Program-made: the position numbers and the translations under genes
In this document: positions 1-25,860 of the stretch, piece after piece
How positions within the stretch are numbered: position 1 is the stretch's first letter
Layout: each line of letters starts with the position of its first letter
The notes under the pieces: generated by a model
Seen by the model: only the letters and a program-made list of their open reading frames with translations
The model's database searches: none
Told to the model about the DNA's origin: nothing
From: a virus
Lineage: Duplodnaviria > Heunggongvirae > Uroviricota > Caudoviricetes
Reading direction: 5' to 3' (one strand)
DNA length: 25,860 nucleotides
Virus record (IMG/VR): IMGVR_UViG_3300045988_049160

Positions 1-835
1 TAATTTTAAATAACTCTCCCTGGATAAAATCTTCAGAAGCATAAAAAAGAGGCTGGCCCGGTATTCTCTCAAATAAAAAACGAGCATTTTTAAATCGACT
101 GACATCCGGAAGAGTTGATACTTTAAAAGTAAGCCCTAATCCGTCAATTTTATAACCTGGAGATGAGGCTTCAAGGCACGCGCTTATTGCAGTGGAATCG
201 TCATTTATACCATCACCAACAGCTCCAAAATCTTTGGGGCTAATAGCATCACGCATTTTATCCTGGAACGTTCGGTACACAGCCCCAGAACCATACTGAA
301 TAAACCAACCAAAACCACCAACAACTCCGGCGATTGCAGCATCGACATAATTACGCATTGAGCGATTATTTACAGCGTCCTGCTCAAATGATGGATCTGC
401 AAGGTTAGAAATTTTGTTTTGCTTTGCATCGTAATATTTTGCAAGCAAAGATGGTTTCATCAATGCACGTCTGAACCACCCAAAACATTGCTGGATCAGC
501 ATCGTCAGGTAGTCAAAGGCATCTTCATGCACTTCGGGGAAAAATTTTCCCTGATTGCGAAGGTCTGTGTCCTGCACTACATCAAGCACACGATCTATCG
601 TAATTCGCCATCCAGTAGCAAGCGGAGACGGAAGAACCACAGAACCGCCACTATAAGTGCCCGCCCCAGTTACCGTATAACCGGTATCCAGGACCAATTC
701 TGTTACGTTTCCGTTCAGATCAGACACCTGAACAACCAGGTCTGATTTTCTGAAAATTCGAAAAGTATACGGAAACGATGTCGTAACGCCGTTACCGGTG
801 TATTCGTTGTGGTCAACTTCGGTTGAGACCGTCAT
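1..835 (-). CDS. Tailspike / tail fibre protein, N-terminal ~278 aa (partial; C-terminus lies beyond the window start). T7 gp17-like particle-binding N-domain followed by the start of a pectate-lyase-like beta-helix (putative depolymerase).
   Basis: Open frame on the minus strand from ATG at 835..833 to position 1 with no stop; not in the ORF track because it is truncated. GGAG Shine-Dalgarno 8 nt upstream. Translation begins MTVSTEVDHNEYTGNGVTTSFPYTFRIF..., resembling podovirus tail-fibre N-termini; the later motif DFGAVGDGINDDSTAI is typical of beta-helix tailspikes/depolymerases. Confidence 0.6.
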   Translation of the reverse strand, partial: MTVSTEVDHNEYTGNGVTTSFPYTFRIFRKSDLVVQVSDLNGNVTELVLDTGYTVTGAGTYSGGSVVLPSPLATGWRITIDRVLDVVQDTDLRNQGKFFPEVHEDAFDYLTMLIQQCFGWFRRALMKPSLLAKYYDAKQNKISNLADPSFEQDAVNNRSMRNYVDAAIAGVVGGFGWFIQYGSGAVYRTFQDKMRDAISPKDFGAVGDGINDDSTAISACLEASSPGYKIDGLGLTFKVSTLPDVSRFKNARFLFERIPGQPLFYASEDFIQGELFKI

Positions 836-938
836 GTTAAATCTCCAGATAGTCGCAGCACCCGTTGCGCCGCATATCTGGTTATTCTATTACCTGAAAA
901 ACCATATATGGATAAAAAGACTATAAATACCAATAGAT

Positions 939-955
939 ATTACCTTTCGGGTAAT
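939..955. promoter_or_regulatory. Putative operator, inverted repeat ATTACC-TTTCG-GGTAAT (copy 1 of 5)
   Basis: Perfect 6-bp inverted half-sites with a 5-bp spacer, in the divergent intergenic region between the tailspike start (835) and the small antirepressor-like gene (1031). Confidence 0.45.
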
Positions 956-991
956 TTGCAAAACGTGCTGGATAGCAAACAAATTATTTGT

Positions 992-1011
992 TACTGTATA
1001 AACATACAGTT
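992..1011. promoter_or_regulatory. LexA (SOS) box, TACTGTATAAACATACAGTT
   Basis: CTGT-N8-ACAG with AT-rich spacer, close to the E. coli LexA consensus TACTGTATATATATACAGTA; sits about 20 bp upstream of the RBS/ATG of the 1031..1288 gene. Confidence 0.6.
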
Positions 1012-1030
1012 ATTGCATGGAGAAGATAAG

Positions 1031-1288
1031 ATGCAGCAGTATCACTATCCACTGGAAGACGGATTTACCGAAAGGATTCACACGCCGGGAGGCGTCAGGT
1101 CACTGGTGGAGGGATCGCACTTGATGAAATTACTCCGGGATCTCGATAAGGATGGATTTAATGTCGATGGCCCACTTGCCGAACTGACTGCACTGATTAA
1201 CTACGTCACCAGCTCACAGATGTCTATGCAGGATCTGCAAACACATCTCGACTATTGTGCCGAACAATTACGAAAACAAACCCGGTAA
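1031..1288 (+). CDS. Small (85 aa) antirepressor-like protein, paralogous to the C-terminal domain of the Bro-N antirepressor at 2435..3127; putative SOS-inducible antirepressor
   Basis: Internal ATG at 1031 preceded by GGAGAAG RBS; the annotated 908 start would put the operator and LexA box inside the coding sequence. IHTPGGVRSLVEGSHLMKLLRDLDKDGFNVDGPLAELTALINYV...DLQTHLDYCAEQL aligns by eye with IHSPSGVLGLTENSLLMNLLNQLQDDGHDVSGAAAELTTMFCYI...DIQTHAEYINDK of the larger protein. Confidence 0.55.
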   Translation: MQQYHYPLEDGFTERIHTPGGVRSLVEGSHLMKLLRDLDKDGFNVDGPLAELTALINYVTSSQMSMQDLQTHLDYCAEQLRKQTR

Positions 1289-1294
1289 ATTTAA

Positions 1295-1312
1295 AGGCCG
1301 CAAGAGCGGCCT
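1295..1312. terminator. Hairpin AGGCCGC-AAGA-GCGGCCT between convergent genes, likely bidirectional terminator (stronger for the minus strand)
   Basis: 7-bp GC-rich stem; on the minus strand it is followed by TTTAAATTT; overlaps the stop codon of the 1311..2039 gene. Confidence 0.4.
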
Positions 1313-2039
1313 ATCGTTTCGCTTTGTGCTCGTCCCAGCACGTTTTGCACCATGCCATTAAGCCGTCCGCATTTTGATTATTAGGGTAAAAGCTGGTCCG
1401 TTTTCTGCGGACATTACAAATTGGGCACCACTTCATATGGCGTGTATTCTTTGGGCCATCGAGACACCTTGCACACCACTTAGTCAATCCATCTGGATTT
1501 TTTGACGATTTCCGGAATTTGTCATATGGAAGGTTTATTCTGCATCGCAAACACTGCTTGCGGCCACTTGAAACTCTGTTAGCTGATTCTTCTTTTGGCG
1601 GCGATACAGAAGGTATTCTTGCTGGCTCTGATACTGCCTGAGGTGCTTTTTTAGATGACTGAGACGATATGTCATCACCAGGGAATCTTCCATGATATGC
1701 CGGACGCGTTGACACTCCAGGTGGAAGCTCAGCTGTAAACGGCTTTGGCTGAATCAGTTGCCTCTCTTTTGCTAACTCCTGCTGTTTATAATATGTCTGG
1801 ATTACCGCACTATCATAAGCAGGAGGTGCGGAAATATTAGGCGCATTACCTCCAGTTTTTTGAAACTGAGTAGAGGTGTGTTCTATCACCTGTGTACGAT
1901 TAATCGTTATCTCCCCATCTTCGGTCTTTATCGTTTTGTTATGATTAACGACCGTACGATCAGAGATCTTAGTCTTGTTCTGGTTGATAACGTAAATAAT
2001 CACCGCAACCACACCAACAACTATCCAGAAAACTTCCAT
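1311..2039 (-). CDS. Membrane-anchored protein with N-terminal transmembrane helix, Pro-rich linker and two tandem C4 zinc-ribbon repeats; function unknown
   Basis: 242-aa ORF; N-terminus MEVFWIVVGVVAVIIYVI is hydrophobic; C-terminus has two Cys-x2-Cys pairs repeated twice (CLRC...NPDGLTKWCARC and CPIC...NADGLMAWCKTC). GAGGAAAA RBS upstream of the ATG at 2039. Confidence 0.5.
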   Translation of the reverse strand: MEVFWIVVGVVAVIIYVINQNKTKISDRTVVNHNKTIKTEDGEITINRTQVIEHTSTQFQKTGGNAPNISAPPAYDSAVIQTYYKQQELAKERQLIQPKPFTAELPPGVSTRPAYHGRFPGDDISSQSSKKAPQAVSEPARIPSVSPPKEESANRVSSGRKQCLRCRINLPYDKFRKSSKNPDGLTKWCARCLDGPKNTRHMKWCPICNVRRKRTSFYPNNQNADGLMAWCKTCWDEHKAKR

Positions 2040-2058
2040 TGCTTTTCCTCACAATAAC

Positions 2059-2075
2059 ATTACCTTAAAGGTAAT
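2059..2075. promoter_or_regulatory. Putative operator ATTACC-TTAAA-GGTAAT (copy 2), perfect 17-bp inverted repeat
   Basis: Immediately upstream of the RBS of the minus-strand zinc-ribbon gene (ATG at 2039). Confidence 0.45.
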
Positions 2076-2152
2076 ATCTTGCTTTCAGGTGATCAAGCGT
2101 TAAACGCAATCAACCAAATACGGTTGATTTTAATATTTCTTCGCGTTTATCA

Positions 2153-2169
2153 TTACCTTTGCGGTAAAT
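2153..2169. promoter_or_regulatory. Putative operator ATTACC-TTTGC-GGTAAA (copy 3)
   Basis: Directly downstream of a -35/-10-like pair (TTGATT 2124-2129, 17-bp spacer), in the leader upstream of the antirepressor gene. Confidence 0.4.
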
Positions 2170-2434
2170 TTACATCGCACTCCTCTTGTGCCATAGTAAT
2201 CGGGCACTGGCAAAATCCAGTGCCGGGATTGGTCTCCCGGATTACTACAGAGGCACATATGCCGCATAAGCGGTTTTTTTATGTGTAAAGCGCACCTATT
2301 CTATGGTGGGCTGTGTGGGGGCACCGAAAGGTGCGCCGGGTTCCTTTGTAGCCGGTAAGACCAACTCTGCACAGTTCACCACCATCTGATTGGTCTCAGC
2401 GGTGGTGATTAACCTAACTACAAAGGTGATCGCT

Positions 2435-3127
2435 ATGAATACCAAACCTTCCATCTTTTCCTTTGAGTCATCCTGCCAGATCCGTATGTTCATGATTGAC
2501 GGAGAACCTTGGTTTGTCACCAAAGATGTGTGCAATGCTTTGAATATTGATGTTACACAAGCGAGAAAACTTGATAAAAAAGGCTGGAACAAAAAGGGGC
2601 TGTATTCAATACAGACCCCTGGTGGAATACAAGAACTATCCATCGTTTCAGAATCAGGTCTCTACATCCTTATTCTGCGTTGCAAAGAGGCAATGACTGA
2701 GGGAACGAGAGCATTCAGATTTCTTGAATGGGTTACAGGTGAGGTTCTTCCTCAGATCCGCCGCACCGGAAGTTACATTAAAAACTCGCTCCCGCAGGAA
2801 GAACGCATAAAGATGGTTGCCGACCAGGTAGCCAACGCCACGGCGTCAGCAGTAATGCAGGCAATGAAGATAGAGAACAAAACCTACAGTGCCCCGCTGA
2901 AGCCCGGCTACCGCAGCCTGATTCATTCGCCGTCTGGTGTTCTCGGCCTGACGGAGAACTCACTGCTGATGAATCTGCTGAACCAGTTACAGGACGACGG
3001 GCACGACGTATCGGGCGCGGCGGCGGAGCTGACCACCATGTTCTGCTACATCGTCGGTGTGAGCAAATGCCTGCGTGATATCCAGACCCACGCGGAGTAT
3101 ATCAACGACAAAGCAGGGTTCTTCTGA
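2435..3127 (+). CDS. Phage antirepressor-like protein with Bro-N N-terminal domain
   Basis: ATG at 2435 with AGGTGA RBS; N-terminal region FESSCQIRMFMIDGEPWFVTKDVCNALNI...GGIQELSIVSESGLYILILRCKEA matches the remembered Bro-N/antirepressor pattern; C-terminal domain duplicated in the 1031..1288 protein. Confidence 0.6.
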   Translation: MNTKPSIFSFESSCQIRMFMIDGEPWFVTKDVCNALNIDVTQARKLDKKGWNKKGLYSIQTPGGIQELSIVSESGLYILILRCKEAMTEGTRAFRFLEWVTGEVLPQIRRTGSYIKNSLPQEERIKMVADQVANATASAVMQAMKIENKTYSAPLKPGYRSLIHSPSGVLGLTENSLLMNLLNQLQDDGHDVSGAAAELTTMFCYIVGVSKCLRDIQTHAEYINDKAGFF

Positions 3128-3211
3128 CGAGCGGCGGCACATGGATGTGCCTACAATTATCAATAATTGTTTACACTCGTTGCAGTTAAAAGCATTATAC
3201 TCATGTTTAAA

Positions 3212-3228
3212 ATTACCCGATTGGTAAA
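3212..3228. promoter_or_regulatory. Putative operator ATTACC-CGATT-GGTAAA (copy 4)
   Basis: Lies between a TTTACA -35-like hexamer (3170-3175) and the RBS/ATG of the 3249 gene. Confidence 0.4.
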
Positions 3229-3248
3229 GTCGATTGGTTGAGGTTCAT

Positions 3249-3575
3249 ATGAGCAGAAGATATGTCAAGGAGCTGGCTATAGAGTCTGGCACCCCTTTGG
3301 GTATCGTTCCTGGCTCCAACTATGCCAAGGCTTTAAACCGAGACTCTGTCGTCAAAGTTATATCAAGAGACATGAATATGGTCGGAGACGATCTCAGACG
3401 GTCAGAAAATCGTGTTTATGCTGAATATATAGTAAAGAACGGAAAAAAAATTGCAGCGCCTGCTGGCGGAAAATGGGCAATAGTGACAGGGAAAAACTCA
3501 AATGCAAGAGGAAAACCAGAAGCTAAAGGAATGTCCTTCGACAAATATGCAAAAATCTATTGGGCAACCAAGTGA
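3249..3575 (+). CDS. Hypothetical protein (108 aa), first gene of a small operator-controlled operon
   Basis: ATG at 3249 with GAGG RBS 5 nt upstream (the track start at 3234 is a TTG). No recognisable motif. Confidence 0.45.
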   Translation: MSRRYVKELAIESGTPLGIVPGSNYAKALNRDSVVKVISRDMNMVGDDLRRSENRVYAEYIVKNGKKIAAPAGGKWAIVTGKNSNARGKPEAKGMSFDKYAKIYWATK

Positions 3576-4050
3576 TAACGAAGAAACTGAGTTCGAGGAA
3601 GTTGAGGAAGGGCTAAGTAACGAGATCATTCAACACCCAGATGCCTTCACAAGAGTTCTTGATCGCCCTGAAATTCAGGAGATAGTTGTCGCTCACCATG
3701 CGTTTCAGGGTCCGCTTCCTCCCCCCTATCTGCTTCGCGGGTATCAGGATATTTTACCTGATGCCCCCGAACGCATCTTCCAGCTGACGGAGAAGGAGTT
3801 TGCTCACCGCCAGAAAATGGAGGAAAAGGCACTTGACGGGGCTATTAATAGAGATAAACGTGGGCAGTGGTTTGGCCTGAGTGCAACTATTTTTACAGTA
3901 GCTTGTGCAACATTATTAGGTTTAACAGGTCATGAAGTTCTAGCTGGCACAGTGATCGGTACAGTTGTTGCAGTGGCTGGTATTTTCGTTCTTAGACAAA
4001 AACCAAGCATCAAGAAGAAATCTGAAGACAACAAACCTGAAGAAAAGTAA
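3502..4050 (+). CDS. Membrane protein, DUF2335-like (two C-terminal transmembrane helices); start uncertain (3502 or 3547)
   Basis: ORF overlaps the preceding gene in another frame; motif GPLPPPYLLRGYQDILPDAPERIF...EKEFAHRQKMEEKALDGAINRDKRGQWFGL followed by hydrophobic segments fits remembered DUF2335 phage membrane proteins. Confidence 0.45.
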   Translation: MQEENQKLKECPSTNMQKSIGQPSDNEETEFEEVEEGLSNEIIQHPDAFTRVLDRPEIQEIVVAHHAFQGPLPPPYLLRGYQDILPDAPERIFQLTEKEFAHRQKMEEKALDGAINRDKRGQWFGLSATIFTVACATLLGLTGHEVLAGTVIGTVVAVAGIFVLRQKPSIKKKSEDNKPEEK

Positions 4051-4071
4051 GCCCGCGCTGCGGGCTTTTTT
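4049..4071 (+). terminator. Rho-independent terminator (GCCCGC-GCT-GCGGGC followed by TTTTTT)
   Basis: GC-rich stem immediately after the stop codon at 4048-4050, followed by a T6 run. Confidence 0.6.
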
Positions 4072-4143
4072 GTGGACGAAACAAAAGTCAGTGCTACACT
4101 CATTGACGCCACATTGAGGTGGCTTATAGATGGAAATGTCACA

Positions 4144-4305
4144 ATGAAAAAAGCATTTGCTGCACTGTTCGTTTTGTTGTCTCTGGTAGCTTCAACTCAG
4201 GCCTTTGCCGGTCGTTGTCAGCACGACAGCGATACTGCCGCTGACGGCTCCCGCTGCGGTGGGCGTTCTGCGGATTCCCGCCCGGGCGGCGGTGGCATTC
4301 GTTAA
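4144..4305 (+). CDS. Small secreted peptide (53-aa precursor; predicted signal peptide MKKAFAALFVLLSLVASTQAFA; about 31-aa mature peptide with two Cys and Gly/Arg-rich tail)
   Basis: Internal ATG at 4144 of the 4072..4305 ORF; promoter-like TTGACG-17-ATAGAT upstream; own terminator downstream. Confidence 0.4.
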   Translation: MKKAFAALFVLLSLVASTQAFAGRCQHDSDTAADGSRCGGRSADSRPGGGGIR

Positions 4306-4327
4306 AAACAAGGCCGCGAAAGCGGCC
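4306..4327 (-). terminator. Rho-independent terminator ending the minus-strand late operon (hairpin GGCCGC-GAAA-GCGGCC, T-run on minus strand)
   Basis: Perfect 6-bp stem with GAAA loop at 4312-4327; the minus strand then reads TTGTTTTTAAC. Confidence 0.6.
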
Positions 4328-4328
4328 T

Positions 4329-4340
4329 GTGACATGTCAC
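4329..4340. repeat. 12-bp perfect palindrome GTGACATGTCAC (copy 1 of 4), overlapping the lipoprotein stop codon and adjacent to the terminator
   Basis: Exact sequence; identical copies at 21728-21739, 22120-22131 and 24386-24397. Confidence 0.8.
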
Positions 4341-4717
4341 GCAACGCAATTATTACCGCGCCATGTAACATTTTTAATAATCTTATCAGCACCAAACTCA
4401 ACGTAAACAGAGCAACTGAAATGGAGTGTATAACCGCCATCAGTTGTTGCGTATGTGTTTGAATATATAGTATTACCAATTAGATTAGACGTAGTATTAT
4501 ACGTTGTGGTTTGTGGTACGTTATAACTACCAGAGCTTGAGTAAACATACACTCTGTTTCCATCTGGAGATGTAAGCTCTCCCTGAGGATACCCCCACTG
4601 CTGAACCATTGCGTCTATACTCTGCCCGCGCCACGTAAGCATATTTCTTTCAAACTGTGCAGCTGACTGGCATCCAACGAGAAGCATAAATCCAAAAATC
4701 AAAAATACTTTTCTCAT
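4337..4717 (-). CDS. Lipoprotein (lipobox LLVGC), Thr/Ser/Tyr-rich mature domain; function unknown (candidate exclusion or lysis-associated lipoprotein)
   Basis: Internal ATG at 4717 gives MRKVFLIFGFMLLVGCQSA..., a classic signal peptide plus lipobox Cys; last gene before the operon terminator. Confidence 0.55.
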   Translation of the reverse strand: MRKVFLIFGFMLLVGCQSAAQFERNMLTWRGQSIDAMVQQWGYPQGELTSPDGNRVYVYSSSGSYNVPQTTTYNTTSNLIGNTIYSNTYATTDGGYTLHFSCSVYVEFGADKIIKNVTWRGNNCVA

Positions 4718-4802
4718 AATTACCCCTATCATGGAAAAACAGCACCAATCCACAAATTAACTAGTTATTTTATTATTCTTCCGAACAATACAATTCCGAA
4801 TA

Positions 4803-4925
4803 CTACAAAGCCGAACCATGCCGCTGCACGCAACAGAGATTCCAATTGAAACCCATTTTTATCAAAATGTATGAATAGCATAAAAACGCTGCACATATTA
4901 GTACAATAAAAGTTATTTGAACCAT
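4803..4925 (-). CDS. Small hydrophobic peptide (about 40 aa, one predicted transmembrane helix); alternative to the 62-aa ORF called in another frame
   Basis: ATG at 4925 (and 4928) is preceded by AAAAGGAG; translation MVQITFIVLICAAFLCYSYILIKMGFNWNLCCVQRHGSAL. The track ORF 4765..4953 has no RBS for any of its Met codons. Confidence 0.3.
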   Translation of the reverse strand: MVQITFIVLICAAFLCYSYILIKMGFNWNLCCVQRHGSAL

Positions 4926-4936
4926 CATATCTCCTT

Positions 4937-7411
4937 TTATTGCGGAGTGACATCCTGTGGTCGCCACCAGTATGTCTGGTTAAACTCTTTCTTCGAACGT
5001 TGCTCCATTTTACGCAAATAGCCTGGTGAAAAATACTCCTGCATCTGGTTAAAGATCATGTGATCGAGAGCCGCCTTCAAGTACCAGAGATTCGCACCAG
5101 GCATCAAACCTTTCCCCAGCTTCACCAGATCACCACCAGTCTGCTCACTCTTCCCTTCCACAGCATTTAACGGTATGCCCTGAGCAATCTTCACTACGTC
5201 ATCAACCAGACCAGCTACCGGGCCAAGCATCGACGCCAGCGCGCCGCTTCCGTACCTAGTGTGATCTGACAATAAAAAGTCACCGTAAAGGCCAAGACCA
5301 CCACCTTTCAGTAGAGCACCAAGCCAGAATTTTGCGGCATCTTCTCCTGTCATCTCTCGAGGATTACGACCAGACGCAAGGTCGTTAAGTTGCTGCGACA
5401 AAGCGCCAAGAATGGTCGTACTGGCAATAAACGTCGCAATATATGCCGCACGCCCACCAGCAGACGGCATACCCATAGCGCGTGACCAGTGACGCATAAC
5501 AACCGAGATAGGGAACGATTTAAACAGGAAAACACTTCTCGTTAATTCACCTTTCCATGTTCCACGCTGAATACCAGAACCGGTTATCAGTTGCTCACGT
5601 GCTCCCGGTGTAATAACAGCCATATCAACTTCTTCAGTTACGGCACCGAGCAGTTTACGCATTGCCTCAAATTTCACGCGTTCAGGCTCACCAAGATGTT
5701 TAACTGCTGAATCAGGGATACGCATAATGCTTTCCGGTGTCAGCATCGTATTATTACCGTTCCCCCAGTCCTCCTGTTTCGCCAGCTTCCATACGCTCCA
5801 GTCTGTGTCAGTAATCCCTTTGCTTTTCAGGATACGAAAATCAGAGTCATCGAGGCTACGAAGGTCTGGTGTCCGTGACACTACTTCTCCCAGGCTTCCC
5901 ATCATGGTTACGCCATAGGCGCGCTTGTGCGCATCTGACCATGCTGTAAGCCCACTGGCACGCATTACCGCCGTTGCCGCCCAACGAGACACTGACGGCC
6001 CCATATTATCCATCGCCCAGCGGTTAACGCTGCCAAGTAGAGATTCCATCGCCAGACCAGCGCGGCGCGCCCGCGCAAGTTCTGTACGGTTCGTTGGGTC
6101 CATAGCTTCAAGCTGGTTGCGGAATAACTGGTTCATTGGAAGGTTGGTAACCTTCGCAGACAGATACATGGTTCCAAGATCAGAGAACGATGACAGCAAC
6201 GCGGATCCGAGTCTGCTGGCAACCAGCCAGTTGCGGATATTGTCAGACCATCGCGCGATGTGCGGATTCGCTACAGGCTGTGTCTTTCCGGAAATAAAGT
6301 TGTACAGATTCTCTGTGTTGTTCGCCAGCCGCTCGACTTTACCGGTTTTACTCGGGTTAGCTGTTGCCGTTTCTGCCTTCACCTGATCAAGAAGAGAGCG
6401 GAAAACATGATCGGGGTTTGGGCCATATGTTTCCACCAGTGCAATATCTTTACTGATACCTTCCAGGTGACCGACCATGATTTCCCATAGAGAGCGATCG
6501 CCATAAAGTTGCTGATATTGCAGATAGGAATCTGCATCTTTGAAATGTATCTGTCGTGATGCATTACCACGGTTAGCACGTGCGCCGGAAATTCGCATTC
6601 CGGTATCAGTAAGCTTATTCAGCCCACCAGTAGCGATCGTGTTATAAGCCTCTCCAAGAAATGAAGACAACTCGGCATCGTTCATCAGTTGTCCATCGGC
6701 TCGGATATAATATTTGCGATCCAGCTTACCTATAACATCGCTAACCCACTTATCCTTTGATACTGCCCCAACCTTTTCCATAGAATGATGTTGAGGGATC
6801 CCCCAGTTTTCGAGATAGCCAATGTCCCCACCAGCATCATTAAACCGGCGGCGCAGCAGCTCTGTAACTTCTCTCCACGCCTTAGCACCGTTTCTTGCTT
6901 TAGCATTGCCAGTATTTTGCCCCCGCATTTCATATACCAGGTCACGTACGCCCGCTTCATCTTCAAACAGACCAAAAAAGCGAGGATCAACTGCTTCGAA
7001 TGCCTCCTGCAATTGACTCAATGCATAATCACGGGTGGCTTTTGTTCTGGATTCAACAGAGAGGAAATTAGATTTACCGTCTGCATTAAAAGCTATAGTA
7101 CGGTTAAGAGCGCCAAGTTTCCCATCAGCCCCTTGATAGCTATTGATAAATTTATCCAATCTCTGACGCGCGGCTATAGTGAGAGCCACACGACGTTTCT
7201 TTAATGCCGCTTCTCGCTGTAATTCTTCAGATGCCAATTGTGCTGCTCGATATAGCCGCTCTGATTCGGAAAGTTGTCGCCACGACATAGGGTCATCACG
7301 AGCAATGGAGCGCATATTTCGATAAATGCGGTCTTCAATGTTCTGTATTTCTCGCGCCGTTAACATGCGCTGCGCCGCCTGCTGAACCGCTTGTATACAT
7401 TCCTGTCTCAT
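4937..7411 (-). CDS. Internal virion / DNA-ejection protein, C-terminal region resembling T7 gp16 (internal virion protein D)
   Basis: 824-aa ORF, translationally coupled to the upstream gene; C-terminal segment VFLFKSFPISVVMRHW...ALSQQLNDL...GPVAGLVDDV resembles the remembered T7 gp16 C-terminus (VMQFKSFTIKSLNSKF...). Confidence 0.5.
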   Translation of the reverse strand: MRQECIQAVQQAAQRMLTAREIQNIEDRIYRNMRSIARDDPMSWRQLSESERLYRAAQLASEELQREAALKKRRVALTIAARQRLDKFINSYQGADGKLGALNRTIAFNADGKSNFLSVESRTKATRDYALSQLQEAFEAVDPRFFGLFEDEAGVRDLVYEMRGQNTGNAKARNGAKAWREVTELLRRRFNDAGGDIGYLENWGIPQHHSMEKVGAVSKDKWVSDVIGKLDRKYYIRADGQLMNDAELSSFLGEAYNTIATGGLNKLTDTGMRISGARANRGNASRQIHFKDADSYLQYQQLYGDRSLWEIMVGHLEGISKDIALVETYGPNPDHVFRSLLDQVKAETATANPSKTGKVERLANNTENLYNFISGKTQPVANPHIARWSDNIRNWLVASRLGSALLSSFSDLGTMYLSAKVTNLPMNQLFRNQLEAMDPTNRTELARARRAGLAMESLLGSVNRWAMDNMGPSVSRWAATAVMRASGLTAWSDAHKRAYGVTMMGSLGEVVSRTPDLRSLDDSDFRILKSKGITDTDWSVWKLAKQEDWGNGNNTMLTPESIMRIPDSAVKHLGEPERVKFEAMRKLLGAVTEEVDMAVITPGAREQLITGSGIQRGTWKGELTRSVFLFKSFPISVVMRHWSRAMGMPSAGGRAAYIATFIASTTILGALSQQLNDLASGRNPREMTGEDAAKFWLGALLKGGGLGLYGDFLLSDHTRYGSGALASMLGPVAGLVDDVVKIAQGIPLNAVEGKSEQTGGDLVKLGKGLMPGANLWYLKAALDHMIFNQMQEYFSPGYLRKMEQRSKKEFNQTYWWRPQDVTPQ

Positions 7412-7416
7412 TTAAT

Positions 7417-9219
7417 TTAACCTCTCAAGAAACACGCCACAGCGACATCAAACAGGCTGGAATCCTGTATTGCCTGCTCACTTTCCCTGTTCGCTTCATC
7501 CAGTGCTTCACGCGCACTGCGCGATTGTGGATTACCATCATCATCCAGCACGGTGATTATCATGTCCGGAGATTCAAGCAGCGAGTCTTCAGCTATACGC
7601 AGATCAATATCTCCTGCCGGATCTGCCATCATTTTTTGTTCTGTCTGTTGCAATATCTTACCGGGCTCAAAAGGAGCTACTTCGTCTGGCGTCCTGACCT
7701 CTGCTGTTTTATAGAATGAAACAGCCTGAGTATTAAGTTCACTTTCAGCCTGCTGTCTCCGTGCCAGTTCTGCTCGAGCTTCAAAAAACTGACCGCCAGG
7801 CTCATGCGGTGCCAACGCGTTACGAGAAAATTCCAGGCGTTCTTGTGCCTGCCGGATTCGTTGGTCAATATCGCGAAGTCTGGCCTGTTTATCTGATCGA
7901 GCACGAGATAAAGCCTTACCGCTACCGGCTGGATCTTCTGCAAGAATTTGTGCGCGCTGTTCAGTGAGATTTTCAATAATTCGTTGGCTATTAGCGATTT
8001 CAGACTGGTAAACCTGTCTATCGCCACGCGGCAAAAGCTGCGCGGCCTGTTCTTCAAGCAACCGATTTTCTATAGCGCGCGCCGTTACTCCATCATCTAC
8101 AGATGACAGAGCCTCATTAACTGCCTGAGACAGCAGACTCTTGCGTCCAGGAATTTCACTGAAAGATGCAGACTCAACAATGCTGGCAACGTCTACAGGT
8201 CTCCCCTGGCTAACATCAGACATGGCTTTTCGCAGAGCCTGAATGTGCGAATTACGCGAAAGCACGTTGATCGGCACGCCGGGAGCAATATCAATTTCAG
8301 CATGATGAGCGGCATTCGCCGCCAGTGCAGCATCGATATCAACTGGTGAAAAATTTGGTGCGCTTGTAGACTCGCCGCGAGAGTTAATAAATCTGCCGAC
8401 ACCACCAAACGCCACCCCAAGAACAGCATCAATAGCAATTGCCTGTCGATCCAACACATCATACTGGTTAGCCATTTCGCTATAGCCACCATCACGAAGC
8501 GTTTTTGCAGTAAGCCCACGCTGTGCCATACCGAACGCAATATTTGTACCTGCGGCATAGGCAATATCTGGCGTTGCACGTACTGCTGTTGCTGCGGCGC
8601 GTCGCACTGAACTTTCACCCGTCCGCGCAAGCTGAGCCGCCACACCTTCCGCCAGCGCACCACCAGCACGTAACCCGAGGCTCATAGGGATCAGTGTTCC
8701 GGCACCAGCAGTAATACCCTGCACTAATCCCGCTTCCTGCGCCGTCCTGAAATCAACACCCTGTGCTGTCAGCCGTTCAAACTCAGAAAAACCCTGTAGA
8801 GAAGTTACCGCCGCAGCACCTCCGACCGGACCACCGAGCGTTGTACCGACAACAGCCTGCCCGCCCATATCGAACAACCCATAAAGAACCTGCCCGGCGG
8901 TTCCGGTTGTCGCGGCATCAGGCGTCAGCCGCTTAACCTGCTGTTCTGCTAGTTTTCTCTGCTCGGCAATGTATGAAACTGAAGTATCATTGAGCGAGGT
9001 GTTTTCGTTAATAAACTGAGCAATCGGGGATACGATTTTATCCATCCCTGCCCATAGCAACTGATCTGGCTTTGCCACCAGCCCGGAGTACAAACCAGAC
9101 AATGCCGCTCCTACAGCATTGTCGAAAAAACCAACATCGCTGTTAAAGCCCGCTGGATTTGATGCTGCTTCGTCAAGCTGCTGATTCTGGTTTACTGGAT
9201 TAAGGCCAAAGTAACTCAT
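7417..9219 (-). CDS. Internal virion / ejection protein (Gly/Ala-rich, 600 aa)
   Basis: ATG overlaps the upstream stop (ATGA); position between the gp14-like and gp16-like genes; Gly/Ala-rich composition. Confidence 0.4.
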   Translation of the reverse strand: MSYFGLNPVNQNQQLDEAASNPAGFNSDVGFFDNAVGAALSGLYSGLVAKPDQLLWAGMDKIVSPIAQFINENTSLNDTSVSYIAEQRKLAEQQVKRLTPDAATTGTAGQVLYGLFDMGGQAVVGTTLGGPVGGAAAVTSLQGFSEFERLTAQGVDFRTAQEAGLVQGITAGAGTLIPMSLGLRAGGALAEGVAAQLARTGESSVRRAAATAVRATPDIAYAAGTNIAFGMAQRGLTAKTLRDGGYSEMANQYDVLDRQAIAIDAVLGVAFGGVGRFINSRGESTSAPNFSPVDIDAALAANAAHHAEIDIAPGVPINVLSRNSHIQALRKAMSDVSQGRPVDVASIVESASFSEIPGRKSLLSQAVNEALSSVDDGVTARAIENRLLEEQAAQLLPRGDRQVYQSEIANSQRIIENLTEQRAQILAEDPAGSGKALSRARSDKQARLRDIDQRIRQAQERLEFSRNALAPHEPGGQFFEARAELARRQQAESELNTQAVSFYKTAEVRTPDEVAPFEPGKILQQTEQKMMADPAGDIDLRIAEDSLLESPDMIITVLDDDGNPQSRSAREALDEANRESEQAIQDSSLFDVAVACFLRG

Positions 9220-11729
9220 TGCGGAATATCTCCGGAGAATCTCTGACGCTTCTGTGTCAGATCAAGAACAACGGGAGAACCATCATCTTTTAGCAGATAA
9301 CCAGTACCAAGTTTCACCAGGTACTGACTATCGCCGTAACTTTGCAAACCATACTGACCAGGCGGTGTTTTTATCCCTGTGCCAACAACTTGTTCATTCC
9401 AAGCCTGATTAACCTGCTTATCGAATTGCTCTGCAGACATTCCCCACGGCAAAAGAACATTCCCCATTCCGTTATAGTCATGCACGCCACCTGTAGCTAC
9501 GTTAACAGCCTGTTTCCAGATATCATTGTCAATTTCGCCTGATACCACGCCTTTTTTCGCCATCACACCAGCGTAATAGTCCTTTGCGATCTCGTATGCC
9601 ATTGATGCCCCCTGAGCATCACCAGCAAATGCATCCTTAACCATGTCAGAAAACTCAAGGCGGAGATCAGCATCTTTAGGCATCGGAATACCTTTCGCGT
9701 CATCAGTACCTTTACGAGCCGCCGCGCCAGCAAGAATTGTCTGCGCAGCGGTTTCAGGAGACACGGAAACATCCGGATTAAACCAGTTTTTTTCTGCCAA
9801 AATACCACCTGGCTTATCCATCAGTATCCCGGCAACGGCAGCAGATGGAGCGTTGGCACTGATCTGCTGTAGTGCTGACATATACACCTGCCCACCACCA
9901 GTGCTCTGCCTGATGGTATCGAGATATGCTGCCTGTTGGGAAACGGGCGCATCACGAAAGAAAACACCGATCTGATTGGCCTCGTCTTTGGAAAAGAACG
10001 TCAGTGGAGTGCCATATGACTTAGCAAGGTCACTGACCTGAGCAGCACGCAAGGCAACGCTCTGTCCAAAGTTATCCTTATTGCTCATGTCGATAGGCTT
10101 TGTCTGTCCTGCGGCAAGAGAGAACTGTACAGGATCAGCCTGTCGCTGCTTTATCACCTGACTTGCAGCCGACACAACGTTGTCATAAAGAGCGGCTCGT
10201 GCCGCATAACCCTCCCCTGTCTCACCAGTATCCGGGCGTAATTGCTCAACATATGCTGTAATGCTGCTTGTCGGCATGTTGCGGAAAGAGCCTATATACT
10301 GTCCGGCGATTTGCGTATTTCTGAACTCGGTATATCGCAGGTTTCCTTCTCTTACTCCATAAGCTGCAATAAAATCAGCCTCACCAGGTGGGTTAGGAAA
10401 TTCAACGCCACGCATATACGCAGCTGTCGCATCGCGAACCTGGCTGTCAATCATCGTTTTATATTCAGCCTGCTGCTGCCGACGCAGTTGATCCGCCTGT
10501 CGCATAAAACTTGCCTGCGCCTCAGGAGATGCCGCATCGAATGCTGCATTACCGGTATAGCGTTTGGTGTTGGTTGGAATTGTTGATAAACCAAGTGCTG
10601 CACTGACACCAGCAGTTAACTGCTGATCACTGTATGGCTGGCTACCGTTCTCATGATGGATAATGGCTGCACAAAGCGCCTTCAGGGTATCAGGATTAGA
10701 TGCATCGAGAGGCTCATCAGCAGAAACGCCAAGTTGTTCGCACACTGCTTTGATATACGACATAGTGTCATTTTTATCAGCAGGCGGTGCCCAGCGATTA
10801 ATTATCTCGCTGACGGTATCAATACCCTGCCTCTGATACGACATCAGGTTCCGCCCTAATGCACGAATCCCGTGTTCAGGTGTTTCGAATTTAGCAAATC
10901 GACCATCATCACCGGTCTGGCCTACCCACGGATTAGTTTTGCTGTATTCGAGATTTCCTGGGTTATTGTTGCGTATGCCACGGGCACGCTCGGAAGAGTC
11001 ACTATCTGCTACAGCACGGCGAGCTCCAGCAGCAGTATCACTTAACTCGCCATTACTTTGGATGAATGCGGTCGCATTGTTTGCCGACCACTGGGACAAT
11101 GCAGCATCAGCAACCTTCTCTTTAAACTCGATTTTCTTGGCCTGGATTTGCTCGTTGCTCCAGCCATGTGCAACACCGTACTCCTCAATTTGCTGGAAAG
11201 TTTGTTTGTTAGCCAATACGTATGCGGCGTTGTCGCCATACAATACTGCGGCATTTTTACCATTGTTCAGCAGTGTCGCCTGAAACTGGCCTTCTTCGTA
11301 GGCATTAATTTGCCCTATCTCGTGTCGCCCGGCCTGCGTAGTGAACTGAATGCGCTGCTGCTGCGCCTGCTGCATGAAAGCATTACGAGCCTGTTCATCC
11401 GGCAGCGACATAGCCAGTTGTTCGACCTGAGCATCAAACTGCTGCGTATACTCATGGCCTTTTCCAATAGCATTTTTCCCTTTCAGGTTAAGCAATCCTG
11501 TTTCAGGATTATTCAGCAGATCGCTGCTTATCTGACTGAGGTTAAGAGATGCCTCCTGAGCCAGAGCAATATTGGCACGCTGTTTTGCCTGCCCCAAAAC
11601 ATCAATTGCCTCTGTCCCTGCCCGAACAAAAGCATCACCAATACCTTGCTGAGAAAACGTCTGCAAGCCTGCTGACTGAACTCCACGACTCTCAACCTGA
11701 CGTCCGGATACTGTTGGTACGACTGGCAT
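9216..11729 (-). CDS. Internal virion protein (about 837 aa) with central conserved domain containing the motif RNNNPGNLEY...RWAPP (possible enzymatic, perhaps cell-wall-active, domain)
   Basis: Start re-assigned to ATG at 11729 (Met26 of the track ORF), which overlaps the upstream TAA by one base and has a GGAGGA RBS; the track start would overlap the upstream gene by 75 nt. Confidence 0.5.
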   Translation of the reverse strand: MPVVPTVSGRQVESRGVQSAGLQTFSQQGIGDAFVRAGTEAIDVLGQAKQRANIALAQEASLNLSQISSDLLNNPETGLLNLKGKNAIGKGHEYTQQFDAQVEQLAMSLPDEQARNAFMQQAQQQRIQFTTQAGRHEIGQINAYEEGQFQATLLNNGKNAAVLYGDNAAYVLANKQTFQQIEEYGVAHGWSNEQIQAKKIEFKEKVADAALSQWSANNATAFIQSNGELSDTAAGARRAVADSDSSERARGIRNNNPGNLEYSKTNPWVGQTGDDGRFAKFETPEHGIRALGRNLMSYQRQGIDTVSEIINRWAPPADKNDTMSYIKAVCEQLGVSADEPLDASNPDTLKALCAAIIHHENGSQPYSDQQLTAGVSAALGLSTIPTNTKRYTGNAAFDAASPEAQASFMRQADQLRRQQQAEYKTMIDSQVRDATAAYMRGVEFPNPPGEADFIAAYGVREGNLRYTEFRNTQIAGQYIGSFRNMPTSSITAYVEQLRPDTGETGEGYAARAALYDNVVSAASQVIKQRQADPVQFSLAAGQTKPIDMSNKDNFGQSVALRAAQVSDLAKSYGTPLTFFSKDEANQIGVFFRDAPVSQQAAYLDTIRQSTGGGQVYMSALQQISANAPSAAVAGILMDKPGGILAEKNWFNPDVSVSPETAAQTILAGAAARKGTDDAKGIPMPKDADLRLEFSDMVKDAFAGDAQGASMAYEIAKDYYAGVMAKKGVVSGEIDNDIWKQAVNVATGGVHDYNGMGNVLLPWGMSAEQFDKQVNQAWNEQVVGTGIKTPPGQYGLQSYGDSQYLVKLGTGYLLKDDGSPVVLDLTQKRQRFSGDIPQ

Positions 11730-12274
11730 TATAATCCTCCGGGTAATCTGGTTCCTGCTGCTGCCCCGATTGGCGCAGGAGTGCTTTGAGTAAACGGACT
11801 CCACGTCCCACCAAACATCTGGTACGCACCGTATGCCTTCAGAGGCGCAGTGAGCAATGTTGTTGCTGCTCCCACATTCCCCTGTTTACGGGCTGAACTG
11901 GCTTCTGCTTTATAGTTGGCAGCCTGAACCTGATAACCGTAAGCCTCGCGTTGCGCGTTATTCACCGTCGTCAGCGAATCAAGAGCGCCAAACTGGGCAG
12001 TGTCGCCAAATATATCCAGCGCGTTACCTGTAGATAAATCAGCGCCGGTAGCCCCCATTGTCGCCGCCTGTGTACCAAGCCGCTGTCGGGTCTCTCTGCG
12101 TCGTTGCTCAGCTTCAGCGTTACCTCTGTTTATTGCATCATTTGCCTGAGCTGTGGCTATATCTGCGTTCGCTTCTGCAACCTTCGAGGCATACTTTCCC
12201 TGTTGGTACTGGGTGTATGCCTGAATGCCACTCATGGCGAGCATTGCGCCACCAGCAATAACCGGATCGCACAT
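11729..12274 (-). CDS. Internal virion protein, T7 gp14-like (internal virion protein B)
   Basis: 181 aa, starts MCDPVIAGGAMLAMSGIQAY... and is Ala/Gln-rich like remembered T7 gp14 (MCWAAAIPIAISGAQAISGQ...); conserved position after the tail tubular genes. Confidence 0.45.
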   Translation of the reverse strand: MCDPVIAGGAMLAMSGIQAYTQYQQGKYASKVAEANADIATAQANDAINRGNAEAEQRRRETRQRLGTQAATMGATGADLSTGNALDIFGDTAQFGALDSLTTVNNAQREAYGYQVQAANYKAEASSARKQGNVGAATTLLTAPLKAYGAYQMFGGTWSPFTQSTPAPIGAAAGTRLPGGL

Positions 12275-12738
12275 TATTTTCTCTCCATGTGAAATCTGTG
12301 GAAATTAAGACCAAGAGCACCATAAGGCGCGGCTTCTTCAAGCCTGAATCCAAGCCAGTGCAGCCATGCTTTGGCAACATGGTTTCGCTCGTCGACATAG
12401 TTTTCCAGGCGCGGATAAACTGCCAGCATCTGCTGCAATACAGGGCGGCAGTGGCGAAGAAATGTCTTCTGATATTTTTCGATACGGCTGGTTCCGACCA
12501 GCCAGGGCGTACCATTGCCACCGATCATTGACGCCGGAGATACGCCAAACATGGTTACCAGTTCTCCGTTCGCGAACCCTGACCAGGCCATAGTCGCAGT
12601 ACGCAGACCAACACGCAGCGCATCTTTGGTAGTCATCAGCGATACCGCATACAGTTCGTCAATATCAGCCTGACGAACATCCGGCAAAATCATCTGAAGA
12701 TGCTCTTCGGTAGCGGGAATAATTTGAACATCGATCAT
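12274..12738 (-). CDS. Small virion-associated protein in the gp13 position (internal virion protein A-like), 154 aa
   Basis: Translationally coupled on both sides; call by gene order only. Confidence 0.3.
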   Translation of the reverse strand: MIDVQIIPATEEHLQMILPDVRQADIDELYAVSLMTTKDALRVGLRTATMAWSGFANGELVTMFGVSPASMIGGNGTPWLVGTSRIEKYQKTFLRHCRPVLQQMLAVYPRLENYVDERNHVAKAWLHWLGFRLEEAAPYGALGLNFHRFHMERK

Positions 12739-15209
12739 CAGAATCCCCCAACAGTAAGGCGAGGAATAACGGCAAGAACAGACAGCGGCAACGGGTCAAG
12801 CTGACGGATTTTTACACGCCCGTTTTTGCCCCAGTTACTGTCCAGTTTCACTTCTACTTTTCCGGTAGCATCATCAACAGGATCATCGTAGAACTCGAAT
12901 TCACGCTGTGGATATTCGTGCCATTTACCGCCGGGCGTAGTCGCCCAGATGCCGCGACTGGCATTCACAACCAGAGTAACGGACGGGATCACCTGTTTTT
13001 TGTCCAGCAGCGTTTCCTGTCCGTTAATGTTGATATCCAGTGTTTCGAATTCAGCAGTTATTGGCAGGCCGATGTGCACTACAGCCCCCGGTGATTCCAG
13101 CGTGACGGCACCTCCGGAAACCACTTTCTGTGGTTCCACGTTCGCATCAGAGAGAATGTTTACGGTCTGGCCTTCAAGATGAGACAGGCCTCCAAATGTC
13201 CGGCGCGCCATCTGCCAGTTCGTGGTGGCCACATTCCTGAGGGATGGCGGGACGTTCCTGTTAGCACGAACCACTACAGCGGTATTGCTGGTTACAGAAA
13301 TAATGTCGCAACGTAATTCTTTTGACACCTCATCGCCAGTATCAGGATCAGTTCCGGTATAAGGGAACTGTAGTTGCGCGCCGACATCACTACTGGTGAA
13401 GTACGCACCACCAGAAACACTGATTGTATATTCCGCGCGGTAATCCCATTCGCCAGAACCACCAGTGATGATCATCGTTCTGTCAGACGTATTTCTTCCA
13501 TCATAGCTAAGGCCAGAATCAACAAAGAAAGCATCTTCATCGCTGGTAAATAAACGGCTGGACAGTCGCTCGATGTATCTCACTGTTTGCCCGTTAACGG
13601 TTCGGTTAACGACGAAATACACCGCATCTTCATTGCCTTCGCTGATACTGCATGTGCTTTCATATTTTCCGGTACTGGATTGTGGTGCCCATGCAAAAAC
13701 CTGCTGATCACGCAAATAGGTCATCACCAGTAATTTACCGTCATCACGGATGCAGAAGGCGCTGGAGTAAGGGACTATTGAGAAGCACCAGTCAACAATG
13801 CTGTGCTTCTGAAAAAGATGATTGGCAAGGATAGTAAGGTCGTTCCCCTGATAGCCGTCAACATCGAATGAGTAGGCCAGATCACGGACAACACTGCCTT
13901 TCTCCTGGACGAACAGAGCAATATTCGCCACGGCAATTGGTGGGACATTGCTCGAGCCATTTGATCCCTGAGAGCTGAATGCAAATGGTGATGGGGTAAG
14001 CACTTTGTTCTGGTCGCCAGTGATGACGTACTCACCTCCGGAAGTCAGCGCCACCAGCGAACCAACATCAATCAGGTGGCGGATCTCATTAACCTGACGC
14101 CCGGCATAGGTGTAGATAATTCTGTCGTCATCCTGCGTAGGATTGCTTTTGCCAAAATCCTTATAATCCCCGGTACGGCTGGCCCAGATAGTCTGAGGAA
14201 ACGCAGTCGATGCGGCGAAGTAAAGACGTTGTTGATAATAAACAACAGTGCCAGGATAACCATTAACACTGTTCCAGGCATATTTAGCCCATTTATAGCT
14301 GGCATTATCCTCGCCAACTACCTGCGAAGGGATATAGGAAATCACCTCGGCAGTTGCAGTAGTTCCATTTGCAGCAGAGATACGGGCAATGCCAAAACCA
14401 CTGTGCAGATACTCCCACTCAATGCCGGTATCATCATCACCGGATCCGCCCCAGCCATCCCATGATGTGCCTTCTGTATGCGAAGGGCGCAAAGTGCCTG
14501 TTTTGCCTACTGTAACGGCGCGATAGTAGTTACTGTCTGCACGGCGAATATCGCCAATTGACGTACTCTTACTGGTTTCCCATACCGGCACAGAATCCAC
14601 TGCAGGCTGTTCCAGATAGAACAATTTGCCTACCTGCTCCGCGCCAAAAATAGAGGCGCTTGCCGTTAACGTAATTGTCCCGGTGCTGGCGCTGGCATAA
14701 ACCGTCACTGACTCGTCAATATTGATATCTTCAAATGGTCCGTTCTTCGTTACCACATCAACCAGTTGCCAGTTGTCATGCGCATAGCGACGCAACTCTT
14801 TCGGCGGGTATGCCGGATGAACAAGCGTAAGCACGTCGGCGCTTTGCGTGAATTTAATTCGGAACAGATCGGCTTCAGTATATGGCGTGGCAATTTCATA
14901 AATAACATTGCTGCTGTTCAGCACCAACGCACCATCTTTGATAACGCGCATGTACTGGTGTCCGAACTCCAGAGCATAGGTCTGAACCGTCGAGAACTGG
15001 AACGGGATCAGGCGGCATTTCCGATTTGGGTATTTGGCGGCACCGACAAAACGCGTACCTGGTCGATTCTCAACGCCGCCATACTGCCGCACGATAAAGT
15101 TATCGCACTTGCGCAATGCCACCTGGTACTTCGCCATGTCAATACGCCCGTACAACGACGGTCCAATCTCACCACCGGCAAAGCTGGGCTGGATCCAACT
15201 GATAGCCAT
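12738..15209 (-). CDS. Tail tubular protein B (T7 gp12-like), 823 aa
   Basis: Size and position directly after the gp11-like gene; N-terminus MAISWIQPSFAGGEIGPSLYGRID... Confidence 0.55.
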   Translation of the reverse strand: MAISWIQPSFAGGEIGPSLYGRIDMAKYQVALRKCDNFIVRQYGGVENRPGTRFVGAAKYPNRKCRLIPFQFSTVQTYALEFGHQYMRVIKDGALVLNSSNVIYEIATPYTEADLFRIKFTQSADVLTLVHPAYPPKELRRYAHDNWQLVDVVTKNGPFEDINIDESVTVYASASTGTITLTASASIFGAEQVGKLFYLEQPAVDSVPVWETSKSTSIGDIRRADSNYYRAVTVGKTGTLRPSHTEGTSWDGWGGSGDDDTGIEWEYLHSGFGIARISAANGTTATAEVISYIPSQVVGEDNASYKWAKYAWNSVNGYPGTVVYYQQRLYFAASTAFPQTIWASRTGDYKDFGKSNPTQDDDRIIYTYAGRQVNEIRHLIDVGSLVALTSGGEYVITGDQNKVLTPSPFAFSSQGSNGSSNVPPIAVANIALFVQEKGSVVRDLAYSFDVDGYQGNDLTILANHLFQKHSIVDWCFSIVPYSSAFCIRDDGKLLVMTYLRDQQVFAWAPQSSTGKYESTCSISEGNEDAVYFVVNRTVNGQTVRYIERLSSRLFTSDEDAFFVDSGLSYDGRNTSDRTMIITGGSGEWDYRAEYTISVSGGAYFTSSDVGAQLQFPYTGTDPDTGDEVSKELRCDIISVTSNTAVVVRANRNVPPSLRNVATTNWQMARRTFGGLSHLEGQTVNILSDANVEPQKVVSGGAVTLESPGAVVHIGLPITAEFETLDININGQETLLDKKQVIPSVTLVVNASRGIWATTPGGKWHEYPQREFEFYDDPVDDATGKVEVKLDSNWGKNGRVKIRQLDPLPLSVLAVIPRLTVGGF

Positions 15210-15814
15210 CAGGACAACCTCGCAATGGTAAACTCGTCAACCGGTGGCTGTGGTTCCTGTGATTCATTCTGGCTATGCGAGCCAGCACTAAGAATCACGC
15301 GATTGTACATATTGAGAGCAAATGTACCGAGATCCGCATTCCCAGTCAGCGCCATGTTAATGGCTGCCGCAAGACGCCAGGCCAGCGCCTCCATAAAAAT
15401 GGCATCAAACATGTTTACATCTGAAACGCGAGAGACATACTTGAGCCATGCCTGCGGCTGGTCTGTGTAGATCAATTTTCCTGTTCCGTTGGTGTCTGCA
15501 CCAACTTCGTACTGAACGCGCATTGCTGCTGTTGGATTGCGTACACCAGGAAGCATAATTTCAGTAATGCGCAGACAATCTGACGGGTACTGGTACGCAT
15601 ATTCCCAGTCAGGCGGTGGATTGCTCGTATCTGCAAGCGCCACGCGTTTGGTAGCAAAGTTCCAGTCAAAATCAGAAAGCACAGCATCACGGCAGGCCTC
15701 AAAGTGCAGCGAACATTCCCCCGCTTCCTTGCTGGCTTCCGTCAGGCTGTTAATGCTGCGGCTGTTGCCAATATTGGACAGCGCACGATTGCAGATCTCT
15801 ACTACAGAGGCCAT
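15209..15814 (-). CDS. Tail tubular protein A (T7 gp11-like), 201 aa
   Basis: N-terminus MASVVEICNRALSNIGNSRSINSLTE resembles remembered T7 gp11 (VNDILASIGEPPVSTLEG); size about 200 aa; conserved order before gp12. Confidence 0.5.
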   Translation of the reverse strand: MASVVEICNRALSNIGNSRSINSLTEASKEAGECSLHFEACRDAVLSDFDWNFATKRVALADTSNPPPDWEYAYQYPSDCLRITEIMLPGVRNPTAAMRVQYEVGADTNGTGKLIYTDQPQAWLKYVSRVSDVNMFDAIFMEALAWRLAAAINMALTGNADLGTFALNMYNRVILSAGSHSQNESQEPQPPVDEFTIARLS

Positions 15815-15824
15815 AAGTTTCTAT

Positions 15825-15848
15825 ACTCCTGCAATAAAGGGGCCGAAG
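15825..15848 (-). terminator. Attenuator / partial terminator between head and tail genes (hairpin GGGGC-UUCG-GCCCC then UUUAUU on the minus strand)
   Basis: 5-bp G/C stem with UUCG tetraloop at 15835-15848 followed by a U-rich tract, in the 56-bp gap between the 114-aa gene and the gp11-like gene. Confidence 0.4.
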
Positions 15849-15870
15849 CCCCTTGTCTGATTCGCGAGGC

Positions 15871-16215
15871 TTACACGCCCAGTTCTTTACGCTTATCTGC
15901 GATCTTCTCGCGTAGCGTTTCGGCTTTGGCGTTATGGTGTGGCTTCTCGTTAAAGAGCAATTCGTACTCTTCACGGAGCTTATCCAGTTCACCATCATCT
16001 GACACATCGTTGATGATTTTGGTGCTGGTTGCTGCCATTGACACCTTTCCTGCAACTTTTGCTTTTGCCTGTCTGGCTGCATCGTTAACAGGTTCCAGTG
16101 CGCTACCAGGCTCACCTTCGTATTCGATTTCTGCCCCCTCCGGCCACAGAGTGTTATGGATATGAGAGAGGCGCAGAACGCGGTATCTTGGTTTCTCACC
16201 TGACATCGATATCAC
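15871..16215 (-). CDS. Hypothetical small virion/morphogenesis protein (114 aa)
   Basis: Start adjoins the upstream stop; lies between capsid-associated genes and the tail tubular genes. Confidence 0.4.
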   Translation of the reverse strand: MISMSGEKPRYRVLRLSHIHNTLWPEGAEIEYEGEPGSALEPVNDAARQAKAKVAGKVSMAATSTKIINDVSDDGELDKLREEYELLFNEKPHHNAKAETLREKIADKRKELGV

Positions 16216-16216
16216 C

Positions 16217-16654
16217 TTAACCAGTTACTTTTGAGCGGATCGGGTACGGCGTATTGGCATCAACATCCAGACTGATACCCGCAGTGAATTTGCCAGCCGT
16301 TAGTGGGCCAGTTGCGACGGAGTAGTTAACACGCAGATATCGCTGAACACCGGCAGGCACCTTTGCAGAAACAACTCGTTTACCTGCTGTCAGGGCGGTC
16401 TTTGCCAGTGCGCCACTATCATAAATAGTGGTCCATGAGCTGTTATTCTCACTCGTCTGCAACTGGATGTTTACAGTTGCATCACCGCTTGCCGCGGCGG
16501 CTGCGTTAACCAGCGCCCAAAACTCAAGCGGGTAACCCACGCCGATATCACGACGTTTTCCGTCAATTGGACCGAGATCGATTACGTCAGTAGAAGCCGC
16601 GGTATTCGTAACCGCCTGAGCTTCGGAGAACATCAACAGTTTGTCGGTGATCAT
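16217..16654 (-). CDS. Putative capsid decoration / minor capsid protein (145 aa)
   Basis: Immediately downstream of the major capsid gene; Ala/Thr/Gly-rich; call is positional only. Confidence 0.3.
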   Translation of the reverse strand: MITDKLLMFSEAQAVTNTAASTDVIDLGPIDGKRRDIGVGYPLEFWALVNAAAAASGDATVNIQLQTSENNSSWTTIYDSGALAKTALTAGKRVVSAKVPAGVQRYLRVNYSVATGPLTAGKFTAGISLDVDANTPYPIRSKVTG

Positions 16655-16705
16655 CTTCTTTCTCCATTAGTGGGTCTGTTACGACCCACAGGTTAATAAC
16701 AGGCG

Positions 16706-17698
16706 TTACACCACGCGGGCTTCTGTTTCCAGAAGCGCATCAGTTTCACGGATTGGTACACCACGGAATGAAGTCCACCACTCGCCTTCAGTCTCTTTTA
16801 CGCTGATAGCCAGAGATGTTTTCTCCAGAGATTGCAGATCAAGAGCCTGGCCTACAGTGCGGTTCATGTAGAACACCGGGCGGCCCATGCCACGGTTTGG
16901 AATGCGATGTAGTGCTTTAACCATCAACTTCGCAATATTTGCGGCAGAGGATGGTTCTGAAATATTGCTGACATCGATGTTTGCAATGCGAACAACATAA
17001 CGCCAGTCACGCAGAGCAAGTCCGTTATCCCATTTGTAATGGGTGCGATAGCCTTCGTACTTGCCGCCATTAGCATCTTCCAGTGTCACCTGGCCTTTAT
17101 CTTCCATCTGGATGCCAGCCTTCTGCCCTTTCGGGAAGATGCCATGCACGGTGTTTTCGCCCCACACCACTAACCAGATTGAGGTGTTATCTGTACCCGT
17201 GCCACCAGCATCAATGATGTTCTGAGCATTACCCGCAGACAGGCTGGAATAGCGGGAGGACAGTCCCATAAACTGCTGAGGGTTAACGCTGGAATCACCA
17301 TAAAACAGCGTCTGCGCCATCTGCTGATTCATCGCTTCAATAAATGCGCGGTCTTCAGACAGGCGGAATTCGGCGGTATTGCCGTTCAGATCAGCCAGTG
17401 ACTTATCGACTTCCGCATAGGTTTCCAGCATGCCAACGGAATCGGTTACCTGCACTGTGGTTGATTTGCTTGGCTGTACGCCATAGTTCAGCAAACGCCA
17501 GGTAGCTGAAGGTAAACCAGAACGAATGGTGGTTCGGTGTCCGGTAGGAAGGTTCCCTTCGACAAAAGGCATATCCTGAAGGATCGGGTTAGTTTGACCG
17601 AGAAGCTCGATAATCTTATCGACTTTCCCGTTTGGATCGACGCGCTTACCCCAGTCAGCCAGCGTTAGCGCAGTTAAGCCTTTAACAGCCATTGTCAT
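16706..17698 (-). CDS. Major capsid protein (330 aa)
   Basis: Follows the acidic scaffold gene with a GAGAGGAA RBS; size and order portal-scaffold-capsid. Confidence 0.6.
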   Translation of the reverse strand: MTMAVKGLTALTLADWGKRVDPNGKVDKIIELLGQTNPILQDMPFVEGNLPTGHRTTIRSGLPSATWRLLNYGVQPSKSTTVQVTDSVGMLETYAEVDKSLADLNGNTAEFRLSEDRAFIEAMNQQMAQTLFYGDSSVNPQQFMGLSSRYSSLSAGNAQNIIDAGGTGTDNTSIWLVVWGENTVHGIFPKGQKAGIQMEDKGQVTLEDANGGKYEGYRTHYKWDNGLALRDWRYVVRIANIDVSNISEPSSAANIAKLMVKALHRIPNRGMGRPVFYMNRTVGQALDLQSLEKTSLAISVKETEGEWWTSFRGVPIRETDALLETEARVV

Positions 17699-17706
17699 TT
17701 CCTCTC

Positions 17707-18408
17707 TTATTTGCCATAGAGCACTTCGGCCGCACTACGCTGGCCTTCATTACCACCGGTGACCATGCCATCTTCAGACATCGCCTTTCCGATTTTCACG
17801 AACGTTTTGACCAGATCAGGGTGATTACCCAGCCCGGTGGTGTTCAGATATTCTTTGAGTTCAGGTGTCCCGAACTGGTCAAGCGCACGCTGTGCGGCGC
17901 TAAGGTTAGAAATCAACTTGTCGCCACCGATTTCTTTGTCGGCTTTTACATCCGCTGCCCACTGCTCGGTTGTTTTCTGCCAGGCTTCTGCCTGGCGCTG
18001 CTGAACACCTGCCAGAATCTTCGGATAAGCATCAACCAGCTTTTGCGCTTGCTCGTTGGTCAGGTTTAGTTCTCGCGCCACCGGCTCGAATTCCTTCAAC
18101 GCTTCTGTATCCAGCTCTACGCCTTCGGCAGCCTGAAACTCGTACTTTTCAGGCGCACCCTCTGGTTTATCGCCGTCCTTTTTTTCATCCTGCTTATCGT
18201 TTTCAGGCTTTTTGTCATCAGCAGGTTTATCGCCATCAGCAACAGGTTGTGGCTTATCACCTTCCTGTTGTGATGGATCACCAACTGGAGCAGGGTTATC
18301 ACCTGCAGGCGCTGACGGTTCTGACGCAGCCGGAGCTGCTCCACCATCGACTGGTTGCTCATTGCAAAGACGGCGATACAGCAAACGCTCAAATAAATTC
18401 ATGATCAC
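17707..18408 (-). CDS. Scaffolding protein (acidic, low complexity, 233 aa)
   Basis: Highly acidic Pro/Asp/Lys-rich N-terminal half (DGDKPADDKKPENDKQDEKKDGDKPEG), located between portal and capsid. Confidence 0.5.
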   Translation of the reverse strand: MIMNLFERLLYRRLCNEQPVDGGAAPAASEPSAPAGDNPAPVGDPSQQEGDKPQPVADGDKPADDKKPENDKQDEKKDGDKPEGAPEKYEFQAAEGVELDTEALKEFEPVARELNLTNEQAQKLVDAYPKILAGVQQRQAEAWQKTTEQWAADVKADKEIGGDKLISNLSAAQRALDQFGTPELKEYLNTTGLGNHPDLVKTFVKIGKAMSEDGMVTGGNEGQRSAAEVLYGK

Positions 18409-18701
18409 TCCTGTTCACTGGCCTCTTTGGCCATCTTCAAATACTGTTCAGGGCAATGCGCCATAACGCGCTGAAACAGTTCCAGCGCCAGATTGCGTTG
18501 CCCCTCATTAAATGCCATTGCCATAGCGTCCATCGGTGAGATAGCGGAAAACACACGGCCTTTCTCCAGCACCGACCAGACAACGCGACGCCCCTGTTCA
18601 CTGCTCATGACAAAGCAAATGTCATCAATTTCACGCTGTGCCATGTCACGTTGCTTACGGGCGTTTTCTTCTTTCAGTTGATCGTCTTCGTAATCTGTCA
18701 T
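18405..18701 (-). CDS. Hypothetical head-assembly-associated protein (98 aa)
   Basis: Translationally coupled between portal and scaffold. Confidence 0.4.
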   Translation of the reverse strand: MTDYEDDQLKEENARKQRDMAQREIDDICFVMSSEQGRRVVWSVLEKGRVFSAISPMDAMAMAFNEGQRNLALELFQRVMAHCPEQYLKMAKEASEQE

Positions 18702-20377
18702 TGTGATTGCCCACCCTGACCACTAACTGCATTCGCCATAGCTGACAAAACACTCGGATCCGAAGTTTTAGCTTCGCTTAGCGTCTTGGCACCCTGTGCC
18801 GCCGCCATCCCCATCGCCATCATTTGTTGCTGCTGTTGTTGCTGTGCCCGTTGCTGGCGAGCCTGCTCAACCTGTTCCTGCGGAACAATGACGGTTGGAG
18901 ACACTCCGGACATATCAGCGAATGCATCGATCGCCTGATCAACGTTGAGTTTGTCGAGAGCTTCTGGTTTCGCTTGCGCAAGTTGACCAATGAAGTTGAC
19001 CGTAGACGCCAGACTGGACAGGCCGATAGACTTCTGCGCCTGAGCCATGACGGAAATGTATTCGACCTTCAGGGGCATACCTTCCATCGCGTCAGGCGGT
19101 GGCGGCAGCATGTTTTTACGCACCATCATCGAGAAAGCGCGGTCAATGAGAGGATTAAGACATTCGTCGTTCAGACGCTCCAGAACCGGCCCCAACATCA
19201 GAAGTTTTTCTTCTTTCATTTCGATCACCGCTTCAACAGGCATCGAGCGGGTATTGATGTTCTGCAACATCATGAACAGATCGACAAAGTAGGCGCTGTT
19301 AATGATTTGACGGGTGTCCTGAATGTCTGCCACCAAATCTGCTGTACTGGGGTTAACCAGATAAGCAGGCCTGAAACCATCCTGACCAGTAATCTGATCG
19401 ATATACGTGATGTCGCCAGGAAGAAGGGAGGCACGCTGATTCTTGAGGGAAGTCGGAGCAACCATCGGCGGATTGGTGGCTTTATCAATCAACTGCGACT
19501 TGCGCTTCTGGAGAAGCTGCAATGCCTTAACAGGTCCAAGCGCCAGCATACCCGGGCATGATGATCCATAAACATCTTCGCCGTTAACTTCCCAGCGCGG
19601 AGCCATAATTGGAAACTCATCGAATCCGGACTCACGCAACAACTTGTCGTTATCGCCACCAACCTCGTAATAAACCGATTTGAATGGCTTGTTCTTGCTA
19701 TCCAGCTTCGATGTATCGCGGTCAATGTTCGGGTAAACCGAATGCATCACTTCAATCCACTTCTCGTAGGTTCCGCTTTCCCACATGCTTTTTACGGATT
19801 CGCTGACGTTATTTAGCCCGAACTCCTGAACAAGCTGACGAACAGTCATAGAGAACTTGCGAAAACAGGTGTCCACACTGCCACGAGGTGAGTTAGCCAG
19901 GTAGTAACTGCCTATCGGGAATGGCATTGTGCGAATGATGTCCTCGTCATCCTCCAGCACTGCCATTGCACCAGTGCTGTATGTGCCGAGGCTTCCGTAT
20001 AACTGCGGCAGCGACTGATAGAGATTCGACTTATTGAACATATCGTTCATGCGGTTCTGCACCGCCTCAAGCCACAACTTAACAGGGCCATAATCCATCA
20101 TTTCAGGATCTGGCGTAGCCAGGCGAAACCACGGACGCGCGGGGCTTGTGATGCCTGACATCATGCCGCTGGCGAGAGTGCGCGCCGCCATAGTCCCGGT
20201 CGAATCAATAATGCGTGTATTGCGTCGATCGTTACGGTTGACCTCAGAAGTCAGAAAGCGGGAACCACGCGGGTTGATGTAATCACTCAACTCGCGCCAG
20301 TGCGGCTCGAACGACTGACGCTCGCTTTCAAGTTGTGCGAACTGTTTGTTCAATCGCTCTTTAGTTGTTTCCGCCAT
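18698..20377 (-). CDS. Portal (head-to-tail connector) protein, T7 gp8-like
   Basis: 559 aa; N-terminal region LNKQFAQLESERQSFEPHWRELSDYINP...TGTMAARTLASGMMSGITSPARPWFRL parallels remembered T7 gp8 (YERLKNDRAPYETRAQNCAQY...VGARGLNNLASKLMLALFPMQTWMRL); Gln-rich C-terminus QQRAQQQQQQQMMAMGMAAAQG also gp8-like. Confidence 0.75.
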   Translation of the reverse strand: MAETTKERLNKQFAQLESERQSFEPHWRELSDYINPRGSRFLTSEVNRNDRRNTRIIDSTGTMAARTLASGMMSGITSPARPWFRLATPDPEMMDYGPVKLWLEAVQNRMNDMFNKSNLYQSLPQLYGSLGTYSTGAMAVLEDDEDIIRTMPFPIGSYYLANSPRGSVDTCFRKFSMTVRQLVQEFGLNNVSESVKSMWESGTYEKWIEVMHSVYPNIDRDTSKLDSKNKPFKSVYYEVGGDNDKLLRESGFDEFPIMAPRWEVNGEDVYGSSCPGMLALGPVKALQLLQKRKSQLIDKATNPPMVAPTSLKNQRASLLPGDITYIDQITGQDGFRPAYLVNPSTADLVADIQDTRQIINSAYFVDLFMMLQNINTRSMPVEAVIEMKEEKLLMLGPVLERLNDECLNPLIDRAFSMMVRKNMLPPPPDAMEGMPLKVEYISVMAQAQKSIGLSSLASTVNFIGQLAQAKPEALDKLNVDQAIDAFADMSGVSPTVIVPQEQVEQARQQRAQQQQQQQMMAMGMAAAQGAKTLSEAKTSDPSVLSAMANAVSGQGGQSQ

Positions 20378-20391
20378 TTCAATGACTCCGG

Positions 20392-20598
20392 TTACTGACC
20401 AAGCAGCGTTTTACCGCTGGTATTAGCGGTTGATGTGTCGCCCTGAGAACCGGTAAGCAGCGTAGAACTACGACCAGCAGCAGCGCGACGGCGACGAGTT
20501 TCTTCGTCGCGGGCATCAACAACGGCGGCATCCTGCTCCTGTGGTGCTGCCTGAACTTCTGGTGTTGCAGGCACTGATGGTGAGCTACCCATGCACAT
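20392..20598 (-). CDS. Small Ser/Thr/Arg-rich virion protein, T7 gp6.7-like (68 aa)
   Basis: Starts MCMGSSPSVPAT..., basic and Ser/Thr-rich, directly upstream of portal; GGAG RBS; chosen over the overlapping 20379..20618 frame. Confidence 0.35.
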   Translation of the reverse strand: MCMGSSPSVPATPEVQAAPQEQDAAVVDARDEETRRRRAAAGRSSTLLTGSQGDTSTANTSGKTLLGQ

Positions 20599-20687
20599 AT
20601 CAATGACTCCGTACGCAATTAAATTATTACCAATTTAACCACATATGATTTATTTATCGTAGGTAGTTGACATTTAACGCACAAATT

Positions 20688-20704
20688 ATTACCTTTCAGG
20701 TAAC
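20688..20704. promoter_or_regulatory. Putative operator ATTACC-TTTCA-GGTAAC (copy 5)
   Basis: About 90 bp upstream of the gp6.7-like start, in the region where the structural operon must restart after the plus-strand moron insertion. Confidence 0.35.
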
Positions 20705-21025
20705 CAAAGAGTTCATTCCGGTTACTAACCTGACTGGCTTGTCGTTAAATTGAACAGGTGGAGTGAGCTTTTATTTTGAGCAGTACGGCGTATGGCACAT
20801 GCGCCGATAGCGGTCTGGATACGTTTAAGGGGCACCCTCCCTGGCTGTGGCAAACGAACCAGGTAGCCGGAATGTGCAAGTCGAGCGGTTTTATTCCGCG
20901 CACGGGGATTCACCATCCCGGCGATTCGGTGTGACGCCTCGGAAGAGACGAGGGTACAACGATGAGAGCATTTATGGAGCCGCGACAAAGTGTGGCGCCT
21001 TAACAGGCTAAGTGCTCTCAGCGTT

Positions 21026-21102
21026 GTGGCATTAGCTCAGCTGGACAGAGCAACCGCTTTCTAAGCGGTTGGTCGCAGGTTCGAATCCTGCATGCCACGC
21101 CA
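21026..21102 (+). tRNA. tRNA-Arg (anticodon UCU)
   Basis: 77 nt with CCA; acceptor stem GTGGCAT/ATGCCAC, D-arm GCTC/GAGC, anticodon stem CCGC/GCGG with loop TTTCTAA, T-arm GCAGG-TTCGAAT-CCTGC. Related to but not identical with remembered E. coli argU. Confidence 0.85.
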
Positions 21103-21146
21103 GAATCACGCCTAAGGACCGTGATGCCAGAAGTTCCAGGGGCTTG

Positions 21147-21188
21147 GCGGTGATGGTTTCCCTTGAAGGACTATCACCGCCCTTTTTA
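21147..21188 (+). terminator. Rho-independent terminator downstream of the tRNA
   Basis: GGCGGTGAT...ATCACCGCC 9-bp stem followed by CTTTTTAC. Confidence 0.55.
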
Positions 21189-21265
21189 CAGCATGACGCC
21201 ATTGCGATGGCTTCATGCTGTAAACCAGTACAGCCACGGAAGGCATAACTCATTGCTTCCAGTTC

Positions 21266-21290
21266 GCCCGATTCGCCGGGCATTTTTTTT
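21266..21290 (+). terminator. Terminator-like hairpin plus T8 immediately 5' of gene A (GCCCG-ATTCGC-CGGGC-A-TTTTTTTT)
   Basis: GC stem and T8 run ending 10 nt before the ATG at 21301; the same cassette is duplicated before gene B. Confidence 0.4.
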
Positions 21291-21300
21291 AGGTGAGATC

Positions 21301-21723
21301 ATGAAAACAGCCGACATGCTAGCTAAATATCTAAATGAATGGCCGTGCAAATATGTACGCATTGTTCAGGGTGATGACTCAATTTTTTATGGTGTTTTTG
21401 CAGGAAATGAAATGCTTTGTGAAGCAATTCCAGGTGAGCGACTTGCCGGGTTAACGCTTAGCGATGACCATGGAATAGGAGTTACTTGCCATGACTGGAT
21501 TTCAGCGCAGAAAACTGAAATGGAAAAAGGCAATGTGTTTGATATTTCTCGCGCTGTATACGCCAAAGAAAAAAGTGATGATGATTACATGCGCGAAAAC
21601 TTATACAACATGAAGTTACAATGCCTGGCTGAAGTGCTTAGTAAAAGATCTTTACTTGATGTGGTTGGTGCTGAGCAGGACGCCAAGGCAATCAACGCCG
21701 CATTCGATAAAATAACCTTCTAA
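21301..21723 (+). CDS. Hypothetical acidic protein (140 aa), moron gene A
   Basis: ATG at 21301 preceded by AGGTGA; the track start at 21163 would run through the upstream terminators. Opposite orientation to the flanking structural genes. Confidence 0.55.
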   Translation: MKTADMLAKYLNEWPCKYVRIVQGDDSIFYGVFAGNEMLCEAIPGERLAGLTLSDDHGIGVTCHDWISAQKTEMEKGNVFDISRAVYAKEKSDDDYMRENLYNMKLQCLAEVLSKRSLLDVVGAEQDAKAINAAFDKITF

Positions 21724-21744
21724 CGCCGTGACATGTCACAATCA

Positions 21745-21771
21745 GCCCGCCGATTCGCCGGGCATTTTTTT
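21745..21771 (+). terminator. Rho-independent terminator after gene A (GCCCG...CGGGC then T7), also the leader of gene B
   Basis: Hairpin at 21745-21763 followed by T7, then AAGGTGA RBS and ATG at 21784. Confidence 0.5.
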
Positions 21772-21783
21772 AAGGTGAAAATC

Positions 21784-22116
21784 ATGAAAGAGAAGACTGC
21801 AGCTGAGCGCTATGCCGCAGCTATCAATGCCGCGATGGCGATTGTAAACCTGCGTGAAGAGATTAAAGATCTCCTTGCAATTATCCATAACAACCTGACA
21901 TGTACAGAGTTGCTTGGCGGTCAGTACAACGGTGAGGCGGTGAAGGAGGCATTTAAAAATGCCGAGGTAGGAATAATTCCAGCAAACTATGTCAAGGCTG
22001 AATGTGTGCTCCTAAAGGCACGAGTGAGTCTGCATGAAGATCCTGGTAATCTCGGTCGAACTGCAATGCGTTACGTGATAGACGAGTCGAATGCCAAACA
22101 CAATCTACCGAAATAA
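21784..22116 (+). CDS. Hypothetical protein (110 aa), moron gene B
   Basis: ATG at 21784 with AAGGTGA RBS; 5' leader almost identical to that of gene A. Confidence 0.55.
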   Translation: MKEKTAAERYAAAINAAMAIVNLREEIKDLLAIIHNNLTCTELLGGQYNGEAVKEAFKNAEVGIIPANYVKAECVLLKARVSLHEDPGNLGRTAMRYVIDESNAKHNLPK

Positions 22117-22135
22117 CACCGTGACATGTCACAAA

Positions 22136-22162
22136 CAGCCAGCCTATGAGCTGGCTTTGTTT
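22136..22162 (+). terminator. Rho-independent terminator after gene B (AGCCAGC-CTATGA-GCTGGCT then TTGTTTT)
   Basis: Perfect 7-bp stem followed by a T-rich tract. Confidence 0.6.
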
Positions 22163-22206
22163 TATCCTCACCAGAGGATATCAACGACATTATCCCCACC
22201 AGCGGA

Positions 22207-23682
22207 TTAAGCATAGGGATCGTAATCTGTGATGGCCTTGCCTTGCTGGTTCTGCTGACCGGGAATTCGCAGACGCTTAGACACAGGGAACGCAAACGTC
22301 AGCAGTAGCGCATCGCCTTTACCCGGTGAACGCCCAAGCCGCTCCTTGATATCTTCCTTCGGTTCGATAACGATTTTACCGTCCACTCGAACTTTGTACT
22401 CTGCCGCCGACAGGTCGTCTGCTGTTTCCTGGTCATCCAGCATGCCGCCCAGCCTCAGCCATGTCTTGCATGAATTGAACATCTCCCCACGCTTGTTGAG
22501 CATCTGCGGGTCAGTAGACGCGCCACCGAACGGAACAAGTTGCCATGTACGACCCCAGCCGTCACCGATTGACTTCAAACCGGTTCCGTAACCGAAGTCG
22601 ATGAACACCGCGTCAGCCTGATACTGGTCTTCAAAGTCAGCGATACGCTTCGCCATAATCAGATCGTCGGTAGTCTTGTTGCCAGTCCACAGCACCTTAC
22701 TGTGTAGCCCCTGCCGCAGGTATATCACAGCGTCATCAACGCCGGAGTATGCCGGGTCAACGCCGATTATCACCGGAGCATGTGCAACCTGCGCAGCGGT
22801 TACCACCCGTTTCATTGCCTCGTCAGTAAGACCGGTAGGGATAAACTGCAATTCAGATGCATCAGGGAATATGCCACGCACACGGATTTTAACGAAGTCG
22901 CTGTCTTCCCCGTAGTCATCAACCCATTTCTGCAACTGCTGTTTGTTAGTGCCTTCCACCGTCCGGCTGTCAATCTGCGCAGTTTTCCAGCGGTGTTTAT
23001 ATTTGCGGAAACATTCGCGAAAACGCCCGGTGTTACGTGTAGGGTTTCCGAACGCCACCCAAATAATCTCAGTGTCTTCGTCCGTAAGCGCACCCTCGGC
23101 AACTTCCCACACCAGATCCGCAATGTTCGACGCTTCATCAAACACCACGATGATGCGTTTGCGCTCGTTGTGTAGTCCGGCGAATGCCTCGGTGTTGTGC
23201 TCAGACCAGGGTATTGCGTCAGCCCGCCACCGCTTGTCGTGCCCTAGGTCATTGCTGTACATCGCGGTAGCGGTACAGGTAAACCAGTCTTTCGTGATAG
23301 CAAGGTTCGACCACTTGATAATTTCCGGCCAGGTCTTCGTTCGTAGCTGGTTGTCGGTGTTGGCGGTCACCACGACCTTACAATCCTCGCAAGTGGACAT
23401 GCCCCAGTTGATCAGCATTGAGATGAATGCGGATTTACCAATACCGTGACCAGAAGCGCGTGCCAGCATAAGCGGCTGATAGCGCGTCTCTGGATTCTGC
23501 AGGTGATCACGTATCTCTCGGAACGCATCAGCCTGCCACTGACGTGGGCCGGTGGCATGTGCCAGTTCAGTCCCCTCTTCCCCCCATGGGAACGCATAGA
23601 GGGCATAGCCAAGCGGATCGTGAGTGAACCCTGCAATATCCTCGATTAACTGCTCTTCAGGAGATAACGCTGTATCTGTCAC
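22207..23682 (-). CDS. Terminase large subunit (ATPase plus nuclease), GTG start
   Basis: 491 aa; Walker A-like ARASGHGIGKS; Walker B-like IIVVFDEAS; C-terminal nuclease-like segment VIIGVDPAYSGVDDAVIYL. GTG at 23682 overlaps the terS TGA; AGGA RBS. Confidence 0.85.
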   Translation of the reverse strand: MTDTALSPEEQLIEDIAGFTHDPLGYALYAFPWGEEGTELAHATGPRQWQADAFREIRDHLQNPETRYQPLMLARASGHGIGKSAFISMLINWGMSTCEDCKVVVTANTDNQLRTKTWPEIIKWSNLAITKDWFTCTATAMYSNDLGHDKRWRADAIPWSEHNTEAFAGLHNERKRIIVVFDEASNIADLVWEVAEGALTDEDTEIIWVAFGNPTRNTGRFRECFRKYKHRWKTAQIDSRTVEGTNKQQLQKWVDDYGEDSDFVKIRVRGIFPDASELQFIPTGLTDEAMKRVVTAAQVAHAPVIIGVDPAYSGVDDAVIYLRQGLHSKVLWTGNKTTDDLIMAKRIADFEDQYQADAVFIDFGYGTGLKSIGDGWGRTWQLVPFGGASTDPQMLNKRGEMFNSCKTWLRLGGMLDDQETADDLSAAEYKVRVDGKIVIEPKEDIKERLGRSPGKGDALLLTFAFPVSKRLRIPGQQNQQGKAITDYDPYA

Positions 23683-24275
23683 TGATTGCCATCCTGACGT
23701 TCTTTCAGTCTCTTCCTGGCTGCCGCTATGCGATCAGCAATTGTCACATTCACATTAACATCCAGGCGTTCTTTGAATGCGTTGACGTCGACGTGCTTAC
23801 CAATCAGTTCGAGGTTCTTCACCTTGTCAGGCCATTTAATTTTTTTGAGGATTGTCTCTATCGAATCCTCGTTCATGTTCATGATGGTCGATGACAGATC
23901 AAAGCCACTAAGCGTAGTGCGCCAGATTTTCGGCCACTCGCGGATTGGCTTAAGGCTCCCATCGTCGTTGAGGATGTCGATCACGTCCATCTGGTCGATC
24001 TCCACCAGGCGCATGAGAACGTAATCAGCACTGACGCGCATTCGTTTGTTGCGCTCTTCCATCAGCTCGGCAATCCGTTTTTGAATGCGTTCATCGCGCA
24101 TCATGAGACTGGCTTTAACTGCCGCTGTATTTGGGGAGAATCCTGCGTTAATCGCTGCCTGAGTCTGGTTTTCAGGCGTTTTGATGTATGACTGGCAATA
24201 AGCCTCCTGCATTGCTGTTAGTGGCTTAAATTGCGTTGATTTGCGTTTATAGGTTTTAGGTTCAGCAGGCATCAT
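23679..24275 (-). CDS. Terminase small subunit (putative); start at 24275 or 24272 rather than 24353
   Basis: Directly upstream of and coupled to terL; helix-turn-helix-like segment TQAAINAGFSPNTAAVKASLMMRDERIQKRIAEL typical of small terminases. The track start would place a terminator hairpin and low-complexity repeats inside the coding sequence. Confidence 0.55.
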   Translation of the reverse strand: MMPAEPKTYKRKSTQFKPLTAMQEAYCQSYIKTPENQTQAAINAGFSPNTAAVKASLMMRDERIQKRIAELMEERNKRMRVSADYVLMRLVEIDQMDVIDILNDDGSLKPIREWPKIWRTTLSGFDLSSTIMNMNEDSIETILKKIKWPDKVKNLELIGKHVDVNAFKERLDVNVNVTIADRIAAARKRLKERQDGNQ

Positions 24276-24325
24276 AACCACCGTGGTAATAGTTACCGTT
24301 GTGGTAATAGTACCATGCAAAATAA

Positions 24326-24345
24326 AGCCGCCATAGTTGGCGGCA
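24326..24345 (-). terminator. Rho-independent terminator (GCCGCC-AACTAT-GGCGGC then TTTATTTT on the minus strand) between the regulatory gene cluster and terS
   Basis: 6-bp GC stem; the minus strand continues with a T-rich tract. Confidence 0.5.
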
Positions 24346-24428
24346 GTATTCAAAACCCATCAAATTCATCATGCATAATCTACTCGTGACATGTCACGCT
24401 ATTAATTTCGTTTCATGCCAGCCTTTAG

Positions 24429-24734
24429 TCACCCAGCATTCCGAGTCACCATTACACGGGCATGAATTAACGGGAACTCTCTCGCCGCACTTACCGCAAC
24501 GTTTCTGCTGATCGATTTTATACGCCCGTGCACGCGTGCATCATCCTGGCGGATCAGTAACGCTATATACTCACCAAATTCGTAAGGCGCACGCCCGGGG
24601 CGACGCGTGGCACAGTTACGCTCCAGCATTTCAATTTCCTGAGCATCAAGCACAATTTCCAGCTTACGCACACCAGATGCAGCTTGTCTGGCTCTCTGAG
24701 CGGCTTTGCGCTCTGCTGCTGATTTAGCCATCAA
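24429..24734 (-). CDS. Small basic protein (101 aa), possible DNA-binding / late regulatory protein
   Basis: AAGGTGA RBS; Arg/Ala-rich N-terminus (AAERKAAQRARQAASGVRKLEIVLDAQEIEMLERN); sits where lambdoid phages place late regulators, just upstream of a terminator and the packaging genes. Confidence 0.35.
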   Translation of the reverse strand: MMAKSAAERKAAQRARQAASGVRKLEIVLDAQEIEMLERNCATRRPGRAPYEFGEYIALLIRQDDARVHGRIKSISRNVAVSAAREFPLIHARVMVTRNAG

Positions 24735-25005
24735 TATTCACCTTTATCGCGAACACCTTTGCCGGCTTATCGCCGAAGTGCGGATGTGTGATTGTCTTGA
24801 TTTCATATCCGTCATACGGGACGTCAATTCTGCGGCTGGAATCGTCGCGCTTCGGATATCCCTTTGTGATAATCAGGCGGTCATACTCGCGGAACATAAT
24901 TCGCTTATTCCAGTAGTCATTACACAGGCGATACTCTTCCGTTTTCTCTCCGCGAATCATGGCATCGAAGTATTCACCTTTAACGGCAAGTTGCAGGTTA
25001 GCCAC
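24724..25005 (-). CDS. DUF3850 / ASCH-like (PUA-fold) domain protein
   Basis: AGGAGG RBS; motif GEYFDAMIRGEKTEEYRLCNDYWNKRIMFREYDRL matches the remembered DUF3850 signature (EYFEAV..G.KTFE.R.ND). Confidence 0.55.
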   Translation of the reverse strand: MANLQLAVKGEYFDAMIRGEKTEEYRLCNDYWNKRIMFREYDRLIITKGYPKRDDSSRRIDVPYDGYEIKTITHPHFGDKPAKVFAIKVNIDG

Positions 25006-25860
25006 GGTTAACCTCCTGCGGCGGTTCTGGCAGCGGCATCCAGTGGGTTACCTCCTTGAGATACAGGTCTTCGCCACCACCGTCATCCCAAGTGGGCTTG
25101 CCATCATTAAACCAGTCGCCATATACGCCGACCTGAGTGTTGGGGATGCTTGGTAGGTAGTTGTTTTTAAAGTCAGCAGCTAACACATAGCATTGTCGCT
25201 CTCCCATTTCTGGCATTCGCTCACTACAGCTTATCCAACCATCCGGAGTTACCGGAACTTGTGGAATGGCTGTCTGCTCTCGAACGTCATTAGGCGCTAT
25301 AGGTTCTGCTGCCAACTGACTGGCATATTTGTTAATGGTAACGATAAGCTCTTGCTCAGCCTCATCCAGACAATCACCGATACCTCGCCTGTCACCGTCA
25401 AAATCATCGAAATCGGCACGAATCCTGGCAACCTTCAGGATTGCGGACAACACCTCACTAGGAATTGCCGGATAGTTGGTTGACGTTTCCGCGATTTCCC
25501 GAAAATTATTGGTTGACGAATTCTTGTTTTCCCGAAAGTTTCCGGACTGAAGCATGGCGGCGCGGCAGGAGTTCCAGGCAAATAGTGCGGCTTCTTCCAC
25601 TGAAGGCGGAGAGTATCGCTCGATAAACGCCTGTGCATTTGACAGCCTCCACTCATGAGGCAATACCGGCGCTGGCGGGGCGATGCGTCCAAGCAACTTA
25701 TTTACCTCTTTCGCCATCGCGTCATATTTATCTAAATAGCGATTAGCTTCTAAGCAGACTCGGTGCATCTGATCTGAGTTAACTCGTTTAACGGGATCTG
25801 CTTCCAGCGATGCCAGTGCAATCCGTGCCAGTTCTTCCGCTTCTTCTGCTGGCAGTACAA
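24998..25860 (-). CDS. DUF551-domain protein (C-terminal ...THWMPLPEPP); 5' end unresolved, reading frame stays open to the window edge
   Basis: C-terminal WISCSERMPE...THWMPLPEPPQE resembles the remembered DUF551 signature; the frame upstream of the annotated Met at 25768 has no stop up to 25860. Confidence 0.45.
   Translation of the reverse strand, partial: VLPAEEAEELARIALASLEADPVKRVNSDQMHRVCLEANRYLDKYDAMAKEVNKLLGRIAPPAPVLPHEWRLSNAQAFIERYSPPSVEEAALFAWNSCRAAMLQSGNFRENKNSSTNNFREIAETSTNYPAIPSEVLSAILKVARIRADFDDFDGDRRGIGDCLDEAEQELIVTINKYASQLAAEPIAPNDVREQTAIPQVPVTPDGWISCSERMPEMGERQCYVLAADFKNNYLPSIPNTQVGVYGDWFNDGKPTWDDGGGEDLYLKEVTHWMPLPEPPQEVNRG

What the first reader, a model, noticed from the sequence alone, without database searches (positions are those of the whole stretch)
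4337..4928. Lipoprotein and small hydrophobic peptide appended to the end of the virion operon
After the gp16-like gene, the operon ends with a ~40-aa single-helix peptide (best start 4925, with AAAAGGAG RBS) and a 126-aa lipoprotein with a textbook lipobox. No endolysin is visible, so these are not an obvious complete lysis cassette; they could be superinfection-exclusion or receptor-masking factors, or parts of a lysis system whose other components lie elsewhere. The peptide reading frame is ambiguous: two overlapping frames both encode hydrophobic peptides.
Basis: partly seen in the sequence, partly recalled or inferred. Interest (0 to 1): 0.5.

Follow-up and report, generated by a model that had tools for sequence, protein, structure and literature searches.

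The report
Prophage accessory lipoprotein plus decayed membrane peptide
The last two reading frames of the virion operon of an epsilon15/phiV10-like E. coli prophage are a swappable accessory cassette: an intact outer-membrane lipoprotein of unknown function, probably an envelope or anti-superinfection factor, and the frameshifted remnant of a small two-helix membrane peptide. This is an ordinary kind of prophage cargo whose function has not been tested.

Summary
The window is a Uetakevirus (epsilon15/phiV10-like) prophage, with the phage's forward direction on the window's minus strand.

- **Lipoprotein (4717-4337).** A real gene under purifying selection (dN/dS about 0.1), with a lipobox conserved in all homologues and a predicted globular two-helix, six-strand fold. 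It belongs to phrog_3716 and to a large bacterial lipoprotein family that has no Pfam model.
- **Where it sits.** In all 22 lipoprotein-bearing viral contigs it lies just after the gp17-like virion gene, and in none of the loci examined does it lie in a lysis cassette. The lysis cassette lies about 7 kb further on, outside the window.
- **The two overlapping hydrophobic frames.** They are one gene broken by a 1-nt deletion. Intact 52-54-aa two-helix homologues cover frame A's N-terminus and frame B's C-terminus.
- **The slot.** It is low in GC and holds at least four alternative envelope-protein cargoes. It matches the position of P22 sieA.

Superinfection exclusion or entry blocking is the most likely function (about 0.35-0.4) but is untested. 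This is a new member of a known kind and of modest interest.

The parts
4937..7411 (-). gp17-like large virion (presumed ejection) protein, 824 aa. It is the left, conserved flank of the cargo slot.
   Evidence: phrog_684 'virion structural protein', E = 0. Homologue of phiV10 gp20 and epsilon15 gp17. Third-codon-position identity rises to 0.65-0.75 in the last 40-60 codons. The 'ejection protein' label is my inference by analogy with T7 and P22.
4931..4936 (-). Shine-Dalgarno sequence AAGGAG of the small-peptide gene
   Evidence: Read directly from the sequence. It lies 5 nt before the ATG at 4925 and 2 nt before the ATG at 4928.
4869..4928 (-). 5' part of the decayed two-helix peptide gene, in frame A: start codons to ...AAFLCYSY, which is transmembrane helix 1
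   Evidence: Aligns with the N-terminal halves of the intact homologues P0038 and P0039.
4864..4868 (-). Frameshift site: A followed by a T4 run, one nucleotide short compared with the intact homologues
   Evidence: Single-column gap in DNA alignment A2 (TACA-TTTTGA versus TATGCCTTCGA).
4765..4866 (-). 3' part of the decayed peptide gene, in frame B: FDKNGFQLESLLRAAAWFGFVVFGIVLFGRIIK plus the TAA stop. This is the loop and transmembrane helix 2.
   Evidence: Aligns with the C-terminal halves of P0038/P0039 and with helix 2 of the 57-aa peptide in the alternative cassette.
4803..4928 (-). The literal frame-A ORF, 41 aa from 4928 or 40 aa from 4925: native helix 1 followed by an out-of-frame tail of about 19 aa.
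   Evidence: It is not annotated by PGAP in near-identical prophages.
4718..4764 (-). Intergenic spacer carrying the lipoprotein's Shine-Dalgarno sequence (AGGGG, 4727-4723)
   Evidence: Read directly from the sequence.
4337..4717 (-). Lipoprotein gene, 126 aa. Signal peptide at 4717-4673, lipobox LVGC with the Cys16 codon at 4672-4670, and Gln at position +2.
   Evidence: phrog_3716 at E 5e-64. 37 homologues, with Cys16, Cys102 and Cys124 invariant. dN/dS about 0.1. AlphaFold2 mean pLDDT 84.
4329..4340 (.). Perfect 12-bp palindrome GTGACATGTCAC, overlapping the lipoprotein stop codon. It forms the right-hand junction shared by all cargo alleles.
4304..4328 (-). Intrinsic terminator of the virion operon: stem AGGCCGC/GCGGCCT followed by TGTTTTT
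   Evidence: The same sequence is present in phiV10 and annotated there as a terminator.

Best explanation
**Shown**
- Positions 4337-4936 are the variable accessory-gene slot at the 3' end of the gp15-gp16-gp17-like virion operon of a Uetakevirus prophage.
- The slot is bounded by the conserved end of the gp17-like gene on one side and by a palindrome plus terminator on the other.
- The slot holds two things:
  - A pseudogenised copy of a roughly 54-aa inner-membrane hairpin peptide with two transmembrane helices. A 1-nt deletion at about 4868/4867 splits it between two frames.
  - An intact lipoprotein gene that is under purifying selection, low in GC and horizontally mobile.

**Inferred from sequence rules**
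- The lipoprotein is exported by Sec, lipidated on Cys16 and cleaved by signal peptidase II.
- It presents a globular two-helix, six-strand domain, stabilised by a Cys102-Cys124 disulfide, to the periplasm.

**Inferred function (probability about 0.35-0.4)**
- It is not a virion or lysis component. It is an envelope-acting accessory factor.
- It binds a conserved periplasmic or outer-membrane partner and blocks entry of superinfecting phages. It may also protect progeny from ejecting their DNA on cell debris.
- In this it would act like T5 Llp or phi80 Cor. It occupies the same genomic position as sieA in P22.
For: **Phage identity and layout**
- Near-identical DNA occurs in phage vB_EcoP_ZX5 and in 34 complete E. 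coli genomes.
- The portal and the GP7 capsid protein are confirmed.

**The slot is a cassette site**
- 80 viral loci anchored on the gp17-like gene fall into four cargo alleles: a 46-aa two-helix peptide; a 57-aa two-helix peptide plus a 98-aa membrane protein; the window type; and the lipoprotein alone.
- Epsilon15 gp18 and SPN1S_0020 are two-helix peptides in the same place.
- The cassette has 34-40% GC against 49.5% in its flanks.

**The peptide is frameshifted**
- P0038 and P0039 are intact and span both frames.
- The DNA alignment shows a 1-nt gap.
- Variant L130 has a 26-nt deletion. Variant L136 has lost the ATG at 4925.

**The lipoprotein is real and mobile**
- It lies directly after the gp17-like gene in 22 of 22 viral loci. 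Those gp17-like genes belong to two lineages only 28% identical to each other, while the lipoproteins stay 79% identical.
- It is independent of tailspike type.
- It survives intact beside guaA in a decayed Enterobacter prophage.

**Fold**

**Analogies**
- P22 sieA lies between gene 16 and gene 9 and targets ejection proteins (PMC10883804).
- T5 Llp is an outer-membrane lipoprotein that binds FhuA.
Against: - No exclusion phenotype, binding partner or expression data exist for this family.
- No convincing sigma-70 promoter lies upstream. Where the gene follows the gp17-like gene by 8-11 nt it is probably co-transcribed late, so expression in lysogens is unproven.
- It has no sequence similarity to any annotated exclusion or defence family in PHROGs or PADLOC.
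- The family has more than 3,700 50%-identity clusters, found mostly in varied non-phage genomic neighbourhoods with no conserved neighbours. Its ancestral role is therefore a general cell-envelope one.
- One E. coli genome has two copies of the spacer (not followed up). If these are two prophages, that would argue against strict exclusion of phages of the same type.
Confidence: 0.45

Rival explanations
1. Host-fitness or virulence conversion factor. The lipoprotein is expressed from the prophage and changes envelope physiology for the bacterium's benefit (stress tolerance, serum resistance), like lambda Bor, rather than acting on phages.
For: - It is retained intact in a decayed prophage remnant next to guaA in Enterobacter.
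- It belongs to a large cellular lipoprotein family.
- It has the low GC content typical of a moron.
Against: Lysogeny by ZX5, which carries an identical cassette, had no significant effect on growth, stress response, biofilm, antibiotic sensitivity, adhesion or invasion, serum resistance or mouse virulence (PMC9782041). No promoter was detected.
Confidence: 0.15
2. Late-acting helper of the phage's own cycle. It is made only with the virion operon and acts on the outer membrane or periplasm late in infection, for example by modulating BAM or the peptidoglycan link, timing envelope breakdown or shaping release. It would not act as an exclusion factor.
For: - It lies in the same orientation as the late operon, 8-11 nt after the gp17-like gene in most relatives, before the operon terminator.
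- It shows a weak fold resemblance to BamE.
- In Raoultella and in L133 its start overlaps (ATGA) a conserved two-helix membrane protein of about 100 aa, suggesting a two-protein module.
Against: - It is dispensable. phiV10, epsilon15, SPN1S and phiv142-3 lack it and carry other cargo in the slot.
- A complete holin-endolysin-spanin set exists elsewhere.
Confidence: 0.15
3. Part of a lysis system. The lipoprotein is an o-spanin-like component and the small peptide is a holin, antiholin or i-spanin-like partner.
For: The pairing of a membrane peptide with an outer-membrane lipoprotein superficially resembles Rz/Rz1. The peptide is small and hydrophobic.
Against: - Homologues never occur in lysis cassettes.
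- The group's spanins are assigned to the Bcep176 family in the lysis cassette (annotation). The near-identical prophage SY033 carries a DUF2514 Rz-like gene there.
- The mature lipoprotein is a 110-aa folded domain, not a short proline-rich chain.
- The peptide gene is broken.
Confidence: 0.04
4. The small ORF is functional as it stands. Either the 40-41-aa frame-A peptide (helix 1 plus a novel tail) or the frame-B product is made and active. Alternatively the full hairpin is restored by ribosomal frameshifting.
For: - A strong Shine-Dalgarno sequence and ATG are retained.
- The allele is identical in 34 genomes and in the viable phage ZX5.
- In L130 a 26-nt deletion rejoins the start codon to frame B.
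Against: - The near-identity of the copies gives no evidence of selection.
- The shift site (C ATT TTG) is not a canonical slippery heptamer (my reading).
- Frame B has no Shine-Dalgarno sequence of its own.
- The L136 variant destroys the ATG at 4925.
- A second lesion, as in L130, is what pseudogene decay predicts, and one deletion in three restores the frame by chance.
- The lipoprotein occurs alone in many relatives.
Confidence: 0.15

Closest known systems
T5 Llp and phi80/HK022 Cor (phage outer-membrane lipoproteins that block the phage's receptor)
   Same: A small phage-encoded lipoprotein, predicted to sit in the inner leaflet of the outer membrane and to carry a disulfide. It is non-structural and dispensable. 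The Llp mechanism is described in PMC9586334 and in bioRxiv 10.64898/2026.03.26.714494.
   Different: - No sequence relationship was detected.
- It is about twice as large as those proteins, on my recollection of their sizes; I did not check this here.
- It sits next to presumed ejection-protein genes, not next to the receptor-binding protein gene.
- It is independent of tailspike type.
- Its target and phenotype are unknown.
P22 SieA
   Same: The genomic position is the same: immediately after the large internal or ejection-protein genes and before the antirepressor region and tailspike (compared). The site varies between related phages.
   Different: SieA is a multi-helix inner-membrane protein with its own promoter. 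Here the intact product is an outer-membrane lipoprotein with no detected promoter. There is no homology.
BamE / OsmE / BLIP-like small alpha-beta domains (SmpA_OmlA superfamily)
   Different: - No Pfam SmpA_OmlA hit.
- Foldseek E is above 0.1, with TM about 0.5 (target-normalised) and 0.37 (query-normalised).
- The sheet is longer, and the conserved C-terminal GNNC disulfide motif is peculiar to this family.
Epsilon15 gp18, phiV10 gp21 and SPN1S_0020 (small two-helix membrane peptides after gp17)
   Same: The decayed peptide gene occupies exactly the same position, about 9-10 nt after the gp17-like stop codon, and once repaired it has the same two-helix hairpin architecture.
   Different: Clear sequence homology exists only to P0038/P0039 and to the 57-aa peptide of the phiv142-3-type cassette. 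The window's copy is frameshifted. None of these peptides has a known function.
Rz1-type o-spanins
   Same: A phage-encoded outer-membrane lipoprotein.
   Different: It is not in the lysis cassette, has no i-spanin partner, is folded and globular, and the phage group already has Rz/Rz1.

Membership tests
Bacterial lipoprotein (Lgt/LspA substrate) | N-terminal signal peptide with a positively charged n-region, a hydrophobic core, and a lipobox [LVI][ASTVI][GAS]C | tested here: met
   The sequence is MRK-VFLIFGFMLLVG-C. The cysteine is invariant in 20 close and 44 distant homologues. There is a weak LPAM_1 hit.
Bacterial lipoprotein (Lgt/LspA substrate) | Actual lipidation and globomycin-sensitive processing | not testable with these tools
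   This needs palmitate labelling or a globomycin assay.
Outer-membrane-sorted lipoprotein (Lol pathway) | No Asp at position +2, which would be the Lol-avoidance signal | tested here: met
   The mature N-terminus is C-Q-S-A. Homologues have Q or A at +2. Localisation itself is inferred from the established +2 rule.
phrog_3716 (phage protein family of unknown function) | Significant full-length match to the family HMM | tested here: met
   E 5e-64, residues 11-126 against profile positions 1-116 of 116.
o-spanin (Rz1-like) | Gene embedded in, overlapping or adjacent to an i-spanin gene within the lysis cassette | tested here: not met
   It always follows the gp17-like gene. The lysis cassette with a DUF2514 Rz-like gene lies about 7 kb away.
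o-spanin (Rz1-like) | Short, proline-rich mature chain that is largely unstructured | tested here: not met
   The mature domain is 110 aa and is predicted to fold as two helices and six strands, mean pLDDT 84.
BamE / SmpA_OmlA (PF04355) | Match to the Pfam family model | tested here: not met
   No hit at E <= 1 for the window protein, and none among 44 family members.
BamE / SmpA_OmlA (PF04355) | Shared alpha-alpha-beta fold | tested here: inconclusive
Llp/Cor-type receptor-blocking exclusion lipoproteins | Sequence homology to Llp or Cor | tested here: not met
   The only PHROG matches are families of unknown function. PADLOC gives none.
Llp/Cor-type receptor-blocking exclusion lipoproteins | Binds the phage's outer-membrane receptor and confers resistance | not testable with these tools
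   This needs plating-efficiency, adsorption and binding assays.
P22 SieA-type exclusion | Position between the ejection-protein genes and the tailspike gene | tested here: met
   compared with PMC10883804.
P22 SieA-type exclusion | Multi-helix inner-membrane protein homologous to SieA types A-C | tested here: not met
   The product is a lipoprotein with a cleaved signal peptide and no other transmembrane segment.
P22 SieA-type exclusion | Own promoter and expression in the lysogen | tested here: inconclusive
   The consensus scan found only one marginal site (ATGTCA-18-TATGAT, 4953-4924), and it is not conserved in relatives. No transcript data are available.
Two-helix hairpin peptide family (P0038/P0039 and the 57-aa phiv142-3-type peptide) | Full-length collinear similarity covering both helices in one frame | tested here: not met
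   Similarity is full-length (68-73% identity) only after one nucleotide is restored. As it stands, the similarity is split between two frames. The window copy is therefore a pseudogene member of the family.

The most novel reading that the evidence does not exclude
The slot after the gp17-like gene is a dedicated exclusion-cassette site of epsilon15-like podophages. Its interchangeable cargoes (two-helix inner-membrane peptides, a 98-aa membrane protein, or this outer-membrane lipoprotein) would each jam assembly of an incoming phage's gp15-gp17 trans-envelope DNA conduit, at a different envelope layer. The lipoprotein would then be the first outer-membrane-anchored inhibitor of a podovirus ejection apparatus. 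It would have been recruited from a very large, uncharacterised bacterial lipoprotein family, and the decay of the neighbouring peptide gene would reflect functional redundancy.
Probability: 0.2. Interest if true: 0.55.

Novelty: new member of a known kind. Interest (0 to 1): 0.32.

Why it matters
If the lipoprotein blocks phage entry, it would be a simple, portable resistance determinant. It is present in about 0.6% of complete E. coli genomes in this exact form, and in related forms in Salmonella, Klebsiella, Enterobacter and Raoultella. That is relevant to phage therapy against K1 and other pathogenic strains.

It would also give a first functional handle on a lipoprotein family of more than 3,700 50%-identity clusters that has no Pfam model.

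The frameshift result has practical value for annotation. Gene callers currently either skip the small ORF or call a spurious 62-aa frame-B protein.

Otherwise this is ordinary prophage accessory cargo.

Tried and rejected
- **Family libraries.** Pfam, NCBIfam and PADLOC scans of both products gave nothing meaningful. PHROGs gave only families of unknown function.
- **Solved structures.** A profile search of PDB sequences gave only a weak hit to 4h0a (E 0.017). Foldseek against the PDB gave no match at E <= 0.001. The afdb50 library was unavailable.
- **Neighbours of distant homologues.** The genomic contexts of distant cellular homologues (L098-L126) were inspected for conserved neighbours. 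They are heterogeneous and uninformative.
- **Promoters.** The promoter scan, and my own reading of the AT-rich spacer, gave only marginal candidates that are not conserved.
- **Programmed frameshifting.** I considered it and rejected it because the shift site is not a slippery heptamer (my reading).
- **Spanin reading.** Rejected.
- **Virion-component reading.** Rejected because the protein has a cleavable lipoprotein signal peptide.
- **O-antigen or primary-receptor masking.** I judge this unlikely, because the same lipoprotein accompanies different tailspikes: GDSL-lipase type, P22-tail type, endosialidase and others.
- **Literature.** Four searches found no characterisation of this family or of phiV10 gp21 or epsilon15 gp18.

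Full report
**Context.** The window is a prophage of the epsilon15/phiV10 type (genus Uetakevirus), and the phage's forward direction is the window's minus strand.
- The region 4100-5100 is 99.6-99.8% identical to phage vB_EcoP_ZX5 and to 34 complete E. coli genomes. Parts of it match phiV10, phiv142-3, TL-2011b and Salmonella SPN1S-like phages.
- Pfam confirms the portal and the epsilon15-type GP7 capsid protein upstream.
- The 824-aa ORF at 7411-4937 is the homologue of phiV10 gp20 and epsilon15 gp17 (phrog_684, "virion structural protein").
- It is the last of three large virion proteins. The first of these carries a lytic transglycosylase domain in relatives. By analogy with T7 and P22, I take them to be ejection proteins. 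That is an inference.

**Observation.**
- AAGGAG lies at 4936-4931.
- ATG codons lie at 4928 and 4925.
- A 41-aa frame-A ORF ends at 4803.
- An overlapping frame-B ORF ends at 4765.
- A 126-aa ORF runs from ATG 4717 to TGA 4337 and begins MRKVFLIFGFMLLVGC.
- An intrinsic terminator lies at 4328-4311.

**The lipoprotein is a real gene.**
- It matches phrog_3716 at E 5e-64.
- It has 37 close homologues in Escherichia, Shigella, Salmonella, Klebsiella, Enterobacter, Citrobacter and Raoultella.
- The lipobox cysteine and two further cysteines (C102, C124) are invariant. So are a WGYP motif and a C-terminal GNNC motif.
- Pairwise dN/dS is about 0.05-0.14, with synonymous sites near saturation. The adjacent gp17-like C-terminus gives about 0.02.
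- AlphaFold2 predicts, at mean pLDDT 84, two helices packed on a six-stranded sheet.
- Foldseek support is weak, with E above 0.1, and there is no Pfam SmpA_OmlA hit. I therefore treat this as a resemblance in fold, not as family membership.
- A full HMMER scan finds 3,702 50%-identity clusters at E <= 1e-3. They lie mostly in varied non-phage genomic neighbourhoods across many phyla, and no Pfam model covers them. The phage gene is thus a captured member of a large, uncharacterised bacterial lipoprotein family.
- Gln at position +2 predicts sorting to the outer membrane. This rests on the established Lol rule and is an inference.

**Position and mobility.**
- In all 22 viral contigs that encode the lipoprotein, and in the isolate genomes examined, it lies directly after a gp17-like gene, usually 8-11 nt downstream.
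- Those gp17-like genes belong to two lineages that are only 28% identical to each other, whereas the lipoproteins are 79% identical.
- The same lipoprotein accompanies different tailspikes: GDSL-lipase type, P22-tail type, endosialidase and others.
- The cassette has 34-40% GC against 49.5% in its flanks.
- In Enterobacter quasihormaechei an intact copy sits beside guaA. Only a degraded remnant of about 120 aa of the gp17-like gene lies upstream of it.

**The slot.** I anchored 80 viral loci on the gp17-like C-terminus.
- The DNA between its stop codon and the shared terminator falls into discrete alleles:

| Cargo length | Contents | Loci |
|---|---|---|
| about 170 nt | 46-aa two-helix peptide (phiV10 gp21 type) | 28 |
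| about 501 nt | 57-aa two-helix peptide plus a 98-aa multi-helix protein (phiv142-3 type) | 36 |
| 609 nt | the window type, all identical | 8 |
| 401 nt | the lipoprotein alone | 1 |

- The remaining seven loci gave no terminator match. Two were cut short by the end of the contig, and I did not classify the cargo of the other five.
- Epsilon15 gp18 (64 aa) and SPN1S_0020 (46 aa) are two-helix peptides in the same place.
- In Raoultella and in L133, a conserved two-helix protein of about 100 aa overlaps the lipoprotein start by ATGA.
- Both flanks are conserved at the nucleotide level. On the left, third-position identity in the last 40-60 codons of the gp17-like gene is 0.65-0.75, against 0.3-0.55 elsewhere. 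On the right lies the palindrome GTGACATGTCAC followed by the terminator.
- This is the signature of cassette exchange by recombination between conserved flanks.

**The small peptide.**
They are encoded 9 nt after the gp17-like gene in other contigs.
- Their N-terminal halves match frame A (..AFLCYSY). Their C-terminal halves match frame B (FDKxGF...AAAWFGFVVFG...).
- The DNA alignment shows a single-nucleotide gap in the window at about 4868/4867, which is an A followed by a T4 run.
- The repaired peptide is 68-73% identical to P0038 and P0039 over its full length. It is 37% identical to the 57-aa peptide of the alternative cassette.
- The "two overlapping hydrophobic frames" are therefore helix 1 and helix 2 of one hairpin peptide split by a frameshift.
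- The lesion is not a sequencing error. It is identical in ZX5, CE10, SY033 and ten viral contigs and in 34 genomes.
- Two further variants fit relaxed constraint. L130 has an additional 26-nt deletion that rejoins the start codon to frame B. L136 has lost the ATG at 4925.
- The shift site is not a canonical slippery sequence (my reading).
- I conclude that the gene is most likely a pseudogene. A residual truncated product cannot be excluded.

**Not a lysis component.**
- In the near-identical prophage of strain SY033, two holin-family genes, a GH19 endolysin and a DUF2514 Rz-like gene lie about 7 kb further on. They come after the antirepressor region and an endosialidase tailspike, at the prophage end next to yfgI.
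- Epsilon15 has the same layout, with Rz and Rz1 annotated.
- The spanins of epsilon15, phiV10 and SPN1S are classified in the Bcep176 family (PMC6139136).
- The endolysin is absent from the window only because the window ends before that region.

**Mechanism.**
- *Shown:* a Sec/lipoprotein signal, a folded domain with conserved cysteines, purifying selection, dispensability, and horizontal mobility independent of the receptor-binding protein.
- *Inferred:* an outer-membrane-anchored, periplasm-facing binding protein that acts on a conserved envelope component or on incoming phage ejection proteins.
- *The strongest positional argument:* P22 sieA, which blocks DNA delivery and is escaped by mutations in ejection proteins gp16 and gp20, occupies the equivalent site between gene 16 and the tailspike gene (PMC10883804).
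- *The closest mechanistic precedent:* T5 Llp, an outer-membrane lipoprotein that binds FhuA.
- *Against a host-fitness role:* ZX5 lysogeny changed none of growth, stress response, biofilm, antibiotic sensitivity, adhesion, serum resistance or mouse virulence (PMC9782041).
- *Against lysogen-expressed exclusion:* no promoter was found, and the gene is tightly coupled to the late operon.
- I put exclusion or entry blocking at about 0.35-0.4. A late helper role and a host-fitness role each get about 0.15. A lysis role gets below 0.05.

**Verdict.** This is a new, uncharacterised member of a known kind: prophage accessory envelope proteins held in a swappable slot. Two points are clarified. The peptide is a frameshifted two-helix gene, and the lipoprotein belongs to a very large lipoprotein family with no Pfam model. 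Interest is modest.

Noticed in passing
window 4329-4340: A perfect 12-bp palindrome, GTGACATGTCAC, overlaps the lipoprotein stop codon and immediately precedes the terminator. It is present at the right end of every cargo allele (phiV10, phiv142-3 type, lipoprotein alone). It could be a recombination junction or a protein-binding site.
   Followed up: partly
window 4141-4305 (+): A convergent 54-aa gene encodes a signal peptide (MKKAFAALFVLLSLVASTQAFA) followed by a mature part rich in Gly, Arg, Asp and Ser with two cysteines. It matches phrog_14503, 'membrane associated protein' in the moron category, at E 2e-40, and is annotated in CE10 and SY033 as WP_000708858.
   Followed up: partly
window 3502-4050 (+): A 182-aa DUF2335 membrane protein (phrog_3996, moron category) is one more envelope-directed accessory gene in the same inter-operon region. 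It is followed by a bidirectional-looking hairpin at 4049-4067.
   Followed up: no
window 4937-5120 (3' end of the gp17-like gene): Synonymous-site identity between distant relatives rises to 0.65-0.75 in the last 40-60 codons, against 0.3-0.55 elsewhere. This could be a conserved recombination flank or an embedded regulatory element.
   Followed up: partly
L007 4859-5000 (Klebsiella prophage): The 142-nt spacer between the gp17-like gene and the lipoprotein carries a small hydrophobic ORF on the opposite strand (MKSKMITFFLRLTVLAVFILALNIVIYGIPRIFGMPWI...). This is one more small membrane peptide associated with the slot.
   Followed up: no
L097 4595-5381 (Enterobacter quasihormaechei): An intact lipoprotein gene sits next to guaA, with only a degraded remnant of about 120 aa of the gp17-like C-terminus upstream. 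It is the lone survivor of a decayed prophage at what appears to be the same integration region.
   Followed up: partly
L015 4675-5381; L133 5705-6384: In more distant relatives, a conserved two-helix protein of about 100 aa with a charged C-terminal helix (phrog_21905) overlaps the lipoprotein start by ATGA. This suggests a translationally coupled two-gene module.
   Followed up: partly
L002 9314-12433; L156 10527-13646: Near-identical prophages in K1 strains carry an endosialidase tailspike, so this Uetakevirus lineage is specific for the K1 capsule. The tailspike gene lies outside the window.
   Followed up: no
window 1311-2039 (-) and 908-1288 (+): The left end of the window differs from most relatives. 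It holds a 242-aa protein with an N-terminal transmembrane helix and a Cys-rich C-terminus (weak Stc1-domain hit), and a 126-aa ORF resembling the C-terminal part of the BRO/antirepressor proteins.
   Followed up: no
NZ_CP070111.1 (E. coli FDAARGOS_1301): This genome has two places that match the 223-nt spacer and three that match the 1-kb region. It may carry two prophages with the same cassette in one cell, which bears on whether exclusion of same-type phages could be strict.
   Followed up: no
L136 (IMG/VR contig 3300045988_046105): This variant of the window-type cassette has ATGATGG changed to ATGATAG.
   Followed up: yes

Follow-up and report, generated by a model that had tools for sequence, protein, structure and literature searches.

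A structural protein in the gp15 position of a phiV10/epsilon15-like phage carries a predicted Enc34-type peptidoglycan-cleaving domain

Does a conserved motif in the middle of a large phage structural protein mark an enzyme, and if so, what would that enzyme do for the virus? The question is raised by an 837-amino-acid (aa) protein encoded in the window, the whole 25,860-nucleotide stretch of viral DNA analysed here, whose source is a phiV10/epsilon15-like podovirus (Uetakevirus). The first-pass annotation had placed the protein in the gp15 position and had noticed a motif, RNNNPGN...RWAPP, in a segment that resembled an enzymatic, possibly cell-wall-degrading module of unnamed family. We find that the motif marks a real compact domain, a predicted cell-wall-degrading, lysozyme-like glycosidase of the Enc34 type, from a family that has already been characterised. 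In our reading, to which we give a probability of roughly 0.8, this structural protein uses its Enc34-type domain to open peptidoglycan for the DNA conduit of phiV10/epsilon15-like phages.

The gene occupies 9216..11729 on the minus strand, stop codon included, and is the orthologue of PhiV10p18 and epsilon15 gp15, as shown by its open reading frame (ORF) and translation, by identity and by a full-length match to phrog_992. The product is 99.6% identical to PhiV10p18, which is annotated as a 'hypothetical structural protein'. The minus strand is open across the entire interval, while a plus-strand reading was ruled out, its translation being full of stops. The start, the ATG at 11727-11729, and the stop of the gene upstream overlap as TAATG; at the other end, the gene's own TGA and the start codon of the gene downstream overlap as ATGA. 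A longer GTG-initiated ORF reaching 11804 (862 aa) was dropped for the ATG because the latter has GGAGG upstream and the TAATG overlap, and because the phiV10 and epsilon15 annotations agree on it. No signal peptide, transmembrane (TM) or hydrophobic segment was predicted in the protein.

The protein consists of an N-terminal long-helix domain, the central Enc34-type domain of ~135 aa and a large helical C-terminal scaffold. All of these parts lie on the minus strand. Residues 1-41 are predicted to be disordered, the long-helix domain covers aa 37-226 (11052..11621), and a flexible linker follows at aa 234-244 (10998..11030; pLDDT <50). The Enc34-type (PHA02564) lysozyme-like enzymatically active domain spans aa 249-385 (10575..10985), and the mostly helical scaffold domain, aa 395-825 (9255..10547), has small beta elements near its end and is more widely conserved than the rest of the protein. 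In the AlphaFold model the motif region is a compact globular domain (pLDDT 91.1, pTM 0.84), just as the first-pass annotation had supposed from the letters alone; long-helix regions lie on both sides of it. Many orthologues from prophages and of the SPN1S type carry an extra ~100 aa at the linker, placed between query aa 242 and 249 in the 935-aa variant P0131. The insert of this prophage variant had no match in Pfam above threshold or in the PDB, and matched only phrog_19413, of unknown function.

The segment SSERARGIRNNNPGN...RWAPP is found verbatim at aa 245-316 (10782..10997, minus strand), with the family motif RGIRNNNPGN at the start of the domain (aa 250-259; 10953..10982, minus strand). 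This motif is at least 90% conserved in alignment A1. Homologues keep it: R253, N254, N256, P257, G258 and N259 are each conserved in 66-69 of 70 aligned domains, followed by G251 (64/70), N255 (63/70) and R250 (56/70), with position 252 varying among I, L and V. In a phmmer search the domain matched the Enc34 endolysin 7q47 at E 2.9e-17 over query 249-367 and 9vvp_L Gp29 (1295 aa, four chains in the entry) at E 5.5e-38; a 56-sequence profile gave 6.2e-29 and 4.5e-41, respectively. The fold is all-helical, like the alpha-lobe of lysozyme, and can be superimposed on 7Q47. An enzymatic fold and a conserved motif, the two points on which the first-pass annotation had made its proposal depend, were thus both found.

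In Enc34, Glu131 is catalytic, and Trp79 and Tyr95 complete the signature (PMC8943055). Alignment to 7q47 with index mapping places the equivalents at E360 in HHENG (codon 10650..10652), W313 in RWAPP (10791..10793) and Y325 (10755..10757), all on the minus strand. E360 is invariant in alignment A1 and in 70/70 domains from virion-protein relatives; Y325 is invariant in A1 and present in 63/70 domains; and position 313 is aromatic in 69/70 (58 W, 8 Y and 3 F). As judged from the aligned residues, the Glu/Trp/Tyr catalytic signature is intact. The purified domains of Enc34 and M4Lys break down Gram-negative peptidoglycan (PMC8943055, PMC7143992), and by analogy the central domain would be muralytic too. 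Together, the Enc34-type similarity and the predicted signature support the suggestion that this ejection-type protein contains an enzyme module, probably one that degrades the cell wall.

The suspicion that this was not a classic lytic transglycosylase also proved correct: with a threshold as loose as E<=10, neither the whole protein nor its excised domain matched the Pfam SLT model (PF01464), whose hallmarks are the E-S / GLMQ / AYNAG-type motifs. Nor did either query match any other family in Pfam or NCBIfam. Neither collection has a model for the Enc34-type family, which is why the earlier reader could not place the domain. The family is nevertheless large, since the motif region matches 832 phage records and >500 homologues in a metagenome protein search, and the whole protein has 12,696 representatives at E<=1e-3; the motif is far from a chance resemblance. 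Orthologues in phage Ab31/AF are annotated as 'structural lysozyme'.

The same scaffold can hold other enzymes. We surveyed the central slot in 121 representatives of at least 600 aa and found an Enc34-type domain in 59, SLT (PF01464) in 29, GH108 (PF05838) in 16 and nothing detectable in 17, for example in Pseudomonas phage YA3. The flanking N- and C-terminal homology is kept when the slot domain differs; in P0249, N 52-234, SLT 233-336 and C 374-822 match query 51-233, the domain and 394-837. Profile-profile comparison found no homology among the Enc34-type, SLT and GH108 cassettes (hhalign probability below 1%, and 0.3% for the query domain against the SLT modules of sister proteins). Because the same scaffold and gene order occur with SLT or GH108 in the slot, the Enc34-type domain is an exchangeable muralytic cassette, and the exchange of the three within one scaffold is directly visible.

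The surrounding genes give the protein its virion context. Upstream on the minus strand are a 181-aa gp14-like internal virion protein (11729..12274; PF24072 T7_gp14 E 2.5e-7; phrog_418 'internal virion protein'), whose gene is translationally coupled to ours through the TAATG, and a 154-aa gp13-like protein (12274..12738; phrog_308 'internal virion protein') with a match to T7 Gp13 PF11090 at E 0.087, below the curated cut-off. The epsilon15 orthologue (gp13) of the latter is annotated as a GNAT acetyltransferase. Downstream on the same strand are a 600-aa protein, orthologous to phiV10p19 and epsilon15 gp16 (7417..9219; phrog_1145), and an 824-aa virion structural protein, orthologous to phiV10p20 and epsilon15 gp17 (4937..7411; phrog_684 'virion structural protein'); neither has a sequence relative in the PDB. 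The gene therefore has a T7-type position: the gp13-like and gp14-like genes come immediately ahead of it, and the tail fibre/spike gene comes later. The phages phiV10, epsilon15, Pseudomonas phage YA3 and Ralstonia phage RpY1, the last with GH108 in the slot, share this order. Synteny, the T7_gp14 match, the weak Gp13 match and the PHROG labels all agree with the proposed gp15 position. The protein itself shows no sequence or structural similarity to T7 gp15 or gp16. Guichard et al. 2013 reportedly placed epsilon15 gp15 in the central tail tube. According to a review, gp17 alone makes up the internal core of epsilon15 (PMC5850374). Taken together, these two accounts mean that the 837-aa protein may belong to the tail hub and not to the internal core.

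How would such a protein act? We infer its presence in the virion, its ejection and its enzymatic activity; synteny and the literature on related phages suggest that it would be delivered on infection. Along with its partners from the translationally coupled operon (the gp14-like, the 600-aa and the 824-aa protein), it would travel inside the virion or attached to it. The tailspike would process O-antigen first, after which these proteins would exit the particle and assemble a trans-envelope DNA conduit, with the central domain locally cutting peptidoglycan glycan strands so that the conduit can pass. Glu360 would serve as general acid, Tyr325 and Trp313 would position the sugar, and the RGIRNNNPGN loop would line the groove.

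The function of the domain could be read otherwise. Many family members are annotated or shown as endolysins (Enc34 ORF39, M4Lys, Siskin, Pseudomonas phages), and the matching PHROG families 1044, 873 and 10475 are labelled 'endolysin', so it is tempting to see here the lysis endolysin, working from inside the cell when infection ends; Enc34, Chi-like and D3112-like phages use the family in this way, in their lysis cassettes. However, phiV10 has its own holin/GH19-type endolysin/Rz/Rz1 cassette elsewhere and epsilon15 likewise encodes a GH19 endolysin (PMC12391199); the domain sits within a structural-operon protein coupled to the gp14-like and downstream virion genes; that protein has no hydrophobic segment, and so none of the TM domain found at the C-terminus of Enc34-type endolysins; and SLT or GH108 fills the same slot of orthologous scaffolds in the same structural context. 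A lysis role is thus highly improbable, and given the separate lysis cassette, the domain most likely serves entry. A second possibility is that it is a catalytically inactive relic that only binds peptidoglycan or plays a structural part in the ejection or tail complex. Activity is, after all, predicted from sequence, and the 17/121 long relatives without a detectable slot enzyme imply that the scaffold can work without one. The analogous T7 activity is dispensable under standard conditions, where the gp16 transglycosylase becomes necessary only with heavily cross-linked peptidoglycan (PMC8954989), which means that the central domain may itself be conditionally dispensable. Yet the catalytic Glu is kept in 70/70 domains, and the Tyr, the Trp/aromatic and the NNNPGN loop are strongly conserved in virion-protein relatives down to ~25-30% overall identity, the pattern expected from purifying selection on catalysis. 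The slot replacements, moreover, are other catalytic peptidoglycan-cleaving families, not binding domains. We regard loss of activity as quite unlikely.

In an active domain, by analogy with characterised family members, the bond cut would most likely be GlcNAc-(1,4)-MurNAc (N-acetylglucosaminidase, GH73-like), although mass spectrometry of M4Lys suggested glucosaminidase plus endopeptidase activity (PMC7143992). A lytic transglycosylase making 1,6-anhydro-MurNAc ends, not a hydrolytic N-acetylglucosaminidase, seems unlikely, although several observations are compatible with it: the annotation of epsilon15 gp15 reads 'putative lytic transglycosylase; HHpred 4anr_A SltB', the Enc34 structure is distantly similar to GH23 (phiKZ gp144, MltC) as well as GH73 (PMC8943055), a single conserved catalytic Glu would suit transglycosylase chemistry, and both the functional analogue T7 gp16 and the SLT variants of this scaffold are transglycosylases. 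A broader idea, which we consider doubtful and offer as speculation, is that epsilon15/BPP-1-like podoviruses use their gp15-position scaffold as a platform for swapping three unrelated murein-cleaving chemistries (Enc34-type, probably glucosaminidase; SLT lytic transglycosylase; GH108 muramidase), with cassette choice tracking host peptidoglycan chemistry. A glucosaminidase, for example, would be insensitive to the MurNAc O-acetylation that blocks transglycosylases and muramidases. If the idea were true, Uetakevirus virions would gain a mechanistically distinct route across the peptidoglycan, perhaps combining glycosidase and endopeptidase activity as suggested for M4Lys.

The finding is an ordinary one, the epsilon15 orthologue having already received an enzymatic label. 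The gain is mainly one of annotation: we suggest the label virion-associated Enc34-type peptidoglycan hydrolase, with E360 as the predicted catalytic residue. In phiV10-like phages and thousands of E. coli/Salmonella prophages the protein is still called 'hypothetical structural protein', 'head protein' or 'capsid and scaffold', and with no Pfam/NCBIfam model for so large a family, automated pipelines keep missing the domain. The three-way cassette exchange neatly illustrates the mosaicism that earlier work has reported for ejection proteins, and the variants form a natural series for comparing murein-cleaving chemistries in DNA delivery. Virion-associated lysins of the Enc34 type are also of some practical interest as enzybiotics for use on Gram-negative bacteria.

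Among the closest known systems is epsilon15, whose gp15 (AAO06078.1) is an orthologue with 59% identity over its full length and identical synteny (gp13-gp14-gp15-gp16-gp17); the domain is ~90% identical, whereas the C-terminal ~300 aa diverge (~40% identity). An SLT domain in epsilon15 gp15 was ruled out: it has the Enc34-type domain and no Pfam SLT match. Its 'lytic transglycosylase' label rests on a remote HHpred match, and the Enc34-type assignment, as read from sequence similarity, is more precise. In sister proteins with SLT or GH108 (Ralstonia phage RpY1_044, P0249, P0285), the C-terminal scaffold is homologous and the gene order shared, and in P0249, P0252 and P0288 the N-terminal domain is also homologous to the query; the enzymatic module sits at the same position (~aa 220-400) but belongs to a different family.

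Beyond these relatives, the enzymatic domain is shared with Enc34 ORF39 (PDB 7Q47) and M4Lys of Salmonella phage BSPM4 (CDD PHA02564). Those are lysis-cassette enzymes of ~200-250 aa with a C-terminal two-helix membrane domain, whereas here the domain is internal to a large structural protein. Kayfunavirus (K1F-like T7 relatives) internal virion protein D/gp16 homologues carry the same domain at 49-56% identity (E 5.5e-38), in an internal-virion/ejection gene block as here (e.g., Citrobacter phage SH4 gp39; PDB 9VVP chain L 'Gp29'). We found no paper on this Gp29; its length, four chains and N-terminal domain position suggest that it is a core protein of the gp16 type from a Kayfunavirus-like phage. 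In Kayfunavirus the domain lies at the extreme N-terminus of a gp16-position protein (~1300 aa), where T7 has SLT, but in our phage it is central in a gp15-position protein, with no match outside the domain. The likeness to T7 gp16 and its N-terminal SLT domain (ejectosome; PDB 7K5C/6YT5) is conceptual: in both, a peptidoglycan-cleaving module would sit on an ejection protein encoded after gp14, and in T7 that module is thought to open murein for the trans-envelope channel (PMC8954989).

The gene at 9216-11729 is a true gene of the minus strand, where the reverse complement is open; a plus-strand reading of the interval was rejected because its translation is riddled with stops. The gene is translationally coupled to both neighbours: its ATG (11727-11729), with GGAGG ahead of it, is fused with the upstream stop codon as TAATG, and its TGA runs into the next gene's ATG as ATGA. 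The window is a phiV10-like Uetakevirus. The 837-aa product shows 99.6% identity to PhiV10p18, which carries the annotation 'hypothetical structural protein, similar to structural protein P5 of PM2', and 59% to epsilon15 gp15.

The first-pass annotation had singled out a central RNNNPGN...RWAPP segment, found verbatim at aa 245-316 (10782-10997, minus strand), as a possible enzymatic module distinct from the classic SLT transglycosylase. Neither Pfam nor NCBIfam has a match for the 837-aa protein or its isolated central domain, which explains why that annotation left the segment unassigned. A PDB sequence search gave two specific relatives for aa 249-398; in 9VVP chain L ('Gp29', 1295 aa), residues 3-146 match the central domain at E 5.5e-38. 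The alignment from this search equates Glu131, Trp79 and Tyr95, the catalytically important residues of the Enc34 endolysin domain (PMC8943055), with E360, W313 and Y325, the SEQRES index and the published numbering being a uniform +1 apart; W313 is the tryptophan of RWAPP. When 45 diverse homologues are aligned, neither E360 nor Y325 varies, and conservation is at least 90% for W313 and for the RGIRNNNPGN motif. Among 70 domains taken from large virion-type relatives only, E360 occurs in all 70, Y325 in 63, N256/P257/G258 in 69 and an aromatic residue at position 313 in 69. The central domain is thus of the Enc34 type, with each testable defining feature of that family present, and the classic SLT features tested in it were not found. 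The suspicion of an enzymatic, non-SLT module whose motif is kept in homologues is supported.

The Enc34-type family (NCBI CDD PHA02564) was defined in the Enc34 paper, in which the purified domain was muralytic and had an all-helical fold like the lysozyme alpha-lobe, with a core permuted relative to GH73 and GH23 enzymes (PMC8943055). The related M4Lys domain degraded purified peptidoglycan, and its mass spectrometry suggested glycosidase (glucosaminidase) activity, possibly with an endopeptidase activity as well (PMC7143992).

The strongest functional argument for a muralytic role is the replacement pattern among relatives. An exhaustive HMMER search with the whole 837-aa protein gave 12,696 matches at E<=1e-3, and modules were counted in the 148 best representatives, 121 of which are at least 600 aa long. 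Among these long relatives, 59 of 121 carry the Enc34-type domain, whereas the central module is SLT (PF01464) in 29 and GH108 (PF05838) in 16, with none detectable in 17; local HMMs confirmed the counts. The alternatives occupy the same slot between homologous flanks. In one SLT-bearing relative (P0249), for example, residues 52-234, the SLT domain (233-336) and residues 374-822 correspond to query residues 51-233, the domain and 394-837. Gene order is also kept in Ralstonia phage RpY1 (the GH108 variant) and Pseudomonas phage YA3. No profile-level similarity was found between the Enc34-type, SLT and GH108 cassettes. With three different peptidoglycan-cleaving families in one slot, that slot of these orthologous structural proteins is most simply a muralytic module.

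The full-length structure model (pLDDT 89.2) is made up of a disordered N-terminal stretch (aa 1-41), a domain of long helices (37-226), a low-confidence linker (234-244), the Enc34-type enzymatic domain (250-378) and a large, mostly helical C-terminal domain (395-825). No hydrophobic segment was found in the protein. Most E. coli prophage orthologues are longer (935 aa, e.g., P0131), with a ~100-aa insertion in the flexible linker directly before the enzymatic domain, between aa 242 and 249 here (window ~10985-11003, minus strand); Salmonella phage SPN1S and Escherichia phage PAS61 have it as well. In unrelated podoviruses of Klebsiella, Citrobacter, Proteus, Aeromonas and Rhizobium, ejection-type proteins named 'IVP-C-like protein' or 'DNA transfer protein' contain this insertion at 55-61% identity. 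Searches of Pfam and the PDB gave nothing significant for it, only phrog_19413 (unknown function) matches it, and it has the look of a mobile accessory module.

The Enc34-type domain itself is variously deployed: twice in a 1337-aa homologue (P0388, aa 86-203 and 698-814) and C-terminally in one of 869 aa (P0296, 733-865). Many members are the domain alone, at ~140 aa (e.g., among P0103, P0108 and P0120), and other stand-alone members, a class of ~220 aa, end in a hydrophobic tail, as Enc34 and M4Lys do. NCBI names some stand-alone members 'structural protein P5', a legacy label shared with the phiV10 annotation. Pfam domains are absent from all 120 listed homologues of the domain.

The placement at the gp15 position was right. 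One upstream gene matches T7 gp14 (PF24072, E 2.5e-7), another weakly matches T7 gp13 (PF11090, E 0.087, under the curated cut-off), and PHROGs labels both 'internal virion protein'. The gp13-position protein (154 aa, 12274-12738, minus strand, phrog_308) has an epsilon15 orthologue annotated by HHpred as a GNAT-family acetyltransferase and a YA3 counterpart named 'putative acetyltransferase', a curious fold for an internal-virion-protein slot. After the major capsid gene, a 145-aa protein (16217-16654, minus strand) matches Bbp16 strongly (PF21190, E 3.5e-47), which links the head of this phage with the capsid lineage of BPP-1 and epsilon15. Between the large terminase (22207-23682, minus strand) and portal (18698-20377, minus strand) genes, a tRNA-Arg (anticodon TCT, 21026-21102) lies on the plus strand, opposite the structural operon, adjoined by a 186-aa ORF (21163-21723, plus strand) with no Pfam match. 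Downstream of the 824-aa structural gene, 1-4900 is a mosaic accessory region only partly common to phiV10, with Escherichia phage EC.W1-9 as best match (98.9% over 65%). It holds a Bro-N antirepressor-like gene (2390-3127, plus strand), a DUF2335 membrane protein (3502-4050, plus strand) and a 242-aa protein (1311-2039, minus strand) with an N-terminal hydrophobic segment, C-terminal CxxC repeats and a weak, below-cut-off Stc1-domain match (E 3.5e-4).

Altogether, we conclude with a confidence of roughly 0.8 that the 837-aa protein carries a peptidoglycan hydrolase module, associated with the virion, whose role is to open the wall as the genome is delivered, a reading in which we infer both virion location and ejection. 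Glu360 would be the catalytic acid. The literature examined is ambiguous on whether epsilon15 gp15 belongs to the internal core or the tail tube, in which Guichard et al. 2013 reportedly placed it. Could the domain instead serve lysis, as in Enc34? We give this almost no credence: it sits in a structural context, the protein lacks the TM domain typical of Enc34-type endolysins, and phiV10 has a separate holin/GH19-type endolysin/Rz/Rz1 cassette, with a GH19 endolysin also in epsilon15 (PMC12391199). An inactive structural relic is quite improbable too, given the absolutely conserved catalytic Glu and the exchange for SLT or GH108. The lytic transglycosylase chemistry given in the annotation of epsilon15 gp15 is suggested here by nothing beyond a remote HHpred note and seems unlikely. 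Outside the family, its closest relatives are the GH73 glucosaminidases.

Much of this was already public: the sequence of the protein (2005), the annotation of its epsilon15 orthologue as muralytic and of the phage AF/Ab31 counterpart as 'structural lysozyme', the family's crystal structure and activity (2020-2022), and its presence in internal virion proteins. What we add is the precise family, with catalytic residues, of the gp15-position protein in Uetakevirus, correcting the labels 'head protein' and 'capsid and scaffold' and refining 'lytic transglycosylase'; a quantified three-way cassette exchange inside one scaffold; and recognition of a very large family still without a Pfam or NCBIfam model.

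Mutants of T7 in the gp16 transglycosylase show a defect at low temperature and on stationary-phase cells, whose murein is highly cross-linked. In Kayfunavirus phages, an Enc34-type domain also makes up the N-terminus of the gp16-position protein, labelled 'internal virion protein with endolysin domain', exactly where T7 has that SLT transglycosylase, which serves ejectosome passage through highly cross-linked murein (PMC8954989).

Follow-up and report, generated by a model that had tools for sequence, protein, structure and literature searches.

A candidate cassette slot for small accessory genes behind a conserved leader RNA and a tRNA-Arg in Uetakevirus phages

Results

A plus-strand unit between portal and terminase

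The window analysed here, a stretch of DNA of 25,860 nucleotides, belongs to an E. coli phage of the phiV10/epsilon15 type (Uetakevirus). In this window, 1.83 kb separate the portal start, at 20377, from the terL stop, at 22207. The interval contains the following features:

20392-20598, minus strand: gp3-like gene, 68 aa (phrog_831)
20667-20703, plus strand: candidate promoter and operator of the unit (from sequence and palindrome family)
20780-20955, plus strand: conserved leader RNA core (alignment A4, covariation, nhmmer)
20956-21027, plus strand: long closing stem around a variable insert (inverted repeat I1, folding)
21026-21102, plus strand: tRNA-Arg(UCU) with encoded CCA (ARAGORN; Rfam tRNA)
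21105-21125, plus strand: AUCACG hairpin
21146-21181, plus strand: terminator 1, followed by U5, -22.8 kcal/mol
21185-21224, plus strand: 18-bp hairpin, -24.1 kcal/mol
21266-21300, plus strand: leader copy 1, universal left border of the slot (hairpin, T8, SD)
21301-21723, plus strand: gene A, 140 aa, acidic, pI 4.8
21724-21783, plus strand: A/B junction, with a chimeric hairpin at 21745-63
21784-22116, plus strand: gene B, 110 aa, pI 6.8
22117-22164, plus strand: right border of the slot, facing the terL stop

The original prediction placed a tRNA and two small plus-strand genes between terL and portal, and these are indeed the tRNA-Arg, gene A and gene B of the list. It counted about 1.8 kb of plus-strand cargo: the span is right, but it also includes the minus-strand gp3-like gene and, before the tRNA, non-coding sequence that is conserved over about 430 nt. 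The candidate operator-overlapped promoter and the conserved structured RNA (20780-21027) that head the unit had been omitted. It was also supposed that terL and portal are normally adjacent, and that the insertion is peculiar to one phage. This is not the case in the Uetakevirus lineage: this plus-strand unit is present between gp3/portal and terL in every Uetakevirus relative, whether from E. coli, Salmonella or Klebsiella, and the tRNA unit and its slot are ancestral to the genus.

A candidate promoter overlapped by an operator-like palindrome

The candidate promoter consists of a -35 box TTGACA (20667-72), a spacer of 17 nt and a weak -10 box TACCTT (20690-95), and is overlapped by the perfect palindrome TTACCTTTCAGGTAA (20689-20703). 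It scores below threshold in the promoter scan, with a -10 match of 3/6; the scan finds 0 promoter-like sites in 20300-22400, and in particular no sigma-70-like promoter between the tRNA and genes A and B. Upstream of each of these genes there is only a terminator hairpin and an SD. Judging from its sequence, 20667-20703 probably acts as the promoter of the whole unit.

The palindrome belongs to an operator-like family, represented by 8 sites in the window where 0.64 would be expected, and its perfect copies lie before isrK/C4/ant and before the tRNA unit. In phiV10, the same palindrome is found in the intergenic region between the repressor (p40) and the cro-like gene (p41), before early operons, before the C4/ant region and before the tRNA unit. 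Since the tRNA has a single candidate promoter in front of it and a perfect operator copy sits on that promoter, the arrangement argues for early lytic expression; it suggests that the unit is under phage-repressor control, and early rather than lysogenic. The isrK/C4/Bro-N antirepressor module of the window lies behind the same operator.

These observations bear on the proposal that A and B are morons. A moron is a gene unit added to a phage backbone that brings its own promoter and terminator and is active in the prophage. The extra genes are present and so are their downstream terminators, T-run hairpins at 21745-63 and 22137-56, but no promoter adjoins either gene. One could still read A and B as classical morons that serve lysogenic conversion or superinfection exclusion and are insulated by their orientation and terminators: they do run opposite to the late operon, with terminators on both sides. 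However, the only upstream promoter candidate bears a perfect operator that also occurs in the repressor/cro region, and we regard this reading as unlikely.

A structured leader RNA

Between the candidate promoter and the tRNA lies an RNA whose core folds into helices P1, P2/P2b, P3, P4 and P5, with two proposed pseudoknots, and whose invariant blocks include UAUGGCACAUG, GGUAGCCGGAAUGUGCAAG and GGAAGAGAC. In alignment A4, which comprises 31 diverse copies, 96.1% of the cells are paired, against 30-44% when the partners are slid; compensatory changes occur at 16 pairs, and 0 of 500 shuffles reach the observed values. The nhmmer profile finds one copy in the window (20781-20955, E=1e-37), and Rfam 15 offers no match, either at gathering score or at E<=10. 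The core is followed by the closing stem, whose arms (20956-74 and 21009-27; 19 nt, 89% complementary, fold energy -38.5 kcal/mol) co-vary between lineages around an insert of about 34 to 110 nt. Its 3' arm, which contains a boxA-like UGCUCU(C/U), runs up to the first base of the tRNA.

The RNA is not confined to this genus: its core occurs directly after tRNA-Ile in the tRNA-ban operon of P7 and P1. In phages cdtI and 2H10 the same RNA stands right after the PL-like promoter/operator, a position at which an N gene is neither annotated nor recognisable. It always follows early promoters that are under repressor control, and one such place is the PL leader of lambdoid phages that show no N gene there. 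Of 5426 complete E. coli genomes, about 1085 have a match to at least part of the locus; for the 658 records whose identity is 80-90%, the rows sampled suggest that only the leader RNA is matched. An unannotated and strongly covarying RNA is exposed in about one in five E. coli genomes. Our literature search, by sequence and by topic, returned no description of this RNA or of the slot.

Several identities were considered for the RNA and rejected. A protein-coding reading fails, since small ORFs downstream of or over the RNA are not conserved, and the covarying helices come with indels whose lengths are no multiples of three. An N-like peptide, rich in arginine, exists behind the RNA in a single lineage and was dropped. 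Kinship with C4 RNA, present in the window at 2299-2386, amounts to short common motifs (a UUCCUU-type loop, GUAGCCGG and UUCACCA), and the C4 covariance model (RF01695) has no match in 20590-21310 even at E<=10. Homology to HK022 put is ruled out by the A4 profile, which on HK022 20000-40751 yields only a chance match (E=0.9) inside nun.

Tentatively, the RNA could represent a new class of cis-acting elongation-control RNA, a put-like processive antiterminator that would license promoter-less cassettes by allowing read-through of the hairpins behind it. If this were true, it would be a candidate early antitermination device for lambdoid phages without an N gene at the PL position, such as cdtI, 2H10, mEp460 and several Stx2 phages, and an antiterminator RNA would also be part of the P1/P7 tRNA-ban operon. 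The presence of the RNA makes early elongation control in the phages that show no N gene at PL a directly testable question.

The tRNA and the hairpins behind it

ARAGORN calls a tRNA-Arg with anticodon TCT, and Rfam RF00005 scores it at 71.1 bits for a gathering score of 29. The AGA codon has a frequency of 4.5 per 1000 in the genes of the window, and reaches 8-12 per 1000 in ant and in some of the tail genes. In the otherwise near-identical prophages L139 and BCE049, a tRNA-less module of about 270 nt replaces the tRNA; the three hairpins that follow it (21105-21224) are kept in all relatives, including the tRNA-less ones.

Terminator-like hairpins are found at 21146-21181 (-22.8 kcal/mol), 21266-21281 (-10.0 kcal/mol) and 22137-22156 (-13.5 kcal/mol), and the second leader copy, before gene B, has a fold energy of -10.4 kcal/mol. 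T-runs accompany two of the three hairpins before gene A. With two intrinsic-terminator-like hairpins and a third strong hairpin before gene A, expression may be very low unless termination is suppressed. Within 900 nt downstream of the leader RNA, terminators are present in 32 of 34 instances in tRNA contexts; in other contexts the count is 37 of 91, to be compared with 34% of controls, and we dropped the notion of a general enrichment, which holds only in tRNA/Uetakevirus contexts.

The last comparison fits a view in which the hairpins merely end the tRNA unit, the genes being poorly expressed hitchhikers and the borders a residue of ordinary mosaic recombination. Terminator 1, with its U5, and the leader hairpin, with its U7-8, do look functional. 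On the other hand, A and B are real protein families conserved across genera, with intact frames and a strong extended SD at a fixed distance, and many cargo families, a bona fide anti-defence family among them, are kept in the exact frame described below, which would be unexpected for silent DNA. We hold this view to be very improbable.

A slot with common borders

The left border of the slot is leader copy 1, composed of a GCCCG/CGGGC hairpin (21266-81), a T8 run (21283-90) and the SD AGGTGA (21291-96). In relatives the hairpin reads GCCCGG-UUCG-CCGGGC, and variable DNA begins directly after AAGGTGAnAU. In Klebsiella and Pseudocitrobacter, ORFs wrongly called with an N-terminal extension ('..GHFFKVKIM') reflect a leader conserved across genera. 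The right border consists of CACC, a 12-bp palindrome, AAACAGCC, the hairpin 22137-56 and UUUGUUUU; the phiV10 annotation gives it as a terminator for the opposite strand. It is common to the A, Gp49, Tad2-like and 61-aa cassettes, and is present in 232 of the 5426 E. coli genomes.

Both borders have a second copy inside the slot. The leader is repeated before gene B (21268-21296 against 21750-21778, 97% identity over 29 nt), each copy consisting of a GC hairpin, T8 or T7, (A)AGGTGA, and then ATGAAA. The trailer is repeated after gene A (21721-21770 against 22114-22163, 78% identity over 50 nt), and both trailers contain the perfect 12-bp palindrome GTGACATGTCAC, at 21728-39 and 22121-32, a sequence with 5 sites in the window against 0.08 expected. 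A shared 5' cassette, a shared stop-palindrome-terminator 3' end and, more generally, a common regulatory frame around different payloads had all been predicted, and all three are borne out. The repeat was read as the duplication of a regulatory cassette. The repeat is real but is better described in another way: the leader universally forms the left border, and its second copy marks a recombination seam.

The seam is the A/B junction. Its left part is the trailer of A, made of CGCC, the palindrome and AAUCAGCC, and matches the A trailer of the relatives L004 and L003 (GCCCGCCGATTCGC..). Its right part is the leader of B, with T7 (21765-71) and AAGGTGA (21772-78), and corresponds to the leader that precedes B in L139 and BCE049 (..CGGGCATTTTTTTAAGGTGAAAATC). 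From about 21750 to 22208, the window is 99.3% identical to BCE049, a prophage that carries B only. The hairpin at the junction is thus chimeric, and B appears to have been stacked behind A by recombination; the stacking of A then B would be why the leader is present twice.

The occupants of the slot

Among all relatives, at least 10 unrelated families follow the leader. Even backbones that are 97-98% identical in the flanks differ at this point. In them we observed A alone, a variant of A, A with Gp49, Gp49, a 61-aa A-tail protein, a 115-aa repeat protein and membrane/coiled-coil proteins of 201-296 aa. Relatives in Salmonella, Klebsiella, Enterobacter and Hafnia keep the slot and carry other cargo. 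The prediction of opposite-strand accessory cargo at a fixed backbone junction agrees with this turnover: relatives fill the same slot with different genes, and never with a co-oriented structural operon. Sequence comparison thus points to a swappable slot, bordered by a shared leader and trailer, whose cargo would be dispensable, fast-turning-over accessory genes.

One occupant belongs to a known anti-defence family. In the related phage L129, a Tad2-like protein (PF11195, 85.7 bits for a cutoff of 25, E=3.2e-24) lies between an identical leader and trailer, and a protein of the same family is found in Klebsiella phage ST512-KPC3phi13.3 (E=4.2e-26). PF11195 is a known family of anti-Thoeris sponges. 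Its presence in an identical frame makes the anti-defence role that was predicted for A and B plausible, and stands against their being classical morons, since it is a phage-side counter-defence family. The membrane/coiled-coil occupants are more ambiguous. They have low GC (0.33-0.36) and look more like exclusion or abortive-infection genes, a resemblance that favours the moron reading and means that the slot is not purely anti-defence; yet even they bear the operator in their own 5' regions, with an operator-bearing promoter of their own.

Genes A and B

Gene A is phrog_4846, with 111 clusters at 90% identity, and is present in 118 of the 5426 E. coli genomes. Its protein combines an N-terminal alpha/beta domain, which is variable, with a C-terminal helical hairpin, which is invariant (..ENLYNMKLQCLAEVL..D..A.AINAAFDKITF). 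This C-terminal module holds all invariant residues of the family, several unrelated N-domains occur in front of it, and the hairpin may be a docking module for swappable N-terminal effector domains. An exhaustive profile search among 1.84 billion proteins gave 29 representatives at 50% identity, none of them an informative remote homologue. In every locus examined, in Escherichia, Salmonella, Citrobacter, Klebsiella, Enterobacter and Hafnia, gene A lies between portal and terL of Uetakevirus-like prophages. That the family is confined to this slot of one phage lineage, in the loci examined, could mean a lineage-specific function.

Gene B is phrog_27507, with 15 clusters at 90% identity. It is found at a coverage of at least 80% in 2 of the 5426 E. 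coli genomes, and the relatives examined that have B carry it in the same slot. Pfam and PADLOC gave nothing on the function of either A or B, nor did a PDB sequence profile for B, whose AlphaFold2 model, at pLDDT 51, is too poor for a structure search. A and B together were found only in the present phage, and in none of the 5426 complete E. coli genomes; the only E. coli locus that covers at least 80% of the query is one with A and Gp49. As had been foreseen, neither protein has a characterised match: no homologue of known function or fold was detected, Pfam gave nothing on longer or distant members of the A family or on the second genes of B loci, and no similarity to structural or packaging proteins was found.

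The confinement of A invites another conjecture, namely that A, and perhaps B, serve the packaging or virion biology of the lineage; for instance, the C-terminal hairpin of A would dock on portal, terminase or capsid, and its N-domain would be an injected effector. The tiny size of the family, the constant location of A between portal and terL and the concentration of invariant residues in the C-terminal module, next to unrelated N-domains, all speak for it. However, near-identical phages exist without A, or with unrelated genes in its place, and the genes are dispensable; the right border is about twice as frequent as A in E. coli genomes (232 against 118); and neither A nor B resembles any structural or packaging protein. 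We consider the conjecture quite improbable.

Discussion

A proposed history and use of the slot

The reading that we find probable, with moderate confidence, takes the region for the variable 3' end of a self-contained and repressor-controlled plus-strand unit whose cargo is early-expressed and acts in counter-defence or host takeover. In order, the unit would comprise an operator-overlapped promoter, a pseudoknotted leader RNA of about 250 nt, the tRNA-Arg(UCU), three hairpins and the cargo slot. Each cargo unit would run from an SD (AAGGTGA) through an ORF and its stop codon to the palindrome GTGACATGTCAC and, last, a terminator hairpin followed by a T-run. Because these borders are shared between phages, homologous recombination could swap ORFs precisely, and recombination between the look-alike terminator hairpins of two cassettes would stack them in tandem. 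When the repressor is absent, at infection or induction, polymerase would read through the hairpins distal to the tRNA, and A and B would be made. For A and B themselves, early expression and a role in counter-defence or host takeover are most likely, given that a relative has a Tad2-like anti-Thoeris gene in an identical frame; the argument is one of guilt by position only.

Such a portable frame of leader, ORF and trailer would serve the exchange of small early genes among widespread temperate enterobacterial phages, and recombination inside look-alike terminator hairpins offers a concrete route to multi-gene accessory arrays. Given an anti-Thoeris occupant, A, B, Gp49/PF13876 and several further occupants make up a short, ranked set of proteins without a known fold that are candidates for counter-defence or takeover.

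Comparison with known systems

HK022 put RNA and lambda nut lie a short way behind early promoters and signal antitermination in cis (PMC9378689), and a put-like mechanism has been proposed for a related lambdoid phage without N (PMC12315714). The leader RNA is similarly placed, after a PL-like promoter/operator in cdtI and 2H10 and upstream of terminator-like hairpins here. Unlike put, with its two stems in about 70 nt, it has a core of about 170 nt with two pseudoknots, shows no sequence homology and occurs in one copy per genome; its antitermination is only predicted.

The C1-controlled tRNA-ban and immI (c4-icd-ant) operons of P1 and P7 are likewise repressor-controlled early units scattered round the genome, with tRNA genes and a processed non-coding RNA in the leader. 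The repressor and the operator sequence differ, however, and in P1, where the RNA stands after the tRNA and before ban, no cassette slot is described.

Integron arrays also line up promoter-less ORFs, each followed by a palindromic element, head to tail behind a common promoter, with varying content at the same site. We rejected this identity: no integron integrase (IntI) or attI lies beside the slot, whose neighbours are gp3/portal and terL, and the only integrase of phiV10 is of P4 type and about 25 kb away. In contrast to attC, the 12-bp palindrome and hairpin of the slot lack core sites, and the junction resembles homologous recombination between similar hairpins rather than site-specific recombination.

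The closest parallels are the accessory-gene hotspots of phages: the morons of lambdoid phages, the defence hotspots of P2 and P4, and the anti-defence gene clusters. As in these, unrelated small genes turn over fast among close relatives at a fixed site between core genes, and immune or counter-immune genes, here the Tad2-like PF11195, are part of the cargo. What sets the present slot apart is that each ORF of its cargo stands between the same SD-bearing leader and the same stop/palindrome/terminator trailer, and that cassettes such as A and B, with no promoter of their own, can be stacked at the end of an operator-bearing tRNA unit.

Anatomy of the terL-portal junction

The window comes from a temperate phage of E. 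coli of the phiV10/epsilon15 type (genus Uetakevirus), and the conserved parts of the locus are 97-98% identical to phiV10, PAS61, ZX5 and TL-2011b. Its genes are arranged as follows.

24353-23679, minus strand: terS
23682-22207, minus strand: terL
21784-22116, plus strand: gene B, 110 aa, between terL and gp3
21301-21723, plus strand: gene A, 140 aa, pI 4.8, between terL and gp3
21026-21102, plus strand: tRNA-Arg(UCU), between terL and gp3
20598-20392, minus strand: gp3-like gene, 68 aa
20377-18698, minus strand: portal

The original prediction, a tRNA and two small genes with near-identical leaders and the same trailer architecture, is confirmed at these coordinates: the leaders (a GC hairpin, a T run and AAGGTGA, at 21268-96 and 21750-78) are 97% identical across 29 nt, the trailers are 78% identical across 50 nt, and both trailers contain the perfect palindrome GTGACATGTCAC, of which the window contains 5 copies (0.08 would be expected by chance). 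The series stop-GTGACATGTCAC-hairpin-T run also closes the late operon (4329-4340, minus strand), and it does so in phiV10 at 19493, beside an annotated terminator. The palindrome is found where transcription converges. Another copy, at 24386-24397, lies 33 nt upstream of terS, where its centre would fall near position -22 for a weak minus-strand -10 (TAGATT); a copy with one mismatch is found at 18638-18649.

A conserved slot with variable cargo

The junction was thought to hold an insertion peculiar to this phage, but it is a conserved slot: a plus-strand unit is kept in the terL/gp3 junction of every relative examined, that is, E. coli prophages and phages, Salmonella SPN9TCW, two Klebsiella phages, and Enterobacter and Hafnia prophages. 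Conservation runs from the tRNA through the leader hairpin with its T run, the variable DNA starts directly after AAGGTGAnAU and, in many cargoes, it ends with stop-CNCC-GTGACATGTCAC-AAWCAGCC-hairpin. The slot holds the following cargoes.

A alone, or a 143-aa variant of A
a 61-aa protein corresponding to the C-terminal module of A only
A with Gp49, or Gp49 (PF13876) alone
B alone, or B then a gene of 82-84 aa
a 115-aa repeat protein
low-GC membrane/coiled-coil proteins of 201-296 aa
a 138-aa membrane protein
a 122-aa protein, or a 99-aa protein
Tad2-like proteins

Among 5426 complete E. coli genomes, gene A is present in 118, gene B (at least 80% coverage) in 2, and the pair A+B in none; the sole locus with at least 80% query coverage carries A+Gp49.

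In three other E. coli prophage loci (L005, at 3171-3230, L009 and L010), a membrane/coiled-coil cargo of 201-296 aa and GC 0.33-0.36 takes the place of the usual trailer and of the 3' end of terL, and has its own operator-like palindrome (TTACCTTAAAGGTAt and similar) beside TATAAT. A Hafnia prophage (L148/L149, 2969-4460) has three or four plus-strand genes, of 98, 124, 109 and 55 aa, the second belonging to the A family; they start only ~165 nt past gp3, too close for the tRNA and the ~250-nt leader RNA described below to fit in.

Searches of Pfam, PADLOC and PDB returned no relatives of A or B, which bears out the claim that they lack a recognisable motif, and the predicted structure of B is unusable (pLDDT 51). 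The N-terminal helix of B (AERYAAAINAAMAIV, 21787-21855) weakly resembles the C-terminal helix of A (AEQDAKAINAAFDKITF, 21655-21720), with an hhalign probability of 41% (E=3e-4, 23 columns) and DNA identity of 72% over 32 nt; this may reflect a module common to both or a point where recombination once took place.

The best functional clue for A and B is their position. In an IMG/VR relative (L129), a 98-aa Tad2-like protein (PF11195, 85.7 bits against a cutoff of 25) sits within exactly the leader and trailer of A and B, and the slot of a Klebsiella relative is occupied by a Tad2-like protein of 173 aa. Tad2, a protein of phages, acts as a sponge for the signalling molecule of Thoeris. Since such proteins occupy the same frame, A and B are most likely early counter-defence or takeover genes. 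The slot itself is a general accessory slot, as the membrane/coiled-coil cargoes bear a closer resemblance to exclusion proteins. Overall, the interpretation first given to the island is partly supported.

A recombination seam between A and B

The junction between the two genes reads TAA-CGCC-GTGACATGTCAC-AATCAGCC-CGCCGATTCGCCGGGC-ATTTTTTT-AAGGTGAAAATC-ATG. On the left it consists of A's own trailer, matching prophages with A alone or A+Gp49 (GCCCGCCGATTCGCGGGC-T run); on the right (..CGGGCATTTTTTTAAGGTGAAAATC) it consists of B's leader, matching prophages in which B comes first; and the stretch ~21750-22208 shares 99.3% identity with the prophage of E. coli strain BCE049, which has B only. 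These matches show the second leader to be a chimeric hairpin: two terminator hairpins of similar appearance recombined, which stacked the B cassette behind A. Of the predicted duplication of a cassette around different payloads, the shared frame stands, and the second leader is better described as a recombination seam.

The promoter and RNA core of the BCE049 prophage are 97% identical to the window, but a ~270-nt module replaces the tRNA; modules upstream of the slot have thus been exchanged too. This tRNA-less module is found at the tRNA-Arg junction (..GUUGUGG|) of L146 (the BCE049 prophage, 1190-2035) and of L139 (2036-3000), prophages that are otherwise near-identical. It opens with a 5-bp hairpin with a covarying stem and a conserved, boxB-like loop GGCUGA, a short distance downstream of a boxA-like UGCUCUUU.

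Promoter, operator and tRNA

A scan found no promoter-like site between the tRNA and genes A and B. Upstream of the conserved non-coding region, TTGACA (20667-72) is followed after 17 nt by TACCTT, and the perfect palindrome TTACCTTTCAGGTAA (20689-20703) lies across part of this candidate promoter. The palindrome family TTACCTNNNAGGTAA has 8 sites in the window (940, 2060, 2153, 3213, 20689, 24293, also 6456 and 11476), where 0.64 would be expected. Just upstream of an isrK/C4/Bro-N antirepressor module sit a second perfect copy and one with a single mismatch. In the complete phiV10 genome, the palindrome occurs twice in the intergenic region between the repressor (p40) and cro-like (p41) genes, and also before early operons, the C4/ant region, int and the tRNA/cargo unit. 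Given these positions, it is probably the operator of the phage repressor, and the tRNA/cargo unit would be one of several repressor-controlled early units. Copies of this palindrome in the 5' regions of the membrane-protein cargoes, alternative occupants of the slot, are consistent with this.

Transcription from 20667 has several hairpins in its path.

21146-81: terminator, -22.8 kcal/mol, then U5, between the promoter and A
21185-224: 18-bp hairpin, -24.1 kcal/mol, between the promoter and A
leader hairpin with U8, -10.0 kcal/mol: the last before A
hairpin with U7, between A and B: to be passed before B

The predicted dependence of A and B on read-through is, with these hairpins, a reasonable guess.

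The codon AGA is used 4.5 times per 1000 codons over the window genes, and 8-12 times in some tail genes and ant, against an E. coli average of ~2, so that codon supplementation by the tRNA is plausible; the existence of tRNA-less relatives indicates that it is dispensable. Position 32 (window 21057) is U (CCGCUUUCUAAGCGG) in this tRNA, and C in phiV10, ECONIH1, and the Klebsiella and Salmonella relatives.

A structured leader RNA

The conserved region heading the unit extends beyond this group of phages. Positions 20785-21032 are ~82% identical to unannotated DNA of the lambdoid phages cdtI, mEp460, 2H10 and several Stx2 phages, and positions 20785-20947 are ~79-80% identical to P1, P7, D6 and SJ46. 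Some part of the locus is matched by about 1085 of the 5426 E. coli genomes; in the lower-identity matches sampled, the leader RNA alone is covered, as appears to be the case for many of the total. At least 120 IMG/VR contigs carry its invariant 19-mer GGTAGCCGGAATGTGCAAG, as do 24 loci of species-representative genomes; almost all of these belong to Enterobacterales, including Citrobacter, Kosakonia, Klebsiella, Phytobacter and Erwinia. Two metagenome-assembled contigs labelled Bacillota and Lachnospiraceae (L155 and L168, 1.7 and 3.1 kb) carry the exact 19-mer, probably through binning contamination.

The RNA spans 20780-21027 on the plus strand and has a core of ~170 nt. In an alignment of 31 diverse copies, five helices and two proposed pseudoknots are supported: pairing holds in 96.1% of cells, against 30-44% when partners are slid, compensatory changes are found at 16 pairs, and none of 500 shuffles matched these values. 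The proposed pseudoknot PK1 is invariant in the alignment, and the support for PK2 is one type of compensatory change only. A long stem, covarying between lineages, closes the RNA around a variable insert; its 3' arm contains a boxA-like UGCUCU(U/C) and ends exactly on the first base of the tRNA. The RNA has no match in Rfam 15, and we found no description of it in the literature: unannotated, it is the most novel component of the unit.

In cdtI and 2H10, it lies just downstream of cI, after a promoter (TTGACA-16-CATAAT, 11/12) with an overlapping 17-bp palindrome. The place is that of PL/OL, occupied by nutL in lambda and by putL in HK022; the genes that follow are not N-like, and no N gene is found at the PL position in these two phages. 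In P1 and P7, the RNA follows tRNA-Ile, in P7 within the C1-controlled trn-ban operon. Terminators lie downstream of it in 32 of 34 instances in tRNA contexts, and in 37 of 91 in other contexts against 34% of controls; the enrichment is thus limited to tRNA contexts.

We tentatively consider that the leader RNA might be a cis-acting antiterminator; this reading is doubtful, and no other links the RNA so well with a slot so rich in hairpins. A put-like RNA has been suggested in print as a possible device of a lambdoid phage that has no N (PMC12315714), with which the reading agrees. Homology to HK022 put itself (reviewed in PMC9378689) was rejected. Alternatively, the RNA could be a processing scaffold, a ligand-sensing leader, or a C4-like antisense or anti-SD RNA, this last on the strength of short shared motifs only. 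The motifs common to C4 and the leader RNA are a UUCCUU-type loop, GUAGCCGG and UUCACCA; just upstream of isrK, GUGCCAUA is complementary to the P1-helix loop UAUGGCAC of the leader RNA.

Comparison with known systems

On the plus strand at 2204-3127, a Bro-N antirepressor comes after isrK (74.7 bits) and a C4 antisense RNA (78.6 bits): this is an immI module of the P1 type, behind two copies of the probable operator. P1 has scattered C1 operators, and the likeness here lies in probable operator copies before several early units. The island is a phage accessory-gene hotspot, a known kind; distinctive in it are the precisely framed, stackable, promoter-less cassettes, which end a unit that appears to be repressor-controlled.

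Follow-up and report, generated by a model that had tools for sequence, protein, structure and literature searches.

What is the function of the short tandem repeats that lie between a transcription terminator and the start of the small terminase gene (terS) in this phage DNA, and which protein, if any, recognizes them? The window, by which we mean the whole stretch of 25,860 nucleotides that was analysed, comes from a temperate podovirus of the epsilon15/phiV10 type (genus Uetakevirus) and holds the late-gene half of its genome. Its late genes are on the minus strand, its gene order is that of the annotated phiV10 and epsilon15 records (both of which have their starts set next to terS by convention), and its terS region is 97-98% identical to those of phiV10, TL-2011b, ZX5, PAS61 and the O157 typing phages 9 and 10. 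The phage's own rep gene is located beyond the window. Prophages of the phiV10/epsilon15 type are common; at least 80% of the segment upstream of terS is present in 496 of 5426 complete E. coli genomes (~9%). The gene 5' of terS is a homologue of epsilon15 gp49 and TL-2011b gp20, a "transcriptional regulator" of PHROG 536. Between this gene and the end of terS we distinguish the following elements.

24327..24344, minus strand: intrinsic terminator, GCCGCCAACTATGGCGGC then TTTATTTT, with a 7-bp GC-rich stem and a 4-nt loop.
24307..24315, minus strand: predicted extended -10, TGgTACTAT (TGn plus the hexamer TACTAT), from conservation.
24292..24308, minus strand: O1, ATTACC-ACAAC-GGTAAC, 1 mismatch to ATTACC-N5-GGTAAT in 12 positions (motif scan).
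24274..24290, minus strand: O2, ATTACC-ACGGT-GGTTAT, 1 mismatch in 12 positions (motif scan).
24278..24282, minus strand: Shine-Dalgarno sequence of terS, GGTGG, within O2 (sequence reading).
23679..24272, minus strand: terS, small terminase of the Terminase_2 family (Pfam PF03592, E = 1e-29; PHROG 51).

The preliminary description had placed a tandem direct repeat between the terS start and a minus-strand terminator near 24326-24345. The terminator is there, at 24344-24327, closing the upstream operon just 5' of the promoter/operator block, and the repeat is real. An exact 11-mer, GTGGTAATAGT, occurs at 24283-24293 and again at 24301-24311, and it extends, with one indel allowed, to GTGGTAATAGT(T)ACC. 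On the plus strand the copies read GTGGTAATAGTTACC (24283-24297) and GTGGTAATAGTACC (24301-24314), with a start-to-start spacing of 18. As a bare direct repeat it exceeds chance only weakly. No other 11-mer in the window recurs at a spacing of up to 30, and 10% of Markov-simulated sequences contain at least one such repeat, so we rejected it as a statistically remarkable feature in its own right (p ~0.1). This figure is also a point in favour of an explanation in which the repeats have no function of their own and either arose by slippage duplication or encode extra N-terminal residues of TerS.

What had been taken for the conserved unit, the direct repeat, is in the wrong register: the conserved units are two inverted repeats with 5-bp spacers, O1 and O2. 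These are abutting 17-bp palindromes, O2 beginning 18 bp past O1, and the layout on the coding strand is TGgTACTAT-TACC-ACAAC-GGTAAC-t-ATTACC-ACGGT-GGTTAT-g-ATG. The direct repeat owes its 18-bp period to the distance between the two tandem operators, and the canonical 5-bp-spaced inverted pair bridges the junction between the two repeat copies. Everted GGTAA/TTACC half-sites with a 3-bp spacer had been ascribed to each copy; they are found in the first (GGTAATAGTTACC), while the second reads GGTAATAGTACC, and what looks like an everted pair is the right half of O1 followed by the left half of O2. The direct-repeat copies (24283..24314, plus strand) are thus best read as a by-product of tandem palindromic operators with similar flanks. 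A third operator 5' of O1, based on a GGTAC half-site, was considered and rejected, as this half-site has no partner at N5.

Natural variation separates the two registers. Among 80 IMG/VR contigs we distinguished 15 sequence variants of the phiV10 lineage, in which polymorphism is absent from all 24 half-site positions and present at 8 of the 22 further positions between terminator and ATG (Fisher p = 0.0012). The polymorphic positions are 24318, 24313, 24310, 24301, 24300, 24291, 24283, 24273 and 24269. Several of the changes disrupt the identity of the direct repeats (GGTAC to GTTAC or GATAC, and T to A at the base separating the operators) and leave all four half-sites untouched. Since the variants break the direct-repeat identity and never the N5 palindromes, selection acts on the palindromes. 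The half-sites of O2 show zero polymorphism among these 15 close variants, and for its right half the ribosome-binding site could be an alternative source of the constraint.

The same pattern holds over a greater distance. In an alignment of terS-upstream prophage sequences from Citrobacter, Pseudocitrobacter, Erwinia, Klebsiella, Scandinavium, Superficieibacter, Kluyvera and Pseudescherichia, which comprise nine lineages in these eight genera, the invariant columns are TGnTAnTATTACC-N5-GTAA and the spacers differ, those of O1 being ACAAC, AAAAC, ATAAC, AAATC, ATATT, AAAAT, TTCAT and TAAAA. The block of predicted -10 and O1 is kept even in three lineages (L008, L010 and Kp4865-1) in which unrelated DNA has replaced the upstream gene and the terminator. 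An equivalent of O2, ATTACT-N5-GGTAAC/T, is found in epsilon15, in L008 to L016 and in several IMG/VR contigs. It is degenerate in Kp4865-1 and in SPC32H (3 mismatches in the latter), and the tandem arrangement is therefore not universal.

The possibility that the repeats belong to an N-terminal extension of TerS depends on where terS starts. The reading frame is open from 24353 (ORF 23679-24353), and in the phiV10 record (L088, NC_007804.2, 41-715) the terS gene phiV10p01 is annotated from a TTG equivalent to this position, upstream of the intrinsic terminator, with a frame that reads through O1 and O2. We rejected this extended N-terminus on several grounds: in-frame stops 6-42 nt 5' of the ATG or 1-nt indels occur in 5 of 9 relatives, the terminator would fall inside the coding sequence, and the Pfam domain begins past the ATG. 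The window has ATGATG at 24275-24270, where the second ATG (24272-24270) is conserved and the in-frame ATG at 24275 is not; the first is lost in variant L140, and epsilon15 aligns only with the second. The spacer and right half of O2, which ends 1 nt before the conserved ATG, hold the Shine-Dalgarno sequence. This is kept as GGTGG or GGCGG in relatives, and in phage Tyrion a ribosome-binding site is annotated at the equivalent place. These comparisons indicate that the true phiV10 terS start is the ATG equivalent to window position 24272, which would correct the annotation of that record. Given the stops, the indels, the misplaced terminator and the position-specific constraint on the half-sites, we give almost no credence to the repeats being functionless.

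If the palindromes are the functional units, where else do they occur? A scan of the window for ATTACC-N5-GGTAAT with at most 1 mismatch gave 7 sites against 0.01 expected, starting at 939, 2059, 2152, 3212, 20688, 24274 and 24292. The last two are O2 and O1; the surroundings of the others are as follows.

939-955, strand not given: site within the tailspike-ant divergent region.
2059-2075, 2152-2168 and 3212-3228, strand not given: sites flanking an inserted island with a large Ant-like gene (2390-3127; PHROG 130).
20688-20704, strand not given: site 5' of the gp3/portal operon, as at epsilon15 2931.

Related genomes carry the motif at syntenic places, with 11 sites in epsilon15, 9 in phiV10 and 12 in SPC32H. 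The epsilon15 RefSeq record (NC_004775) has seven protein_bind features labelled "repressor", all of them this motif and themselves predictions. One of these, annotated at 12-27 between the terminator and terS, marks the position-for-position homologue of O1 (epsilon15 11-27), and the window aligns with epsilon15 base for base through the operator region. Seven relatives have the motif on either side of rep and ahead of each late operon. Its places in related genomes include the starts of the operons for portal, tailspike, lysis and nin-like genes. Epsilon15 has it on both sides of rep, one copy lying over the -10 of a near-consensus leftward promoter PL (TTGACA-17-GATTAT|TACC), and further copies cover the -10/start regions of sequences resembling promoters that stand ahead of gp43 and of the lysis genes. 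Going by these predicted promoters, the epsilon15 placements are classical operator positions. In front of gp3 and the tailspike operon the motif stands ~15-27 bp 5' of the predicted -35 and not over the promoter. The sites also recur in pairs; in seven genomes they are 17-18 bp apart 9 times and exactly 62 bp apart 13 times, O1/O2 being one of the 18-bp pairs. The 62-bp pairs suggest looping by a tetrameric repressor.

Taken together, the dispersed motif, the homology to a predicted epsilon15 repressor site and the overlap with a conserved TGnTAnTAT support one of the roles first proposed for the repeats, that of a regulator site or late promoter. We are highly confident that O1 and O2 are functional copies of a dispersed operator.

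The motif is also found before terS in two distant prophages whose TerS is 66-67% identical, at 1885-1901 of the Pseudomonas lundensis locus (L017) and at 2416-2432 and 200-216 of that from Samsonia erythrinae (L018). In the Pseudomonas lundensis locus the Shine-Dalgarno sequence is within the operator spacer (GTTACC-AAGGA-GGTAAT).

Three proteins could be expected to recognize such a site: Rep, TerS or the gp49-type regulator. The second of these corresponds to the other role proposed for the repeats, a TerS recognition element of the pac or cos type, in which TerS would bind boxes 5' of its own gene and start headful packaging. In its favour are the location of the site directly 5' of terS and the membership of TerS in the Terminase_2 family, whose SPP1-like representatives recognize repeated boxes around the gene 1 start. 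Among 80 TerS-related genomic loci the site is at terS in only the 11 closest, and these comprise every locus with a TerS identity of 66% or more (11 of 11). A pac site should be unique or nearly so, yet the 25.9-kb window contains the motif 7 times and each related genome 9-12 times, the canonical operator positions flanking rep among them. Moreover, phiES15, Pseudomonas phage 15b and Aeromonas phage 2_D05, which have TerS proteins 57-60% identical and neither Rep nor gp49, have 0 sites, and the pattern of palindromic half-sites and spacer is typical of a dimeric HTH protein. A literature search on Uetakevirus packaging ends returned nothing usable. On this evidence recognition by TerS is highly improbable.

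The gp49-like gene (24734-24429) was considered in turn as the source of a late-gene activator that would bind the motif and switch on terS and the late operons. This gene is adjacent to the site, the motif precedes every late operon, and at gp3 and tailspike it has an activator-like position upstream of the -35. The gp49 protein is also the better conserved, with 77% identity between the epsilon15 and phiV10 types against 42% for Rep. Against these points, the motif is over the -10/start of the strong promoters flanking rep, which is the position of a repressor, and it is missing from unrelated phages with a gp49 homologue. Chlobot, a lambdoid phage with a gp49 88% identical, and ZF40, a myovirus with one 66% identical, have no Rep match by search and 0 ATTACC-N5-GGTAAT sites even at 2 mismatches (37.5 and 34.9 kb). 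The palindrome that accompanies gp49 is another one, GTGACATGTCAC. An activator role for gp49 at O1/O2 therefore seems to us very unlikely.

All 7 Uetakeviruses with homologues of Rep (plus gp49 and TerS) have 9-12 sites each, and from this pattern of co-occurrence across genomes the motif tracks Rep and not TerS or gp49. It is thus likely that Rep is the protein that binds O1 and O2. Over its full length the phiV10 Rep is homologous to the SPC32H repressor of structure 5D50 (E = 4e-42). Rep proteins are only 43-65% identical overall, and an N-terminal segment, NLVNRW, is invariant. That the motif is unchanged while Rep has diverged to ~42% identity is unusual for immunity repressors. SPC32H Rep is described as a tetramer on palindromic sites to which N-terminal domains from different dimers contribute (PMC9638917), with a p53-like, looping-type tetramerisation domain (PMC9986798). 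Such a tetramer fits the recurrent 17-18 bp and 62 bp site pairs. Repressor action at "PL" appears in the ZX5 paper as speculation only.

The second palindrome deserves a description of its own. GTGACATGTCAC is a perfect palindrome of 12 bp, of which the window holds four copies against 0.08 expected.

4329-4340, strand not given: copy abutting a terminator at 4328-4311.
21728-21739, strand not given: copy of the palindrome.
22121-22132, strand not given: copy 4 nt from a terminator at 22137-22156.
24386-24397, strand not given: copy 41 nt before the terminator 24344-24327 that precedes O1/O2.
18638-18649, strand not given: copy with 1 mismatch.

Intrinsic terminators thus adjoin 3 of the 4 exact copies. 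One copy is over the stop codon of ORF 4337-4753, one contains the ATG of ORF 21733-22116, and one overlaps the position of the stop codon of intact gp49 homologues. Two or three syntenic copies are found in each of six Uetakeviruses scanned, and in Chlobot and ZF40 the palindrome comes right after the gp49 homologue. From this association we consider it probable that the gp49-type regulator (PHROG 536) binds GTGACATGTCAC, where it may act on termination; the palindrome may exceed O1/O2 in interest. In the window itself the gp49-like gene (24429-24734, minus strand) has a 1-nt deletion near 24501-24503, AAA where TL-2011b has AAAA, a frameshift by which the C-terminal CxxC...CxC segment is lost and the product is reduced to 101 aa; the protein is intact in phiV10 and epsilon15, with 112 aa. 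Across this stretch the majority of E. coli prophage copies have 1 nt more. The deletion may truly have inactivated the gene, or it may reflect a sequencing error in the homopolymer.

If Rep binds O1 and O2, what would it control there? A consensus promoter scan from the terminator to terS found no canonical -35/-10 promoter, and manual pairings such as TTGCAT-17-GGTAAC were poor, for which reason this possibility was dropped and an extended -10 reading adopted. The predicted promoter has no usable -35, and its hexamer TACTAT matches 4 of 6 positions. It has the TG one base 5' of the hexamer, the A at hexamer position 2 and the T at position 6 that define an extended -10. TGnTA(C/G/T)TAT is present in 9 of 9 divergent lineages, and among close variants the only changes within TGnTAnTAT are at the "n" (24313) and at hexamer position 3 (24310). 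The last two bases of TGnTAnTAT are the first two of O1, in the same register as at epsilon15 PL. We infer from this conservation that TGnTAnTAT is an active extended -10 promoter, with transcription predicted to start near A24300, which would put O1 at ~-8 to +9 and O2 at ~+11 to +27. On balance, we favour the view that a promoter overlaps O1.

Other elements were considered at this place. A palindrome around the -10, TGGTA-CTAT-TACCA, was rejected, as its third base (24313) may be G, T or A and it is unconserved as a palindrome. Folding of the predicted 5' UTR (24302-24255) is no better than that of shuffled sequences (z = -0.95), and a GGUAA/UUACC hairpin as an RNA element was not significant. 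A lambda-type Q/qut module (a promoter and a short terminated RNA ahead of the late genes) was looked for with the upstream gp49-like gene as the candidate antiterminator, and this gene matched neither a Pfam or NCBIfam family nor any solved structure. Ahead of the terminator the only sequence resembling a promoter is a weak one, GTGACA-18-CATGAT.

The weakness of the promoter gives room to an explanation with the same operators and no local promoter, in which terS is transcribed only by read-through from the early-right operon upstream, across the terminator at 24344-24327, and the repressor on O1/O2 is purely a roadblock or insulator that shields the late genes from such leakage. The missing -35, the 4/6 hexamer and the empty consensus scan agree with it, as do the location of the sites directly 3' of a strong terminator and the fact that O2 covers the 5' UTR and not promoter elements. 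The terminator is present in epsilon15 (annotated stem_loop, 39646-39672) and in most relatives and is missing in L008, L010 and Kp4865-1. TG-n-TA-n-TAT is invariant in all nine lineages, these three with their unrelated upstream DNA included; the two positions that vary are the least constrained positions of an extended -10, and the -10/operator overlap has the register of epsilon15 PL. These observations argue against a pure roadblock, and we consider it unlikely.

The explanation that best accounts for the locus, and one that we regard as probable, is that O1 and O2 are bound together by a Rep tetramer that shuts a late promoter for terS. In this model, the prophage repressor Rep would be a tetramer whose N-terminal HTH domains pair on palindromic sites, and in the lysogen one tetramer would fill both O1 and O2. 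O1 would cover the last two bases of the extended -10 (24315-24307) and the predicted start at ~24300, and O2 would extend over ~+11 to +27. Since the operators would cover the end of the -10 and the predicted start, Rep is expected to block open-complex formation or promoter escape, and bound Rep would also be a roadblock to transcription leaking through the terminator at 24344-24327. Upon SOS induction a LexA-controlled antirepressor, Ant, would strip Rep from the operators and make transcription of terS-terL possible. In SPC32H, antirepressor expression is reportedly under LexA control. A LexA-box-like sequence, TACTGTATAAACATACAGTT, is present in the window at 992-1011, 37 nt past the operator at 939-955 and just before a small ant-type ORF (908-1288; PHROG 450 match spanning residues 42-126), and its core is the same as in the ant-tailspike region of epsilon15. 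By analogy, this sequence fits LexA-controlled antirepressor expression in the phage studied here.

A wider extension of this model is that Uetakeviruses have a one-tier lytic programme, in which Rep would gate terS, portal/head, tailspike and lysis genes directly and removal of Rep by Ant would be the sole switch. We offer this tentatively and regard it as doubtful. If true, the tetramer would bridge the 17-18 and 62 bp pairs, a dedicated late activator or antiterminator would be unnecessary, and the O1/O2 pair over the extended -10 at terS would be the entry point to the late genes. More generally, if our reading of O1/O2 is true, the immunity repressor would hold off packaging and virion genes directly at the start of each operon, in contrast to the usual cascade that ends in a late activator or antiterminator. 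The pairing of sites would then be explained by a tetrameric repressor, and the sites would amount to a testable map of the Rep regulon.

The closest known system is epsilon15, and the site described here is the phiV10-type orthologue of its predicted repressor site, which has been labelled as such for years; it is largely ordinary and does not define a new class of element. The epsilon15 site upstream of terS shares with the window the motif, the position between terminator and terS, and the genome-wide distribution. The right half of O1 is GGTAAT in epsilon15 and GGTAAC in the window, and the left half of the window's O2 is nearer to consensus, which accounts for the stronger appearance of a direct repeat. 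Neither O2 nor TGnTAnTAT is annotated in the epsilon15 record, and records of the phiV10 type have no repressor-site annotation. The new elements here are the recognition of O2, the reading of TGnTAnTAT as an extended -10, the test of constraint at the population level and the co-occurrence test favouring Rep over gp49 and TerS. The Rep/Ant switch of SPC32H (structures 5D50 and 5D4Z) has a Rep homologue with NLVNRW and 12 syntenic copies of the motif; its O2 equivalent is degenerate, unlike that of the window.

Among less related systems, pac of SPP1 consists of pacL and pacR boxes around the start of the small-terminase gene. It is like the window in having short repeated boxes 5' of a Terminase_2 terS that overlap expression signals, and unlike it in that the window's boxes recur genome-wide and track Rep and not TerS. 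In the OR and OL regions of lambda, 17-bp pseudo-palindromes over -10/start regions are filled cooperatively at adjacent sites by oligomeric CI. The window's operators differ from these in sequence and in the family and architecture of the protein expected to bind them; CI is cleaved, whereas Rep would be removed by an antirepressor, and the lambda operators are confined to the immunity region, whereas those of the window type are also found at the starts of late operons. In P1, a single immunity repressor, C1, controls several separate operons directly from many scattered operators, a regulon that resembles the system of the window in its dispersed layout. The P1 operators are asymmetric and bound by monomers, and the late structural genes of P1 are controlled indirectly via the activator Lpa, whereas phages of the window type have operators at each late operon.
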